This document shows, one piece after another, positions 1-64,000 of a DNA stretch of 64,000 bases. Both the position numbers and the translations under genes were made by a program. The notes below the pieces were generated by a model. It made no database searches. It saw only the letters and a program-made list of their open reading frames with translations, and had not been told where the DNA came from. The stretch is taken from assembly GCF_964194025.1 (NCBI RefSeq), contig NC_134470.1, positions 65,286,001 through 65,350,000 on the forward strand, written 5' to 3'. The stretch's first letter is position 1, and every line of letters begins with the position of its first letter. This DNA comes from Convolutriloba macropyga. Its lineage: Eukaryota.

Positions 1-2731
1 GAATAGACCGAAAGCTCTATGACTGCACAAATGGTATAAATAATTCAACTGTTGAGCAAAAGCTCAGCTCTCCCCCACGAATGCAGTTATGAGAAGAGTT
101 AAATTACTTGCTCTTTGGTTCAGAAAGAACAATAAAATTTTCTAAAATTGCCAATTGACGTTTTAGAAACACACATGAACCTTTTACAAAAAATGGTTCT
201 AGGCAAACCTGCTAAAATTATTTTTGCCAATGCATAACAAAAAATGACTCTGCCTTTAATCGCAAACTTACAGAATTACGCAATTTTTCTGTCCATGTAC
301 TATATGATAACTTACACGTTGCTTGAAACGAAAAACAAACTTTCCAAAAACTGAGATATTCAAAATTCTTACCACTCAACTATTCTAATTAACTTTTGGA
401 ATTAAAGGGTGTGAAAATTATGTTGTTCCTCATATCAATTGGTTACCTGGTGTCTCTAATGTATTCTCTGTATGGTTGCCCGGGCTGTCTCTTAGGAGGT
501 ATTATGATACGTGGAATGAACCCAAACAGAAGACAGTCAGCTAACAACCCAAACAGACAGATCACTTTGGCACCGGTAGCATTCATACTTCTCCTTCTAA
601 TCCTCACAGTACTTGGAAATGATCAGCAGCTTTCATCAATTGGTCCTTAGTTATCACAAATATATCAATTTCATATAAAACAACGAATCAATATAATTCT
701 TATAAAAAACAATAATTATCAGCCGTGTATTTTAACTTGAGGTAAGAACTTGGTTCAGCGTGCGATATTTTGACTACCGTCAAGAAAAGAGAAGCAATCG
801 TAAAAATGTTAGCTTTTCTAGCTTTTGAATCAAAGCGAACAGAAAGTGCAAATTCGAGTCGTGTTTATAGTAAAGCGAACTACAGCCCAATGAAATGAGA
901 TTGTTCCGATGTTTCCTGTCAACAAATGCAAGAAATGTTGCTTTGCAAACACCTGTTGAATGGTGCTTTTCTTTAGAATGGATAGTTTGTTTCGATTCTC
1001 TTCTTTATTTGGCAACAGGTTGCTCTAGTGGTGCCATTGACTACACACGGTCAATTCACTGTTAGTTCTGGATGTAGATAAATTCATGGCTCAAAGCAAA
1101 CATCCAAACTATCTTCAACATTCGGTTCAGACTCTCCGAAGCATGCACCATCGTCATATCAAAACCACCCAACGCAAACTGCTATGCAGAATACAACTGT
1201 AGACTACACTAAAGACGTCAGTATATAACTTGATTACCATAATCACATAGTTAACATCACTGTAATGGTAACAATGTCAAACTGCACTCCTTCAGTCGAG
1301 TATATTCAGACACTAACTCAAACTCAATGCAAAAGCAATGAAGGTCTTTGAGAATAATTTATAAATAGTTGAGAGTAATTACAAAGTATCTTAAGCAAGA
1401 ATGGTACACAGTTGTGGTATCCAACGCCCTAATATGAAGATATAATTGTACCTACCAACTGTGCTAACAATTAATGATGTCGATGGTTATAATCCAACAA
1501 GCATTCATAGGACTGATTAACTGGGCTTGAACAAAACAAATTCAAAGCGCAACAAGTTAAGCAACTTTTGTGGCCAAATCAGATTCTTATCCACTATCGT
1601 TTCAACTCAAATACTTGATCGGATCTATTTGATATGGCTCGCATATAATGTGGTAATCTAATTATGACTGCTGTTTAGTATGTAATTCGAAACGATTCCT
1701 TGGCACGATTGGTTAAATGATGATCAATTCATCGCTTCTCTCACCACTCGCACCCACTACTCTCTCCTCTCTCCTGCTCCCCCCAATTGTGGTCTAATTT
1801 TTCACATTGATCTGAAACCTAATTGGATAACGCCCTCTTGCTCAGCTAAGCAGACAGTCTAATGCCAATCGTGACTGCCGTTACAGTATTGATCAAGTAA
1901 ACACGTTCACAACTTAAACAAATACCTTGACTTCATGAGTTTATTTTAAGGCGACAATTTGTGAATACAAACCTTAATCTCGCTAGTTTCTCACCTTGAG
2001 ATGCAAAATAAGACCAAAAAACAAAAAAACATCTGATTGGTCCGAGTTTCAACAACACAACTATGAATGTCAAAGACTTAAAGCAATTAAGTTGGGGAGT
2101 ATTAATGGCAGAGAAAATTCCTTGTGATAGAAATAGTTAAAAGAAACTAAAAAAACATACATCATTCTTATATACCATTCAGAGATTGCAGATTCACATT
2201 TTCCTGAAATTATCGAGATCATTATAATTTGACATTTGAACGGATATTTTAACTGCTTCGAATAAAAAACTTTTACTGATAACATATTTTACCGAATTAT
2301 TTTTTCAGACAATATATCCTTCCTCTAAAAACTAATTTTTATTAAAAACAACGGTCCACTTCTCTGCTATATCTTATACCTTGATTGGAAAGCATACAAG
2401 ATATACGTTTACAATCAGAATCTTACACAAGCTACTTAGATAGTGAAAGTGAAATAAGTTAAGAATGAAAAGCATTTTACACTAAAAGTTTTCCCAGTCA
2501 ATTGTGTCTTCCCATAGTATTTTTCTCCATTGTTAACAACTGTATGCCCAGTCCGATTAGCAGTAAACATTGGGGTACACAACGATATTTTTTTTGCAAT
2601 TCAATTTTGGGATTCAAAAACACAAAATGAACGGTCTACTCAAGGTCTGCTTCGAATTGCGGTTAGTAACATAGTCCATGGTTAGTAACATAGTCCATGG
2701 AGCATCAAAATTGACTCTTGTCAGACGTTTT

Positions 2732-3866
2732 TGTTCCGATCCACTTTAGTGGGGGAAGAACTATATTCAACTGGCGTTTTTTTAAGTAAATTTTCGCCGA
2801 TCGAAATATTCATCGTACAGGATTGTGAGTGGTATCATTAGAAAGCTTGTCAAGCGTAGAAGTTTATATTAAAAAGATTTCGAAGTTCGCTTGAAAGTTT
2901 GATCAATTTTTGTTAAAGTAAGAGAAAAATGTCAACGATAGTCTAATTTTTTTTACGTTCAAAGTCAGAAAATAGTTGAGGAACTATTTGAATTAACTAT
3001 TTTGGCAAATTTTTTGCTAAATTTTTGAGCATTTAACAGCTTTTTCATTTAAAAAAATGGTATCAAATATCAAATGCCTATTTAGCCCACGTTGTCCATT
3101 TTCATCATAGATGAAGACATAAAAACTGCAGGCAAAATCTTCCCTTACTTAGATATGGGCTAATTACACCTCCGCTTTCTCAGAAAGTTTTCTGCAAAAA
3201 ATATTTTTGCGGTCTTTTGCTAATTTAAACCGATATTTATTTAAAAAACGCATAGTTTCTTTTTGATATATTAAGATTTTTGTTTGCCAAAAAAAACTAT
3301 TACGCAATATTTTAGAACAATTGCGTTTTTAATTGCGTTTGTCATGGCGTTACAATAAGGCTCAATGGACTACATTCAATATTTTGGTGAATAGATTTGA
3401 ATCTTAAATAAATTCGACAACGTTTCCTCACAAAAATGGAATGAATTTTTGATTTCGTCTATTTGTTCTTTTTGTTGTCGAATGAGATTCTGGATAATGG
3501 CAGGTCTCAATGGAAATTCTTGTGAAATTTAGGTCAATCCATGCAGTTTTACTTCACTTCTTATCTGATGCCATTTTGATTCTTTCATCAAGTTTTTTTA
3601 AAAAACGGATAGACATTGAGTTTTGGTCGTAAGTAATGCATGCTGTATTTATTTGATTTTGTTGTTTGTGTTGTCCCTTAAGCTCTTTAATGGCAGTTAT
3701 CAGCGACCCTCTAATGAGTTATTGTTTCATTTGTACAGTGGTCAGAGCGGAAGCAATTTTTTAAATGGATAAACAAATATTTTTGAACAAAATGTGATTT
3801 TTTGAAAGTTTTCTATCTGTTCATTTGATGGACAAGTCAAAAACGTGGTTGAGCGGGGTCGGAACA
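2732..3866 (+). mobile_element. Non-autonomous element, family B (11-12 bp sub-terminal inverted repeats TGTTCCGACCC; Helentron/HINE-like or MITE)
   Basis: Starts after a T-run with tgttccgatccactttagtggggg and ends ggttgagcggggtcggaaca; the same ends occur at 10341-12418 and, inverted, at 39136-41934. Confidence 0.65.
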
Positions 3867-4551
3867 GTTGCAAACACACATTACCAAGCCTAAAATTTAA
3901 ATAGCGATAATTATTTGAACCATATCCAAGCTTCCTTGAAATGCAGCTTATACTTACTATAAATTATGTTCTTTCTCATTAGCTTTTTTAAAACTTCGGT
4001 CAACAAAACCTATCATATTTAACGTTAAAAATTTTTGAATGGCTTAATTTTTTTTCTCGATTTTTAGTCTTTCTTTCAAAATATTTTTCGTTCACCAGTA
4101 TTATTGATTGCTCAGATTATGAAATTTTTAACTTCAATAGCGTTTCGAAAGACATGATAACGGAATCACATATACTTTTATGTTTGCGGGTTGATTGTTT
4201 TATGTTCAGAAAAGAGGTATTAAATGTATCTCAAAAACTTGAAAAGATGGCGACTCAAAACACGTGCACTCGTGACGGCATTTTTAAGAGAACTGCCAGA
4301 TTCTGCTATAATAGAACCTTCATTCTCAGCATCCTGGCTGTTGAATTTTGCAGCGTTTAGTGAATTAACATGACTCTTTTTGGCTAACTGCAAACTTTGT
4401 TTTAGCCGTTTTAACAAAGCTCTCCTGGCATTCACGCTAATTGAGACCCCGAAACGGTATATTCTTATCTGAAGTAATGGCCGGGCAACGCATAGATCCC
4501 CGTAAGTATACCAAAATTGGAGATATAATCGGAAACTCATACCATGATTAG

Positions 4552-6637
4552 CTCTTTCTTTGGTCTTGAAGGTTTGTTGATCAGAGGGGCCAAACGTTAT
4601 CTGCTGACACACATTAACGAATATCTTTGTTTCTTTGAGAGGTTACAAAAATAGCAAAATTAATATTATTACAAGGACTAACATAGAAAACTTTTATCTT
4701 ATGAAAAAATGATGAAAACTTAAGTCATAAGAGCGTCGCCAGAAACAGTAGTCAGAACGAGGATAATTGATAATGAGATATACTACCAAAAATGAGTTTC
4801 TACAAACTAAAGATATCAGCTTCTCTTTGATTCAACAGATGTCATCGCCTTGGTTAGAAGACGTTGAGCCCAGAGTAACAAACCACCAAACGTTTCCTAA
4901 GTATGAATGATAGCAACAATAGCTTCCATTGACCTATAGCCTCAAAAAATAATACAAACAAGTATTAAAAAATAAAGAAAAACGAACCGACTGACGCCGG
5001 AAAAATTGGTCTTTAATGCCAGGCGGGGGGTAAATTTTTCCCCCCGCCTGGAAGGTAGGGTTCGAACTTTATTTCGGAGTGAGAGCAATTGAAATTACTC
5101 AAAAATGAAGTGCGTGAAAAATTCACTTGAAAAATCAAAGATTATTCTAGAAAAGCACAAAAACGGTCGAGAAAAAATGCATAACAAAGACACACACGTT
5201 TACAATAATTGCTTCTCATTTGAGAACAATTCAAAACTATTCTTCTACTAATTGTTGGGATCTTTAATTAATTTGTATGAACCGTACAGCTACCTTAGAA
5301 TAACTTTCAATTCGATTGATAAATAATTCATTGACCTTAACTCCTCCAATAAAAGTTAGCGAAAACGATTGAGAACGAAACAGTTGCTACAAACAAGATC
5401 GAGTCTTTGAAAACTCCCGCAAAATTGTCTATGATGAAAAATGGAAAAACACACGTAATAGTAACAACGTTTTGATTCGGTAGTTAAGCCATGATTTAAT
5501 AAAAGCTATAGTTACTCAATTTCTCCAACCAACAATTACTCAATTTCTCTTTCTTTGGTCTTGAAGGTTTGTTGATCAGAGGGGCCAAACGTTATCTGCT
5601 GACACACATTAACGAATATCTTTGTTTCTTTGAGAGGTTACAAAAATAGCAAAATTGATTTTATTACAAGGACTAACATAGAAAACTTTTATCTTATGAA
5701 AAAATGATGAAAACTTAAGTCATAAGAGCGTCGCCAGAAACAGTAGTCAGAACGAGGATAATTGATAATGAGATATACTACCAAAAATGAGTTTCTACAA
5801 ACTAAAGATATCAGCTTCTCTTTGATTCAACAGATGTCATCGCCTTGGTTAGAAGACGTTGAGCCCAGAGTAACAAACAACCAAACGTTTCCTAAGTATG
5901 AATGATAGCAACAATAGCTTCCATTGACCTATAGCCTCAAAAAATAATACAAACAAGTCTTAAAAAATAAAGAAAAACGAACCGACTGACGCCGGAAAAA
6001 TTGGTCTTTAATGCCAGGCGGGGGGTAAATTTTTCCCCCCGCCTGGAAGGTAGGGTTCGAACTTTATTTCGGAGTGAGAGCAATTGAAATCACTCAAAAA
6101 TGAAGTGCGTGAAAAATTCACTTGAAAATCAAAGATTATTCTAGAAAAGCACAAAAACGGTCGATAAAAAATGCATAACAAAGACACACACGTTTACAAT
6201 AATTGCTTCTCATTTGAGAACAATTCAAAACTATTCTTCTACTAATTGTTGGGATCTTTAATTAATTTGTATGAACCGTACAGCTACCTTAGAATAACTT
6301 TCAATTCGATTGATATATAATTCATTGACCTTAACTCCTCCAATAAAAGTTAGCGAAAACAATTGAGAACGTAACAGTTGCTACAAACAAGATCGAGTCT
6401 TTGAAAACTCCCGCAAAATTGTCTATGATGAAAAATGGAAAAACACACGTGATAGTAACAACGTTTTGATTCGGTAGTTAAGCCATGATTTAATAAAAGT
6501 TATAGTTACTCAATTTCTCCAACCAACAATTACTCAATTTCTCTTTCTTTGGTCTTGAAGGTTTGTTGATCAGAGGGGCCAAACGTTATCTGCTGACACA
6601 CATTAACGAATATCTTTGTTTCTTTGAGAGGTTACAA
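4552..6637. repeat. Near-identical tandem duplication, ~995-bp unit, 2.1 copies
   Basis: ctctttctttggtcttgaagg recurs at 4552, 5547 and 6541; the units differ by only a few SNPs/indels and each contains a family A element. Confidence 0.9.
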
Positions 6638-7529
6638 CAGTCATTTTGAGAGTGAAGTTAACCACAATTAAAAAAAACTGACCAAACAACAAACCTAGAC
6701 AAAAAACGGAAAAAAACAAATTGTACAAAAACCATTAGAACCGAAGAACCCAAAAACAATAGCTAAAAAACAAACTCAACTCGATTTTGTTAACGCAAAC
6801 AGATTGGAAACTGGCGAATCTCCCAACAAAAATAGTAACCAGTTTTTCGTCCATTGTACGTTTATTACGTATATCAAAACAAATTGTTGCTTAAATTTTC
6901 CAGCCACTTAATTTCTTAGCTAATAATGGCTTGAAAGCCACAGTGTATACCGCAATAAAAAACTTGAGCAAAGGAAACATTAAAAAAAAGAGAGAAGATC
7001 AATAACAGCTCCTCTCAGCTAACGCAGCTTGTATTAAAAGCAAACTAAATAAAACAAAAATCAGTATTTTAATCGGAATCAAAACAATACTTATATCAAA
7101 ACTCCAAACCAATAAATTAATATTTATTCAGAAATATATCTGAACTAGTTAAGAAGCAGTAGATTCAGGTCTACATTTTTTGCTCTTTCAAAAAAGCGTT
7201 ATGAAAAGAATTACTCGTTCCGCTCAGGTCTTCAATTGTGCTCAGCAGTTTCATCTAAACACTTTTCACGTGCAGCATTTCCTCTTGCGCACACTCCAAC
7301 AAAATCATAGATCAAATAAAAGACGCTCCACCAATAATCATTGAGATTGAAACTAATATGGCCCTAATATAGTCGAAATTCTGAATTGTACAAACCAAAG
7401 CAGGCCAATAATATCTCTACTCAGCTTTTGCTATCGCAGCTATAAAACAACAAATCAGAGCTTAAAAAATTTCAAAATTTAATCTGAAACGTATTTATTG
7501 ACTATATAGATAAGAAGCGTATTAATAAT

Positions 7530-9562
7530 CTACAGCAATGAAGTACAGAGTCCAATTTCTGTTCTTGTATCTTCTTCTGAATCGAAAGAATCACTACCGC
7601 CCTGGTTGCTACGCGAAGCCGTGGTCGAGTTAGAAATCCGGTTTCCGCTCTCCAAATTCAACTCTGTTGGTCTTATGGACTCCTGTGTGGGCAACTGCGG
7701 CGGTGCTTCAAGGGGCGATGATGGCTCATTAAATGCCAAGCTTCTCTGTGCTCTTAATGTCGCAGGGTTACTCTGGCTACCACTTGGCATCACAGACTGG
7801 TTCTCGATTTTGCGATCACTTGTGACTAAAGGCGATAGGGGTTTCTTGCGTCTCAATGCAACTGGACTTGCGTTGTATTGGCTCAGAATCCTTTGGTGGC
7901 TTTCAGGAATTAGCCTTGTAGACAAAACTTCAGTTCCACTGTCCGCTTTCTTGGCTGATTTTGAGGACGTCTTCCGGCTGCTTCCAACTGATGAACTGCG
8001 ATGCGAAAGAACAGGAGACCCAGGAAAACTCCTCGAAACAGTACTTGGAGCAGTTGGTGCGTTTATATGTGGGTTCCTTGCAACTGGTACCTGAAGCGGG
8101 TAGACCGGACTGAAAGTATTACTACTAGAGGGTGATCCTGCCATTCCTCCAGTTGGATCCAAATTTCCCAGAGCTCTGGCTCGAATGGGGTGCGGGGCAA
8201 AGTGCTTTCGCTTCGGGGTTGGTTGAGGTAGATAATTGACCCAGGTTGCTACCCGGATAGTCTTAGCACAGTCTGGACAGTTAACTAATTGGTGATCTGG
8301 GTTTTTGATCTGTGGCGATTGAGGTGTATACGAATCAGGGTTCGACACTTCAGCTCGAACTAGAGCGTGTTTCCCACTTCGAGTCTTGGCAACGTCCAGA
8401 GATGATTTAAGTTGCTTCATCGCAATTCCGCCCCTATCGGGGGAATTGGTTCCACCCAAATGAACTATTTGCATGTCTTTGAAATTCATCGACGGCGATG
8501 GCGAATAAAAAGTTTCCACCATTCCATCACTGCTTTGATTGGACACCAATACAGTGACTTTTGGCTTCGTAGTTTTGTTCAAGAAACTTGGACTTGCAGG
8601 TTGCATAATTTCCTTTATAGACGTGAACAAATTAAGGGGTTTCTTTAAAGGTAACAGAACATGCAAAGCATAGAAGAGAAATATATAGTCGAGAAATCTC
8701 AACACAAGCAAAACAATGTCTGGCCACGCTACAATTGCAGGCAACGAATCCGGACATGGTTTTGAACCCAAATTTAAAAGTCGACATTTCCAGATTTCTT
8801 CGAAGAAAAAGTTCATGAAGGAATTTTGAAAAGATCTTGAATTGTGAAAGCAGTAAAGCCGAATTGCATTTGAAATGCAGATGAAAGTTGACATAATAAC
8901 AAATGATAATTTAAAAGCGTGATGTCTGATCGAATCGGTCAGAAGCATGAAAGAAACTGCAAGTTGCAAAATGAAAACAGCCGCCGGCTCGAAAGCAAAT
9001 AGAAACGGATGATTAATCACAATTGATGGGGTTCGTGATATAAAATTTGGGATAATTTCGCCCAAACAGGCTAAGCCCAATGCGAGTGAAAAGGCGAACA
9101 TAATCGCAACAAAGTTTATAGTTTTGACCTTCTTAGGCGAGGCAATAGTCTGGTACTGTTTATCACCAAACGCAACGCATTTTGCCATTGGGAAGTACTT
9201 GAGGCGCAAAACTAACCAAAACCATTCTATGGTTACCAAAAAGGACATAGAAAACGCAATGGTCGCCGAGAAGGCAAACTTCATGCTCCATTCAGGATGT
9301 AACTTCATCTCTAGTAAATTTGAGCTCTTTTCACAAAAATTAGAAAAATTGTGAACAAACGGCATCAACGAAACGCATAGCGTAACTAAAGCATCAACCA
9401 ATAAGAGCAATTTGAGAAACTTGAACTCGGTAACTCCCGATTTCTGAGGGCTGAAGTGTAGAAATAGCAAGACACATAGTTGGACCAGAAAGGAGGAGAG
9501 GACAATCGCAGGCGTGAACGAAGAGAATGGCTCCAGTTGATCACAGGGCATTCCACAATAAT
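7530..9562 (-). CDS. SMO: Smoothened-like class F receptor, last exon (7TM domain plus long Ser/Pro-rich tail)
   Basis: The 673-aa ORF extends upstream to acceptor catcag|at, giving YCGMPC (cf. Smo GCGIQC). Multiple hydrophobic helices; TM3 EWFWLVL (cf. VWFVVL); ECL3 YCFHNSRSFQNSFMNF..C (cf. YDFFNQAEWERSFRDY..C). Confidence 0.7.
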
Positions 9563-9874
9563 CTGATGTTAAATTATAGTGATGAATAGCAAAAACTTTA
9601 ATAAAAGAACATCTTAAAAACGATTACCAATAAATAGCCTCAAGCATTTCTACGGTTAATCTCGAACTATTTGATATTTAAAAAAATCGAGTTTCAGCAC
9701 TTTGTGAACTAAGCGACCAATGAGATTTCAATTATCGGAAAGCATAATAATTGATTTTCAGATATAGATCTTTTACAGTTTTTTAAATCGGATTCTTTTA
9801 AGCGTTAATTTTTCCGTTAAAACTAAAGAGTGATATTAATTTTCAGTGCTTTGATGTTATGAACTATTCATCAC

Positions 9875-10051
9875 TAGTTTGAGGCAGCCACAGATCTTCG
9901 TTTGAGGTAACGTGCGAGGGAGACAGACATTGATAGCTATCAAGTTTGGATCGAGCACCAACTGCTCCTCCTTTGTCACTGTTCCCACTCGGAATCACAT
10001 TGGAGTGACACGTGTATATGCTGTATATATCACTCTCACAGTTCACAAAGT
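9875..10051 (-). CDS. SMO: Smoothened-like receptor, middle exon (end of CRD and linker)
   Basis: Acceptor tttgtttag, donor GTGATG, phase 1 at both ends; encodes FVNCESDIY...YQCLSPSHVTSNEDLWLPQT (cf. Smo FLRC...GQCEVPLVRTDNPKSWYED). Confidence 0.65.
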
Positions 10052-10340
10052 CTAAACAAAACAGCTCTTAGTCTATTTTTAATCAATTTTCCATCTTCTG
10101 CTGAATTTATGTTGAAGCTATTTTCTTGAAAGAAAGAACAAAAGGATAAATAGTACAAAAAGCATCAACAATGATACAAAACCATTTATACGAAAGAGAT
10201 CATTTATAGCAAACTTTTTTCTTAAAAAAATATGATAGGAGGTTCATGTCTCACAGAGAGGATCATGTGAACCTATCAGCGCAACAATTTTGGAGGTAAA
10301 TATAATTTAGATTTAAAAACACCTTGCCTGATACTTTGTT

Positions 10341-12418
10341 TGTTCCGACCCACTTTAGTGGGGGAGGAACCATATGTTAAACTGGGTTTTTTTTCCGGTC
10401 AACTTTCCCCGATCGATATATTCATCGTGCCGAATTAGAAAGCTCGTCAAGCGCAGAATTTCATATAAAAAAGATCTTTTTGGATGTCACTTTTTCCGAA
10501 GACTAAGTTTTGTGAACGTATCCTTAACTTCCTTTGTTTTTACGTAAACTTTTTTCGCAAACTTTGCTTAAATTTTAATCATCTTCTGACAAAAACATGA
10601 CAAAATTGTTTAAGATAGTATCATTGATTTTACGTTTAAAAATAAAGAGTTGATAAATTGTCTTAACCAATTGCTTTCGCCAAAAAGTTGGCTAAAATTT
10701 TGAAAAATTAGAAATTTTTCCCTTTTTCGTTAAAAATGGCATAAAATATGCTTTGTTTGGCCCACATTATCCAGTTTGAACGTAGTGGAGAAACAAAACG
10801 CTGACACAATTTTGTTAACTCAGATAATGCTATTTTGACCACCGATTCCTAATAAAGTTCTGGAAGTAACATTTTAGTGGTCCTCCGCTAAATTAAATCG
10901 AGATTTAAAAAAACACATAATTAATTTTGAAACTCACGGAAATTGAAGTTCATTTATTACAGAATTCATTTCATTCATCAAAATTTGGATTCCTCTAAAA
11001 ATGTTTTGCGGCTGAATTTTCAAGGAGTCAATCCTATCAAAATTTCTTGCGGATAGGTGGATTTTCGAAAAATTAGATTCAGCTTATAATTTTCATTAAT
11101 TCATTTTTTTTCATTTGATCATTGATTTAGTTATTTTTCTTTACCAAGAAACACTAATACAAATTTTTAAGGAACACTTGCGTTTTCTAACACCCGAGCA
11201 GCGATACAAAGGCCAACTTTTCCAATACAAAAGGATTCGGATTATTTTGGTCTGTTCTTTTAAAAAAATCTTTCATGCATTTCGGTGATTCCAATGACAG
11301 GCAGGTCTGTTTTCATTTCAATCTACAACTAAAAGGATGATCCAATGAATAATTATTGTTTTCTGAAAAAAGTTCATTGTTTTTGTTGTTCTGAAAAAAA
11401 ATAATTTCGTAAATTTTGCAAATTTTTCAGTTTGGCTAGCATTTGATGTTCTTTTTGAATTCTTACGACTGAGATTAATTCATCAAATGTCTACTTCGGT
11501 AAATCGGTATCTAAGGAGCTGGCAAAGAACCTATCTGCTGCTTTCAATTGATATATATCGGTTTTTCGATAATTTATCTCGATAAGTATCCAATATTCAT
11601 CATTTATTTTTGATCTACTGATCTTTTGGTCGAAATAGCTATTTCCGTAACGATTGGAAATTAGTTTTAATCAACAAGCAGCAATAACAAGACCAGTATT
11701 GGTCTAGTAGTGGGATTTACAATTCAAAATATATTCGGATTACAACGGTCGCCGTGCTTTTGTTAAAAGATTATAGATTTATTTTTTGTTAGTTAGACAA
11801 GAACAATTTCCAATCACAGCTCCCCTATCAAGACGTCAAATTTACGTGCACATGAAGGCCAATAAACCTATAAGATCATTTCGAAGTCTTTTAAAACTTG
11901 AATACCTTTGCGAAAATTTGTTTGTGAAATTTTGAGTTCTGCCTGTATCCTATGTTATTCTGCAGTCTTTTGACTTAGACCGACTAAACAACATGTCCAA
12001 TTGGCTTTCTAGGCTGTAACAAGTATATCTATTTACTATTTTTAAGTAGAAAACTCATGGTTGTTATGACTGATGGTTTTAAAATTTGTTTTAATGATAT
12101 TTTTGATATTTGCCATTTTTAATGTTGTTTCTGCCGCCTTTTTAGCGTAATCTCAGCAATGAGACAGACTGCATTTTTTTGGTCTGCTTGTTAATTATTC
12201 TTAATAAAGATTAGTTCCATATTTTTTCTGGTGAAATGCAAGTTTAGAAATGCAGGGTTAGTTTAGTTTTTATCTGCTGCTATTTTGACTTTCTCATTAT
12301 TTTTTATTTAAAAAAGTAGATAGACATTGAGTTTCGGACTTAAATAATTCTTGTTATTTTTAAGTAAAAGTTTTTTTAAGTAAGTTTAAGTAAAAAAAGG
12401 TTGAGCGGGGTCGGAACA
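10341..12418 (+). mobile_element. Non-autonomous element, family B, ~2.1-kb copy
   Basis: tgttccgacccactttagtggggg ... ggttgagcggggtcggaaca followed by a short imperfect hairpin (atgcacaaacgcat); 5' region similar to 2732-3200. Confidence 0.65.
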
Positions 12419-12806
12419 TTATGCACAAACGCATATTAGCCAGCCTCCTTGTTATCAATATATTAATCGATAGATATTGTAGACAGCAAGGTTTCAAAAG
12501 AAGTGCTGTTCAATTACCTCCAAATTTCAGTTGATTCGCAGACACTAGAACATAAAACTGCATCGTAATTTATTTCTCAGTTATATCAATGCTCCCTTAA
12601 TCCGTTTTTTAAAATCCGATCCAACATATTTTGCGTGTCAGGTTTCAATCCTTGTTAACATTCGAAGAAATTTGAGGTCTACTCGTTTCCCAAAAACGAT
12701 TCATATTTTATTGAGAAACAAGCAAACAACAACACTGCATTTCTCGAGAATACAGCGATTCCTTAAAAATTCCTTTGGTTAATTCCAGATCACAATAGGT
12801 GAAGCA

Positions 12807-13183
12807 AAAAAATATCCAATTTCTTTCAGACTGTAAAGGAACTGTTTTTCCTTGCAAAACTTTCCTTTTGTATATCAACTAACAAAATCATGGTTCTGAT
12901 TGAAGTTCTGAGAAAGGGACAAAATGCAAAATTCGAATTTAGAGAACAAAGAACTGAATGTTCAATTCATGAATAATGTGCTCCAGCTCAATAAATATAA
13001 TAAAAAATATCCAATTTCTTTCAGACTGTAAAGGAACTGTTTTTCCTTGCAAAACTTTCCTTTTGTATATCAACTAACAAAATCATGGTTCTGATTGAAG
13101 TTCTGAGAAAGGGACAAAATGCAAAATTCGAATTTAGAGAACAAAGAACTGAATGTTCAATTCATGAATAATGTGCTCCAGCT
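12807..13183. repeat. Tandem duplication, ~195-bp unit, 2 copies
   Basis: aaaaaatatccaatttctttcagactgtaaagg...gtgctccagct appears twice, essentially identical. Confidence 0.9.
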
Positions 13184-13929
13184 AACTTGTATAAAAGCAA
13201 AAATCGTTTCCGAGTAGAAAAACCAATACACGCCTTCGAGTCACAAAAAGACAAGCGTGACTATAATTATAGCAACTAGCTTTGTTTAAGAGTAATTAAC
13301 TATTGCAGAAAAAATAATTCCTAATATTCGATCAAAAACATCATGGGTCAACATCCGTGTATCTGAAACCAAAATTGGGGTTAACAAATAAAGGCTTTAT
13401 AGGATTAAATTTCCTGGTTAAAAGAAATTTGACAAGCTGAGATTGATTTTTCTGCGTTTAGTCAACTAATTGACTTTTCATGTAATCACTCGTTTTATCA
13501 AAACTTTATCACATGAATGAAATTGGTTAAGATTAACAAAAAAATTCAAAATACGCAGCCTAAAAATTTTATCCATAAACGATTATCAGTTGTTTTTGTC
13601 TTATCGCAATTCAACAATCATTACACTTAAAGTTTAAACCAAGCATTAAGAAACACGCGGATGAAGGATTTCGCAAAGACGAATAATTGCCTTTCCATTC
13701 GAAAATATCTGACGATTTTATTTTTTAGGCACAGTTCTGATGCTATATTACAGCCACAAGTTTTAAAATGATAAGAGTAAATAGATATTCAATACAACAT
13801 CTTCCATGCATTTTTCCAATTCAATGAATTTTTTCAAATTGTTTAATGTCTCAAATTAGATGACTTTTTTTGTTCTTTTGTAACCTTCAACCTCAAATGA
13901 CAAAACTCCTCATTAAAAACAGCACTTAC

Positions 13930-14275
13930 TGGTATGATCTTGAAGCACAATATGGGCCATGGGACATGCTTTAATCATCTCCAGACAGGTAACTTTGTAT
14001 GCTTTTGTCAAAGTCCGCCGATTCTCCAACTTCTTTTCAGAAATACACTCTGCATTCACTACACTACACAAGAGAGGTTCTAACACCTTCCAACATTCAG
14101 GCAGAAACTGGTAGTAAGTCCAGTTACCGTTGCGAAGGGGGGATAAGAGGTCATCCACCAGGCTACCACGATTGGTAGTTGTCCTCGAATGACCGCACTC
14201 TAAAAGTCCTCCTAATTGGTTCGTAATATTAGTACAGCGACCTCCTGTGTCGTATCCGCAATCAACATGAGCCAT
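13930..14275 (-). CDS. SMO: Smoothened-like receptor, first coding exon (Frizzled-type cysteine-rich domain)
   Basis: LPECWKVLEPLLCSVVNAEC resembles Smo CRD PRCWAVIQPLLCAVYMPKC; canonical donor a|GTAAGT at 13929; the 5' end is uncertain (no signal peptide, in-frame stop just upstream of the ATG). Confidence 0.65.
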
Positions 14276-16900
14276 AATAGTTTCGAAGAATTAATTCCGT
14301 AATGCAGGAGTCATATAATCATAATACAATTAGTTTCAGGATTGTTATAGAATAATATTCTGCAGAACAATATGTAACAATAAGATTTTAAAACAACTAT
14401 ATTCAAAGATTGTTACAAGGTTTTGTTATGTTTGTTGATGCTTTTAACTTTCCAGCTATCTCAATTTAAGTATTTCCAAATGCTACAACTAAAACTCCAG
14501 CGTTATAACAATTTAAATTTAAGCAACCAAATTTTAACAGCATAAAAGCAGCTCACATAATTTTCATAATCAGAACCAGATTGGTGGCAACTTTTTTGCA
14601 CCAAGTTGCGAAACTGTGGGCTTCCCTCTCTCCAGAAGCGATCACGAGTTGAATTTTATAGGAGCGAAATTGGAGCATTTGATTATGGCTTTCAGGGCAC
14701 AAAAGAAGAATGTTTATTTCGCTTAGGGGCAACTGTTCCCACCAAGTAACAAAAGTGAGTTAAACTTAAGACAAGTTCCCCTACATTTCTTAAACAAAAA
14801 TTCCTTTCTCCGTTTAGTTCAAAATTGTCGAGTGAGTGTATTGGTTGGTTGTTGAAGCCATTTGTTAGCCCACGCAGCATGCTAGTTCAAACTGCGGTTA
14901 CCACGGCTTACCCTCACAAGCAATGTGGACGTCATTAAACGGGGAAATCTAGCCGGATAGCCGTTTGAGCGAAAGTTTCAAGCAGCCTCCAGCTATTCCA
15001 GCACTGTTTGAAAGGAATCCGTTGAGCCTTCTGTTTATCAAAAGGGGGTTAAACGTGGGCTATTAGTTAAGATAATGGATTGGCCATAACTCCTTAAAGA
15101 AAAGCAAATGGAAATGATTATTTGAATGACGAGAATTGGGGAAAGATTCATTCAGCGGTAGCTTTACTTGTACCAGAAGAAATAGCAACCACACAAGACC
15201 CAAAACAGTACCAATTGTGACGACTGTAACTAGAAACCCAATTTTGCGGTATTTATTGGATCAAATAATACCTACATTGGGTTGTGTATCAATCAGTGAA
15301 AGTGAAGCAACAAGAGCCTTGACTTGATTTAGAAATTGTAGTGGGAACGAAAACAATGCTGGGAACATTTATTCCAGAGTAATCCGCTTGTTTACACTCT
15401 CTCAGTCCAGCGCACTCTAACATGCACCACTACACTGGCCATCGATCCTGCATTCCGCCCCAGTTTCTGCCCAAAATTATCATTTCAATAACAACCCTAA
15501 TAAGCATGCCCCTACACCCGAGGGCTCTAAAAACTACTTCCAACCATCGGCAACCAATTTTTAAGCCCCAACTTTTTTTTAGAGCCACGCAGTTATTCCA
15601 TACAAAATTGATCAAAAATTGTAATTTGCATTGTAAATGGCCCAAACGAATGTTATGAGCGTAGGTTAATCAACTTTATCACACCATAAATCGATCACAA
15701 ATATGTGCTGCCAACACATAAATACCGATCAAGCTTCAGAGACCCAAACTAATGAGCTTGCTTTACTGACGTCAGTAATGGTGACGACGGTAGATCTACT
15801 GTAGCACAAGTTCATTTGCCTGTTTGTCACTATCTGCACGGGGTGTGATTGCTTAAAACACGCAATAGTTTGTGCAATCCGACAAATTAAAAGCAAAAAC
15901 TTTTGGGGAGACAAATTTCCTCTCCAAAAACTGTGCCAGTCTACTTAACCTATTGGCTTTTTAGAACTACAATTTCGACCATTGGATTTATTGATCTTTC
16001 AAGCGATTCGTTTTTAGAAGAATTTTAAATTTTGAATTACAATCAGCTTTGATTAAAAAAGTCTGGGAAATGTAAGACACTTCAAATTTTAGCTATACCT
16101 TAATTTGAGCATGAAGTAAATTGCAGTTCAAATATAGTATAGCCAAAAAAACAGACGTTTACTTAGCCTTAAAAAAATCAGATTTGCTCATAAATTTTAT
16201 TTGCTGATTTTCCAACGTCCACCATTTTCACAACAATTTTCAGATCTTTGAACTTCAGATGAAGTAATTAGTCATCAAAAAAGATTAGATAACAATTGCT
16301 TATAAGATGGTTAATTGACATGTCGAAAACAAAATTGAGCATAAAACCGACTAACGTCGGACGAATTGCTCCAGAACGACTGGCGGGACAAACAGTTTAA
16401 AAGGGGGGATAGGCTAGAGAAACTTATGGCGCAAAAATTTTTGGCTAGGCAGGTGTTCGAACCCGCCACCTCTTTGTTTAGAGATAGGGACGTTGGCCAC
16501 TCTAATACACGGGCTATGTGCTGTCAGCTCTCACAATCGGATTTATTTTTACCAACAACCTTGATTTCTGAATAATCGCAAATAAAATCACTGAGAAAGA
16601 ATAAAACAATCAACCGCGAAAGTCACTCGAGAAATGAAATTGAAATAATGTTCTAGAAGAAAACGGCCAAGCAAAAAAAAAGACACACACGTTTAAACTC
16701 ACAAACCAATATCAAGGCTTGAGTTAAATCACAACAACTCAAAGACTGTAAAAGCTACCATGCTCTTTGCGTTCAGTAAACAAACCACAACAGCAAACCC
16801 CCCATTTTGATTCCAATGGCTACAAAACCATCGGGAAAAAACCTTATTATCATTGAATTCAGGAATATGAAATCTAAAGGCAAGCATTGAGACGGAACAT

Positions 16901-17776
16901 AAAAACATAACCGACTAACGTCGGGCGAATTGCTCTCAAACGACCGGCAAGTGGTGGACTTCGTCAGTAGGTAGCCAGGATTTAGTGAGGCTAGCAAATT
17001 TTAACAAAATCTTCCTATAAATCAAGATATTAAAATCTTCAAGACCATTTTATTGTCTCAAGAGACTACCCAGTATCCCTATTTCAAGCTTTAAATAGTT
17101 TTACTGGTTCAAAGATCCATAAATTTGAAATAAATTTTATCAAAAAGTTGCACAAGCTGGAGTCATTAAAAACTGATAACCATTCCATTAACTCTAGAAA
17201 CTATGCAACAGCTTATTATCAAACCTTGGAAGAGGTCCCTAGCACCCCGATGCCGGAAAAAATGAGAAAATTCAAAATGATTCAAAAAAGTTGAAAATAT
17301 TTTAAAAAATTGCTGATATTTAAATCTTGAAAAACACTCCATTACATCTAGAAGCTACGCATTAACTTATAATCAAACACTAAAGGAGGTGATGTGGCTC
17401 TTGAGGCTGGAGAAACCTAAAAAAATGACAAAAAATTTTCAAAAAACTTAAAATATTGCAAGTTGCATAAAAAACTGCTAAAAGTTCTGATAATAAAAGT
17501 TGAGAACTAATCCATGGCCAAAAAACATTTTTTTTTGGGGGGGGGGGTCAACAGTGGGGGTGTCTTCAACCTCTAAGAACCGCCCTTTACACCATAAGTA
17601 TAACGGAGCTGAAAGGCTCTAAGAGCACTTAATGCCCGCTAGGCGCTACCTGTTTATCCCGTTTTTGAGGACGAAAAGTCAAAAGCGTCAGACGAAAAAT
17701 CGGTCAGGCAAAAAATCGCATAAAAGACCGACAGGACTAATATAAGTGCGACAAACTTCGTTTGATAGCAATTAAA
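16901..17776 (-). mobile_element. Helentron-associated non-autonomous element (HINE-like), family A
   Basis: On the minus strand: T-run + subTIR (AATTGCTATCAAACGA) ... subTIR (TCGTTTGAGAGCAATT) + hairpin CCGAC-GTTA-GTCGG + T-run. Related copies at ~4982-5235, 5977-6229, 16340-16700, 22110-22358, 22643-22999, 47735-48126, 49120-49212 and 54720-54870. Confidence 0.65.
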
Positions 17777-18889
17777 CACTCCAATCAATCTCAGATTATG
17801 CGTTACATATTCATGGATTTGTTTTATGAGAATTGCATTGCAATGTTAAAAACATTGCACAATTCGGTCAGTTCTTTTACAGTTTACATTCCAAAACTGC
17901 TATAAAATAGACGGGGATACACAAAAGCAAGGCTGGTTACGCGAAGCGTCACCTACACGTATATACCCCAAACAAAAAATAGTACTATGAGAACAAGCAA
18001 CGCAATAAAATTTCCCGGACAGAGTTTTTGAATTGTTGCAATCGAGCCTCAATATACATACAGCTGTATCGAAATTAACTGACAAAAATTATGGCAAAAA
18101 AGTGGCGATTAAAAAATGACCGCCGAAATCTGTGGGAAGAAACAACCAATACTTTGTTTGCGTCCATCAAAAATAAACCATTCAACTTCAAATGGACTGA
18201 TTTAAGAAGTTTAATTCTGAATCATTTCATTTTGAAACCTATGCTAGATCGAAGATCCAAAAAAGACCTGCGATAAATGCATTGAAACCTTTACTCTCTT
18301 ATCCGACACAATTCAAATCATTACTCCGAATATGAGGAATCTATTAAGATGCTACAGTTTCCTGCGAAAAAAATATTCAAACTTATTTTAATACTCTTAG
18401 CCGTTTTATAGACATTTATTATGACAACATCATCATTTGTTGTTAACGCACATACTTGCTTTGAAAGGTCACATTTAGTTTTAGTACCCAAAATTTTTTG
18501 CCCGAATCGTTTTGCCTGTTTATAATTTTGGATATGAGCCTTCAATTATGACAATATTTGGGGAGAAGTCGGAACCACTTATGTGAGCCTCCCAGCGTTT
18601 TTAGCAAAGTCGATTTGTGCTGATGAATTATCTATTGCGGAGAAATCCAAAATCAAAAATAATCGAGTTTCCAGGAAAGGTTAACTTTTGGTACTTCGCT
18701 TTAAGGAATATAGTCCAAAAAGCTAATTTCTCTAGATTTTCGCGCTTCATATGTGCTGCTCAATATAAGGTGCATATGTGAGTGGGGCTAACATATGCGC
18801 TGCATATGTGAGCTTCATAGTTGCTGTTCTTTTTACATCCGAAGCTGATGAAATATCGCCAAAAACAAAACTTGAACACAACATCCCGA

Positions 18890-19620
18890 AAATTATCGAT
18901 TTTTTTTGCAAAGTCCCAGTTAGTGGTGAATAAACAAAAAACAGAATATATTGTGTTCAGCACCAGAAAGAGGTTAACACATACTGTTCTGAATGTCGAC
19001 AATTAAAACGTAGCAGAATCAAATAGTGTGAAGTATCTTGGCGTAATTATTGATAGCAAACTAAAATTTGATGGCTTGTGGAATAAAAGTTTTGAATACA
19101 CTTGATAAAAGTTTACCAGAGAAAACGAAAATCTTATTACTTAATGCAATAGTAATAAGTCATCTACATTACTCCGCTTTAATTGGGATAGGGTTGTAAA
19201 AGTCATTAATCATAACTTTAGAAAAATGATTGAATTGGGGAATTTTCAATAGAAAATACGATCGCTCCACAGATCTCAAATTTCGCAACAAAACATTACC
19301 AATCTCTTTTCTCTTGAAATATCATTGCACAAAATATTTTTTTCGCTTACTCAGCAACGATCTTCCAGCATATAAAATTGAACCTCTCTCTACCATGAGA
19401 ATAAAACAACATGACAGGTCAAAAAACTACCGTTCGATATAAGAACAACAAGTTTTTAACTGATTCTTTTATTGCACAAGCCATTCCAATTTATAATAGT
19501 ATGCTTTCTAATATTAGACTAAAAACAACGTCGGAAGCTTCCTTAAAAAAAGAACTGAAAGAATTTTTGAAGGACCCAAAAATAACTGATATGAAAGATG
19601 ACATTGAGAGCATTCGATTT
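18890..19620 (+). mobile_element. Degenerate non-LTR retrotransposon (LINE) 3' fragment
   Basis: Translates to SQLVVNKQKTEYIVFS...*NVAESNSVKYLGVIIDSKLKFDG, the late RT-domain signature (N..KT..I.F; KYLGV.ID..L.F), with stops and frameshifts. Confidence 0.75.
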
Positions 19621-20079
19621 TAATTTTTATTTTTAATCTTCATGATGTACATACAAAAAATTGTGAGAAAATATTATGCTCGCATTTTAGGCCATTCTTT
19701 ACTAATGTAAGGTCAAAATTTTAGTTAAATAATTCAATGATTTAATAATTTTAACATAATGTTATATTCTTAACTTTACATCGCCTCTTTTACCATTTGC
19801 ATTTTATTCTTATGTGTATCAGAGCTTTTTTAACAATGGCGTCGTGCATTAGCTCTTTACGAGGTATTCTACATCTCACTGATATCGCTTTGCATCCAGC
19901 TGTTTTTAGATTTGATGCCTATAACTTAAACTATTTGGTGGCTATAGCAGGCTGTAAACTATTTGGTGGCCTGCATTCTCATCTGCATTAGATGATTTCC
20001 AAGTCCATACATTAATCAATGTCCGCTCCTTATTACATCGTAACCCCATATAAGAACCAACTATAACAAATTTTGGATT

Positions 20080-20279
20080 NNNNNNNNNNNNNNNNNNNNN
20101 NNNNNNNNNNNNNNNNNNNNNNNNNNNNNNNNNNNNNNNNNNNNNNNNNNNNNNNNNNNNNNNNNNNNNNNNNNNNNNNNNNNNNNNNNNNNNNNNNNNN
20201 NNNNNNNNNNNNNNNNNNNNNNNNNNNNNNNNNNNNNNNNNNNNNNNNNNNNNNNNNNNNNNNNNNNNNNNNNNNNNNN
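20080..20279. other. Assembly gap (200 N)
   Basis: Run of 200 n; contiguity across it is not guaranteed. Confidence 1.
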
Positions 20280-21081
20280 TGTCGATTAACCATAGCCTTT
20301 TGACTAATAACTTTCTTCCAACAATACTCAATATATGCTACTGCTCATTCAGCACTCTTTGTATTAAACTTCTGGCAAGACTGCTATCAAATACAATTTG
20401 AGTCAAATAAAAGAATACGTAGTCTTTACCTCTCTAATTTTGACGAAATATTTACAAACAATGGGTTGAGCGTTACGAGGCTACGAGCGATCACGAAATA
20501 CACTCCTTGTTTCTTTTTTATTAAAGCAGATCGAATACATCTTTAAAGCCAGATTGCAAACATTTCTGGCGAAGAAATGCGAAATGAAACTTGCGAAAAT
20601 CTTTGGAGCTCCTCAAGAATCTCTCCGGCAGTAGAATCCTCAAGGAGTCGCCGAAACGAATAATCCGAGTTCCTGTTGAATTTCAAAACAAATTTCAAAC
20701 AAAATTCACAAAATGATTTGAATCTAATTTATGTACTAAAAGCACTACGTCAACTTTAGATTTTGGACTCTAAAATGAACAGACTCTCCATCGTCTGTAT
20801 ATTCTATAGGTTAATAGGCCTAATCTAATTATGCTTATCAGTCCATGAAATTTCAAGTTATATATTCTATTGGTTAAACATTGATTTGCTGCATTTTACA
20901 TGACCTTAAAGAGAATCAAAGAAAACAAATTTTAAAATCTACACAGAATGTTGATAAACACCAGATAAATCAAACCGAAGATCACTAAATTAAATCTCTT
21001 TCAAAGGCTAAGATTAAAACACTTGAATTCAACACTAAGATTAAAACTTGAAAGTTATTAAACAAACGAAAACAAGTCACT

Positions 21082-21732
21082 TCAGGTGATCTTGATAAGG
21101 GGAAGTTTGTACTTTTCACACAGCTTTTTGATCACACTCTCGTACTCTTTGTTCAGCTCCTTTGACCGTTTTAATTCGTATTTCATGTCCTCCAATTCCT
21201 CAAAGAACTCTTGGTCGAAACAACTCAGTTCGCGCCTTAGCCTTTCATTTTCTTCTGTAAGAGTTTCAAATTTCAGTTTTAGTTCTGTCAATTTAGACTC
21301 TTTCGCAACTTTCCCACCAGCTTCGTTTTCTAACCGAGAAATTTGGCGTTCGAGTGTGAAAACTTTCTGTTTTTCATTATCTAACTTGGCTAATAGTTCT
21401 CTATTTGAAGATTCAAGCTCAGATATGTTTGTTTGAAGATCTCTGCATTTGTTTTGCTCTGCGTGTAGTAACCTAGTAGTGTTATTTTGCATGGCTAATA
21501 ATTTGGCTTTCGTAGCTTGGAAATTTTCCTGTGCATATTTTAGGCTCGTTTCATCATTTGCAATCTCGGGATGATTTTGATTATGAACTTGTGCCTCTAA
21601 ATTTGCGCCTGACTGAAGTTCGAGTATACGTTTCTCAGATAGCTTCAGTTTACATTTGAGTTTATTTATTTTTTGCAAGAGTCGTTCGTTTTCATCAACC
21701 AAGCTGACGCAGCAGGCAACCGGCTCTACCAT
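21082..21732 (-). CDS. Coiled-coil protein (216 aa) with CEP290-like C-terminal motif
   Basis: Heptad-rich ORF; ELSCFDQEFFEELEDMKYE resembles the CEP290 C-terminus (ELENFDPSFFEEIEDLKYN); splice acceptor just upstream at 21743. Confidence 0.7.
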   Translation of the reverse strand: MVEPVACCVSLVDENERLLQKINKLKCKLKLSEKRILELQSGANLEAQVHNQNHPEIANDETSLKYAQENFQATKAKLLAMQNNTTRLLHAEQNKCRDLQTNISELESSNRELLAKLDNEKQKVFTLERQISRLENEAGGKVAKESKLTELKLKFETLTEENERLRRELSCFDQEFFEELEDMKYELKRSKELNKEYESVIKKLCEKYKLPLIKIT

Positions 21733-24602
21733 CACTGTTTTTCTGAAAGTATTGATGCAATAATATCATTATATCTATTTCAATGGAGCAAAAATTACTG
21801 AATAACATCTAATAAGATCATTCTGGGGTGTTTAGTGTGAGCCAAAATCAAATTCAATGAAGAGTTTAGTTAATCAAAGGTGGTAACTACTTAATGATGA
21901 ACTACTTAATGATCTGCCAGCTTAAGGAAATGATAAAATTGACTCACTGTTGTCCACTTAAGCGCCTTCTCCACGCTTACAGCATCTAATTTCTACAATC
22001 TGTCAATAAGATAGAAATTGAAGCCTAATAGATAATTATTTGCAAGAAAGGCTCTCGAACAACTAATTGCAAATTAGGAAGATATATAGGAACTTGCAAA
22101 CCTGTTAAGATTAAGAACCGCCCTTCACACCATGAAACTGTCACCCCCGAAAACAGTTTTAGTGAATCTCATTCTTAGAGACTTGTAAGTCGTAAGGCTC
22201 AAAGATAACTTGATGCCCTCCTGGCGTTACCTGTTTATACCGTTTCTGAGAACGAAAAGTCAAATGATCCAGACCAAAGATCCGGAAAAAGAAAAATTAC
22301 ATAAAAAGACCACAAGACTAATACACTTTCTAAAAACTTTGTTTGAGAGCAATTAAAAAAGCCAACCATTTATTTTGGGAAAGCCATGCAGACATTAGAA
22401 CAAATGAAAAAGAGGAGAATGAAATCGATTTTAAAAAGCAAAACAGAACAGACAAAATTTCAAACGCACCCAGCAGAGTGCTAGCAAATAGCTACAAAAT
22501 ACACTCCGAAGACCTGGATATAGAATCAAAAAGGAAATCGAGCATGTGGAAGTATTAACGATTTTTAAGACTGCTGTTATTCTACAACTTTAATTCACAA
22601 AGTCACCTTCGATTGCATTTTCGACCAAAAATTAGAAAGAACATAAACCGACAAACGTCGGAAAAATTACTCTCCCATGACAGACTGGGCGTAAATTTTT
22701 CTTTATGGGCGCAAGAACATCATAAAAAAGTAGGGTTCGAACCCCGACCTCCCGCGTCCGAACCCCGACTCGGCTATCAGGGACTTCTCATCGCTTCTCG
22801 AACAACCGGTTTTACTTGAACAATAACTTTATTTCAGAGTGAGAGGAATTGAAATCAATCAAAAATCAAGAAATGCGTGAAAAAGTCACTTGAAAAGTCA
22901 ACAAATATTCCAGAAGAAAAATGGAAAACGGTCACGCAAAAAATTTGCATTAAAAAAGACACGCGTTAACAATAACTGCATCTCATTCAAGAGCAACTAA
23001 TCAATTCTCTTGCGCGAGTCCATTCTCCAGGCTGTCTTCTGGTTTCTGATTTCCAAAAACAGATGGGAAATTTTGCTAATGGAGTGTGAGTGGCCGTGGA
23101 TAATAGCGTAACTGGAGGGCTCCAATAATTTAACTTAAAACAAGGAAGAAAAAATTTCTGCTCACTTTTCATTTCCTTTTAATAGTAAACTGGCAGCAAT
23201 GAAGTTCAGCACCAATAATGAACGAGAGCAATTTAATGTCAAGCAATAATGTTGCATAAAAAGACACACAAGCTCACAATAATTGCATCTCATTCAGGAG
23301 CAATTAAACAAGGTTAATCATGCATGATCAAAAGTGTTTTTTTGGCATCAACCTAAAAATATATATATAAACATAATTAAAAAAATAAATTACGAAATTT
23401 CATTTGCGAAGCTAATAACACTGACCAGCTGAATACATTTACAAATGCGAGATTCTACAGCGATATAAATTTTTGAAAAAAAGAAGCAAAAGAATACCTT
23501 GTAGAGTCTTCAATAACAACCGAAGATTTTCACTCAAAAATACACCAAAGGAGACCTTTCAATGAGAGCAAAATGACCAAAAATGTTTCCAAGGAAAAAC
23601 AAAAACAACCAAACATGAAATAAAAAACAAAAAAAGTAGCCAACATATTGCCCAGGAATCGGCGCAAAATTATATTTACTTGTTCTCGAAACAATTTTGT
23701 GCTGCTAAATTTATTAAACCACAGGCTAGTTTTCAAGAAGACTAACGGGTCCCAAAATGTTATAAACAAAAAATGCTAACAGCACACTTAGCACCTACAA
23801 AATTAAATCCAGCTGACGAATTCTAAGGTAACTGTTTGACGCACAACTTTACCTGACTATCCTATATCGAAAGCTCAAAATCATCGAAAAAAAGTTCACC
23901 AAGACGAAAGCCAAATCACTCAAGCAAGCGGAGGAACATTCAAGAACAATTAGACAAGCAAACAATTTGCATATATGCAGGGGGTAGGAAGGGGGTATCG
24001 ATGGGTACACAGGACACTGGAAAGAGATTAAAAAAATCAAATGACCAACATCTTGAATATAACCAGGTAATAGGTGGTACCTTTGCATCAGAAACAAACT
24101 TTACGTTCTCTTAGTGTTAATGCACAACATTTTAAGTCATTGATCGAAAATATACAGGTCAGAGTTCAGCTCATCAAAAAACATGCTCTCGAATGACAGG
24201 TGGCGCAACTTAATTCAGGGGCTCTATCATAGATAAATTTTTCTTCATAGGTCCAAAAAGATCAGCCAAAGATAGGATTCGAACTCCGACCTCCTACAGA
24301 TATCTCGAAACTGAAGAAGTCAGGGGCCAAAACCTTACTTGAAAATACTAAACTGGTCCGCAATATGCTTCGATAAAAAAGACACAAATTGTTGTAATAA
24401 TAGCTTCAATTTCTTTCGAGAAAAAATTAGTATTTTGATTGCTCAAAAAAAGACGCAAAGCAAAGGTCTGCACGATACCTATATTTCATCAAAAAGAGAT
24501 GGCCTTAAATGTGAAAACTCAATTTTTAATTCTGATCGTAAATTCCAAACAAACACAATTTGACAATTCAACGAGATATTACGCAAAAAGGTGGTAATTA
24601 TA

Positions 24603-24789
24603 TCAAGAGAGCAAGTCTGATTCCGATCTAATGTACTCTCCAACATCACTCTGATGTAGTAAAACATTGGTGATGGGCTGGGCTCTCCTGCACTCTGCTG
24701 TGGACCTGGCAGCCACTCCAAATCCAAGAGGCACATCTGACATAGAGTAGACAACAACTCCGGCATACGCTGGTGTATTCTCACTTATT
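24603..24789 (-). CDS. NIP7: 60S ribosome subunit biogenesis protein NIP7, exon 3
   Basis: [30 protein letters not shown] matches the NIP7 PUA domain; acceptor tttag in phase with exon 2. Confidence 0.95.
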
Positions 24790-25291
24790 CTAAAAAATAA
24801 CTCGTAAGAGATCACCAGGCAAGCACTTAGTAAAAAAAATATTTGCAATGATTTTTTTTTGATATTTGAAAGCTATGGTATATTGTGGTGCGGACGAATC
24901 TAAACCACGTATACCAAGTCAAACAGAACAAAAAACGGACGAATTAAGCTCCTTAGATATTGAGATCAGGTCGAGAAAGTGCAATTTGTTGCAACTACCA
25001 CCCGATGCAATGTGCGAGGCAGGAGTTCACCAAATTGCTGTAGGTAATAATGGCAATGACAGTTTAATTTTCCACGGCAATTACCTGTCATCTCTACCTG
25101 CCATCATTCTATGGCTTCTCATACTTCATAATAGACTACTTTAAGATAATAGACTACTTTTACTACTCCATAGACTACTTTTACTACTCCAGTAAAAGCC
25201 GGCTATTGCTCGAATACTAGCCTTGATTCTATTGACTAGTTAAGATTCTTTTACTTAACAATTTCCGAGCAAACCTTTAGGAAAATCTTAC

Positions 25292-25421
25292 CTGCCAAGT
25301 CCTGCTTTTGTGACGTGGTTGCCGTAAAGAAAAGACTGTTCTGAGCTAGGCTTCAGCCACACTTTGTATTGTGCGTAGTCTGCAATGAGAGGCAATGCTG
25401 TGATGAGGAGTTTGAACTTCC
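25292..25421 (-). CDS. NIP7: NIP7 exon 2
   Basis: [44 protein letters not shown] with flanking ttctag and gtaag; not called in this frame by the ORF track. Confidence 0.95.
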
Positions 25422-25612
25422 CTAGAATAAAAAAAAACATGCTGATCAAGCATCAAGTACTGCCAAGTTGTAGCATTAAATTGTCGTTGTTGAATAACAT
25501 CTCTTATGGAGCTAAATAAGAGCATGGGAATAATCGGAAGCTGAGAACTGTCACAAAACAATCAAATTACACGAACTTCAATTTTCCTTGACAATAATGA
25601 GTAGCAGGACGT

Positions 25613-26784
25613 AGTAGTAAGGTGTCTTACTGGGCACGCAACGGGGGGGGACATTTGGGTGTTACTGTGTTCGCAACGGGGGGGGACACGAAAAATTTTT
25701 TCGAAAAGTTGATAGTTTTTGGCGTTTTGGCAAGAGCGGTGGAAAACGCCAAAAACTATCGCCTTTTCGAAAAATTTTTTCGTGTCCCCCCCCCCGTTGC
25801 GAACACAGTAACACCCAAATGTCCCCCCCCCCCCCGTTGCGTGCCCAGTAAGACACATTTTTGGCAAATTTCTGAATTTTTTGACGTTTTTTGGTAGGTT
25901 TGGTTTGTTTTATATGTTAGTCGGGAAAAAGCACTGCTGTTCCAGTGGTTGTCATTTTGTAATCAGCCCAGGTGAGCCTCATCAGTAAAAAAAACTTTTT
26001 GAAAAAAAATTGAAAAAAAAATGAAAAATTCAAAGTGTTAAAATTGCATGAATTGTATTTTGCCCTGGGTTTCAGGTCTCAAAGACGATTTTTTGTTGAC
26101 CTCATCTCAGCTGGTGGGCCTAATCATTGAAAAAAACTTTGAAAAATTTTGGGAAAATTCAAAAATTTTCAAGTATTAAAATTGTGTGAAACACAATTTG
26201 CGCTGGGTTGCAGGTGTTAATGTTAATTTTTTGTGGACATCATTTTACCTGGTACTAAGATTATATCAAATGTTTTATAACCAAAAACTGTCATCAATAG
26301 ATTGTTGACTGTTTGTAGTATTCTTTATGTCTGTTACTATCAGTCAGTACTCTCAAATACTCTTATAACCCTTTATTTGATGATGCATGAGAATAAAATA
26401 TAGTAATAGGCAAGGAGGTGAGTGGTTGTTGCTATGCATGTGTTGTTGTTAGAACTCTCTGTGTCATCAATCTATTTTTAGAATATAATGTATACTATGA
26501 CTAACTACTATAGTCACTGCCGAAGGTCATTATACACGAGTAGTTGTCGTATTCCATTGTGATTGGGAGACCGATCGACCGAGAGTGTCTATGATTTATT
26601 TTTGAATAAGTTTACATTTTTGAATAAGTTCAACTGTCTGCATTGGGTGGTTTTGTTATTACAGTTTAACACAGTACTTGTATAGCAATAGAGCAAACTT
26701 ATAAGAATTTGTTTGAGTTTCAGTTTGAGTTTGAGTTTGATTTGTAAACAAACTATGCCAGCGGTTGACGATTGTTCCTTCTTT
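25613..26784 (+). repeat. Left TIR of the Polinton
   Basis: Reverse complement of 37068-38229 with a few SNPs and small indels; includes the terminal hairpin 25622-25856 and two ~140-bp direct repeats (25971-26250). Confidence 0.95.
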
Positions 26785-26862
26785 TTTATTTTTTCTCATG
26801 ACAGTAGCGGTACAGAAAGACGTTTTGTAGCTGTCAGTGTAAACACTTGTTTTTATACTTAA
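26755..26862 (+). pseudogene. Truncated, decayed copy of the PC4-like gene start in the left TIR
   Basis: MPAVDDCSFFFIFSHDSSGTERRFVAVSVNTCFYT* versus right-arm MPAVDDCSFFDFSHDITCTEKRYVVACVKTY. Confidence 0.8.
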
Positions 26863-27196
26863 AAAAATAGACATTAAAGAAGTAAATAATCTGCTTATGT
26901 CTTGCGCTTGAACTAACAGATTTAAATTTAATTGGATAAAAACTTCCGGGAAAACATATTGTACTAGCAAACTTCCAAGAGTCCTGCCATGAAAACATAT
27001 TGAATTTGTCATTATGAAAGTGTTTTTTTTTCAGAACATACTTTTAGCCATCAAATGAGAGAACACTAGAGACGAACAAACAATTAAAACATCAACAAAA
27101 CAACGAACAATGTTTTATTGTATTGTTAGTAGTTTATCAAGGTTGAGCAAATGCAATTCAAAAGATTATAACTGTTTGAGGTTTTAGGAGACTAGT

Positions 27197-27760
27197 TTAG
27201 AGTTTACGTTTTTTTGGAGCAAGACAAGAACTGACAGGCGGCGTTTCAAGACTGTTGGTTGCAACGAGCCTACTACATTCGGGTGTTTTGATTAAACTTG
27301 TTGAAATTGTTGTAGATGTTATCGAGTTTTCTAAGTTCTTGGTTGTTGAATCTGGAGTTTCAGTAATAGCTGGAATTTTCCAAAAGTTTTCAATGAGCTC
27401 CAAATCCTGCCAATATTCTTCCTGATTTTCGTAGATAGGTACTTCTTGAACATCGTAATCATAGAGAATTCTTCTAATATCATCTCCCAGAACGTTTGAC
27501 TCAAATATAAACTCACGAGTACAGCCCGCAACGAATTCCAGAGTATATTGAGCTCCCTTAAATGACGCTTTTTCACATCTAAAAGACTGAATGAAATCGA
27601 AAGTAACAACAGGTAATGCCATGTGTTTCACAGTTTTCCAGTCTTTGCCTTGATACTCTTGCTGAACAATAACAATATTTTCTTTTTTTAAAGTCTCGTA
27701 TGCAATTGTTCGACTGCTGGAAGAATATTTTTCTTTTAGTATAATTGCAATGGGAAACAT
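27197..27760 (-). CDS. Polinton hypothetical nuclear protein (187 aa; possible PC4-like N-terminal domain, C-terminal NLS)
   Basis: Intact ATG ORF ending PKKRKL; AATAAA on the minus strand at 27114-27119. Confidence 0.7.
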   Translation of the reverse strand: MFPIAIILKEKYSSSSRTIAYETLKKENIVIVQQEYQGKDWKTVKHMALPVVTFDFIQSFRCEKASFKGAQYTLEFVAGCTREFIFESNVLGDDIRRILYDYDVQEVPIYENQEEYWQDLELIENFWKIPAITETPDSTTKNLENSITSTTISTSLIKTPECSRLVATNSLETPPVSSCLAPKKRKL

Positions 27761-28579
27761 TTTAAGATTTCAGTGATATCTTCGTCTGTTTACAATCGTA
27801 TAAGTGGCCTTGAATAAATTGATGAAGACTGTAAAATATACCAAAAAAAAGACTGTTAGAAAAATCTAAGAAGAATATGGTAAATATAATGAGTTAATTA
27901 CTGTTGAAGTAATCTGATTAGTTGTTATCAACAAGAATTATCAAAGCTTAAACCTATATCAATACAATTTCCAACGATTGAGACAGAATATAAATATTTT
28001 ACTTATAAAGTATTGAATCTAAAGAATCTTGTTTAAGCGAAGAACTGAAAACTCATTTTGTGGGTGGTCTGCTACCGTAAATAGAAGTGTTTGTGTTCTA
28101 CAAACATTTAATTATATGGACGAGAAGATATTTTCTTTAGTGTCTGCTGTTTTTATGCTACATGTACTCAGCTTATCTAAAATAAAGACAGATTAGAAAG
28201 TATCCGTGTAATCCCAGCCAGTTCTTATCTTTCCGGAAAGCTATTTTAAGAATCAATATAGAACATTTTAAGTGGGTTGTTATTTTATTTACAATACCTT
28301 ATGTTCAAACTGGTGCTATAAAACAGAAATAATAGACAAATTCTTTTTTGTTGTGTTTGACTTTCTAATGAAAGAGAGTTTGTATAAAAATGTCACTGTT
28401 TTACGAATGAACGAGGACAAACATGAAAAATGTTTTAATTACTTTTAACGCTTTCAACTGCAGCAGACAATTAGTTTTGTAATCTGTTCCTCTATGAATT
28501 AGATTGATTTAATTTTTTCATAGAGAAAATCAAAAGTGTCTATTTTTTTCAGATTCAGTCGACTTCAATCTAACTCGGA

Positions 28580-29011
28580 ATGCGTCTTGATAAACCAATA
28601 GTTTGTAGATATTGTTTGAAAAACATTCATGAGAAGTATTTGTTATTAGCCACAACATACCCAAACAATTCAGTAAGACTGAACTATTTCTTAGCAGCAA
28701 GTGAATACTTTAGTCAAAAGGAAAACTTTGATTATGATAATGCTTTGAAACTTCGACCTTACGGAGGACTTATTGGAATAGATAACTCTTCTTTAGATTC
28801 ATACCTAAACAACTCCAAAATTCTACGATTACACGCAATTTTGCATGACGCTGGTGGTTTCATCCAGGAGCTCTACACTGAAGGACCCGGCTACTCGTAC
28901 ATGCTTCCCTGGAAGCTTAATAGTTGTTTCACTGGACATCTGACAGGAATTCTTTTTTGTTTGTATATTAAAGTTTTCCACTCAAAAATTTATCACTTGT
29001 TGGAATGTTAA
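28580..29011 (+). CDS. Putative phospholipase A2-like protein (143 aa)
   Basis: YGGLIG loop followed by LRLHAILHDA (His-Asp dyad), reminiscent of parvoviral/adintoviral PLA2; first ORF of the + strand block after acceptor tttttttcag. Confidence 0.5.
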   Translation: MRLDKPIVCRYCLKNIHEKYLLLATTYPNNSVRLNYFLAASEYFSQKENFDYDNALKLRPYGGLIGIDNSSLDSYLNNSKILRLHAILHDAGGFIQELYTEGPGYSYMLPWKLNSCFTGHLTGILFCLYIKVFHSKIYHLLEC

Positions 29012-29637
29012 GCAGTAAAACAGTTGTGTGAGACCTTGAAGGTTTCCGTCACAGGAAAGAAAAATTTATTGTTAAAGAGTTTGGTATATGTACTGAAGAT
29101 TACAACGATTGTGTTTTGTTTTCACCAACATCAAAATTTTCCGATTTGACAAATCCGCAGAAAACTACAATCAGTTGGTTATCTAAAAACTTACATGGCT
29201 TAGATTGGAACTCTGAAAACTATCCCTACATTTATCTAACACAAATTGTCCAAAGCGTTCGCTTAAGAAACCCAAGAGCGGTTTACTACGCTAAAGGTTT
29301 TGAAAAGTCTCAACTTTTATCGGAGTTGCTCGATTGTCCAGTAATCGATTTAAATACTCTGAAGTGTCCTAAAATATCTTACAGTTTTTTTACAGTTAAC
29401 TGTGGGAATCATAGCTCAACACAACGTGGTATCTTCAACAATCATTGTGCACGGGAAAAAGCTTGTTTCTATTTTGACTGGTTGACAAATGAGAGAGGAA
29501 TTGACGAAAGTGGAAGCACCCTTGTCAGCGAATTCGACTATTTGCGCCTTGATCACGAAGGAGGGGACACTGAACCTTTCAATTTGCAAAGGAGAAGCGA
29601 TAAAAAGTGGTACTCAAATTCGTCAGAAAAAAGTTAG
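29005..29637 (+). pseudogene. DEDD-family 3'-5' exonuclease-like protein with a premature stop at codon 9
   Basis: ATG at 29005 gives MLSSKTVV*DLEGFRHRKEKFIVKEFG, in frame with ORF 29116-29637 (WL...HGLDW, KGFEK, DL...CP, HCA); TGA at 29029-29031. Confidence 0.7.
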
Positions 29638-29785
29638 GGTGTTATTGACAGAGGAAATTCGTTCGATTACACACTTGGTTTTTTACATCGAGCCTTTCAT
29701 TCAGTGGAGAAAACAAAATGTCAGATTCTCAACGCAAAGTCTCGCCTCCGAAACTTCTATTGATATCGAAACATCCAACTGGTAA
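29489..29785 (+). CDS. Polinton hypothetical protein (98 aa; possible PC4-like fold)
   Basis: ATG ORF overlapping both neighbours within the packed + strand block. Confidence 0.55.
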   Translation: MREELTKVEAPLSANSTICALITKEGTLNLSICKGEAIKSGTQIRQKKVRVLLTEEIRSITHLVFYIEPFIQWRKQNVRFSTQSLASETSIDIETSNW

Positions 29786-29966
29786 AGAAGTAGATCAAAA
29801 TGACAAAATGCTGCCTGAAGAAATTCAGGAACTCGTGAACACGGACAAAGTCAAAAAAATTGTGTACTATGAAAAAACTACAAGATTACCCGCATGTTTC
29901 ATGGTGCACATGAATGAATTTTTGAGTGATTATAGTTGTTATGAACTGTTCTATGTAAAACATTAA
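29718..29966 (+). CDS. Polinton hypothetical protein (82 aa)
   Basis: ATG ORF followed directly by AATAAA at 29974-29979. Confidence 0.55.
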   Translation: MSDSQRKVSPPKLLLISKHPTGKEVDQNDKMLPEEIQELVNTDKVKKIVYYEKTTRLPACFMVHMNEFLSDYSCYELFYVKH

Positions 29967-30008
29967 AAAGTACAATAAATTTTCATTTTATACACATTTT
30001 CTTTTGTG

Positions 30009-30275
30009 ATGGAACAAGTAACAGTTGATCAAGTTGTGCAAGAAACTCTTTTCGAAAAGCAAAGTAGTGGAAAATCTACTTGGAAATTTTGTAACCAGAT
30101 AACATTACCAAGGTCGGAAGTTGTGTTTTTTGTTCAAATGTTTGTAATTTTGATGCTAATAGTTCTTTGCATTGTGAAATTGACTTTGCTTAAACCAACT
30201 TGTGAGGAAACATCAGTTTGGATTTCGATTTTGTCAAGTTTAGTTGGATATATCTTACCAAATCCTCGATTATGA
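30009..30275 (+). CDS. Small two-transmembrane protein (88 aa)
   Basis: Two hydrophobic segments ending WISILSSLVGYILPNP; its stop overlaps the ATPase start (ATGA). Confidence 0.75.
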   Translation: MEQVTVDQVVQETLFEKQSSGKSTWKFCNQITLPRSEVVFFVQMFVILMLIVLCIVKLTLLKPTCEETSVWISILSSLVGYILPNPRL

Positions 30276-30964
30276 ACAAAATTATCCCTACCAGTGACAG
30301 AATCTTTATGGCCGTGGTAGGTCCGTCGAGTTGTGGTAAAACGAATTTAATTTTCAGAATATTAACAGGAAACACCTTTTATCCAAAGTTTAAAAATGTT
30401 ATTTTTCTTTACCACGAAATGCAACCAATATACTCACAAGTTGACCAGCATTCAAACATTGTTTTCAAAAAATTCACAAACTTGGAGTTTTTGCAAAATA
30501 CTGAAAATTGTTTGCTTATATTTGATGATTCTTGTGAGGAAATTTTTAATGACAAAGAGTTTGTCAAGCTGGCTACCGCAGGTCGACACAAGAACATTAA
30601 TGTCATTTATGTGAAACACAATCTTTACCAGCAAAGTAAATGGTCACGAACAATAGATTTGAATACAACTCATATCATTTTGTTCAAATCACCACGTGAC
30701 GTTCAGCAAGTCGAGTTTCTCGGTAAGCAACTGAATCTTACTCATTTTTTAAAAAATTGTTATGAAATAGCAACAAGAGAAACATTTGGACACTTATTGC
30801 TTGACCTGGATCCAAAAACTTCGGACTGTCTACGATTTTGTTCAAACATTACAGAGCCTGGACCGTCGGTCTTCTACATACCTTCAGACAAAGCCGATAT
30901 TACTCACATATCAAATGAACGAGAAAAAATTCTTTATACTGAAGCGAATGGTACTTTTATCTGA
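30272..30964 (+). CDS. A32/FtsK-like genome-packaging ATPase
   Basis: Walker A GPSSCGKT, Walker B LLIFDD, A32-type motif TAGRHKNI; ATG at 30272. Confidence 0.93.
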   Translation: MNKIIPTSDRIFMAVVGPSSCGKTNLIFRILTGNTFYPKFKNVIFLYHEMQPIYSQVDQHSNIVFKKFTNLEFLQNTENCLLIFDDSCEEIFNDKEFVKLATAGRHKNINVIYVKHNLYQQSKWSRTIDLNTTHIILFKSPRDVQQVEFLGKQLNLTHFLKNCYEIATRETFGHLLLDLDPKTSDCLRFCSNITEPGPSVFYIPSDKADITHISNEREKILYTEANGTFI

Positions 30965-31220
30965 TTCTGAGTTGAGGAAATTTCTCCGCACTTACGACGA
31001 CAATATTGTATTGGTACTGTGTGAATGTTTTTACAACGTAATCAGAGGACATGTAAAAGTTCAGATTAACGATTTGGAGCAATATGAAAACGTGATCAAG
31101 ACTATTCTTCGTAAAAACGTTTCAGTTGAAAAGAAAAGAGCCATACTACTCACAAAAACAGGTTTTGATTTAGTTCGGCTCATTATTCATTTTTGCTACC
31201 AGTATTTGAGTCAATCATAA
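30948..31220 (+). CDS. Small helical Polinton/adintovirus protein (90 aa)
   Basis: LCECFYNVIRGHV...KKRAILLTKTGF pattern resembling a small ORF found next to the ATPase in animal Polintons (recalled, not searched); ATG at 30948. Confidence 0.65.
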   Translation: MVLLSDSELRKFLRTYDDNIVLVLCECFYNVIRGHVKVQINDLEQYENVIKTILRKNVSVEKKRAILLTKTGFDLVRLIIHFCYQYLSQS

Positions 31221-31231
31221 AAGAGAAGAAA

Positions 31232-31987
31232 ATGACAACTGCTGAGGAATTTATTTTAATTCCCAAAAAAGTTTATATGAAAACTCAACCATACCAAACC
31301 CGGGTCTTAGAGAATCCTGACGTTAAACACAAATCAGCACAGCTCTCTATTATAAATAGAATGCGACCAAAGGAACACATTGAAGCACAGTTCAATGACA
31401 AACTGTCGGAACAAGACTCTGGTGTTGATGATGATGAAAATCGGCTCAAACATTCAAATAGACGGGCAGATCAGGTCCTAAAAACATTGTCATCTCTCTT
31501 GCCTCATTCAAAATACCTAAAGTGTAATTATATTGTAGATCTAATTAAAAAGTCTAATCGTGTGCTCATTGGTGAAGACGAGAAGTTACTCATTGACAAC
31601 AGTCCAACTGACATAAACGCATTCACTTTCTTGTACAATTTACAGCAACCAACAAAGAAAATTGACAGTCCTGATTATTTTGAATTATTAAAAGTGTTAC
31701 AAATAAAGGAAGAACAAGTAATTAACAGCAATGCTAAAACTTCGATCAGGAAAAGTTCTCCAGAAACCGCAACAAAAAGAAAAAAAATCGTCAATAAATC
31801 ACAGAAACAAAAACGTTCAAGGTTTCAAAAGCCCCCAAAACAAGACAACCAGAAGCAGCAACAGACCAGCAGAGCACTAATCACCGAAGACGAAAGCAGT
31901 AGTGACGAAAAAGAAGAGGAAGGTTTCGAAACTCCGTACGAACCAAGTGCACAGAAGGAAAAACAATGGGAATCTTACGACGAGTGA
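31232..31987 (+). CDS. Polinton hypothetical protein (251 aa; basic and acidic low-complexity tail)
   Basis: Long intact ORF in the core block; NLS-like KRKK. Confidence 0.8.
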   Translation: MTTAEEFILIPKKVYMKTQPYQTRVLENPDVKHKSAQLSIINRMRPKEHIEAQFNDKLSEQDSGVDDDENRLKHSNRRADQVLKTLSSLLPHSKYLKCNYIVDLIKKSNRVLIGEDEKLLIDNSPTDINAFTFLYNLQQPTKKIDSPDYFELLKVLQIKEEQVINSNAKTSIRKSSPETATKRKKIVNKSQKQKRSRFQKPPKQDNQKQQQTSRALITEDESSSDEKEEEGFETPYEPSAQKEKQWESYDE

Positions 31988-32918
31988 AGAAAAATTGCTG
32001 CAGTCAATGTACACAAAAGGGCCAGCTGCGTTTGGAAGCGTTGAAAATTTACAAAAAAACACAAAATTACAACCTCGCAAAGTGAAACAGTTTCTAGAGA
32101 CCAAGAATGCTCACACAAAATATAAGGGCTTTCGAAAAAGTTTTGCACGTTTGAAAGTTATTGCATATGACCTTGATGAAATTTGGTCTCTTGACTTGGC
32201 ACACGTGGACAAACTGTCAAAACAAAACGCAGGTATTAGGTACTTATTGATTGCTGTTGACTGTCTTTCACGCTATCTACGTGTCGAACCACTCAAATCA
32301 AAATATGCAACAACAACAGCTGAAGCCTTCAAACGTATGATTAAGCATAAACAGCCGAAAAAAGTTTGGGTGGATGCTGGAACAGAGTTTAAGGGAAACT
32401 TCAAAACACTTTGCCAGAGGAGAAACATTACAATTTATCAAACTTTCAGCGAAAAGAAGTCTGCGTTTGCAGAAAGGAACATCCGCTCTTTAAAGAATAA
32501 TATTTACAAGTATCTGGAAGAAAAATGGACATATTCATACATCTCTCAGTTGAAAAATTTTGTGCAAACAATAAACTCACGCATCAACCGTGTAACAAAA
32601 ATAGCTCCGAACAAAGTAACCAAAAAAGACGTTCCTTATCTGTTATCATTAAATGCAAGTGCATCCGAGAAATTAGTTAGTCGACCCAAATTTCGAATTG
32701 GTGATTTTGTTAGAATATCAAAAATTGATTTACCCTTCCGAAAAGGTTACAAACAAACATTTACCGACGAAGTGTTTGAAGTTTACGATATTCCAACGAT
32801 AAACCCTCCAACATACAGCCTAATTGATTCGAATCAGAATCCAATCAGTGGTAAGTTCTATCAATTGGAACTAGTGAAAGTTGCTGACAACAGCGAAGCG
32901 TTCACAAAGCATGCATGA
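31977..32918 (+). CDS. Retroviral-like (rve) DDE integrase
   Basis: WSLDL (D), WVDAGTEF (D), AERNIRSLK (E); C-terminal FRKGYKQTFTDEVF and GKFYQLEL motifs; start uncertain (ACG at 31977 or ATG at 32007). Confidence 0.95.
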   Translation, partial: TTSEEKLLQSMYTKGPAAFGSVENLQKNTKLQPRKVKQFLETKNAHTKYKGFRKSFARLKVIAYDLDEIWSLDLAHVDKLSKQNAGIRYLLIAVDCLSRYLRVEPLKSKYATTTAEAFKRMIKHKQPKKVWVDAGTEFKGNFKTLCQRRNITIYQTFSEKKSAFAERNIRSLKNNIYKYLEEKWTYSYISQLKNFVQTINSRINRVTKIAPNKVTKKDVPYLLSLNASASEKLVSRPKFRIGDFVRISKIDLPFRKGYKQTFTDEVFEVYDIPTINPPTYSLIDSNQNPISGKFYQLELVKVADNSEAFTKHA

Positions 32919-33774
32919 GTTTACCATACATTTAGTTTCATCAGCTTCCATGGACATTTTTCCAGAAAACACTTTGGCTAACTTCAAAAACTTTTTCAAT
33001 GAAGAAATCAGTCTGCAAGGTGATTGGAGAGTAGCTTTGAGTGAAATTATCTTCCCATCCAGAATCAACCAGGTTAATAACACTCGAATCATAAAGTATT
33101 CCTCTGAAGGTAACAAAAACCATCAGAGAAGTATTCCATCTGGTGCTGTTTCAAAACCATACAAAGGGGAGACAGTCTTGATCAATACTGGAAGCTATGA
33201 GAACTTGGAACACCTGATAAAAGCCATCAAGACAGCTACTGGTCTAACTAAATTCAGTCATCAGTACAATAAAATCACAGGCGTTTTGGTTTTGTTTTTT
33301 GGTAAAAATGAAGGAATTACATTTCCTGACGAAGAAATACCAAGCATTCTGGGCTTTGAAGGAATCAAAGATGGGTCAGGTACTCATATTGGTTATAAAA
33401 TGATAGATTCCTTTGACAATTTGGCACTGGGTGACGGAGAAGCAAAAGCTTTTGTTGCTGATTACCCTTTTGATCTGCTTGCAGGAAAACAATTGATATT
33501 TGTATACAGCAACATAATTGAGTATCAACACATTGGAGACACAAAAGCTCCGCTGATTCGTATCATTGATTCAAAACAACGCCTGAAAAACGGTAGCCTT
33601 TGTGAAATTGAACCTACGCATAGAATAGTTTTTAGCAATTTGGAATATAAGAAATTGTTGTCAAACAATTTTCAGTGTATTGAAGTTCAGTTGAGAACCG
33701 AAACTGGCAAATTTGTTCCATTTACGGGAACAGGAAAAGTTATTCTTACTTTAAACTTTAAAAAATTTAATTAA
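32911..33774 (+). CDS. Minor capsid protein (penton, single jelly-roll)
   Basis: N-terminal FTIHLVSSASMDIFPENTLANF...LQGDWRVALSEI and C-terminal FVYSNII..Q..GD...PL.R...LTLNF, typical of Polinton pentons. Confidence 0.88.
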   Translation: MHEFTIHLVSSASMDIFPENTLANFKNFFNEEISLQGDWRVALSEIIFPSRINQVNNTRIIKYSSEGNKNHQRSIPSGAVSKPYKGETVLINTGSYENLEHLIKAIKTATGLTKFSHQYNKITGVLVLFFGKNEGITFPDEEIPSILGFEGIKDGSGTHIGYKMIDSFDNLALGDGEAKAFVADYPFDLLAGKQLIFVYSNIIEYQHIGDTKAPLIRIIDSKQRLKNGSLCEIEPTHRIVFSNLEYKKLLSNNFQCIEVQLRTETGKFVPFTGTGKVILTLNFKKFN

Positions 33775-34200
33775 ATGGAAGCTTATTATCAACAACAATC
33801 AGTTTCACCATACTTTGCAGGACACTATCGTCAACGAGGCAGTGGGTTCGGGGCTTTAGCGGCTGGAATTGGTAGGGCGGCCATACCGATAGCTAAAAAG
33901 TTTTTGTGGCCTGTTGCTAAAAAGATTGGAAGAGAACTGTTTGTACAGGCGGCACCAGAGATTGTTGACGTTGTAGCCAAAAAGAAGAGTCCTAAAGAAG
34001 CACTCAAGTCAACTGTTCAGAAAACGGTAAAGAAACAAGTCGGTGGCTCAAGAGCCCGAATTGGAGGTGTTCGTGGTGGAAATGTTTATAAAAAACAGAA
34101 ACAGAGCGGTCCTGTCAAATCCCGAAAAATCATTCAGAGAAAACAACCGTTACTGAGAAGTCGGTCAGATTTCTTTTCCAAAGTGAAAAATGAATACTAA
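33775..34200 (+). CDS. Basic amphipathic virion protein (core or membrane-lytic precursor)
   Basis: YY..Q...RQRGSGFG followed by an amphipathic Lys-rich helix; protease-site-like QVGG, RIGG and VRGG; Arg/Lys-rich tail. Confidence 0.75.
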   Translation: MEAYYQQQSVSPYFAGHYRQRGSGFGALAAGIGRAAIPIAKKFLWPVAKKIGRELFVQAAPEIVDVVAKKKSPKEALKSTVQKTVKKQVGGSRARIGGVRGGNVYKKQKQSGPVKSRKIIQRKQPLLRSRSDFFSKVKNEY

Positions 34201-35511
34201 TTTATTGCCAGCAGAGGCAACACACACAACTCTAGACTTGTTTGAAAAGCAGCCTCTCCTGATCACCTTTGACAATGCTTTTACCCAAAAGGTTGGTCCA
34301 TCATACTCACCGGATGGTCCAATGCTGGAATTCGAAGTTGTTGGCGACAGGAACAACTTTATTGATTTGCAAAAGTTTCTACTTGAAATAAAATGCAAAA
34401 TCACGAGAACCAATGACGCCGATTTGAGAACTGGTACTGATGCCACAAACACAGATTCGCCGTATTTTAGCAATAACGCATTACACTCTCTGTTTTCAGA
34501 GTGTACAGTTTCGGCAAATGGCGTTAAATTGTCAAATACAAACGGCAACTACGCACACAAGGCTTTCATAGAAACAGAATTCTCATCCGGAAGAACAGCA
34601 AAGAGCACATGGTTAGTTTGTCAAGGCTATTATTATGAAGACGAACCGGCTAAAATTGATGGAGCTGACAACAGAGCTACTGATGTTGCTGCGCGAAAAG
34701 CTTTAGTTGCTGACTCTCTGGAATGTTCTCTACTTGGAAAACCGGCCAGTGATATATTGACCTGTGACAAACATCTTCTCAGTGGTGTTACACTACGCAT
34801 CTCCTTCAGAAGGTCTCCAAACGATTTTACCGTCATATCCGAATCTAATAAACATTACAGAGTAAAAATTGTTGAAGCAAATCTGTACGTGCGCAAAATG
34901 ACCGTGGCTGATCATGTGTTGTCTGCGATAGAAAAAACTTTGCTAAAAACACCAGCTGTCTATCGGTACACGGAGGTGTTGCCCAGAACTTTTCTTGCCA
35001 CTGCTGGCATCCGCAGTTGGAGTCAAGAAGACATCTTCTCCAAAGAGTTCGAAGAATGATTATAGCAATGTCAACCAATCAATCATATTTAGGAACTAAC
35101 AGAACGAATCCTTTCCATTACCAGAAATTCAATTTGAATGAAATAGTAATTTATCGAAATGGACTACCGGTTGTTGGAACACCAATTTCAACAACCTCAG
35201 ATCAACGAGTCTACTTCAACACGCTTGAAGCTTTAGATTTTCTTGATAAAGGTGGTCATGGCATTCCCCTAGCTGATTATCCAAATCACTTTATTTTGGC
35301 CTTTGACCTTACTTCAACACAGGAGGCTTCACACGATTTTATTCATCCTGAATTAACAAATTGTTCAATTTCAGTGGAGCTCACTTTTGGAACACCTTTG
35401 GGTGACAACGTTGAAATTTTATTCCTAGGCGAACGAAGTTCAACTTTTTACGTCAACTCTGAACGAAAAGTAACCAAAAACTCGGTTATTACATATCCTG
35501 TTGATGGATAA
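34190..35511 (+). pseudogene. Major capsid protein (double jelly-roll, hexon-like), split by a frameshift near 35046
   Basis: ORF 34190-35059 (NNALHSLFS, ANLYVRK) continues in another frame as VRRMIIAMSTNQSYLGTNRTNPFHYQKF...AFDLT; ~440 aa when joined. Confidence 0.88.
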
Positions 35512-35935
35512 TTTTGAGATAACTTATCTAGTAAATAAATGTTTTCATCTGAAGCACAAGTTCTGTGGAGTTTTTGCAGCTGACAATTTTCCAAGACTGC
35601 CAGAAAATTGCTTTGCTGTGGTCAATGCCTCAATATCAACATCATCGGGTAGTCATTGGCTACCGATTTGTAATTATAAAAAAACAATGTACTTTGCTGA
35701 TCCACTTGGGCAAGCACTGGATTGCTACCATTTTGTATACACTCGACTGCTGCAGTTCTACTTCGAAGAAGAAGTCGTTCAGTGTCTCAGATTGCAGCCA
35801 ATTCAGAGCCCAAACTCCAAACTGTGTGGACTCTTTTGTATTTATATTGCTCATATTATTTTCACATATAGCTATCCGTTTGTACACTACATGAATGATG
35901 ATGATTTACTACGATTTGCTAAGCATATGATGTAG
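35504..35935 (+). CDS. Adenain-like cysteine protease (capsid maturation)
   Basis: Catalytic H (GSHW), D (FADPLG), Q and C (IQSPNSKLCGLFC). Confidence 0.92.
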   Translation: MDNFEITYLVNKCFHLKHKFCGVFAADNFPRLPENCFAVVNASISTSSGSHWLPICNYKKTMYFADPLGQALDCYHFVYTRLLQFYFEEEVVQCLRLQPIQSPNSKLCGLFCIYIAHIIFTYSYPFVHYMNDDDLLRFAKHMM

Positions 35936-36039
35936 GACAAATCAATCAATTTAAATTTTTTAGCATCAACTGTTTTCATAAATTCGTAACTTTTTCCCCT
36001 TGATGCTAGATCACTCATTTTTTAATAAAACAAGTAGGA

Positions 36040-36648
36040 TTAATTTTTTAATTCAAATCGAAAGTTACATTTTACATTCTCTTTATCAACATTCAGGGAG
36101 CCATATCCACTAATAATAATATCAATAATTTTTGAAAATTCTGCATAAGAACTGTTCTGATAAATACTTAAAAATCGGTTAAAAGTACAAGTTGGTAAGA
36201 AATCAGTTTGAACTTGAACATTCTCTTTGACAGTCTCCAGTTCAAAGATATTTGGAAGCTTTCTTTTGGAGCAATATAAATCTAGCTGATGTTGGTGATT
36301 GTAAATGACTGCTTGCTGCAACTTCTCAAAAATTTCACCGTGAAAAGTGATGTTGACAGATTGTGTTTTGTGGAGTAGAAGTCTGAAACATGTGTATAGG
36401 CAAGGTATAGAATAGGGTTTTGAAGAATTTTTTTTGAAAGCCTCTGTTACTTGATCCAAAGCTGCAATAACATGATAGTGTTGTTCTTTTATTCTACAAA
36501 AGCTGTTATTCTCATGCAAACTGTAAGCAAAACTGTTGTTGATTTCTTTAGTATCAAATATTGGCTCACTTCTGCAGATAAAATAGTGAAATTTTTTTCG
36601 AAACTGTCGAAAGAATTCAGGTGTTCGTTCAAACATTGCCTCAACCAT
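36040..36648 (-). CDS. Putative HUH-superfamily (Rep_2-like) endonuclease-fold protein (202 aa)
   Basis: FHYFICRSE / FAYSLHENN / KEQHYHVIA / CLYTCFRLLLHK are collinear with Rep_2 motifs; HYH at 36472-36480; the canonical catalytic Tyr position appears to be Leu. Confidence 0.5.
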   Translation of the reverse strand: MVEAMFERTPEFFRQFRKKFHYFICRSEPIFDTKEINNSFAYSLHENNSFCRIKEQHYHVIAALDQVTEAFKKNSSKPYSIPCLYTCFRLLLHKTQSVNITFHGEIFEKLQQAVIYNHQHQLDLYCSKRKLPNIFELETVKENVQVQTDFLPTCTFNRFLSIYQNSSYAEFSKIIDIIISGYGSLNVDKENVKCNFRFELKN

Positions 36649-36650
36649 TT

Positions 36651-37097
36651 TCAATACTGTGTGTCGCTCTCAGAACTTTTCTTCGCTTTCTTCTTTGATC
36701 GACCAGCAACCTGAGTTGAATTAAAGCTATTCGTCTCCGGTGAGAACGCAAACTGATAACGTCGTTTCCTTCCCGTTATCTTATTGTGTTCTTTTTTGAT
36801 AGGTTGTTCTGATTGTCCGGTCCTTAGTTTTTCACAGAGTGAATTGTAGCTTTGAGATAATTGTTCAAACTCGGCTAAAGATAGTGTTATTCTCTGGTTG
36901 AACTTGAAACCATCACTGTTACAATTGTTTCTGTTGTCTTGGGTTTGATCACGGAAGTTATCTTTTTTTAAAAGTTTTACCGTTATATATGTTCCAGTAG
37001 AGTCATAAGTTTTCACACAAGCAACTACATAACGTTTTTCTGTACATGTAATATCGTGAGAAAAGTCAAAGAAGGAACAATCGTCAACCGCTGGCAT
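36651..37097 (-). CDS. PC4-like ssDNA-binding protein (148 aa)
   Basis: KRYVVACVKTY...TYITVKLLKK...FNQRITLSLAEFEQL follows the PC4 strand-strand-strand-helix pattern; basic tail; ATG lies inside the right TIR. Confidence 0.6.
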   Translation of the reverse strand: MPAVDDCSFFDFSHDITCTEKRYVVACVKTYDSTGTYITVKLLKKDNFRDQTQDNRNNCNSDGFKFNQRITLSLAEFEQLSQSYNSLCEKLRTGQSEQPIKKEHNKITGRKRRYQFAFSPETNSFNSTQVAGRSKKKAKKSSESDTQY

Positions 37098-38229
37098 AGT
37101 TTGTTTACAAATCAAACTCAAACTGAAACTCAAACAAATTCTTTTAATTTTGCTCTATTGCTATACAAGTACTGTGTTAAACTGTAATAACAAACCACCC
37201 AATGCAGACAGTTGAACATGTAAACTTATTCAAAAATAAATCATAGACACTCTCGGTCGATCGGTCTCCCAATCACAATGGAATACGACAACTACTCGTG
37301 TATAATGACCTTCGGCAGTGACTATAGTAGTTAGTCATAGTATACATTATATTCTAAAAATAGATTGATGACACAGAGAGTTCTAACAACAACACATGCA
37401 TAGCAACAACCACTCACCTCCTTGCCTATTACTATATTTTATTCTCATGCATCATCAAATAAAGGGTTATAAGAGTATTTGAGAGTACTGACTGATAGTA
37501 ACAGACATAAAGAATACTACAAACAGTCAACAACCTATTGATGACAGTTTTTGGTTATAAAACATTTGATATAATCTTAGTACCAGGTAAAATGATGTCC
37601 ACAAAAAATTAACATTAACACCTGCAACCCAGCGCAAATTGTGTTTCACACAATTTTAATACTTGAAAATTTTTGAATTTTCCCAAAATTTTTCAAAGTT
37701 TTTTTCAATGATTAGGCCCACCAGCTGAGATGAGGTCAACAAAAAATCGTCTTTGAGACCTGAAACCCAGCGCAAAATACAATTCATGCAATTTTAACAC
37801 TTTGAATTTTTCATTTTTTTTTTCAATTTTTTTTCAAAAAATTTTTTTTACTGATGAGGCTCACCTGGGCTGATTACAAAATGACAACCACTGGAACAGC
37901 AGTGCTTTTTCCCGACTAACATATAAAACAAACCAAACCTACCAAAAAACGTCAAAAAATTCAGAAATTTGCCAAAAATGTGTCTTACTGGGCACGCAAC
38001 GGGGGGGGGGGACATTTGGGTGTTACTGTGTTCGCAACGGGGGGGGGGGACACAAAAAAATTTTTCGAAAAGGCGATAGTTTTTGGCGTTTTCCACCGCT
38101 CTTGCCAAAACGCCAAAAACTATCAACTTTTCGAAAAATTTTTTCGTGTCCCCCCCCCCCCCCCGTTGCGAACACAGTAACACCCAAATGTCTCCCCCCG
38201 TTGCGTGCCCAGTAAGACACCTTACTACT
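37068..38229 (-). repeat. Right TIR of the Polinton
   Basis: Reverse complement of 25613-26784; terminal hairpin at 37980-38220. Confidence 0.95.
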
Positions 38230-38574
38230 GGACGTGCCAATTCTAGTTCCCCGTTCACGTATTTTTCACTTACTTAGTTGATTAAGTTTTACATGGATTG
38301 GAAGAAGACTTTGGATGGCTATAATTTGAGGGTGTCAGAACGCTGAAAATTAACGTAGTGGATTGCTTTGCTGCGCAACTGCTGTCTAAAAGCACTTTGA
38401 GCAGAATGAGCAAATTTTATACCATATCTTCATTTCTGCACTAAAAAGCTTGCCTTCTCAAAACAATTGCGGAGAATTAATAGCTTTCATCCACATAAAA
38501 GTATTATCTTGGCATATAGGATCCAAAGCCTTGAAATTTGGAAAATCAAACCTGGTTTTTTAAAATCGGCTTAC

Positions 38575-38812
38575 CTGTTTTTGTGAATTTGCCAATACAT
38601 GTTCCGACAGACACTAAATGTTTGCGCGGGATGGTGATGGAGGCGGTTAAGAGATCCTCTCTGGCGTAGAACACTCTGTCTCTGTGCAGTCTGAAATTAT
38701 AACTGCGTTTATGGTGGTCACTGTTCTCTATCAGCTTTCTCACATTCTCCCCAATGTACTTCATCAGTTTTTCCATCACAGCTTTTAGCTCTTCTTCTTT
38801 TAGCTGACGCAT
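38575..38812 (-). CDS. NIP7: NIP7 exon 1
   Basis: MRQLKEEE..VMEKLMKYIGEN...FRLHRDRVFY...SVGTCIGKFTKT; donor g|gtaagc; the three exons total 555 nt (184 aa). Confidence 0.95.
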
Positions 38813-39135
38813 TTTAAATTAACGAGCAAACTAAAACCTGAAAAATATCAATAGACCCGATAAAATTTTACTATCATTCCAATGTATGTGGCCCTGCACA
38901 TGGCTGGCGAGTACTCGAAAAATTAAACTTGTGCTAACTTCCTGGACAATGGATAAAGAACACAGGCAAAGAACACGAACAACTGCTGTAGGCCTCTATG
39001 TACAGCACAACATATGTTCGGTAATGCAAATTTTTAGTTATTATCAAAACGAGCGTTCAAAAAATTTCTAAATCTGTGAAATTCCTCAACAATATTTATA
39101 AACAAGGAAGCTCGGTAACATGCATTTGCACATAA

Positions 39136-41934
39136 TGTTCCGACCCTGCTCATCTTCATTTTTGACTTAATTATCCACCAAATGTAGATTAGAGAATATA
39201 CACAGATAGATGTTTGAGTTTAAAAAATTTGTTACAAAACCAAAACATTAAATGAGTTGAATAATGTCATGCCGCATTAGAGAACTTTTGATGCCTGCCA
39301 TTAAAAAGACTACGAGACCATTCAAACAACAAAACACACAAAAGCAACAAAATATATTTTTTTGGCAGAAACAATATCTAAATTGTATCAAAGCCAAAAT
39401 ATCATCAAATAAAACCTAAAATACACACATTCACTTTTACTTAACTACAAAGCAGACGCTACCTGTCCATAATGAGACTAGATAAACAGTCGACAAAAAG
39501 AAAAAAAGATTAGGATAAAAAAATTTTTTCAACCAAATGATCTCAAAAACAGTAGCCTTCAAGCAAAAAAAAAATGATATTAATTTACTTATAAGTCATC
39601 AGAAAACCAATGTGCACGGTCTCTGGTGAGACTATGCCATCGAAAGGCTGCAAAATATACAGATAGATAAAAACAAGAATTTACAAAAAATAAACGAAAA
39701 CATTCTAGCCAATGAAATCATCAGTCATTATCCGAATAATATATACTATTTCAATCACTACTTTTAATTTTTAGTTAATATACAAAAAGACTGTGTATTT
39801 GTTTAATAGGGTTTCATTTGAAAATCAATAGGACAAACGCATGGTGTCCAAGATATAAAATATTTGTATAGAAAAAATCAATAGAGCGGTTAAACTTTAA
39901 ACCACAAGAAAAAGGATAGGACATTTCATTGCCGAGATTAAGTTTCAAGTAGACAAAAAGAAGAACAACAGAGGAAAAGCTCAAAAATCTAAAAATTTGA
40001 AAGCAAATAAAATCAAAATAATCAAAACCAAAATCTATCAACTGCAAGCATCAACTAAGTTCTGAATTTCTGGGGACTACAGAAAAAAATTACAGGCATA
40101 AACCAGAAATTTGAGCAAAATGCGGCAACAATGTTACAGTTAAAAAATTAATCAATGAAAAATTCTGAATACGTTAAAATGATTTCTTTTTGAAACCAAT
40201 TTTCTTTTCTCAGTACTGCAATAGTGTGGTTCAAAAAAATAAAAACTAACTAACAAACAAAAACCACAAAATTCTAATGACAACACATAGTGTCAGAGCA
40301 ATTAAAACCCATAACATAAAACTGAACTCATTAAGTACGTTAACTCCTACGTCAAGTGGACGCCAATGAGATCATCCATTAATCAGAAAAAGTGGGATTA
40401 CAAAAAGGACAAAAAGCGGCAAAAACAGAGAACAATAGAAAAGTGCAAATGGAAACTGTCGAAGCCAATGAAATCATGAGCTATTCGCTGATAAATTTCT
40501 AAATGTTCACCTATGACTCTTCAACGCAAATGGGCACTTTCAACATTCTGAACAAAAATGCCAATTTTTTTAAAAATTGCATCAGAACTCGAAATCAAAA
40601 TATTAGACAGAACATTACCGACTACCGTCGGGCAAGTTGCTCTCAAACAACCGGCGAGCGGTTGCCTTCGTCAGTCGCTAGTCACTGTTTAGTGAGGCTA
40701 GCTTTAGCTTAATTGAAAGGGTGTGAGGTCAGCGCAGCGGGTGGTTCACCGGAGAGGCTGATGGGTGTGGGGTAATAATGGAGGTGGGGGGAGGAGGGGG
40801 CAACGGTGGGAGGATGGTTTTTAGCTACATGAAGCCCTTGAGACCCGAAAGGTGTGCATAGGTGGTGATTGGGTAAGAAGTGAGAGGGGGCTGATGTGGG
40901 CGGGGGGTGGGGGTGGCGTGTCAACCTCCAAGAACCACCCTCCACACCATAAGAATATGTCTCCAAAACAGTTTCTGTGAATCGCATACTTAGAGGCTAG
41001 TGAGCTGAAACGCTCTAAGAGCACTTAATGCCCGCTGGATGCAACCTGTTTATCCCGTTTTTGAGTTCAAGAATTCAAATGGGTCAGACGAAAAATCGGT
41101 CAAGCGATAAATCGCATAAAAACAGACCGACAAGACTATTATAATTACAACTAACTTCATTTGAGAGCATTTAAAAAACCACAAACCAGAATACTTTGTG
41201 ATTCACTATAAAGTATTTGGCAACTGTCGTTAGGGGGCATTAGTGAGGCCGAATTTCACAGAAAAGTGTTTCAAAAGCGGGTCAAATTCAATTTTTTTGA
41301 AAAAAACTTAAGTATTAACAGCCGTTGAGTGAGCATTCATAGCATTAGATATATTCACTTAACACTCTTTAAGAAGCCAATTGGCCAATTTTCAATTAAC
41401 CAGATTAATCCATAAAACTACAAAATTGCAACAAAAGCAGGCAAAACAACAATTCCCTAAAAAATTTGAAAACACACGTGTCAAAGTCATATAAAACACA
41501 AGCGAAGATTCGCTGAAAACAAAATATAAGTTCATTGGGTCTAATTTGATCGTAAATGAAAAGTGACTTGTCTCTGAATATGAAAAATATTGTGAAAAGG
41601 ATAAAAACAGCTCTCCAATAGAATTCGAATTCTTTAGATTGTAAAATTCCTGATGCGACCAAAACCAGTCTTTTTTGCTGCTCGTCTTGTGAAAGCATAT
41701 AAAATGGCCCATAAAAGACGCTAACGGTGAGCAAAATTACTCCCAAAGTGTTCACAAAAACTTTAAACTTCGATAGTTCCTTTAAACTCTATTCAATTTT
41801 AAATTCTACGCTTGGAGAGCTTTTTAATGATACCACTCACAATTCTCGACGATGAATATATCAATAGGCCAAAATTAATTACAAGAAATTATTTGAGTAT
41901 ATAGTTAGCCCCTCAACTAAGTGGGGTCGGAACA
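39136..41934 (-). mobile_element. Non-autonomous element, family B, inverted copy containing a nested family A element
   Basis: tgttccgaccctgctca at 39136 and actaagtggggtcggaaca ending at 41934. Confidence 0.55.
40611..41177 (-). mobile_element. HINE-like family A copy
   Basis: ccgactaccgtcgg hairpin and ttgctctcaaac at the left, ttcatttgagagcattt at the right; internal block shared with 17570-17776. Confidence 0.65.
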
Positions 41935-42898
41935 AAAAATTCAAAATCCAACTGGATACTTCTAAGCTAATTTTTGCTAATGATGGAAAAGCATTTCAAA
42001 TACGGGGCGCCATTATAGGACGCCTTAATTTGAATGCGTAAAAAAATCCTTAACTTTCAGACAAGGTTCTTATAATTCGGGCGTCAAAAACCTCACACAA
42101 TTTTACCTGAAATGCTTATTTTCGTCAAAAGATAAAATGGAAAACGAAATAGTTTCCAACAATTACCAGTCGTCTCACTCGTTAACAAAAGAGAATAATT
42201 TGATTTTTCTTTAGGAGATTTTGTTATTCAAATGGTTCAACTTAACCCATTTATTTCTTGCAGCCGGTTTTATTTCCGATTTAACAATATAAAAAGATGA
42301 GGATATAAGAAGTATGTCAAAAATAATTCAAATTTTTATATTGGAATTATTTAAGATTTTAAGAAGCAAACTGCCACAAATTGAATTCAGCTCCTTACAA
42401 CTCTGAACTACTGAGTAAATCGGTCCACGTAAAAATCAGGTAATCAAGCGAGATGTAAATCAAGTAAAAAAAGTCGAGCAAAAACAATACATTGTACAGG
42501 ACACACTCACGCACGAAAAACAATAATTGATTCGTCGTTGAAGAGCAAATAAACGGGGGTGCGGTTTGAGAGTGCAGAGTTAGAGAGAGCGCGGTCCAAA
42601 ACGCTTAACGACTGTTCATTTACAATATTTTTTTCTCAGCAGCTGCTGTGAATTGTACACTTAAAGACTAGAGCTCAAATAGAGCTGCTTAGCCATTTAA
42701 TACCCTCCGGGTTCTACCTGTAAATACACTTAAATACTCTTAAATGCACCACAAAAAAATTTTTCGAAGTGAAATCCAATTACAAAAGTGAGGAATACAG
42801 GAAAAACAATGGGTGAATGTGCGCGAGAACACAAAACGAGCGCCCAACTCGAAATCATATTTTTATGGTAAAAGTATAATCATCAACAACGTGCTGCT

Positions 42899-42903
<5 letters not shown>

Positions 42904-42953
<50 letters not shown>
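42904..42953. repeat. (TA)n microsatellite
   Basis: About 25 TA units. Confidence 0.95.
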
Positions 42954-42958
<5 letters not shown>

Positions 42959-44200
42959 GTCTAGTTAGGAAACTGTTTTCGATTCCTCAGATTCAACAAA
43001 GACAAATTTGGCAATAAAGGCGAATTTGATCAATTGGAGCTAAACTCGCTCTTTTAAATCTCGCAAATAATCTCTTGAACATCAATTTAACATACAAAGC
43101 CAAAATCAGACAGAAGTGTTCAGAAGGATTATAGCCGGAAAATTGACAAAAACAGCCGTAATTGACTCCATCGGCCAGCGTCAAGATAAAAAAGTGAAAT
43201 GAAGAAAGATAGAACAGAAATAACTGACAGTGTAACTTTTCTATGTCAAAGAGTGCTATAATGTGGTCCGCATTTTCACAAAGTAGATATAAATGCTGAA
43301 TTCGCCAACAAAATTTGAGCACAAAGGCCAATTATATTGGACATTAATCCAACTATCATAGTCTGATAAAATTAAATAACCAAGTCAACAGTTTTAATTC
43401 CCAGGCTTAATTGTTTAATCCCGGTTTCCCAATTGATTTCTTGCAACCACTTCATTGAGGTATAAGAGAGTTATCATTGGAATAATTGAAGTAAAAACTG
43501 CCTTCAAACACAGCCAGATGCGCTCATAATTGAAATATTAATTTCATTAAACTAATCACTTTGATAGAGGAAAAAATCTGTCAATTTTTTTCATTTAGCC
43601 AGAAATTTTGACAAAAAAATTATTTTCAACAAATCAAATGAAACATGAGCTGTTCAAGAGGAAGCTCTAGGCATGCTAGAACATTGAAAGCAATACACAC
43701 CGGAAAAATCGGTAAGCAAAAGTTTAGAAAATGTCATAGTTCTCAACAGCTGTTCTCGAAATAACTTGTAACATTGCATTTCTTTGATCATTGTATACAT
43801 ACACCGTACATAAAACAACAAAAAAAACAATAACATAGCTGGCAAATTGCCAGAAAATAGTCACAATAGCTTTTTAGATCTGCAGTCTCAAAAAGATTGT
43901 AAAGGAAACAGACCAAAAAAATTTCCTTTTATTATATGATGAGATGTTATATTTTGACCAGTAATCTGTGTAACTTATGGCTTCTTCTAATAGCTGCTCT
44001 CAAATAACCTTCAAATAGAGTGACACTTACTTACTTGACCTTATCTCTTTGAATTGGAGTAAAGAAAAGTCAATTTCAGACTGAGGAAGTCATTTTTGAG
44101 AGTGACGTAATTGATATGTGACAAAAGAACTAATTGCTCGATAAGAGCAAAAATGACGTCACGCACGCAATTCAGTTGAAATCGCATAAACGAATGAACA

Positions 44201-44560
44201 AACATAAACCGACTAATGTCGGAAGAATTGCTCTTGAACGACAGGCGGGTAGAAATACTGACCCCGCCAGGATTCGAGCCTTTGACCTCCCGATCCATAA
44301 ACAGATGCACTGCCCACTCGGCTATCAGGCCCTTATCGTATATGTGCTGCAAACGTTTTTATACTAGCAACCAGCTTTACTTCGGAGTGAGAGCAATAGA
44401 GATCACTCAAAAATGAAGAACGAAAGCGAGAAAATGTCACTTGAGACGTCAAAGAATGTTGTAGAAGAAAAGCGCAAAACGATCAAGCAAAACATTTAAA
44501 TACAGAAGACCAACGCGTTTACAATAATTGCTATGAACTTTGTTCAAGAGCAATTAAAAA
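44201..44560 (-). mobile_element. HINE-like family A copy carrying a tRNA-like segment
   Basis: Same termini as 16901-17776; minus strand 44260-44332 has A box TAGCCGAGTGG and B box GGCTCGAATCC; inserted into a repeat whose empty paralogue is at ~57840-58340. Confidence 0.7.
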
Positions 44561-45417
44561 GCAAATTTTAAGCGATTGTGACGTCATATGGTCGTAACAA
44601 AAATCTTGACGACAAAAAACGAAGAGAAAGCTAATAATAGCCTCAGCTCTAGCTTTGCGGATATTAATAAAAAGAGGGCAAAATTGGATATTCACTAATA
44701 CGATGACAACAATTGGCGGCAAAGACATCAGAAGCTTTAGTTACCCGTCGATGTATACAAGCCACTGGAAATTGGCGCAATGTAAAATATGTGTCATTTT
44801 AATAGTACTGAAGAGAAACAATAGAAACAGAAGTCAAATTGCCGCACGTAAAAACATTTTGAAAACCGAAAATTTTTTCATATACCGATTTCTCATTCAA
44901 CTTTAAAGATCCTTTGAATAAAAAATCACGCCTGAAACCTTGCTTTTTCGATCGCTTTACTACTCCAGCGTGATTAATGTCACCATCCTAATTTGACCTC
45001 CCAAATTTGACGTGAAAACGCCGAAAAAAGTGTGAACAGATCTTAAAAAACGACAGCACACCAATACAACCCAAATACTTTGGATTGTAAAAAAGGAGGG
45101 AGCCTAAATAATAGTGGTTAAGAGACTGACGGCGATTATTAAAAAAAATACAACTCGCTCATCGACAGTGTCTTTTAAACCATGGATTCCCCTTTCAAAA
45201 CATTTTGCTACAACGAGAACTTTTCAGGCAAGTGCAAATAAAGTGCAAGATTAAACAGGCGAGACGAAAAGCCACACCCTAGCCTCTTTTCGCTTAGATT
45301 GGCAGTAAAAGCTTTTGCAATTAATAGAACAAATATTCTAGCACCAAGAACAAAGTGAATAAATAAATAATGAAAGTATATAATATCAGTTTAACCCCAT
45401 CCAGACAAACATTTTCA

Positions 45418-45781
45418 TCAAGGTTCACTGATAGTGAACAATTTGAACTGGATACGATTATAGTATTCTTCTCCCGGTCGCAAGACAATACTTGGGAACT
45501 CAGTGTGATTCACAGCGTCCGGGTATCCATGAGCCTCAAATGCAAACGAGCTGTGATGTCTATATTCAGTACCATCTTTGCCTTCGTCCACATTAATGTA
45601 GTAATTATTGTAGAACTGAAAACCTGGTTGATTTGAGCTCATGTGAAGACACACATCTTTGAATTGTGCCTTGGCGTGCCATTCAGTTTCACGTTTCTTC
45701 TCGTCCGTCATACAGAAATAGTTGTCAAATCCAACACCACAGTTAACGCTCTCCAAAATGGTTCCCAGCCGAACTGCGTTT
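45418..45781 (-). CDS. GALM: Aldose 1-epimerase (galactose mutarotase), exon 5
   Basis: GFDNYF, NQPGFQFY, FAFEAHGYPDAVNH.EFPSIVLRPGEEY; acceptor ttacag. Confidence 0.92.
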
Positions 45782-46144
45782 CTGTAACAATCTTCCGGTC
45801 TCATAAGTTTCACAGACATATAAAAAGATGAAAAGACCAGGCAAAATAGGAAAAGTGTCAGAAAGACAACTCCAGAAGGAACTCAAAGCATAGTCGAGAC
45901 GGGACAAGACGCCCGTCCATATAAATATAAATCCCAAGGTAATAGTCGTAAAAACTATTGGGCGGGAACAATAATCAAAAGCCCAAATTCTTAAAACAGC
46001 AAAAAGCATCATACAGAAGCAACTATCAGGCACTGGGAGCTCCGAAAAATCTCACCGATGCAGTAACTAAGATGCTTTAGCAACCAACTCCAATGAAAAA
46101 TGCCAGTAAAGCCATAAAACAAGCAATTCCGTAATGGAATATGA

Positions 46145-47500
46145 ACGAAATGTAAATGCGTCATAAGATAATCAAAGCAACCTTGAGATGTACTAAAACG
46201 CGGCAGACCCTATTCCCGTTGTGACTAAACAGCTGTGAAAAAGCTGTTCTACAAACAACGGTGCAAAAACGTAAACAAGAAATAAAAACGAAAAAAAAAC
46301 AGACTGCAATGGTTGTATAAACATCACCTGCTGTTCAGAAGCAGTTCTAGCTAACAATTTTTTCCTTAGAAACTACATAATGCTGGGTACTAATCATATT
46401 TCAATTTCTAAAAAATAAATATATAATTAAGATGATGTTTCAATAGTCTTTCTTAAATTTTTGTTAATAAAATATGTAACTTTCATTCCATCAATAGCTT
46501 TGTTCAATTATTTGTGGATTATAATGGCCGAATTCTCCAATCGTCACTAGTTTGCAATTAAAGGTATAAATTTCTGCAAACTAAAGCTTTGGATAATTTT
46601 TTGTACTTGTATATTGGGTTGTTACATTTGTTTTAGTTTGAGGATTTTGTGTACGCACCGAATGTTTTCATGGAGAAAATTATTTATTGTTCGAGTCTCT
46701 TCTCGTGTTTTTTGATTCGACGAGACAAGCAATAGGCTAAGGAACACACAAACATGGACGAAATGTAAATGCGTCTTTGGAGTCTCATAGCAACATTGAG
46801 ATGTACTAAAACGCAGCACACGCTATAACCGTTGTGACTAAACAGCTTTGAAAACGCTGTTCTACAAACAACGGTGCAAAAACGTAAACAAGAAATAAAA
46901 ACGAAAAAAACAGACTGCAATGGTTGTATAAACATCACGTGCTGTTCAGAGGCAGTTCTAGCTAACAATTTTTTCCTTAGAAACTACACAATGCTGGGTA
47001 CTAATCATATTTCATTTTCTAAAAAAATAAATATATAATTAAGATGATGTTTCAATAGTCTTTCTTTAATTTTTGTTAATAAAATATGTAACTTTCATTC
47101 CATCAATAGCTTTGTTCAATTATTTGTGGAATATGATGACCGAATTCTCGAATTGTCACTAGTTTGCAATTAAAGGTAAAAATTTCTGTGAACTAAAGCT
47201 TTGGATTTCATTATACTTGTATATTGGGTTGTTACATTTGTCTTTGTTTGCAGATTTTGTGCACGCCCTGAATGTTGTCATGGAGAAAATTAAATTATTT
47301 AATGTTCGAGTCTCTTCTCGTGTCCTTTGATTCGACGAGACAAACAATAAGCTAAGGAACACACAAACATGGACGAAATGTAAATGCGTCTTTAGAGTCT
47401 CATAGCAACATTGAGATGTACTAAAATGCAGTACACGCTATTCCCGTTGTGACTAAACAGCTGTGAAAACATTGTTCTACAAACAACGGTGCGAAAACGT
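46145..47500. repeat. Tandem ~615-bp repeat (further copies at ~49690-50600) in GALM intron 4
   Basis: ccgttgtgactaaacagct recurs near 46216, 46829, 47444, 49719 and 50458. Confidence 0.85.
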
Positions 47501-50500
47501 TAGCCAAAGATTAATTGGAATGAATAAACACATCGGAATGATGTATAAACATTACCTAACAACGTCGAGAATATTGCTTTCAAAGTCTGCTCTGAAATCA
47601 ATATCTGCTCTTGACAGCTTGTGTTCCACCAGCAGAAACAAGCGACAAATTTTCTCAAATAAATATCGGAGAAATGCAATCAGTAAATGGCTGTAAATCC
47701 TCAAAAAATAAGAGCAGCAAACAAAACAACTCAAATTCGACGAGTTGCTCTCAAGCGACCGCCGAGGGGTTGGGTGGGAGAACTGGACAATGGACGACAG
47801 AGGCGGGTACAAATCGCCATGTGAAGTAGGGTGGAAGAGGGATGAGTGTTTGTGGAGAAAGGTGACTAAGAAAGATTAGGATTAAGATTAGGAACCGCCC
47901 TTCGCACCATGAATTTATATCTCCTCAAAACTGTTTCGGTAAATCGCATATTTAGAATCTAGAAAAACTCTCAGAGAGCTGGTCAGCCACTTAATGCCGT
48001 CCGGGCTTTACCTGTTTATCATGTCTTTGCGGACGAAAAGTCAAAAGCGTCAGACAATATCGGGCGAGCAAAAAAACGCCCTATGACTAATACAGTTGCT
48101 ATAAACTTCATTTGAGAGTAATTAAACAAAAGAAATTGAAATCAGGAATGTGTACAAATTCTTATAGTAGCACCTCAAATAAGTAGCCTTTTTGAGGTAC
48201 CACGATAAACTATGGACAAAACTTTAAAAAGAAGATCTCACAGATGAAAATGTATCAGAAGCACAAGAAATTGTACAAGAAACCTATTTATTGCATCTAA
48301 ATTAATTCTCCTTTATGAGGTCTTCTTGGGTTCCCACTCGAGGAGATGTACTTCAATTTGGAAATTCACGCATAAGATCCACGAAGTACTTATCATCTCT
48401 TAATTCACTGTCACTAGTTAATTCAATTCATTCAATCAAGAAATTGACAGCTGACGGCAAAAAATTGGAAACACTGAAAACGTCAATGCGTTTTAAAAAT
48501 CGCAAGGCAGCTTTTGGGCGTACTACCACGTGATACATACAAAAGCTGGAAAACAGACCCAGAAGGAATCGAATAAAAAGATTGTAAAGCAGTTTATACA
48601 AGTCTATGGAATCACTGAAGAAAGCAGACAATAATTATTCAGTGAATCAATCATCACACATCCAGAGAAAATCCATACAAAGGGAATATTGTCCTTTGAG
48701 GCAGCAGATCTTCCACAAAACGAATCAAATAAATAACCAAACTTACAGCGGAATGGGCTACATTATGATCGTGCACATTCAAATTACAATGGATAACAAA
48801 CATGCCCCGCACATATGGACAACAAATCTGTAATAATCTTTGTCCAAAAACTTGTTACAAAAAAAACTAGCGTTTATCAGAAAAACTTTATATAAATAAT
48901 GACACTACGCGTCCTTAAAGTACACAGTACAACAAACTTAAGGAGCTGAATAACAGACAATGCAAAACGGGCAAAAACGGAGATATTTAACAAATATCAG
49001 AAGTTTTTTTTAAAACCAGTGGCCTCAAAGTAAGAAAAAGCACCAAACGGCATGCTAAAATCCTTAACCAAAGCACAACATACAACTTTAGAAGCAATAA
49101 ATCAACCTCAAATATTAGTCTTGAAGAAAAGCGCAAAACGGTCAAGCGAAAAATTGCATAAAAAAGACACACACGTTTACAATAATTGCTTCTCAATTCG
49201 AGAGCAATTAAAAAGAATAGAGCATTAAAACATTAAATCATCGATGAAAAAATGGGAAAAAAGGTCAAAAATGTCCATTTGCAACACAAGCACAAAAAAT
49301 CACAATCAACAAAGTTTTTCTTCAAACACCGTTCTTCAATCTACTTCAAATTTGGTGCAAAAAAGTGCCGCAAAACCACTCGCTTGTTCGCTGTTTCGGC
49401 GTGACCAAAATCACCACTCCAATTTGACTTCAAAAAGCATGAAAATGAGTGAACAGATCATTAAAAAAAGACAGCTCACCAATACAATTCAAAGTTTTTG
49501 AATCGTAAAATAACGAGAAACAGCCAGTAAAAGAACCAAACAATAACAAGAAACAGCCAATAAAAGCCGCAGCTTTTGCTTTGCTGCTATTTAAAGAACA
49601 CATTTCCAAAAAACAGGCAAATAATTTTGAAGAATACCGAAAGGAAGCTGAAGTGTAAATACGTCACAAAAATCTCAAAGCAACTTTGAGACGCAATGTA
49701 ACGTACTGCACGCTATAACCGTTGTGACTAAACAGCTGTGAAAACGCTATTCTACAAACAACGGTATTTTTTTGATGATGATTATTTGTATAGAGTAATT
49801 AGAGGAAGGAATAATCATTAGAATTGATTTATATATTAAAAGAGCAAAAGTATCATTTAAGCAATGCTGTGAAAACGCTGTTCTGCAAAGAACGGTGCAA
49901 AAACGTATACAAGAGATTAAAACAAAAAACAGACTGGAATGAGTGTATAAACATCACCTACTGTTCAGAAGCAGTTCTAGCTAACAATTTTCTCCTTAGA
50001 AACAACAATGCTGAGTACTGATCACATTTTAATTTCTAAAAAATTATATAGAATTAAGATGATGTTCCAATAGTCTTTCTTAAACTTTTGTTAATAAAAT
50101 ATGTAACTTTCATTCCATCAATAGCTTTTTCAATTATTTATGGATTATGATGACCGAATTCTCCAATTGTCACTAGTTTGCAATTAAAGGTATAAATTTC
50201 TGTAAACTAAAGCTTTGGATTTATTTATACTTGTATATTGGGTTGTTACATTTGTCTTTGTTTGCTGATTTTGTGCACGCACTGAATGTTTTCATGGAGA
50301 AAATTAAATTGTCTAATGTTCGAGCCTCTTCTCGTGTCTTTTGATTCGACGAGACAAACATTAGGCTAAGGAACACATAAACATGGACGAAATGTAAATG
50401 CGTCTTTAGAGTCTCATAGCAACATTGAGATGTACTAAAATGCAGCACACGCTATAACCGTTGTGACTAAACAGCTGTGAAAACGCTATTCTACAAACAA

Positions 50501-53067
50501 CGGTACATTTTGTTAATGATAATTATTTGTATAGAGTAATTAGAGGAGGGAATAATCATTAGAATTCATTTATATATTAAAGGAGCAAAAGTATCAATTA
50601 TGCAATGCTGTAATTTGGCCGGGAGGATAAAACAGGGGGATATAGGTGAAGAACAAAAGATGAGCTAGTGTCAAGGTAAACATGAAGATATTGCTCGCCT
50701 TTCGATTTATCAGGCAGTTTGATTAATTCATGTTTGTCGGTAGTTTGAGAATATGTAACTGCGCCATGAAAATCTCGACTCAAAGCCAAGATGGATTAAC
50801 ACGCAGTCAACACTTTTACCCACGTGATTAAACAAGAGTCATGACTCTGCTTTGCCCACGAAGGGTTATAACTCTGTCATCAGGCTAACATCATATCTCA
50901 ATTATTTAAAGACAAACCTGCCTATAAACAGCTATCGTGAGCTCAACCAACTACTCGCAAAATTGAGTGTGTAACTAAATGTAGCTTCCTAAATAAAGCG
51001 TCATTTTTCAAGACCTAATTTAGACAGCTCAGGAACGATAGCTCTCGGTCGCTATTTCCAACATAGCCAACAGTTTGCCGATTCAGGTTGAGACAGAAAA
51101 ATAAGATAAATTGATAGAAACTTTCAAAATTAAATAAATTAAAGGCCACTAATATATATATTCAGGCACAGAGATTTCAAAATAAAACGTGTAAAACTAA
51201 AAAACACTTATAAGTTCAAAAATGTGATAGATAATGTACTATATATATTGCTTTAACATTGTTGAGAGTTTTTCAAGCGCTAATTGTTCTTTTCGAGAAT
51301 AAACTACCGGCAAATCGAGTGCCAGAAAAAGCCCTCATTGACGCACTTGATGCACATCGGGAATGAAAGAGAAAAAAGATAAAAATTGATAAAAATTATT
51401 TTCCAAGTGTCAAATAGTGTTTTAATTTGGTGCGCAGTTTCAGTCAGATTCTAAAACTATACTTGATTCAGCCTCTATAATGAAAGCAATTAATCTTAAC
51501 ACTAATGTCAGGACGCAATCGCAAAAATGAACTTTGATAACCTAATGCGTTATAACTTAAAGGCCGGGCTTTATCGGTTTATCCCGTTTCTTTTGATTTT
51601 GCTGCTTTGACATTGACAGAATTCACTGCACTGCGTAACTTAATGAGTGAAAAATGAAATCTATGCAGTTAAACAAGTAAGTAAGGTAAGTTAGGGGTCA
51701 AACGTCAAAATGGTAAAACAAAAAACGTGCTCAAAAGTTTTATCGAATATAAAAAGAGCTCGCATAAAAAATTGTTGTTGAGACGCTCACGGCGGCTATT
51801 ATTCATGGAAACTAATAATTATGAACACACTAATTGAATGAAAATTTGCAAACAATTTGAAAAATAAAGTTAGCTAAAAGTTAGCTAAATAAAGCGTTTA
51901 GGGCACAAAAGCTTAGTTGTTCGTAGTGCAGTCACTTGATCAAGCAGGTAGACAGAAAAGGCACATTAAAAAACGTCAATTTGATGGTAACATTTAATCA
52001 GAAATAGTGTTCTGACCTTTTGGAATCAACAATCCCTAAAACGCTTAAGAACTCAAGCTATTTACGATTATTTTCACGGACAAGAAATTTGAAAATCTGT
52101 TGATTTTGAAGAATATTGATCCTGATATCGCATTTTTTGGTCCGTTGTCCAAAAAAGGATTGGAACCAGATTCTCAACAGATTTTCTTAAAAAATCCAAT
52201 AAGTATTAAAGCTAGAAACTGTTTTAAAATCTGAAGTGCTTTCAAGCATTTTTTTGCTGAAAACGGAAACATGAACATTGGTTCAATCAGGATCTGTAGA
52301 ATACAATTTTCTCCTCAATTATGCTTGACTTTACAATAACGTTAAAAACACATTAACAGAAACGTAGCTAAAAAAACTTAAGAGAAAGATCACATCTCCA
52401 GCCCACGTTGCAAAGAGTTGCTATTAGCAACTGGGCACTGATCAACAAAAACATAAAAAAGGGTATTACCTATTTTTGAAATTTTAAAAATTATCTTTTA
52501 TTAATTTTGATAATTCGTTTATAAATGATGAAAAGAAGGAGTAAAAACCATTAAAATAGTTAAAACTCAGGAGCGATTTAGTTACCAAACTATTATTAGC
52601 TAATAACAAAACGCTCAAAAAGTCCAAAAACACCTAAAAAAATTCGATTATGTAGCCTGATCGAACCAATTAAGTATGGAAAAAACCCGCTAAAACAGAA
52701 ACTTGTTTTGAAAAGGCCGCCCCTAACAAACAATTGGTTTCGCTTAGAGTAATTTTTAACACCACGCCTACTTGTCGCTCGCTCTCTCAAAAGTGCGGCA
52801 CGAACAAATAAGCAATCTTTCCTCGCTGCTCTTTAATTTACTCGCCAATTTGACCTGAACATTTTGTTTTCACGAGCGGCATATCTTTCAAATAGACTCA
52901 AACAAATACCGGCCACTAATACTCCTCTTCGAGTCGTGGCGCCCCAATAAAATGTAAACCCTTTGGTAAAAATAAAAGCGCCAAAATAACAGCCGTTTGA
53001 GTAGCCGACGACGGATATTTATATAGAAGATGAAAAACGCAAAATTTGGTCCATGCAAAAAACTAAC

Positions 53068-53285
53068 CGTAAGTCAAATACTGTCCCATCAGCAGGTTCC
53101 CGTTTAATAGGTAGAAAATCATCATCAACGAAAAGATAATGATCAGCATTAAGCTGAAATGTATGTTCCATCAATGCTGTCTTTCCAGCCGAGTGTCCAG
53201 CTAGGTTGAAGTAGCAATGGCAGGTGAGATTGACAGGAGTGGGCGCATCAGTTGTTGCATTGTATTCGACAGTCAGCTCATTGCA
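53068..53285 (-). CDS. GALM: GALM exon 4
   Basis: CNELTVEYNATTDAPTPVNLTCHCYFNLAGH...GTVFDLR; ttttag acceptor and gttagt donor; absent from the ORF track. Confidence 0.92.
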
Positions 53286-54963
53286 CTAAAAAACGAGCAA
53301 CATCTTTCTTCGCTCAAATTCTCTTGAAATTATAAGTCTGAGAACGTGATTAGCTTATGTAAAGACAAATCATGCAGTGCAATGTATTTTAAGAGACAGC
53401 TGCTTCACTTTTTTCAGTATTTCCATGGGCGGTATAGGAGAGTAGATACAGGAGCATGAGTTTCGGAAAAAACTGGAAAATGAGGCTTTGATGCGAGGAC
53501 GCACTAAAATGCGGACACGCGCGTGACGCGTAGGGGATAAGTTAATTTGAATCTTAGTAGGAAACTTGCATCACTAAAGTTGCGGTGTTTAAAATTGTGA
53601 AAGATCTATTTTAAAAAAGCAACACTGAAGTCACTGCTATATCAACAAGTAAACAACTGATATCAATCCGGCAGTAAAATTAATTACAAATTTATTTGAA
53701 TACTCAACAGAAAAATAACGTAAATTCAATTTTGGCCTCAACTTTCAAAAAGAGCTGTTAAATTTATACGTTTCTATACGTCAACACAACAACAATAAGT
53801 CGAATTCAACCTAATTCAAATTTAATGTCACGACATGTTGAGCAAGTAACCTTCCACAAACAAGGTTCAAGTAAAAAAAAAGAAAGTTCTAAGTTGATTG
53901 GGGAATTTTTTGTCTTGTTCGATTTTAATGTCATTAGGTAGTTAATTCCAATAAAGTACCGCTAACCTAATAAAAGAGTCGCATTTTTGTATAAAATTTT
54001 AGGTTGCTGAACAACTTTTTTGTTCTGTTAGACTCGAAGATTCCAGGTGATCAATGCATGTCCATATGACGGTGTAAAAGCAGGTCGTAACTGTTTTTTT
54101 TTATTTTCCAAAAGTTTTGTAATTTTTTGTTTGCATAAAGGTTTTATGGGGAGTACATTTTTACTGCATTTAATATCTTGTACAGATTAAAATTTTCGTC
54201 TAAAACATTTTGACCATAGTGTCACGCTTAGCTGTTTAAGCACAATAAGAATTTGCTCAATTGCATGAATGATAACTGCTGAGTAGTGCAAATGACTTAA
54301 TACCAGGGCATTTTGGACGAGTCTCAATAGTTTATGTGGAATAGATTTTCTAATAGCATGGAATGTTTTTACTCTTTGTGTTTTTTTTCGTAGGATATGT
54401 TTAAATTCCCCTTGAAACTATAAAATGCCATCTATGTGAACCACTAAATTTTCTACTTCAGACTTCTCGTATGTTGGAAATGAACTTAGAATTACCTGTT
54501 AATTGAAATCTTTTTCCTCTTAACAAATATCATGAAATCAGTTTTCGCGATACTAATTGTAAGGTGGTGTTCATTAAAAAATCATCAGTTTGTGGACATC
54601 AAATTCTGGGTTGTGGACATCAAATTCTTACCTCATTTATAAGCATTCACTTTTCCTTGTCATTTTCTGCCGCTTCGTTGTCATTGGAAACAATGAATCG
54701 GTTTTTTAGATTGAAAAACTTTCCGTCTAGATCGAAAAACGCAAAATTAAAAAAAATGAAAGTTCAGAAAAAACGTGCGTGATAAAAGTCAAAACGGTCG
54801 AGCAAAAATTTGGTAAAAAACGACACACGCGTTTACAATAATTGCCCAAAACTTCGTTCGACACCAGTTAAAAAGACCAGCATGAATAAAATAATGGAAA
54901 CAAAATTTATTTGTGAGTAATTTCGCAATTTTATTCAGTATTCAGCTCAGCTGTCAAGCCAAC

Positions 54964-55189
54964 CTGCAATGTAAAAGTTGCGAAGACTGTCAGCTTGCCC
55001 GGGAACCCCATATCTCCATCTTCGCTCACGTGACTCAATGTCACTGAGTTATCTGTTAATCTCTCATCTTCCACATTCCAGTTGTAGTGCACAAAATCCT
55101 TCCTCCCACCATGTATACAATGGGTGTTGTTGAAGTTCTTGTCTACATCAAATGTCTTTCCATCTATCGAGAACTGCCCTCCTCTCAGC
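54964..55189 (-). CDS. GALM: GALM exon 3
   Basis: RLRGGQFSIDG...HCIHGG...SEDGDMGFPGKL. Confidence 0.92.
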
Positions 55190-55457
55190 CTGCTCAACGA
55201 TAGAAAATAGTGAAAATTAAACAAAAACTACTATTTTGAGTTAAAAGCATAGTATTATTTGATTCAGCAGAGCATTTGAGAAGCAAAAAAGCCAGTAGAC
55301 AAATCCCCTAAAAATTTTTTGACAGGAATTACGCAAAGTACCGTTAAGTATATTTATAAATTGCGTCTAACGTTTCATTTATTTGACAAAAGGTGACATA
55401 AACAAACTTGAAAATACAAATGACTTGTGAATAAGAAAGTAACAGTGCTTTTAATAC

Positions 55458-55518
55458 CTGTTGATAACTCGCCCCACAGATGCTCCCATTTTGAAAGGGT
55501 TATCCAAATATCCATCAA
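55458..55518 (-). CDS. GALM: GALM exon 2
   Basis: DGYLDNPFKMGASVGRVINR; cctcag acceptor and gtatta donor; phases match the neighbouring exons. Confidence 0.9.
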
Positions 55519-58500
55519 CTGAGGAAATAACACAGCAGTAATGTCCCCTCATTTTCACAGTATATATAACTTTCTTATTTATACCATACCGCAATGAATT
55601 TCTCTATAAAATGGTGAACTATCAGCTATTCTTACTTGTATTTTCATTTGATAGATTATTGCGTGCTCATTCATGTCATGATAAGAAACAGAAACCGGCT
55701 GATAAAATGATACATCGAAGTGTTTCATCAACTTCCTAGTACAGGTCCTTCTCCCGGACGCGATTTAAGCAGCAACAGCATCAGTAGAACAATTTCATTA
55801 CTGAGCTGAGCTAGCCAGTAAAACTACACAGCACAATGTATTTGAATCCCGAGTTCTAACATCAAAAAATTAAAAACACCATCACCATCACTTTAGGGTT
55901 AAAAATCTGACAAAATAGAGCCCCAAAAACATCCAAATAGTAGAGATTCAGATGCATGATTCTCAAAAATTACCAATATTGTGAAAAAAAATGCAAAAAA
56001 ACTCAAGCAAATGTTCAAAAATTGCTCACTCGATCCTCATGGCTTTTCTCAATTACTCGATTTTCACCAACCTTTTTCTATTAAATATCAGAATAAAATA
56101 GTCGCGATAAACAATTGAACAAATATTGCCGAAAATGGAGTAGTTAACAGCAACGGTTTGAAGTTGTAAAAGAATTTGATGGAGTTGAAAACAGATGCAA
56201 GTTTTGCCATCCAAATTTTCTTCTGTTTTCTGTAGTCCAAACAAATTGTACTCAAAACAATTTCAGCTTTTCAAAATTTTTTCCCCGAACCAATCTCTGA
56301 AGCAAAAATGACAAAACAGAACTAAAAATGTCTTCGTTTTCACGTTTATGAGCGCCCGTAACTGTCACGTTTACGAGCGCTGGGAGCTTTTTAAAATTCA
56401 AATTTTGAATAGCTAGCACAAAAACATTTCAAAAACTAAAAACGTCCAGACAGCAATTGCAAACAACCGAGCCAGTCGTGGGAAAACATCCATGAGTTTG
56501 AAAAAAAAACAAAATTCCTTTGGTAAACGGACAAACTACCCAAAATGAAGACAGAAGACGAACTTTTTCATTACTGTTCAGGAACCTAGGCATAAGAGTG
56601 CGATGAAAACTGCGATCGTGCGTATTCTATTGAAACAATTTGAAGCGTTTCTTGTCGAATTTGAGACGTTTCTTTTTTGGCTCTTTTCTGTTATTGCCCC
56701 CCCCACGTCCATTTGCACTTATACATGTTATAGCATATTGGTTGCATTTCATACACTTACCTATACAATTATATGCAAACGGCATTTAAAATTTAATTCT
56801 GCAGCGAAGTTTTGAAATTAAGACGTATACGGTAATGGAACTTTGCTTATAATGTATGCACACAAAAATTAATGCGTGTTTTTAATGTTTTTGCGCTTTT
56901 CTTTCACAGAATTAGCTTAATGGCACTAATTTTTTTGACAAGTGGAAACAAAAATTTATATATTCGTCAACCGGTACCTGCATTTTATCATGACTAACAT
57001 AAGGGATCTCTAAGGACCAAAAAATACACATTTGGGGGGTTCAAATAGACTGGCTATATAAGGCTGGGGAGCAATAACAGAAAAGAGCCTCTTTTTTTCG
57101 TATAAAATAGGACAAAAAAGTCAAAAATAGCCAGTAACGTTATAGACTGTAAACTTGGAAAAGATTTTGAAAAAAACGTACGACGATTGAGCACAGCATT
57201 ACTTGGCAAATAGCTTTTTTCTAAATTTGGGCCCGATTTTCCGAACATTTAATCACATTTTTGTTGACGTTGCAAATCGGATTAACGCGGAAAGAAGTGA
57301 ATATGAAGTGGTGAAAGTTAGTTACTCTCAATTCGTGGGTTGTAATGAAGTTTATCACGAAAAGTAGTGACTACAAAAAAACAATTAGCTACTTTTATTT
57401 TGGGTAAATTGATTGACGAATATCGGAAAATAGTTATTTTGAGGTGAGCCAAATCAATTACTAAAGACCAAGGATAAATGTTACCGATTGCCAACAATAG
57501 TTAATCCATAAGGTCACTACTACCCTCGCTCTGACAAAATTTGATTTCGCGGATAGTAGTGACAGATTAATCCAATTTTTGGTAGCTGAGCCAAAATCCT
57601 TATCTTCAAAAAAACTGGATCGAAAAACGTAATGAAATCATAAGTAACTCAACCCTTTAATGAAAAGGACAAAGTAAAGAACTCAATTAAAACAAAAAAC
57701 AGTCCATGTTTCTGCAAATTAGGGAAATACTGAACCCCGTCAGCTCTTTGCTATGCATGAATTTTGATTGTCCTAATTAAAAATTTGTACGCCCACTGGG
57801 GCTGTCTGGTGATACCCTTTACAATTTTTTCATCTTTACTATATTGATCGGTTAAGTAGTATTCAGCAAACATAGCTGGCAGATTGCCAAAAAATAGCCG
57901 CAATAGCTTCGTATATCTGCAGTCTAAAAATATAAAAAAAAACAAAAGAAGAAATTTCATTTCATTAACAGTTATTTTTGATTAAGAATCTGCATAACTT
58001 ACCACTGCTTCAAATAGCTGCTCTCAAACAACCGTCAATTAGAGTCACAGACATTCACTTTACTTTATCTCTTAATTAAAGTAAAGAAAAGTCACATCAA
58101 GAATGAAGAAGTCATTTTTGACAGTGAGGTAAGTCCCGTGTGACCAAAAACTTAATCACGCGGATGAACAAAGAGTGAAAAAAAGACGTCACGCACGCAA
58201 TTCTGTTGAAGTTGCATAAACGAATGAACATAAAGCAGTTTTGAAGCGATTGTGACGTCATATGGTCGTAAGAAAAATCTTAACGACGGAATAAAAAACC
58301 AAGAGAAGGCCAATAATAGCCCACGCTATCGCCTTGCAGCTAGTAATGAATAATAATGATGCCACGTCAAATGATATCCACAAAATTTTTTTAGAAATTA
58401 ATTAAGCTCTAAAATGTACAACTGCAAATTTCCTCCGGTAGAGACACCATTCAATGGAAATTGAAACACAATTGCTACAACAAAAAATTGACTATTGTTT

Positions 58501-58747
58501 GCAGAAGTGGATATTTTCGACAGCTCTTCATGGAGATATCTGAGCCGACGTGTCCCAATAAAATTCACGCATGAAACATCCTTTAAAATCTAGTACCAAC
58601 TATTTGAGATTTTTGATCATTTTCCCTAATATTCCGAAGGATGCTTTACGCACCTGCTTCGAAAACTTTAGAACGCTGAAATGGCGAAGTTCTTTGGTGC
58701 ATGTATGTAGAGATGTAAATTAAATGATATTTTGGCTAGGACATCAC

Positions 58748-58919
58748 TGGTTGGGTAGGAGGGGCAAACATCCAGATTATTCTTGGTCAGCATGATGAAG
58801 TTTGTGATTGAGGCTCCAAATGAGATGAGCGACACTTGCAGTTGTTCACTTGTGAGAGTGAATTGATCAACTTGCGTGCCATCGTCCAGGGTGGCGAATA
58901 CCCTCCTTTCTACAGGCAT
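58748..58919 (-). CDS. GALM: GALM exon 1
   Basis: MPVERRVFATLDDGTQVDQFTL...SFGASIT; donor GTGATG; the five exons total 1041 nt (346 aa). Confidence 0.88.
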
Positions 58920-61096
58920 ACTTCACAACTCGTTCACGTCACAGAACAACTTAGATGCTCATCGCGCGCTGACATCAACTCACATGAAACACATTCTACG
59001 AACATAGACACCACAAAGATAGAACAAATTACGGAGAATTTAAGTACATGTCAGAACATCTATCTTAGCTATAGTCGCCCGAGGAACTTACTGTCCCGAA
59101 ACGAGGGCGCTTGCTAACTAGTGATGGGCGCATGAACCGAGGGAGCTTAAAATTTATGTTTTATCGCACTAAGAACTTCAAAGGGTAAACATTTTGTTAA
59201 CAATTAAGAAGGATTGTTTTAACATACAAAAATCCTTTGCATATATTACAAGATCATTCTTAGTCGCTCAAGGAACTTAGTTCCCTGACACAATGGAGCT
59301 TGCGCTCGAGTGCTGGGCACAAGGTGCAATAGGGAGTAGGAATTTTGCTCTAACATATTTAGAGAATCAAAAGGTAAAAAAATAACGTTTTGCTACTGCA
59401 AGAGCGCAACTAAGCAGGGCAAGAAACGTAGATGTTTTAATACTTGACTATTTTTTAGCCTTCTCTAAACAAACTCATGCCATCAATAAAGCTTTTTCCC
59501 TCATAATAATTAGCTTTCATGAGGTTGGTTAAACATGCAAATAAATGATTTTGGATCGGAGGGAAATGGCCTAAAGTCAGGTATATCTACTTGACAACTA
59601 ACGCCAACTGTCCTTCATACAAATTTTGATAGAAATGATGATATCGTTTCCATCTCCAGAGCAACAACAAATGAAAGCAGCTGTAGATCGCAAACTGTAA
59701 CTCAAAATATTAAAGTTTACAGGAAGGCAAGATTTCTTAAGATTAATTCTATATGGATTTGTACAACTTCAATAGAATGAAAATTTTCAGACCTTGTCAG
59801 AAGCGGTTTCAGAAGCTCAAAATCGTTGACGAAACTTAGCAAACCCCACAAATTTTTTCAGTTTGGTAGTTTACAATGAACTATTTCCTTTCCCTTTTCG
59901 AAAGATTCGATCAACAACTGTGGACAATTGATCATCAGCAATTTTTTTACACTGAACTCATTTTCATTACATGCAATTATTTCAGGCACTACGAGACCTT
60001 TATCTTGTCTCATTTGAAAGCCGCTGCGATAAATGCAAAATAAAGCTTCATGAGACAAAAATGCTTAATATATCTTTTCAACTTAATGGCTGGATTGGCG
60101 CGTACTGATTATCAATCTAACCGTAGAAAAGTTAACCTCTCCCAAACGGTCTTCAAGTTTTTTCCCTTCCCATCGCACCAACGGTCTCAGACCTGAAAAT
60201 TAGACCAAAAAACGATTGTACAAGCGCATTGTTTTGAGTGTCTCTTTTTAACACCTTTTCTCAAGTTTAACAATTAACAAACTCTAAACAATAATTATTC
60301 TTCCAGAGTTTCATACTACGGCTGAAATTGCAAAAAAAAACATTGAAAAAATTGTCGGAATCAAAAAGGATACTGTTTGAGGCAGAGATTTCTTTTACAT
60401 TTTTCGAATTTAATTTTTCTAGTTCAGGTAATCAAGCAAGGAAATTGCATCATGTATCATGGATTTTTTTCCAGTCCCATAAAACATTCATTGGAAATTG
60501 ATATAAATGGTATCAATTCAGACCATACACCTGTCAGACCGCATTCTGAATTTTTTTAAAAAAAAAACAAGCCTTTCACTTGAAAACTATCCAAAAATTT
60601 ATACGAACAGCAAAACTCATGTCATGGACGAAAAAACAGAAATTAAATGAATTCTCATACTTTAGAACTATTTAGTCTCTGCAATCAGTTAGCAATCGGA
60701 ACATCACGCAATTCCTGGGGGCATCAAAAACGCTCATTATTAAGCCGGCAAAAATATGTACAAGCTTCTAGCATATCGGGATTGAAACAGCAAAAAAAAG
60801 AAATAGAAATTGACATTGTTCCTAGGTTTCGAAAAGTGTTCTAATTCGATTTCCCGTTTTAGTTAAATTTAAAACTTACTTAATTCAGCTTCTAAACTGA
60901 AAGCTAATGAACTTAATACCAATTTCGGCTAGCAATCGCTCTAACGGACTTTGATAACCTAAGGAACTATTGACTTAGGGCTTCATCGATTTATCCCATC
61001 TTCTGACTTTGCTCTTTTGACATTGACCGTACTCACTACTTTGAGTAATTCAATGCTTGAAAGAGTTTCAAATTCATTCAAAGGAAACAGTGACTC

Positions 61097-63243
61097 AGGT
61101 AAGTCAAGATTCACACGTGAAAATTGTTACTTATGTTAAACGAAAAAGGTAAAGCGAACTAAAAAAAACATAGCAGTAAAAGCACAGAAAAACAATTCAA
61201 GGAAATGAATTAGAAGTGTAGAACTGCTATATGTGACCAGCAGTTCAATCGAACAAAGCCAGACAAAAATAGTCTCAAAAACATCGAAAAAAATAATCAA
61301 AAGTAAAGAAAAATGGAGTCATTGCTAAAACTCGAAGCCCTTACCGTGACGGCCAAATTTGATCTATGTAAATCAACATATTGAACCTCGCACAAGCCTT
61401 GAAAACAGTTTATTGGCCAACAGAGATAAAAAATTTGAGTCAATATGACCAATACTTCAATAAATAAAAATCGTAAAATTTATTGAAGGTTTCTAAATTG
61501 TGCGAAAGAACTTGAGAAAATAGCAAAATTAATTTTAAAAAAGGCTAAAATTCGTGATTTTAACAGGTTTAAAACTCTTCCAATAAGAATGAAAACTATC
61601 CATTGTCCTAAAAAGACTCATTGGCTCAGAAAGCTGAAAAACTGAAAAGAAATGACAAACACTGAAAAACACTTAAACTTCCAAAAATTACCTGTTTTTG
61701 TTATTAATTTTGCATTACCAACTTTTATACCCTAAAAGAAAATTAAGAAGAGCAGTTCTGGCTTGCAAAAAACTGTCAAGAGCTTAAGCAAATGTCAATA
61801 AAAATCTTGTGTAAGAAAAATCACAAAAACGGTCAAAAAAGGAAAAACTATTTTTTAGGTAAAAAAAAGTCAGAAGTGACCTTCAAAGCTTAAAGTTAGA
61901 CATTACCGGCAACTTCAGTATCTTAAGAACCATAAAAACTACTAAAAACAGCTAAGGGCCTCTATTGAAACTGAATGCCCGCTGAGCTGGGAACATCTTA
62001 AAGAAAGCACACCAATTTAATAAAATCTTTGCATTGCAAAAGGAGAGTGCCTAAACAATGGCCGTTGAGAGGTTGGTGGGGGCTATCAGGAAAACAAAAA
62101 ACTAAAAAAATTGGACGTTTCCATCATTTTCGACCAGGTAAGTCACGATTCACACGTGAAAATTGTTACTTATGTAAAACTAAAAACGTGATCAAAAGGT
62201 AAAGCGAACTAAAAAAACATAGCAGGGGAAGTCCTGAAATACAATCCAAGGACATGCATCAAAAGCGTAAAAGCGCAATTTGTTATGAGCAGTTCAAATG
62301 AACAAAGCCAGCCAAAAAGAGTCGAGAAAATTTCGGGGAAAATAACCAAACAAAGTAAAGAAAAATTGAATTATTGCTAAAACTTTCGAAGCCTTTACAC
62401 TGAAGACCAAATTTGATCATTTTAAATAAACATATTTAGCCACGCACAAGCCTTGAAAGGGGTTTATTGGTCACCAGAGATTGAAAAACTGAAGAAATGC
62501 CACAAAAACTTCAAAAAATAAAAATCGTAAAAATTATTGAAAGTTTCTAATTTGTGCGAAAAAATTTGAAAATCGCAAATCTAATTAAAATTGCTAAAAA
62601 TCGTAATTTTAACAATTTTTAAATTATTCTATTACCACTGAAAACTAGCCAGTGCCCTAAAAGGACTCATTGTCTCACAGAGATAGAAAAACTGAAAAGA
62701 AATGACAAACATTTTGAAAAAAACTCAAACTTCCAAAAATTACTAGTTTTTGTTATTAAGTTTGCATTACCAACTTTTATAACCTAAAAGATAGTTATGA
62801 GGAGCACTTCTATTAGGAGGAACGAACTATTAGGAGCTTAAGAAAATGTCAATAAAAGTCCTGTGTAAGAAAAATCTCAAAAAAAAAAAAACGGACAAAA
62901 AACGGGAAAAACAGAACAATTTTTAGGGAAAAAAATCAAAAAGGACCTTCTCAGCTTAAATTTAGACATTACCTGCCACTTGAATATCTTACGCAACATA
63001 AAGACTACTAAAAACAGCTGAGGGCCTCTATTGCAACTTAATACCCGCCCAGCTTTACCTGTTTATGCCGTTTCCAAAGATAAAAGCCAGCAGAAAAATG
63101 CGTGAACATCTTAAAAAAGACAGCACGCCAATACATTCAAAGCTTTGGATTGAAAAAGGAGAGTGCCTAAACAATGGCCGTTGAGAAGCTGGCGGCGGCT
63201 ATTGAAAAAACGAAAAGCTGAAAAATTTGAACGTTTCGACCAA
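61097..63243. repeat. Diverged tandem duplication, ~1.04-1.1 kb unit, 2 copies
   Basis: caggtaagtcaagattcacacgtgaaaattgttacttatg at 61097 and a near-identical copy at ~62136; collinear similarity through aggagagtgcctaaacaatggccg. Confidence 0.85.
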
Positions 63244-64000
63244 TTCTCCTCGATTCCACTCACTCATCAAAAGAAAAATATAAAATGAAGGAAGTTTTTC
63301 TGAGACCTTGGAACCCGATTCAAATAGACCAGCTGTTGCTGAGTTTAATTCATTGATCATTGACTCATATTCTTTCAAAAATAACAAGGTCTTCGTCACA
63401 CTATTTATTTTTTATCAGAAATTTTAACCAAATCTGGTCCATTAGACAATTTGAGCCAATGTTTTTAATTATTGTTGGCCCAAAATAATATTCGCATGAT
63501 CTTTCAAATGAGTTACGTAGCAGAAGGTCTGATAGCTCAGAGCTGTTTTAATCAATTCTAATTTTATACTTTTCTCCTTTTGTTACTTTTCCCGGAAGTT
63601 CTATTTCAAGGGTACTTCAGTCAATAATGTTGAAACAACCTCGGTGCAGAAAGTTTTATTGTAGAAAACGTCATAGCTGCGAAACACAAAATCTAGAACG
63701 AGAATTCTGACCGATTTTTACATTACACGTCTTAACCTTTTTCAACATTTAAGCCAAGAAAAATAGTTCCAAATTCCATTGCTATCATTAATTAGCAATT
63801 TTCAACACATTTTATATCAGACGACCACAAAATTTAGTTTTGTTCAAAAAAATTAACAATCAATGATGTAATCTAATTAGGGAAAAGTTTTCATGGTAGG
63901 TTACACATGTTTTACAAGAACAGTCTTAAACTTGAAATCCATCATACATTCAAAATTCACTAATTTCGCAATTTTTTTTTTAACCTTCTTTCAATTATAC

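What the first reader, a model, noticed from the sequence alone, without database searches (positions are those of the whole stretch)
25622..25856. ~235-nt near-perfect hairpin 9 nt from each terminus
Seen: gtgtcttactgggcacgcaac...ggcgtttt[ggcaagagcggtgg]aaaacgcc...gttgcgtgcccagtaagacac folds back with ~110-bp arms, a small internal mismatch and an asymmetric loop. Each arm has two GCAAC-G(n)-AC iterations. The same structure is at 37980-38220, with the loop in exact inverted orientation (no flip/flop between these two ends). Established: long terminal palindromes with iterated binding sites are the self-priming origins of parvoviruses, whereas protein-primed genomes need only short terminal repeats. 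Inference: these are replication origins or telomeres that could replace protein priming, while the outermost AGTAGT serves the integrase.
Basis: partly seen in the sequence, partly recalled or inferred. Interest (0 to 1): 0.8.

Follow-up and report, generated by a model that had tools for sequence, protein, structure and literature searches.

The report
Shared hairpin ends of satellite Mavericks
The hairpins cap a virus-like Maverick element that has no DNA polymerase. They are nearly identical to the ends of a distantly related, polymerase-carrying element in the same genome, suggesting a satellite that borrows its helper's replication origin.

Summary
In detail: 235- and 241-nt palindromes, 9 nt inside both ends of a 12.6-kb polymerase-less Maverick (family S; 6-bp TSD, ~1.17-kb TIRs). 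At least 161 such termini exist in the genome.

The idea that the hairpin replaces protein priming mostly fails. A 19-kb family (P) carries the same hairpin (94-98% identical, although synonymous sites are saturated), and its polymerase keeps terminal-protein and vOTU domains. The terminal 9 nt cannot pair on fold-back. The loop is inverted at only 1 of 81 non-P ends, but at 4 of 13 P ends, in three independent lineages.

S bodies are closer to elements with other termini (capsid 86-91%) than to P (77-80%), and S genes are under purifying selection. A second terminus class shows the same long/short split. S and P both encode a weakly scored HUH-fold protein without an invariant tyrosine.

Best reading (0.6): a transferable origin for protein-primed replication, used in trans by a satellite, with occasional template-switch inversions. 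True hairpin-transfer replication remains possible (0.15).

The parts
25607..25612 (+). Target-site duplication GGACGT (left)
25613..25621 (+). Terminal 9 nt with the AGTAGT Maverick end motif; lies outside the hairpin and cannot pair with the inner flank
25622..25856 (.). Left subterminal palindrome: two GCAAC-G(n)-AC units per arm, 2-nt mismatch, 14-nt loop 25729-25742
25613..26784 (+). Left TIR (~1.17 kb); about the first 480 nt are shared with the capsid-side end of the 19-kb family P
27197..27760 (-). 187-aa ORF, no family assigned
28580..29011 (+). 143-aa ORF, 61% identical to its P counterpart, no family assigned
30272..30964 (+). A32-like packaging ATPase
   Evidence: PF04665 E=4.8e-5
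32007..32918 (+). rve integrase
   Evidence: PF00665 E=1.8e-6
32911..33774 (+). Probable minor capsid protein (label from position and recalled Maverick motifs; no Pfam hit)
34190..35511 (+). Probable major capsid protein (label recalled; no Pfam hit), in two frames in this copy, broken near 35056-35059
35504..35935 (+). Adenovirus-type cysteine protease
   Evidence: PF00770 E=3.4e-8
36040..36648 (-). ORF202: predicted HUH (Rep nuclease / origin-binding) fold; H45, C51, H57, H59 and C83 nearly invariant; no invariant tyrosine
36651..37097 (-). PC4-like single-strand DNA-binding protein (lead only)
   Evidence: atlas score 0.87, PF02229 in 35% of that cluster
37068..38229 (-). Right TIR
37980..38220 (.). 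Right subterminal palindrome, loop 38093-38106, same orientation relative to its terminus as the left
38230..38235 (+). Target-site duplication GGACGT (right)

Best explanation
The palindrome is the cis-acting terminal origin module of a protein-primed, strand-displacement Maverick replicon. The window element (family S) is a long-lived polymerase-less satellite: it keeps capsid, packaging, integrase, SSB-like and HUH-fold genes, and is copied in trans by the TP-vOTU-EndoVII-pPolB of the 19-kb family P, whose terminal ~480 nt it shares. Shown: shared hairpin, absence of polymerase in S, priming domains in P, purifying selection in S, S body closer to other-terminus elements, rare inversions and arm-to-arm copying. 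Inferred: initiation is protein-primed at AGTAGT; the palindrome melts or extrudes during initiation or termination, probably bound by the HUH-fold protein at AC-G(n)-AC units; a nascent strand occasionally switches to the other arm, giving conversions, loop inversions, tip deletions and duplications; S acquired its ends from P rather than the reverse.
For: (1) No polymerase in the window element or in the 11 S stretches tested; 25 of 34 TSD-bounded chromosomal copies hold no listed polymerase hit, and all five 19.0-kb ones do. (2) Terminus plus hairpin is 93.7-98.2% identical between S and 5 P copies, the next 230 nt 79-81%, and synonymous sites are saturated (pS 0.72-0.91). (3) The P polymerase N-terminus folds as a little-finger/TP domain (Z 8.4, rmsd 3.1, 109 aligned) plus OTU (Z 7.9, rmsd 3.3, 97 aligned); GSGW sits in the loop between helix 2 and strand 4, and Cys and His are invariant in 25 sequences, as described for priming-competent pPolBs (PMC11161782). 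(4) Window versus three older S copies: pN/pS 0.15-0.38 in 14 of 15 gene comparisons. (5) The first 200 aa of the S capsid are 86-91% identical to elements with different termini and 77-80% to P. (6) A second terminus class splits into 17 pairs of 12.3-14.1 kb (0 with a listed polymerase) and 9 pairs of 17.3-17.5 kb (6 with one). (7) One young P body carries the S-type hairpin and one P derivative has an S-type flank. (8) Inner-arm variants are copied to the outer arm near the tip (7 and 8 ends at two markers), never at the stem base (0 of 13).
Against: No biochemical or extrachromosomal evidence. S could be served by another polymerase family among the thousands of candidates. Within one P loop type the orientations are 3 against 3, which is what terminal resolution would give. 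The HUH fold scores are weak (best Z 4.9; Foldseek E above 0.001). Polymerase absence in the second terminus class rests on size and a capped hit list (131 of 6505 scored). In the two youngest S comparisons pN/pS is mixed (0.17-1.67, few sites). The direction of end capture was not tested. End exchange could be chromosomal gene conversion.
Confidence: 0.6

Rival explanations
1. Parvovirus-like hairpin transfer. The hairpin self-primes, and the HUH-fold ORF202 (or the EndoVII domain of the polymerase) resolves the end, so S needs only a host or helper polymerase and no terminal protein.
For: Inverted loops arose at least three times in P, and one inverted lineage sits at two different insertions. 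One loop type is 3 flip to 3 flop. ORF202's top 8 structural matches are all HUH Rep nucleases and the His-x-His motif is kept in about 75 of 80 sequences. The P polymerase has an EndoVII domain (E=6.5e-4). Hairpin priming has been proposed for palindromic ends of protist virophages and PLVs (10.64898/2026.07.28.741278, passage). Another Polinton group here has palindromes that include the terminus.
Against: A 9-nt unpaired 3' tail. 80 of 81 non-P ends have one orientation, and the arm mismatch keeps its polarity in 47 of 77 parsed ends. In the fully terminal group all 32 paired elements among 100 listed rows have one orientation. No invariant tyrosine: Y85 in 42 of 81, Phe in P; Y116 in 60 of 80. 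No helicase found in S. TP and vOTU are retained in P.
Confidence: 0.15
2. The hairpin is an integration, excision or packaging signal (integrase, packaging ATPase or ORF202 binding), not a replication origin; S replicates by another route.
For: S keeps integrase, ATPase and capsid genes under purifying selection. Subterminal AC-G(n)-AC hairpins recur in 3 of 3 fetched ends of other lineages, with compensatory stem changes. AAV ITRs double as packaging signals (PMC11575299, passage).
Against: S has its own integrase and ATPase, only 64-69% identical to P's, so it has little reason to match P's ends for those functions; the polymerase is what it lacks.
Confidence: 0.15
3. The palindrome is a by-product of fold-back errors, homogenised by gene conversion among chromosomal copies; inversions happen after insertion.
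For: Several ends show deletions, duplications and tandem repeats. One inversion lies in a tandem array of ends (C8:68331034). Variants shared by both ends occur in only 4 of 21 elements.
Against: The hairpin is far more conserved than adjacent TIR sequence. Stems covary in other lineages. Two inverted copies form a clade with different TSDs, so the inversion preceded insertion.
Confidence: 0.08
4. Assembly or sequencing artefact.
For: G/C-run lengths vary freely between copies. No contig spans the whole stretch.
Against: About 40 TSD-bounded insertions, coverage of arms and loop in two samples, and heritable variants that follow the tree.
Confidence: 0.02

Closest known systems
Maverick/Polinton elements (beta-type / pPolB2 polymerase with HNH-EndoVII insert for family P)
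   Same: AGTAGT ends, 6-bp TSD, TIRs, rve integrase, A32 ATPase, C5 protease, capsid-type genes. P has TP-vOTU-nuclease-pPolB (PMC11161782, PMC10748475, PMC8502044, PMC8097293; passages).
   Different: S lacks the defining polymerase yet is numerous and under selection. It carries 235-nt subterminal palindromes and a stand-alone HUH-fold ORF. P has unlike hairpins at its two ends and only about 100 nt of TIR.
Endogenous virophages and PLVs of Halocafeteria seosinensis with terminal palindromes (10.64898/2026.07.28.741278; passages, abstract)
   Same: Palindromes within TIRs next to TSDs; hairpin priming proposed.
   Different: There 52 nt (subtype 5) and preferentially with non-pPolB replication genes. 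Here 235 nt, shared with a pPolB family, and with orientation isomers scored.
Parvovirus / AAV ITRs (PMC11575299; passages)
   Same: Long terminal palindrome, iterated motifs, inverted isomers, an HUH-fold protein.
   Different: The palindrome stops 9 nt short of the end, isomers are rare, no invariant catalytic Tyr, no SF3 helicase, double-stranded integrating element.
Circovirus origin palindrome, 'melting-pot' copy-choice (PMC3187698; passage)
   Same: Arm-to-arm correction within an origin hairpin by template switching.
   Different: Linear element with integrase; the palindrome is much longer than a circovirus stem-loop (size recalled).
End-module / replicon turnover proposed for entomopoxvirus-associated PLVs (PMC11296320; passages)
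   Same: Termini exchanged independently of the capsid module.
   Different: Here the ends move without a replication gene, onto a polymerase-less body.

Membership tests
Maverick/Polinton | TIRs with AGT-repeat ends and 5-8-bp TSD | tested here: met
Maverick/Polinton | rve integrase | tested here: met
   E=1.8e-6, below the curated cut-off; P homolog above cut-off, 69% identical
Maverick/Polinton | Packaging ATPase and cysteine protease | tested here: met
Maverick/Polinton | Double- and single-jelly-roll capsid proteins | tested here: inconclusive
   No Pfam hit; not folded; labels rest on position and recalled motifs
Maverick/Polinton (autonomous) | Protein-primed DNA polymerase B in the element | tested here: not met
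   Window element: none, so S is a polymerase-less derivative. Family P: met
Parvovirus/AAV-type hairpin telomere | 3' terminus pairs on fold-back | tested here: not met
   9-nt unpaired tail
Parvovirus/AAV-type hairpin telomere | Flip and flop at comparable frequency | tested here: inconclusive
   Non-P ends 80:1 (not met); P ends 9:4 (compatible)
Parvovirus/AAV-type hairpin telomere | Snap-back replicative forms and site-specific nicking | not testable with these tools
   Needs raw long reads or biochemistry; only contigs were available
HUH Rep endonuclease (ORF202) | Rep fold with His-hydrophobic-His on the central strand | tested here: met
   pLDDT 86.7; top 8 VIA rows are Rep nucleases, best Z 4.9, rmsd 3.8, 90 aligned; weak scores; H57 and H59 in 75 and 74 of 80
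HUH Rep endonuclease (ORF202) | Conserved catalytic tyrosine | tested here: inconclusive
   No invariant Tyr; candidates Y85 (42 of 81) and Y116 (60 of 80); no residue-level alignment to a solved Rep was obtained
miRNA precursor / structured RNA | Rfam gathering score | tested here: not met
   9 hits, all below threshold, as expected of any long hairpin

The most novel reading that the evidence does not exclude
Mavericks form helper-satellite guilds defined by exchangeable hairpin end modules. Polymerase-less, capsid-encoding satellites switch helpers by capturing the helper's hairpin, and a previously unannotated HUH-fold protein binds and at times nicks that hairpin, giving real terminal resolution alongside protein priming.
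Probability: 0.2. Interest if true: 0.85.

Novelty: new variant of a known kind. Interest (0 to 1): 0.64.

Why it matters
How Mavericks replicate has been inferred, not shown. This genome holds dozens of dated copies whose hairpin variants record template switching at the ends, which makes the replication model testable from sequence alone. If the satellite reading holds, polymerase-less Mavericks are not just decayed copies but long-lived parasites of their relatives, and terminal sequence rather than capsid ancestry decides who helps whom. The HUH-fold ORF gives a candidate hairpin-binding protein. Literature searches (listings only, open-access library) showed terminal palindromes only in one protist preprint and no report of flip/flop isomers, origin capture or an HUH-fold gene in Mavericks. 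Subscription papers, Repbase and supplements were not seen, and non-autonomous Polintons as such are known (recalled).

Tried and rejected
Phage DNA search with the hairpin: no match. Rfam: only sub-threshold miRNA-like hits. ORF202 against Pfam, PHROGs, PDB sequences and plasmids: nothing significant; the atlas caspase hit (0.90, 142 of 256 features, low recognition) was rejected because the fold searches point elsewhere. No ORF202 relative in viral contigs. The 9 viral contigs with a related polymerase had no ORF202 hit and no evident terminal palindrome, but most stretches do not reach both ends. ORF202 was not detected in the fully-terminal-palindrome group. No RNA holder listed. Contigs of runs cannot show loop orientation; the organism-B match is one depth-3 contig and is not used. 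A solved-Rep sequence for a profile comparison was not obtained. Pfam PF03175 misses the P polymerase, so absence in S was tested with that protein itself. No paper listing on single-orientation parvovirus ends. Earlier scan notes: none. Rows dropped before the flip/flop count: both readings of one terminus-hairpin-terminus unit, 1 end with both loops, 14 truncated or deleted ends, all short-hairpin ends, and 1 tip-deleted P end.

Full report
1. The observation. The palindromes are at the stated places: 25622-25856 and 37980-38220, folding at about -132 kcal/mol with z of -23 and -21. Each has a 14-nt loop, a 2-nt arm mismatch and two GCAAC-G(n)-AC units per arm. They begin 9 nt inside AGTAGTAAG termini at 25613 and 38229, within ~1.17-kb TIRs, and a 6-bp duplication flanks the element. 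The genome has 161 matches to the terminus, control 0 (100 listed), and 42 end pairs with perfect TSDs. Contigs from two samples cover arms and loop.

2. The element. The 12,617-bp unit encodes an A32-like ATPase, an rve integrase and a C5 protease, plus probable capsid genes (labels recalled); the major capsid gene is in two frames in this copy. It has no polymerase: a related polymerase finds nothing better than E = 0.95 in it. It lies in intron 1 of a NIP7 gene, so the host is a eukaryote; an animal is my inference. I call this family S.

3. A polymerase-encoding family shares the hairpin. Termini spaced 19.0 kb apart bound family P, which is colinear with S but only 66-70% identical in DNA over the shared genes. 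P adds a 1,217-aa protein with zinc fingers, an Endonuclease VII domain (E = 6.5e-4) and 25-29% identity to the genome's PF03175 polymerases. P has the long hairpin at its capsid end and a shorter, asymmetric one at its polymerase end. Terminus plus hairpin is 93.7-98.2% identical between the window and five P copies (G/C runs trimmed), falling to 79-81% in the next 230 nt, while synonymous sites are saturated. The polymerase N-terminus was modelled from 25 sequences (pLDDT 81.6). It matches Y-family little-finger domains (Z 8.4) and OTU proteases (Z 7.9) (Foldseek top rows agree on the first at E about 0.005-0.02). GSGW lies between helix 2 and strand 4, and Cys and His are invariant. This is the TP-vOTU layout described in PMC11161782 (parts 2 and 3 of 6 read). 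So protein priming is retained in a family with this hairpin.

4. Orientation isomers. I scored 129 distinct termini plus new ends. The first 30 loci were picked by likeness to the window and favour its orientation; searches are orientation-blind; 61 termini were not listed. P-body ends: 9 flip, 4 flop. Other ends: 80 flip, 1 flop (Fisher p = 0.001, but copies are related). On a tree of 15 P bodies the four inverted copies need three changes, and holding them together is rejected (AU p = 6e-91; the three of one loop type p = 3e-10). Two inverted copies are sisters with different flanks, so an inverted end was propagated. There are also tips rebuilt as perfect palindromes, one end with an inverted plus an original loop, and graded copying of inner-arm variants onto the outer arm, never at the stem base. 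This series fits a nascent strand switching between arms, as proposed for circovirus origins (PMC3187698, passage). It does not fit obligatory terminal resolution, where orientations are mixed (PMC11575299, passages). The 3' nine bases cannot pair with the inner flank, so the end is not a ready primer.

5. S is a lineage, not debris. Against three older polymerase-less copies (~90% DNA identity), pN/pS is 0.15-0.38 in 14 of 15 gene comparisons; against two young copies values are mixed on few sites. The first 200 aa of the S capsid are 86-91% identical to elements with other termini and 77-80% to P (27 rows picked by place). Three such ends were fetched: each has an AGTAGT terminus, an unpaired tail and an AC-G(n)-AC hairpin, with compensatory changes between two of them. 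One young P body carries the S-type hairpin. The simplest reading is that ends move between bodies and that S took P's; the direction is inferred from P having related hairpins at both ends and from S being the one that needs a polymerase. End-module turnover has been proposed for PLVs (PMC11296320, passages), and shared use of ends by pPolB and integrase in 10.64898/2026.10.13.758929 (passage).

6. A candidate hairpin-binding protein. ORF202 (36040-36648, minus) has 195 relatives among cluster representatives and a 35-40% homolog in P. In 81 sequences H45, C51, H57, H59 and C83 are nearly invariant. The model (pLDDT 86.7) is matched first by eight HUH Rep nucleases, led by pMV158 RepB at Z 4.9; Foldseek ranks RepB, AAV2 Rep and parvovirus NS1 on top, all above E = 0.001. 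The scores are weak; their agreement with the motif is the evidence. No tyrosine is invariant, so origin binding is more likely than nicking. Its neighbour resembles PC4 (lead). HUH genes are reported in Mriyavirus-like elements (10.64898/2026.06.19.733378, passages); passages of PMC11071296 showed none for adintoviruses.

7. Context. A much larger polymerase-encoding group in this genome has ~124-nt palindromes that include the terminus itself; its loop motif has 1,189 matches. Among the 100 listed, 32 pairs have one orientation, and the single opposite pair lies between two neighbouring elements. Terminal hairpins are therefore common in this genome's Polintons and compatible with a fixed orientation.

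8. Verdict. The feature is real and probably part of the origin, but it accompanies rather than replaces protein priming (0.6). Hairpin transfer stays open (0.15) because of the repeated inversions in P and the HUH-fold gene. S fails the polymerase criterion for an autonomous Maverick and is best called a polymerase-less satellite Maverick. Terminal palindromes with a hairpin-priming proposal are already in print for protist elements (10.64898/2026.07.28.741278; passages, abstract). PMC10748475, PMC8502044, PMC8097293 and PMC6431247 were seen as passages only; no supplements were read, and they may bear on novelty. Recalled without a call: jump-back priming on terminal repeats, Repbase non-autonomous Polintons, EndoVII as a junction resolvase. 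New variant of a known kind; interest 0.64.

Noticed in passing
window 38812-38575 and about 25421-25292, minus strand: The element sits in intron 1 of a NIP7 ribosome-biogenesis gene (PF17833 E=1.8e-24); the exons join in frame across it.
   Followed up: partly
L192:3801-3924, L198:9231-9354, L211:977-1100: A large polymerase-encoding Polinton group has fully terminal ~124-nt palindromes (AGTAGT...ACTACT) with compensatory stem changes and a conserved loop motif with 1,189 genome matches; here the 3' end could pair completely.
   Followed up: partly
L202:2800-2860: Another Polinton family has a ~60-nt terminal hairpin with a branched, GC-rich tip.
   Followed up: no
L152 (C10:51188031-51188232): A lone short hairpin bounded by two termini with the host flank duplicated in inverted orientation: a fold-back junction or an assembly chimera.
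   Followed up: no
L127 (C8:68329695-68331642), L128 (C13:6292939-6296643), L047: Tandem arrays of element ends with the same flank; one array holds both loop orientations.
   Followed up: partly
L135 and L136 (C2:32219695, 32246544); L145 and L146 (C5:14775856, 14788932): P-derived copies with the short hairpin core at both ends, suggesting one end was copied from the other.
   Followed up: partly
L225 and L226 (C13:47731566-47744582): A 13-kb P derivative that keeps the polymerase region but has lost the capsid module, the complement of family S.
   Followed up: partly
window 4552-6637, 46064-50528, and a dispersed family at 16345, 22646, 40616, 44207: Tandem ~995-bp and ~613-bp repeats and a dispersed repeat family with a short G/C palindrome (5019-5051, 6014-6046).
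   Followed up: no
G000 genome-wide: Very heavy Polinton load: 3,891 to 6,505 polymerase candidates and 4,439 capsid candidates in first looks.
   Followed up: no

What the first reader, a model, noticed from the sequence alone, without database searches (positions are those of the whole stretch)
25613..38229. Complete Polinton-like endogenous virus with capsid, packaging and integrase genes but no DNA polymerase
Seen: both termini, the 6-bp TSD and near-identical TIRs are intact, and ORFs tile almost the whole interior. The largest unassigned stretch (27761-28579) is under 1 kb, so there is no room for a pPolB gene, and I see no pPolB or helicase motif remnants. Established: protein-primed PolB is a defining gene of Polintons/Mavericks. 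Inference: this is a distinct replicon class with a Polinton morphogenesis module and integrase, but with hairpin ends, an HUH-like protein and PC4-like proteins in place of the polymerase. It would rely either on host polymerases or on a helper Polinton as a satellite.
Basis: partly seen in the sequence, partly recalled or inferred. Interest (0 to 1): 0.92.

Follow-up and report, generated by a model that had tools for sequence, protein, structure and literature searches.

The report
Polymerase-less Polinton riding on full-length relatives
A 12.6-kb virus-like transposon (Polinton/Maverick) in what is probably an acoel worm genome really has no DNA polymerase gene. It belongs to a multi-copy, polymerase-less branch of an otherwise ordinary family, and full-length members in the same genome carry the same end sequences, so it most likely borrows their polymerase.

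Summary
Window 25613-38229 is a bounded insertion with a 6-bp TSD (GGACGT), AG...CT ends and 1,172-bp TIRs that are 97-99% alike. Each tip carries a ~245-nt palindrome. The genes include an A32-type ATPase, an rve integrase and an adenovirus-type protease. There is no pPolB anywhere in the 64 kb. This copy is not fully intact: the capsid gene has one frameshift and one other gene has one premature stop.

Relatives from the same assembly (the acoel Convolutriloba macropyga) come in two forms:
- Long forms (17-19 kb) carry a pPolB of about 1,200 aa.
- Short forms lack it: window, L001, L015, L002, L009, with four different TSDs.

The long form L007/L004 has nearly the same terminal ~250 nt as the window element. 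No gene is specific to the short forms.

The short forms are not a one-off deletion. They group together, share a rearrangement, and have diverged to synonymous saturation under purifying selection.

Best reading: a long-lived polymerase-less Polinton lineage replicated in trans by co-resident full-length relatives. A self-sufficient hairpin/HUH mechanism is not excluded, but all eight termini examined show the same orientation (no flip/flop), which speaks against it.

The parts
25607..25612 (.). Left copy of the 6-bp target-site duplication, GGACGT
   Evidence: same hexamer at 38230-38235
25613..26784 (.). Left terminal inverted repeat (1,172 bp), starting AGTAGTAAGG
   Evidence: I1-I4, I7, I8; 97-99% complementary to 37068-38229
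25619..25859 (.). Left terminal nested palindrome with G/C runs. It is nearly identical to the termini of the pPolB-bearing relatives L004/L007
   Evidence: (z = -23)
27197..27760 (-). p187, unknown function, with an NLS-like basic C-terminus. In long forms its homologue sits next to p148 on the other strand
   Evidence: no Pfam or PDB match
28580..29011 (+). p143, conserved family gene of unknown function
   Evidence: 53-75% identity in L002-L006
29005..29637 (+). p210, conserved family gene of unknown function. Broken in this copy by one premature stop
29718..29966 (+). p82, small conserved ORF
30006..30275 (+). p88, small conserved ORF with a hydrophobic stretch
30218..30964 (+). A32/FtsK-type packaging ATPase
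   Evidence: Pox_A32, E 5.6e-5, 23.2 bits against a cut-off of 22.8; P-loop hits
30948..31220 (+). p90, small conserved ORF
31232..31987 (+). p251, fast-evolving gene with a basic, low-complexity C-terminus, unknown function
31902..32918 (+). rve-family (DDE) integrase
   Evidence: rve, E 2.2e-6; relatives recorded with rve
32911..33774 (+). Putative minor capsid (penton) protein, 287 aa. Assigned by position only
   Evidence: no profile match
33775..34200 (+). p141, basic protein between the two capsid genes
34190..35511 (+). Putative major capsid protein (441 aa when intact, 'F54H12.2-like'). Broken in this copy by one frameshift
   Evidence: (lowest dN of all genes); fold not tested
35501..35935 (+). 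Adenovirus-type cysteine protease
   Evidence: Peptidase_C5, E 3.4e-8
36040..36654 (-). p208, HUH-Rep-like nuclease-domain protein. The predicted fold and a conserved H...HUH motif support this; it has no helicase
Its 5' end lies inside the right TIR
   Evidence: no Pfam or PDB match
37068..38229 (.). Right terminal inverted repeat, ending CCTTACTACT
37977..38223 (.). Right terminal nested palindrome
38230..38235 (.). Right copy of the target-site duplication, GGACGT

Best explanation
The element is a member of a polymerase-less sub-lineage ('short form', 12.6-14.6 kb) of a conventional Polinton/Maverick family that lives in the genome of the acoel Convolutriloba macropyga or a close relative.

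What is shown. The ancestral 'long form' (17-19 kb) carries a protein-primed PolB of about 1,200 aa with an N-terminal C2H2 zinc finger, plus two further genes (p281, p182). The short form lost these, moved p187 to the other end and lengthened its TIRs. It kept the integrase, the packaging ATPase, the protease, both putative capsid genes and every other family gene.

What is inferred. The short form integrates with its own integrase, which is consistent with the 6-bp TSDs. If the capsid assignment is right, it packages itself with its own capsid module. Its DNA is copied by the pPolB, and whatever primes it, of co-resident long forms. This is why the window lineage carries nearly the same terminal ~250 nt as the long form L004/L007. 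On this reading it behaves as a satellite or non-autonomous partner of full-length Polintons, and has done so for a long time.
For: 1. pPolB is absent from the window, L001, L002, L009 and L015. It is present in L003/L004, L005, L006, L007, L008 and L010. L006's protein matches Pfam DNA_pol_B_2 (E 5.3e-12), and the L004 and L005 proteins are 53% and 48% identical to it.
2. L007 is a complete 19,038-bp element with TSD TCCGTC and a 1,217-aa pPolB. Its termini are identical to the window's over the first ~75 nt apart from G-run length, and homologous over ~250-480 nt. The coding interior is only ~68-70% identical.
3. L004 is the same locus as a C. macropyga chromosome record. L001, L015 and L007 come from the same assembly.
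4. Every short-form gene of 80 aa or more has a homologue in long forms, so no replacement replicase was gained.
5. The window's p208 is only ~35% identical to L004's although the termini are nearly the same. The match of the ends is therefore better explained by a shared polymerase than by p208 specificity.
6. The short forms are a lineage, not an accident. There are four different TSDs. The MCP cluster at >= 90% identity has 60 distinct member sequences. Short forms group together in an MCP tree (68% bootstrap). They share the p187 rearrangement.
7. Between L001 and L002, synonymous sites are saturated (pS 0.57-0.86) while dN is 0.08-0.57.
8. All 8 informative termini have the palindrome's asymmetric centre in the same orientation.
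Against: - No long form with L002/L009-type termini turned up in the small sample of five sampled long-form lineages, four with readable ends.
- All three short lineages have terminal palindromes and much longer TIRs (1.2-2.8 kb against 0.12-0.23 kb). The long forms L006 and L008 have no comparable palindrome. This could be an adaptation to life without pPolB.
- The family encodes an HUH-like nuclease domain, which could in principle start DNA synthesis by a host polymerase.
- The direction of end exchange between the window lineage and L007 is unknown.
- Trans-replication is inferred. No data on extrachromosomal forms or expression were available.
- The support for one short-form clade is moderate (68%).
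Confidence: 0.55

Rival explanations
1. Self-sufficient hairpin replicon. The short forms need no viral polymerase. The HUH-like p208 nicks at the terminal palindromes, the palindromes fold back and prime synthesis by host polymerases (parvovirus-like rolling hairpin), and the product is integrated by the element's integrase or packaged.
For: - Terminal palindromes occur in all three short lineages, with the same architecture (AGTAGTA, arm, G run, C run, arm) but different sequences.
- The p208 model is confident (pLDDT 88). Its named structural neighbours are almost only HUH Rep nucleases, including parvovirus NS1.
- H47, H59 and H61 are conserved in 46-47 of 48 relatives.
- The polymerase-less clade is old and under purifying selection.
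- The L002/L009 termini have no sampled long-form partner.
Against: - p208 and the large palindrome also occur in pPolB-bearing elements, so they are not a substitute gained on loss of the polymerase.
- No helicase domain was found. The only P-loop protein is the packaging ATPase.
- Every Foldseek match is individually weak (E 0.009-1, TM <= 0.39). Pfam and PDB profile searches found nothing significant.
- The candidate catalytic Tyr118 is Tyr in only 36 of 48 relatives.
- All 8 informative termini have the same orientation of the asymmetric centre, so there is no flip/flop.
- The window lineage shares its ends with a long form whose p208 is only ~35% identical.
Confidence: 0.2
2. Transposon-only life. 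The short forms no longer replicate outside the chromosome. They move by integrase-mediated excision and reinsertion and gain copies through host replication or repair, and the capsid genes are on their way out.
For: - Intact TSDs and an own integrase.
- Many copies carry broken genes: this copy, L008 and L009, and the many truncated members of the MCP cluster.
- A published survey describes a continuum between viral and transposon states in Polintons (PMC4028283).
Against: - The capsid gene has the lowest dN of all genes (0.08) across a divergence at which synonymous sites are saturated. ATPase, penton and protease are also constrained.
- L001 keeps every ORF open.
- That pattern is not expected if the morphogenesis module were dispensable.
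Confidence: 0.15
3. A one-off deletion derivative of a full-length copy, or an assembly artefact.
For: A relative with the same termini carries pPolB.
Against: - The same gene order occurs in at least five insertions, with four different TSDs, in three lineages that differ by ~28% at the DNA level.
- The interior is only ~70% identical to the long form that shares its ends.
- The architecture is rearranged, not simply deleted.
Confidence: 0.02

Closest known systems
Polintons / Mavericks (Polintoviricetes; Kapitonov & Jurka 2006; Pritham et al. 2007; Krupovic et al. 2014, PMC4028283)
   Same: 6-bp TSD, 5'-AG...CT-3' ends, TIRs, rve integrase, A32/FtsK-type ATPase, adenovirus-type protease, and a pair of capsid-gene candidates next to the protease. 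The closest relatives carry pPolB.
   Different: No pPolB in this lineage. The TIRs are 1.2-2.8 kb instead of ~0.1-0.2 kb in the long relatives. There are terminal palindromes with G/C runs, and a conserved HUH-like nuclease-domain gene, which to my knowledge is not a listed Polinton core gene.
Autonomous / non-autonomous transposon pairs, and satellite viruses or virophages that depend on a helper's replication machinery
   Same: It lacks the replicase. The window lineage shares its end sequences with a replicase-bearing element in the same genome. It is multi-copy.
   Different: It keeps its own integrase and a complete, selected morphogenesis module. It is an old, diversified lineage, not a set of recent internal deletions. 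Polintons reported to have lost genes lost the capsid module instead (PMC4028283).
Polinton-like viruses and virophages with other replicase classes, including Rep-like nickases in Gulliviroviridae (bioRxiv 10.64898/2026.10.13.758929)
   Same: A double-jelly-roll-type morphogenesis module combined with something other than pPolB. Replicase turnover is common in this virus group.
   Different: No replacement replicase was gained here. The HUH-like gene predates the loss and coexists with pPolB in the relatives. The integrase is rve, which that preprint finds linked to pPolB.
Parvoviridae / Bidnaviridae (hairpin or TIR ends; NS1 with an HUH nuclease domain)
   Same: Palindromic termini able to fold into hairpins. 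The predicted fold of p208 retrieves parvovirus NS1 and AAV Rep nuclease domains.
   Different: No SF3 helicase. An integrated dsDNA element of 12.6 kb with TSDs. Capsid genes of another type. No flip/flop at 8 termini. All structural matches are weak.

Membership tests
Polinton / Maverick | 6-bp target-site duplication and TIRs with AG...CT ends | tested here: met
   The same holds in relatives with other TSDs.
Polinton / Maverick | rve-family (DDE) integrase | tested here: met
   one search gives rve at E 2.2e-6 (28.3 bits, below Pfam's 32.6 cut-off in this copy). Orthologues 64-78% identical are recorded with rve at E <= 1e-5. phmmer against PDB found nothing.
Polinton / Maverick | A32/FtsK-type packaging ATPase | tested here: met
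   Pox_A32, E 5.6e-5, 23.2 bits against a cut-off of 22.8.
Polinton / Maverick | Adenovirus-type cysteine maturation protease | tested here: met
   Peptidase_C5, E 3.4e-8, 33.8 bits against a cut-off of 21.3.
Polinton / Maverick | Double jelly-roll major capsid protein and a penton protein | tested here: inconclusive
The assignment rests on position next to the protease, length (~440 and ~290 aa), the strongest constraint of all genes, and 652 relatives.
Polinton / Maverick | Protein-primed family B DNA polymerase | tested here: not met
   Absent from the element and from the whole window. Present in the relatives L004-L008 and L010.
HUH endonuclease superfamily (p208) | HUH motif (two His separated by a bulky hydrophobic residue, on a beta strand) plus a further metal ligand | tested here: met
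   H59 in 47/48, an aromatic at position 60 in 46/48, H61 in 46/48, V/I/L at position 62 in 45/48 and L/I/M/V at position 63 in 47/48, H47 in 46/48. The model places residues 60-65 in a strand.
HUH endonuclease superfamily (p208) | Catalytic tyrosine on the following helix | tested here: inconclusive
   Tyr118 lies in helix 107-121. It is Tyr in 36/48 relatives and Phe in 7.
HUH endonuclease superfamily (p208) | Rep-type fold, or a significant profile match | tested here: inconclusive
   The model has pLDDT 88. Foldseek's named hits are almost only HUH Reps from at least 6 families, but E is 0.009-1 and TM <= 0.39. Pfam and PDB profile searches were not significant; one of 48 members hit Rep_OBD at E 0.079.
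PC4 / ssDNA-binding coactivator fold (p148, p187) | Match to the PC4 family by sequence profile | tested here: not met
   No Pfam hit at E <= 0.1-1 and no PDB hit. The fold was not tested.
Parvovirus-like rolling-hairpin replicon | Terminal hairpins; an initiator with HUH nuclease plus SF3 helicase; flip/flop termini | tested here: not met
   Hairpin-capable termini are present. No helicase domain was found. All 8 termini have one orientation.
Non-autonomous / satellite partner of an autonomous element | Lacks the replicase and shares end sequences with a replicase-bearing element in the same genome | tested here: met
   Met for the window lineage. No partner was found in the small sample for the L002/L009 lineages. 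Dependence itself cannot be tested with these tools.

The most novel reading that the evidence does not exclude
The polymerase-less clade is not a satellite. It is a capsid-encoding, integrase-bearing Polinton that has switched to replication by host polymerases, started by its HUH-like nuclease at self-priming terminal palindromes. That would join a Polinton morphogenesis module to a parvovirus-like replication strategy inside an animal genome. The family as a whole (HUH-like gene, hairpin ends and pPolB together) would then resemble the kind of intermediate proposed for the origin of bidnaviruses.
Probability: 0.2. Interest if true: 0.85.

Novelty: new variant of a known kind. Interest (0 to 1): 0.6.

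Why it matters
Polintons are defined by self-synthesis, that is, by carrying pPolB together with an integrase. The losses reported so far run towards the transposon state, with the capsid, ATPase and protease genes lost. This lineage shows the opposite. It dropped the polymerase but kept the integrase and a strongly constrained virion module over a long evolutionary time, alongside polymerase-bearing relatives, one of which has the same ends.

If the helper reading is right, it is an example of a satellite-like relationship between Polintons inside an animal genome. It would also be a natural case for asking which end sequences a Polinton polymerase recognises.

Two family traits deserve attention in their own right, because nobody knows how integrated Polintons get copied out of the chromosome:
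- a conserved HUH-like nuclease-domain protein;
- G/C-flanked terminal palindromes.

Tried and rejected
Searches and jobs that led nowhere:
- Pfam, PHROGs and PDB searches of the unknown proteins (p187, p143, p210, p251, p141, p148, MCP, penton) gave nothing significant.
- The first AlphaFold run of p208, with 14 close relatives, was useless (pLDDT 38). The second, with 48 diverse relatives, worked.
- A YxxK-type motif that I saw by eye in the window's p208 is not conserved even in the closest copies, so I dropped it.
- An IMG/VR scan with the MCP alignment found no relative. The JGI metagenome scan gave only three contigs under 2 kb.
- A literature search for 'F54H12.2' found nothing. The entomopoxvirus PLV paper was not relevant to the hairpin/HUH question.
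- Tara Oceans contigs of a long-form relative do not reach the termini.
- The bootstrap values for deep nodes are unreliable because of a rooting mismatch. Only the three clade values I quote were used.

- The script printed stop-free segments of all six frames across the element, much as the ORF listing does. This implicitly brackets the two breaks. Nothing was built from it, and no break positions are given here.

Full report
**1. The observation**

The element is real and sharply bounded. It starts AGTAGTAAGG at 25613 and ends CCTTACTACT at 38229. GGACGT flanks it on both sides. The TIRs span 25613-26784 and 37068-38229 and are 97-99% complementary; they differ mainly in G/C-run length.

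The outer ~245 nt of each TIR is a nested palindrome (25619-25859 and 37977-38223). As single-stranded DNA it folds at -130.6 kcal/mol, against -38.8 +/- 4.0 for shuffles.

ORFs tile the interior. Pfam recognises three of them:
- an A32-type ATPase (30218-30964);
- an rve integrase (31902-32918);
- an adenovirus-type protease (35501-35935).

No ORF matches a polymerase or helicase family. A 1,217-aa pPolB taken from a relative finds nothing in the whole 64-kb window by tblastn at E <= 1e-3.

The copy is slightly damaged. Against the 99%-identical copy L001, whose ORFs are all open, the capsid gene has one frameshift, p210 has one premature stop, and p208 ends a few residues early. The other genes are open.

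**2. Relatives and host**

The N-terminal piece of the putative capsid protein finds 652 relatives, typically ~436-441 aa. A few are named 'uncharacterized protein F54H12.2-like [Convolutriloba macropyga]'.

Context look-ups place the closest ones in ENA assembly ERZ25071359. One locus of that assembly (L004) is the same as a stretch of C. macropyga chromosome OZ077305.1 (L003). The MCP cluster at >= 90% identity to the window lineage holds 60 distinct sequences, including a C. macropyga RefSeq protein. The host is therefore very probably this acoel or a close relative. Its genome is described in PMC13650328.

**3. Two forms**

| Form | Locus | Size / bounds | TSD | MCP identity to the window's N-terminal MCP piece | Notes |
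|---|---|---|---|---|---|
| Short | L001 | contig starts at the element's end | left flank missing | 99% | 99% nt identity, different right flank |
| Short | L015 | 872-14296 | AACATC | window lineage (>= 90% cluster) | 98.6% nt identity |
| Short | L002 | 716-14823 | GTTATG | 90% | 2-kb TIRs |
| Short | L009 | 956-15528 | TACATA | 74% | 2.8-kb TIRs, degraded |
| Long | L007 | 1014-20051 (19,038 bp) | TCCGTC | 76% (L004/L007 type) | pPolB 1,217 aa |
| Long | L004/L003 | right end at the locus edge | not read | 76% | 98.5% nt identity to L007 |
| Long | L005 | right end cut by the locus | not read | 69% | |
| Long | L006 | 4042-20937 | CTTCTA | 62% | pPolB matches DNA_pol_B_2 at E 5.3e-12 |
| Long | L008 | 5677-19924 | AGCCCT | 84% | degraded |
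| Long | L010 | partial contig | not read | 81% | Tara Oceans marine metagenomes |

The L004 and L005 polymerases are 53% and 48% identical to L006's.

Compared with long forms, short forms lack pPolB, p281 and p182. Every short-form gene of 80 aa or more, including p208, p148 and p187, has a homologue in long forms. Nothing was gained in exchange for the polymerase.

The architecture is rearranged. In long forms the p187 homologue lies on the + strand just after p148. In the window, L001, L015 and L002 it lies at the other end on the - strand. In L009 it is present in both TIRs.

From this I infer one possible path:
- loss of the polymerase block;
- copying of the shortened end onto the other end, which lengthened the TIR;
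- later loss of one p187 copy.

**4. Same ends as a polymerase-bearing element**

The first ~75 nt of the window's termini are identical to those of L004 and to both ends of L007, apart from G-run lengths. The whole ~250-nt palindrome is shared, and similarity continues for ~480 nt. The coding interiors of the two lineages are only ~68-70% identical.

It is what one expects if the short form must be recognised by the long form's replication proteins.

The window's p208 is only ~35% identical to L004's, and its integrase 68%. The shared ends are therefore not explained by a shared p208.

L002 and L009 share a different terminal sequence with each other. None of the sampled long-form lineages whose ends could be read has it.

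**5. Not a one-off**

- Short forms group together in an MCP neighbour-joining tree. Support is 68% of 200 bootstraps for the whole clade and 100% for each of the two pairs within it.
- They share the rearrangement described above.
- Between L001 and L002, synonymous sites are saturated (pS 0.57-0.86). Meanwhile dN is 0.08 for the capsid gene, about 0.15 for ATPase, integrase, penton and p143, and 0.34-0.57 for p208, p148, p187 and p251.
- The lineage has therefore persisted and diversified under purifying selection on the virion module and the integrase. This is hard to reconcile with a decaying deletion derivative.

**6. The 'HUH-like' protein**

A profile of p208 finds 302 cluster representatives, all about 200 aa long.

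With 48 diverse relatives, AlphaFold gives a confident model (pLDDT 88, pTM 0.65). Foldseek finds no significant match. Even so, its lists are dominated by HUH Rep nucleases:
- RepB of pMV158;
- AAV2 Rep;
- geminivirus and nanovirus Rep;
- SIRV1 ORF119;
- microvirus initiators;
- parvovirus NS1 (best hit: probability 0.96, TMq 0.39, rmsd 4.4 A over 161 columns).

H47, H59 and H61 are conserved in 46-47 of 48 relatives, and hydrophobic residues follow as in an HUH motif on a strand. Tyr118, on the next long helix, is Tyr in 36 of 48. Sequence-profile searches remain negative.

I rate the chance of an HUH-type nuclease domain at about 60%. Because the protein coexists with pPolB in long forms, it is a family trait whose role is unknown, and not a stand-in for the polymerase.

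The 'PC4-like' idea for p148 and p187 found no support by sequence. I could not test it by fold.

**7. Hairpins**

| Elements | Fold of terminal 300 nt (kcal/mol) | Shuffled (kcal/mol) |
|---|---|---|
| Window lineage; L007 end away from pPolB | -96 to -143 | about -30 to -35 |
| L007 pPolB end (centre of the palindrome deleted) | -86 | about -30 |
| L002, L009 (short; ~60-nt hairpins) | -49 to -61 | -17 to -32 |
| L006, L008 (long) | -26 to -49 | -23 to -34 |

A rolling-hairpin mechanism with hairpin transfer predicts flip and flop orientations. All 8 informative termini carry the palindrome's asymmetric centre in the same orientation relative to the tip. Six of them come from three independent short-form insertions. 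By eye, the two ends of L002 are also alike. This counts against the self-priming model. It does not exclude it, because one-orientation ends are known in some parvoviruses (my own knowledge).

**8. Verdict**

- Best explanation (about 0.55): a long-lived polymerase-less Polinton lineage that integrates and probably packages itself, but is replicated in trans by co-resident full-length relatives.
- Rival (about 0.2): an autonomous HUH/hairpin mechanism using host polymerases.
- Rival (about 0.15): a purely chromosomal transposon life.
- A one-off deletion or an artefact is refuted.

This is a new variant of a known kind. The reported direction of gene loss in Polintons is the opposite one (PMC4028283). 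Replicase turnover, including Rep-like nickases, is known in the wider virus group (bioRxiv 10.64898/2026.10.13.758929).

**9. Declared slips and limits**

- They were not used anywhere.
- One search printed stop-free segments that implicitly bracket the two breaks. No positions are reported and nothing was built from them.
- No repaired, joined or consensus sequence was made.

Noticed in passing
L010-L014 (ENA Tara Oceans and marine metagenome contigs): A long-form relative (MCP 81% identical to the window's) has exactly the same 439-aa capsid protein on 20 contigs from several marine metagenome samples. Either its host or the element itself is widespread in ocean plankton.
   Followed up: partly
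L007:3597-7250 (-), L004:15214-18867: The family's pPolB has an N-terminal C2H2 zinc-finger region (Pfam zf-C2H2, E about 5e-5 on the L004 piece). It could be the part that reads the end sequences. In L004 the gene was called in three pieces, yet it aligns to L007's 1,217-aa protein over its full length at 98%.
   Followed up: partly
window:46064-50528: A tandem array with a ~613-bp period, in several copies 69-97% alike, with a second block about 3 kb further on.
   Followed up: no
window:4552-6637: Three tandem copies of a ~995-bp unit, 99-100% identical.
   Followed up: no
window:7530-9551 (-): The longest ORF outside the element (673 aa) has no Pfam match at E <= 0.01.
   Followed up: partly
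window:17613-17787, 22194-22368, 41009-41183, 47988-48055: A dispersed ~70-175-nt repeat, 66-85% alike. It is probably a short interspersed element of the host.
   Followed up: no
window:45418-45819 (-): An exon-like ORF matches the C-terminal part of aldose 1-epimerase (Pfam E 3.3e-14). It is a host gene about 7 kb from the element.
   Followed up: no
window:20080-20279: A run of 200 N (assembly gap or masked), well outside the element. I left it untouched.
   Followed up: no
L002:17441-18598 (-): Copia-type reverse-transcriptase fragments (RVT_2) lie about 3 kb from a short-form copy. The surrounding region is repeat-rich.
   Followed up: no
L012 and L013, first bases: Two contigs from different Tara samples begin at exactly the same base, ~277 nt upstream of p143. 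This is probably an assembly break at the inner edge of a repeat and not a genome end.
   Followed up: partly

What the first reader, a model, noticed from the sequence alone, without database searches (positions are those of the whole stretch)
36040..36648. Candidate HUH (rolling-circle/rolling-hairpin Rep) endonuclease inside a Polinton
Seen: KKFHYFICRSEP ... FAYSLHENN ... KEQHYHVIAALDQVTEAFKK ... CLYTCFRLLLHK. By eye this is collinear with plasmid Rep_2 initiators such as pMV158 RepB (hydrophobic motif I, SPLHDKD, KKAHYHVL, YLYLTH), and all three putative metal-binding His are kept. The motif III Tyr aligns with Leu (CTT), though a Tyr lies five residues earlier. Established: HUH enzymes nick hairpin origins in parvoviruses, Helitrons and plasmids, and they are not part of the canonical Polinton gene set. 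Inference: either an active terminal resolvase using a shifted Tyr or a catalytically dead origin-binding protein.
Basis: inference. Interest (0 to 1): 0.85.

Follow-up and report, generated by a model that had tools for sequence, protein, structure and literature searches.

The report
Rep-like metal-binding protein in Polintons
A small gene kept by many Polinton (Maverick/adintovirus-like) elements encodes a protein predicted to fold like the DNA-nicking domain of rolling-circle replication initiators and keeps their metal-binding histidines, but has no universally conserved catalytic tyrosine, so it is more likely a DNA-binding helper than a proven nickase.

Summary
A 202-codon ORF lies at 36040-36648 on the minus strand and contains all four quoted peptides. 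It sits in a 12,617-bp Polinton (25613-38229) with a 6-bp target duplication.

The ORF belongs to a wide, unnamed family: 195 clusters at E<=1e-3. In every context I read with enough flank, the gene lies between the polymerase side and the protease-capsid block.

AlphaFold2 models are confident (pLDDT 86-87). Foldseek's best PDB matches are Rep-class HUH domains, pMV158 RepB first (probability 0.91, TM 0.42-0.45), but E is only 0.06. 33 of the top 50 hits are HUH Reps.

H47, H59 and H61, plus C53 and C85, are among the 13 most conserved of 204 columns. No Tyr is at that level: Y118 is kept in 44/58, Y87 in 29/58, and neither in 9/58. No sequence profile links the family to any HUH family.

Verdict: an HUH-like, probably HUH-derived, metal-binding domain plus a small C-terminal domain, acting as a replication-side accessory protein. 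I favour DNA binding without obligatory covalent Tyr chemistry. An active nickase is not excluded for this copy, which has both tyrosines.

The hairpin-resolvase idea is weakened. A polymerase-bearing relative carries the gene but has no terminal palindrome. I class this as a new variant of a known kind, of moderate interest.

The parts
36040..36648 (-). The gene in question: 202 codons from the ATG, stop codon included. An in-frame TTG two codons upstream at 36654 sets the residue numbering used in this report.
36280..36648 (-). N-terminal Rep/HUH-like domain (residues 3-125). Predicted order: helix, helix, strand 23-27, strand 42-46, strand 60-64, helix 71-75, helix 86-94, strand 102-105, helix 107-121.
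   Evidence: AF2 models, (pLDDT 87.3 and 85.8, pTM 0.81 for the domain); Foldseek
36472..36480 (-). H59-Y60-H61, the HUH-type motif at the start of predicted strand 60-64.
   Evidence: read; conservation (H59 54/57, H61 52/57)
36514..36516 (-). H47, candidate third metal ligand, at the start of the loop between strands 42-46 and 60-64.
   Evidence: 53/58
36496..36498 (-). C53, a conserved Cys in the same loop.
   Evidence: 54/57
36400..36402 (-). C85, a conserved Cys just before helix 86-94.
   Evidence: 55/58
36301..36303 (-). Y118 on helix 107-121. It is the best-kept Tyr (44/58, Phe in 8) and a candidate motif-III equivalent, but not invariant.
36394..36396 (-). It is kept in 29/58, with Phe in 19.
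36043..36207 (-). Small C-terminal domain (residues 150-204): two helices plus a beta hairpin, with conserved R160, D178, G183 and G185. Its function is unknown.
36651..37133 (-). Upstream partner ORF (160 aa) on the same strand, two bases before the target's ATG. It is homologous to the ORF that precedes the family gene in L001, L003, L004 and L007.
25613..38229 (.). The whole Polinton copy: 12,617 bp, tips AGTAGTA...TACTACT, and no polymerase gene.
25607..25612 (.). Left target-site duplication, GGACGT.
38230..38235 (.). Right target-site duplication, GGACGT.
25613..26784 (.). Left terminal inverted repeat arm, about 1.17 kb.
37068..38229 (.). Right terminal inverted repeat arm. Its inner edge overlaps the start of the 160-aa ORF.
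37977..38223 (.). Right terminal palindrome: stem of about 115 bp with a 14-nt loop. Its mirror copy lies at about 25619-25865.
   Evidence: DNA fold -131.5 kcal/mol, z -23
35501..35935 (+). Adenain-type protease gene, tail-to-tail with the target.
   Evidence: PF00770, E 3.4e-8
34190..35511 (+). Major capsid protein gene, broken once by a frameshift.
31902..32918 (+). rve-type integrase gene.
30218..30964 (+). A32/FtsK-like packaging ATPase gene.

Best explanation
The ORF encodes a conserved accessory protein of the replication side of Polinton/adintovirus-like elements. Its N-terminal domain of about 120 residues is an HUH-like, most likely HUH-derived, alpha/beta domain of the Rep class. 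It keeps the metal site: H59-x-H61 on the central strand and H47 in the preceding loop, as in RepB. It has added two invariant cysteines, C53 and C85. I infer that the metal site has become a tightly held, probably Zn-type, His/Cys site. I also infer that the protein acts mainly by binding the element's DNA, either the ends/origin or displaced single strands, during polymerase-driven replication. On this reading it does not depend on the covalent tyrosine cut-and-join chemistry of true Rep proteins. The 50-residue C-terminal domain would add dimerisation or a second DNA contact. What is shown: the gene, the family, its conserved genomic position, the predicted fold, the ranking of structural neighbours and the residue conservation. 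What is inferred: metal binding, DNA binding and the lack of nicking.
For: The family is wide and has diverged under constraint. In the window, L001, L002, L003, L005, L007, L008 and L009 the gene lies on the polymerase-facing side of the protease-capsid block. Its partner ORF was compared only in L001, L003, L004 and L007. AF2 models are confident. With the domain model, the seven best PDB matches are all pMV158 RepB OBD (best probability 0.91, TM 0.42-0.45). 33 of the top 50 are Rep-class HUH domains: AAV2 Rep, smaco-, gemini-, nano- and vientovirus Rep, and SIRV1 ORF119. The full model gives 32 of 50. The named BFVD matches with a function are parvovirus NS1 and microvirus replication initiators; three named 'Uncharacterized protein' entries also appear. 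The RepB paper places its catalytic residues in the beta2-beta3 loop, strand beta3 and helix alpha3 (PMC9943647). H47 and C53 lie in the corresponding predicted loop and H59/H61 on the corresponding strand. H47, C53, H59, H61 and C85 are all among the 13 best-conserved of 204 columns. Tyr is not at that level: Y118 is kept in 44/58 with Phe as the main substitute, Y87 in 29/58, and neither in 9/58. That pattern fits structural aromatics.
Against: Foldseek E-values (0.06 or worse against PDB, 0.007 or worse against BFVD) and TM scores below 0.5 do not establish homology on their own. No profile search links the family to any HUH family. Known catalytically dead HUH derivatives have lost the His motif (my own knowledge), so a retained triad could instead mean retained catalysis. 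Most members, including this copy, do have Y118. I could not read model coordinates, so I did not verify that the five residues form one site. Nothing here tests DNA binding.
Confidence: 0.4

Rival explanations
1. It is an active HUH-type nickase. Metal bound by H47, H59 and H61 polarises a phosphodiester in single-stranded or hairpin DNA at the element's ends. A Tyr (Y118, or Y87) attacks it, giving a free 3'-OH and a covalent protein-DNA link. This would serve end resolution or release of the integrated copy for replication.
For: The HUH-like fold has RepB as best neighbour. The full His triad is conserved. Y118 is present in 44/58 members and in this copy, on a helix after the HUH strand. 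This element's tips are 245-bp palindromes able to fold into hairpins. 49 of 58 members have at least one of Y87 or Y118.
Against: No Tyr is conserved at the level of the ligand residues. 9/58 full-length members have neither Y87 nor Y118. One ligand-intact member (P0077) has Tyr at none of the candidate positions 8, 14, 87, 118 or 184. The polymerase-bearing relative L001 has the gene but no terminal palindrome, so hairpin resolution cannot be the family's general job. Two invariant Cys next to the site are not a feature I know from active HUH enzymes (my own knowledge). No sequence-level membership in an HUH family was found.
Confidence: 0.2
2. The HUH likeness is convergent or superficial. 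The protein is a Zn-binding alpha/beta (ferredoxin-like) domain with another role, such as transcription regulation, protein-protein adaptor or virion-associated factor.
For: Structural scores are sub-threshold, and 17 of the top 50 PDB hits are unrelated alpha/beta proteins. The His3Cys2 pattern resembles a zinc site. All profile searches against named families fail. Adintovirus surveys list conserved proteins of unknown function ('Adintoc') for which BLASTP and HHpred found nothing (PMC8502044).
Against: HUH Reps dominate three independent hit lists. HxH lies on the central strand with a third His in the preceding loop, which is the RepB arrangement. The only function-annotated weak profile hits that fit any theme are Rep_OBD (E 0.079) and a phage 'replication initiation protein' (E 0.024), one member each. 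The gene sits on the replication side of the element.
Confidence: 0.25
3. It is the counterpart of the adenovirus single-stranded DNA-binding protein (E2A DBP). DBP is also a zinc protein and, from my own knowledge of adenovirus maps, is also encoded convergently just after the protease gene.
For: The relative position, capsid then protease then a convergent gene, is conserved in the window, L003 and L008. Conserved His and Cys residues are present.
Against: No adenovirus DBP structure appears in the top 50 PDB matches of either model. The protein is less than half the size of DBP. The synteny argument rests on memory and was not tested here.
Confidence: 0.05

Closest known systems
RepB of plasmid pMV158, origin-binding/nuclease domain (PDB 8AMU, 8AMT, 3DKX; Pfam Rep_OBD PF01719, formerly Rep_2)
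   Same: It is the best structural neighbour of the predicted N-terminal domain. Both have the HxH motif on the central strand, a third His in the preceding loop, a domain of about 130 residues followed by a short hinge, and a small C-terminal domain.
   Different: There is no detectable sequence-profile relationship. RepB has an essential Tyr99 on helix alpha3 (PMC9943647), whereas this family has no invariant Tyr. This family has two invariant Cys, and two extra N-terminal helices are predicted. Its C-terminal domain is helix-helix-hairpin, while RepB's is described as a helical domain that forms the hexamer (PMC9943647). The host replicon is a polymerase-encoding eukaryotic element, not a rolling-circle plasmid.
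Parvovirus NS1 / AAV2 Rep origin-binding nuclease domain (PDB 5BYG, 4ZO0, 6XB8)
   Same: It is the second group of structural neighbours.
   Different: TM is only about 0.4 over a larger domain. AAV Rep is fused to an SF3 helicase and has an essential Tyr. Here there is no helicase, and terminal hairpins are not a family-wide feature.
Catalytically dead HUH derivatives: polyomavirus large T OBD and papillomavirus E1 DNA-binding domain
   Same: They show that a Rep-like fold can be reused purely for origin DNA binding. PMC9943647 compares E1 with RepB and AAV Rep.
   Different: From my own knowledge, those domains have lost the HUH histidines and are fused to SF3 helicases. They do not appear among the top Foldseek hits. 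Here the His triad is among the best-conserved positions.
HUH endonuclease genes of Mriyaviruses and Mriyavirus-like ('Zora') Polinton-like viruses
   Same: They are HUH-type genes in small eukaryotic viruses with double jelly-roll capsids (bioRxiv 10.64898/2026.06.19.733378; PMC11253617 listed).
   Different: Those are taken to mark rolling-circle replication and to distinguish such viruses from Polinton-like viruses. The present family occurs together with protein-primed polymerase and rve integrase, is only about 200 aa long, and lacks a conserved Tyr.
[quoted passage not shown] 2021, PMC8502044)
   Same: They are conserved, unnamed proteins of animal-associated Polinton-like viruses for which BLASTP and HHpred gave no clear hits. 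This family may be one of them.
   Different: Identity with a particular Adintoc class could not be checked, because no member of the family carries such a name in the collections searched.

Membership tests
HUH endonuclease superfamily, Rep class | His-hydrophobic-His motif on a central beta strand, followed by hydrophobic residues | tested here: met
   H59-Y-H61-V-I lies at the start of predicted strand 60-64. H59 is kept in 54/57 and H61 in 52/57. Position 60 is Y, W or F in 54/57.
HUH endonuclease superfamily, Rep class | A further metal ligand completing the site (the 'histidine triad' of RepB, PMC9943647) | tested here: inconclusive
   H47 (53/58) lies in the loop before the HUH strand, as in the RepB description. 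Spatial proximity could not be checked because model coordinates are not readable with these tools.
HUH endonuclease superfamily, Rep class | [quoted passage not shown] | tested here: not met
   No Tyr column reaches the conservation of the ligand columns. Y118 is kept in 44/58 (Phe in 8), Y87 in 29/58 (Phe in 19), and neither in 9/58. The window copy itself has both.
HUH endonuclease superfamily, Rep class | The HUH nuclease fold | tested here: inconclusive
   The AF2 domain model has pLDDT 85.8 and pTM 0.81. The top seven PDB hits are RepB OBD, and 33 of 50 are HUH Reps. However, the best E is 0.062, the probability 0.91 and TM 0.42-0.45.
HUH endonuclease superfamily, Rep class | Site-specific single-strand nicking with a covalent 5'-phosphotyrosine intermediate | not testable with these tools
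   This is a biochemical property and no computation here addresses it.
Pfam Rep_OBD (PF01719, formerly Rep_2; the pMV158 RepB family) | Score above the curated threshold of the family model | tested here: not met
   The window protein has no hit. One of 44 family members has a hit at E 0.079, which fails even the tool's default E-value cut of 0.001. A family profile does not retrieve RepB chains from the PDB at E<=10.
Dead HUH-derived origin-binding domains (large T OBD, E1 DBD) | Rep-like fold with loss of the HUH histidines and Tyr, fused to an SF3 helicase | tested here: not met
   The histidines are retained. There is no helicase domain: the protein is 202 aa, and longer relatives have no meaningful Pfam domains. 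These domains are not among the top 50 Foldseek hits.
Adenovirus DNA-binding protein (E2A DBP) | DBP fold with two zinc sites | tested here: not met
   No DBP chain is among the top 50 PDB matches of either model. The only likeness is gene position, which I recalled from memory.
Unnamed conserved Polinton/adintovirus-like protein family (this family) | Full-length homology and a conserved position on the polymerase-facing side of the protease-capsid block | tested here: met
   195 representative clusters at E<=1e-3. The same position is seen in the window, L001, L002, L003, L005, L007, L008 and L009, which include marine metagenome contigs.

The most novel reading that the evidence does not exclude
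Polymerase-encoding Polintons carry a working, non-canonical HUH-type nickase with a His3/Cys-assisted metal site and a variable nucleophile. It would cut at the element's ends. This would give integrated copies the free end that protein-primed replication needs, by analogy with how parvovirus Rep frees integrated genomes. It could also let polymerase-less derivatives with hairpin-forming tips, like this one, multiply. The result would be a hybrid of adenovirus-like and parvovirus-like replication logic.
Probability: 0.12. Interest if true: 0.9.

Novelty: new variant of a known kind. Interest (0 to 1): 0.6.

Why it matters
Polintons/Mavericks and adintoviruses are viewed as protein-primed replicons whose known replication gene is the polymerase, with a built-in terminal protein (PMC11161782). 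Several of their conserved genes have no assigned function (PMC8502044).

If this widespread 200-residue protein is derived from the Rep/HUH nuclease fold, one of those unknowns gets a structural identity. It would also link the polymerase-bearing lineage to the Rep world, which has so far been seen only in Mriyavirus-like relatives. It would further point to a candidate player in an open question: how the ends of an integrated element are recognised when replication starts.

The His3Cys2 constellation without a fixed Tyr would also be an unusual state for the HUH superfamily. It lies between active nickases and the fully dead origin-binding domains of tumour-virus helicases.

Tried and rejected
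**Sequence-level links to HUH families.** All of these failed:
- Pfam on the ORF.
- phmmer and a family profile against PDB sequences. The only hits were chance MCR-1 matches at E about 1.2.
- Pfam and PHROGs on 44 members. Each gave one weak Rep-themed hit, E 0.079 and E 0.024, roughly what chance allows.
- An alignment-seeded search of 5.8 billion proteins, which returned family members only.

**Profile-profile comparison with the RepB family.** This could not be run:
- pMV158 (X15669 and NC_010096, both named in papers) and pGL2 (HE650696) are not in the plasmid collection.

**Longer relatives.** I looked for a fused helicase or other domain and found none that was meaningful.

**Names for family members.** The only name found was 'hypothetical protein'.

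**Terminal-protein idea.** I set it aside because the Polinton terminal protein has been assigned to the polymerase N-terminus (PMC11161782).

**Upstream 160-aa ORF.** By eye it looked like a PC4-type single-strand DNA-binding domain. Pfam and PDB profile searches gave no support, so this remains an untested impression.

**Literature not held.** Two papers were unavailable: Boer et al. 2009 and the Chandler et al. 2013 HUH review (one search was a rejected query).

**Residue-level mapping.** I could not decide whether helix 86-94 or helix 107-121 corresponds to the RepB Tyr helix, because Foldseek alignments and model coordinates are not returned.

- My first notebook entry and the printed output of one script show the bounds of the two pieces of the broken capsid gene, and so bracket its break.

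Full report
**1. What is in the sequence**

The finding's coordinates hold one ORF on the minus strand, 36040..36654, of 204 aa counted from a TTG. Homologues start at the ATG two codons downstream (36648). That gives 202 aa and matches the finding's bounds.

The surroundings are a Polinton:
- an A32-like packaging ATPase at 30218-30964;
- an rve integrase at 31902-32918;
- a capsid gene at 34190-35511, broken once by a frameshift;
- an adenain-type protease at 35501-35935.

The element runs from 25613 to 38229 (12,617 bp). Its tips read AGTAGTA...TACTACT. It has terminal inverted repeats of about 1.17 kb and a perfect 6-bp target duplication, GGACGT.

**2. The gene is real and belongs to a wide family**

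A word-seeded search found 25 close relatives. An exhaustive HMMER scan of 1.84 billion representatives found 195 clusters at E<=1e-3 and 85 at E<=1e-10, most about 200 aa long. No member carries a name other than 'hypothetical protein'.

Between lineages dN is 0.33-0.96. dS is saturated, and dN/dS is 0.13-0.42 where it could be computed. Between two 98%-identical copies the ratio is 0.71, as expected for recently inserted copies drifting neutrally.

**3. Genomic position**

I could read enough flank in the window, L001, L002, L003, L005, L007, L008 and L009. In each, the gene lies between the polymerase side and the protease-capsid block. Where both genes are present it is tail-to-tail with the protease. 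These contexts include marine metagenome contigs such as Tara Oceans, and a 13-kb scaffold (L003) with uninterrupted ORFs.

In the window, L001, L003, L004 and L007 a second conserved small ORF precedes it on the same strand (window 36651-37133). I take this position as a gene-neighbourhood argument for a role on the replication side. That is an inference.

**4. Predicted structure**

AlphaFold2 with 44 homologues gave pLDDT 87.3 for the whole protein. With 80 homologues, the N-terminal 128 residues gave pLDDT 85.8 and pTM 0.81.

The predicted order of elements is:
- helix 2-8, helix 12-21;
- strand 23-27, strand 42-46, strand 60-64;
- helix 71-75, helix 86-94;
- strand 102-105, helix 107-121;
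- a less confident linker;
- a small domain of helix 155-165, helix 170-182 and a beta hairpin.

**5. Structural neighbours**

- *Domain model against the PDB.* The seven best matches are all the pMV158 RepB origin-binding/nuclease domain. The best has E 0.062, probability 0.91 and TM 0.42-0.45. Then come AAV2 Rep and the Rep domains of smaco-, gemini-, nano- and vientoviruses, plus SIRV1 ORF119. By my count 33 of the top 50 are Rep-class HUH domains.
- *Full model against the PDB.* 32 of the top 50 are HUH Rep domains.
- *Full model against predicted viral structures.* The named matches with a function are parvovirus NS1 and microvirus replication initiators, at E 0.007-0.07. Three named 'Uncharacterized protein' entries also appear.

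No single score is significant and TM stays below 0.5. The similarity is therefore remote. However, the consistency of three hit lists is hard to ascribe to chance.

**6. Residue conservation**

I used 58 full-length representatives chosen by length alone, to avoid circularity.

| Position | Kept in | Comment |
|---|---|---|
| H47 | 53/58 | candidate metal ligand |
| C53 | 54/57 | candidate metal ligand |
| H59 | 54/57 | HUH motif |
| H61 | 52/57 | HUH motif |
| C85 | 55/58 | candidate metal ligand |
| Y118 | 44/58 | Phe in 8 |
| Y87 | 29/58 | Phe in 19 |

All five His/Cys positions are among the 13 best-conserved of 204 columns. H59-x-H61 sits at the start of the central predicted strand, and H47 and C53 lie in the loop before it.

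The RepB literature places that enzyme's catalytic residues in the beta2-beta3 loop, strand beta3 and helix alpha3, with a histidine triad holding Mn2+ and Tyr99/His102 on alpha3 (PMC9943647).

Tyrosine is another matter. Nine of 58 members have neither Y87 nor Y118. One member with all five ligand residues intact has Tyr at none of the candidate positions. Exchange between Tyr and Phe is the signature of a structural aromatic residue, not of a nucleophile.

I could not decide which helix, 86-94 or 107-121, corresponds to the RepB Tyr helix. The tools return neither the structural alignment nor coordinates. The conclusion does not depend on that choice.

**7. Sequence-level membership fails**

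- The ORF has no Pfam hit.
- Neither the ORF nor a family profile retrieves RepB from PDB sequences.
- One of 44 members hits Rep_OBD at E 0.079, and one hits a phage 'replication initiation protein' family at E 0.024. That is about what chance allows, although both fit the theme.
- An alignment-seeded search returned no new relatives.
- A profile-profile comparison with the RepB family could not be run, because the plasmid records named in papers are not in the plasmid collection.

**8. The ends of this element and the resolvase idea**

The outer 245 bp or so of each terminal repeat is a near-perfect palindrome. The right one is at 37977-38223 and folds as DNA at -131.5 kcal/mol, z -23. The element therefore does have hairpin-capable tips.

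This copy has no polymerase gene at all. It appears to be a deletion derivative in which the polymerase end is replaced by an inverted copy of the other end. A second copy, 98.3% identical, lies at a different site (L007).

A polymerase-bearing relative in the same assembly (L001) is 17,451 bp long and has the TSD GGCATT and the same AGTAGTA tips. It carries the family gene but has plain 240-bp TIRs and no palindrome of 30 nt or more. Hairpin resolution therefore cannot be the family's general function.

**9. Interpretation**

I commit to the following. The protein is an HUH-like, probably HUH-derived, metal-binding domain joined to a small C-terminal domain. It serves the replication side of Polintons, most likely by binding the element's DNA without obligatory covalent Tyr chemistry (confidence about 0.4).

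The rivals are:
- an active nickase (0.2), not excluded for this copy because it has both tyrosines;
- convergence, meaning a zinc-binding alpha/beta protein with an unrelated role (0.25);
- a counterpart of the adenovirus DNA-binding protein (0.05). This rests on gene position only, and no DBP structure is among the structural neighbours.

**10. Comparison with what is known**

In the held literature, HUH genes are reported in Mriyaviruses and Mriyavirus-like Polinton-like viruses, where they are taken to mark rolling-circle replication. A fowl adenovirus ORF is described as a captured parvovirus Rep.

For polymerase-bearing Polintons and adintoviruses, the papers I read describe the terminal protein as part of the polymerase. 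They also describe conserved proteins of unknown function called 'Adintoc'. I found no mention of an HUH-like gene in them.

I therefore rate this as a new variant of a known kind. The evidence level is a confident model, a consistent but sub-threshold fold match, and a conserved metal motif.

**11. Slips**

Noticed in passing
window 25613-38229; L007 8286-20609; L001 1065-18515: This Polinton copy has no polymerase gene. Its 1.17-kb TIR looks like an inverted duplication of the right end replacing the polymerase end. A second copy, 98.3% identical, lies at another site (L007), so the polymerase-less form has multiplied. The 17.4-kb relative L001 has the polymerase and 240-bp TIRs.
   Followed up: partly
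window 37977-38223 and about 25619-25865: Each tip of the element is a near-perfect palindrome of about 245 bp (DNA fold -131.5 kcal/mol, z -23). It is built from G-run-containing repeats, and the motif GTTCGCAACGGGGGGGG occurs 4 times at each end. No such palindrome was found in the polymerase-bearing relative L001. Its origin and meaning are unexplained.
   Followed up: partly
window 36651-37133 (-): The 160-aa ORF just upstream of the target, with its stop two bases before the target's ATG, has a conserved N-terminal domain of about 75 residues. That domain is shared with the ORF preceding the family gene in L001, L003, L004 and L007. By eye it recalled a PC4-type single-strand DNA-binding domain, but Pfam and PDB profile searches gave nothing.
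   Followed up: partly
window 34190-35511 (+); L007: The major capsid gene of the window copy is broken once by a frameshift. In the sister copy L007 the capsid and integrase regions are called as several short ORFs, while the target ORF is intact in both. dN/dS between the two copies is 0.71, so there is no sign of host domestication.
   Followed up: partly
L003 1-3126: The polymerase ORF of metagenome scaffold L003 has a Pfam Endonuclease_7 (HNH-type) match at residues 299-351. This is consistent with homing-endonuclease insertions reported in Polinton polymerases (PMC11161782).
   Followed up: no
window 7530-9551 (-): A 673-aa ORF outside the element is the longest in the window and has no Pfam match. 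It was not investigated.
   Followed up: no
window 45418-45819 (-): This ORF matches the C-terminal part of aldose 1-epimerase (PF01263, E 3e-14). It is presumably an exon of a host gene. The host organism was not identified.
   Followed up: no
target protein residues 129-150 (window about 36205-36270, -): The low-confidence linker between the two domains carries well-conserved short motifs: K-L-P around P134 (57/58), and Q149 and T150 (86% and 83%). Their role is unknown. A protein-contact or modification site is possible.
   Followed up: no
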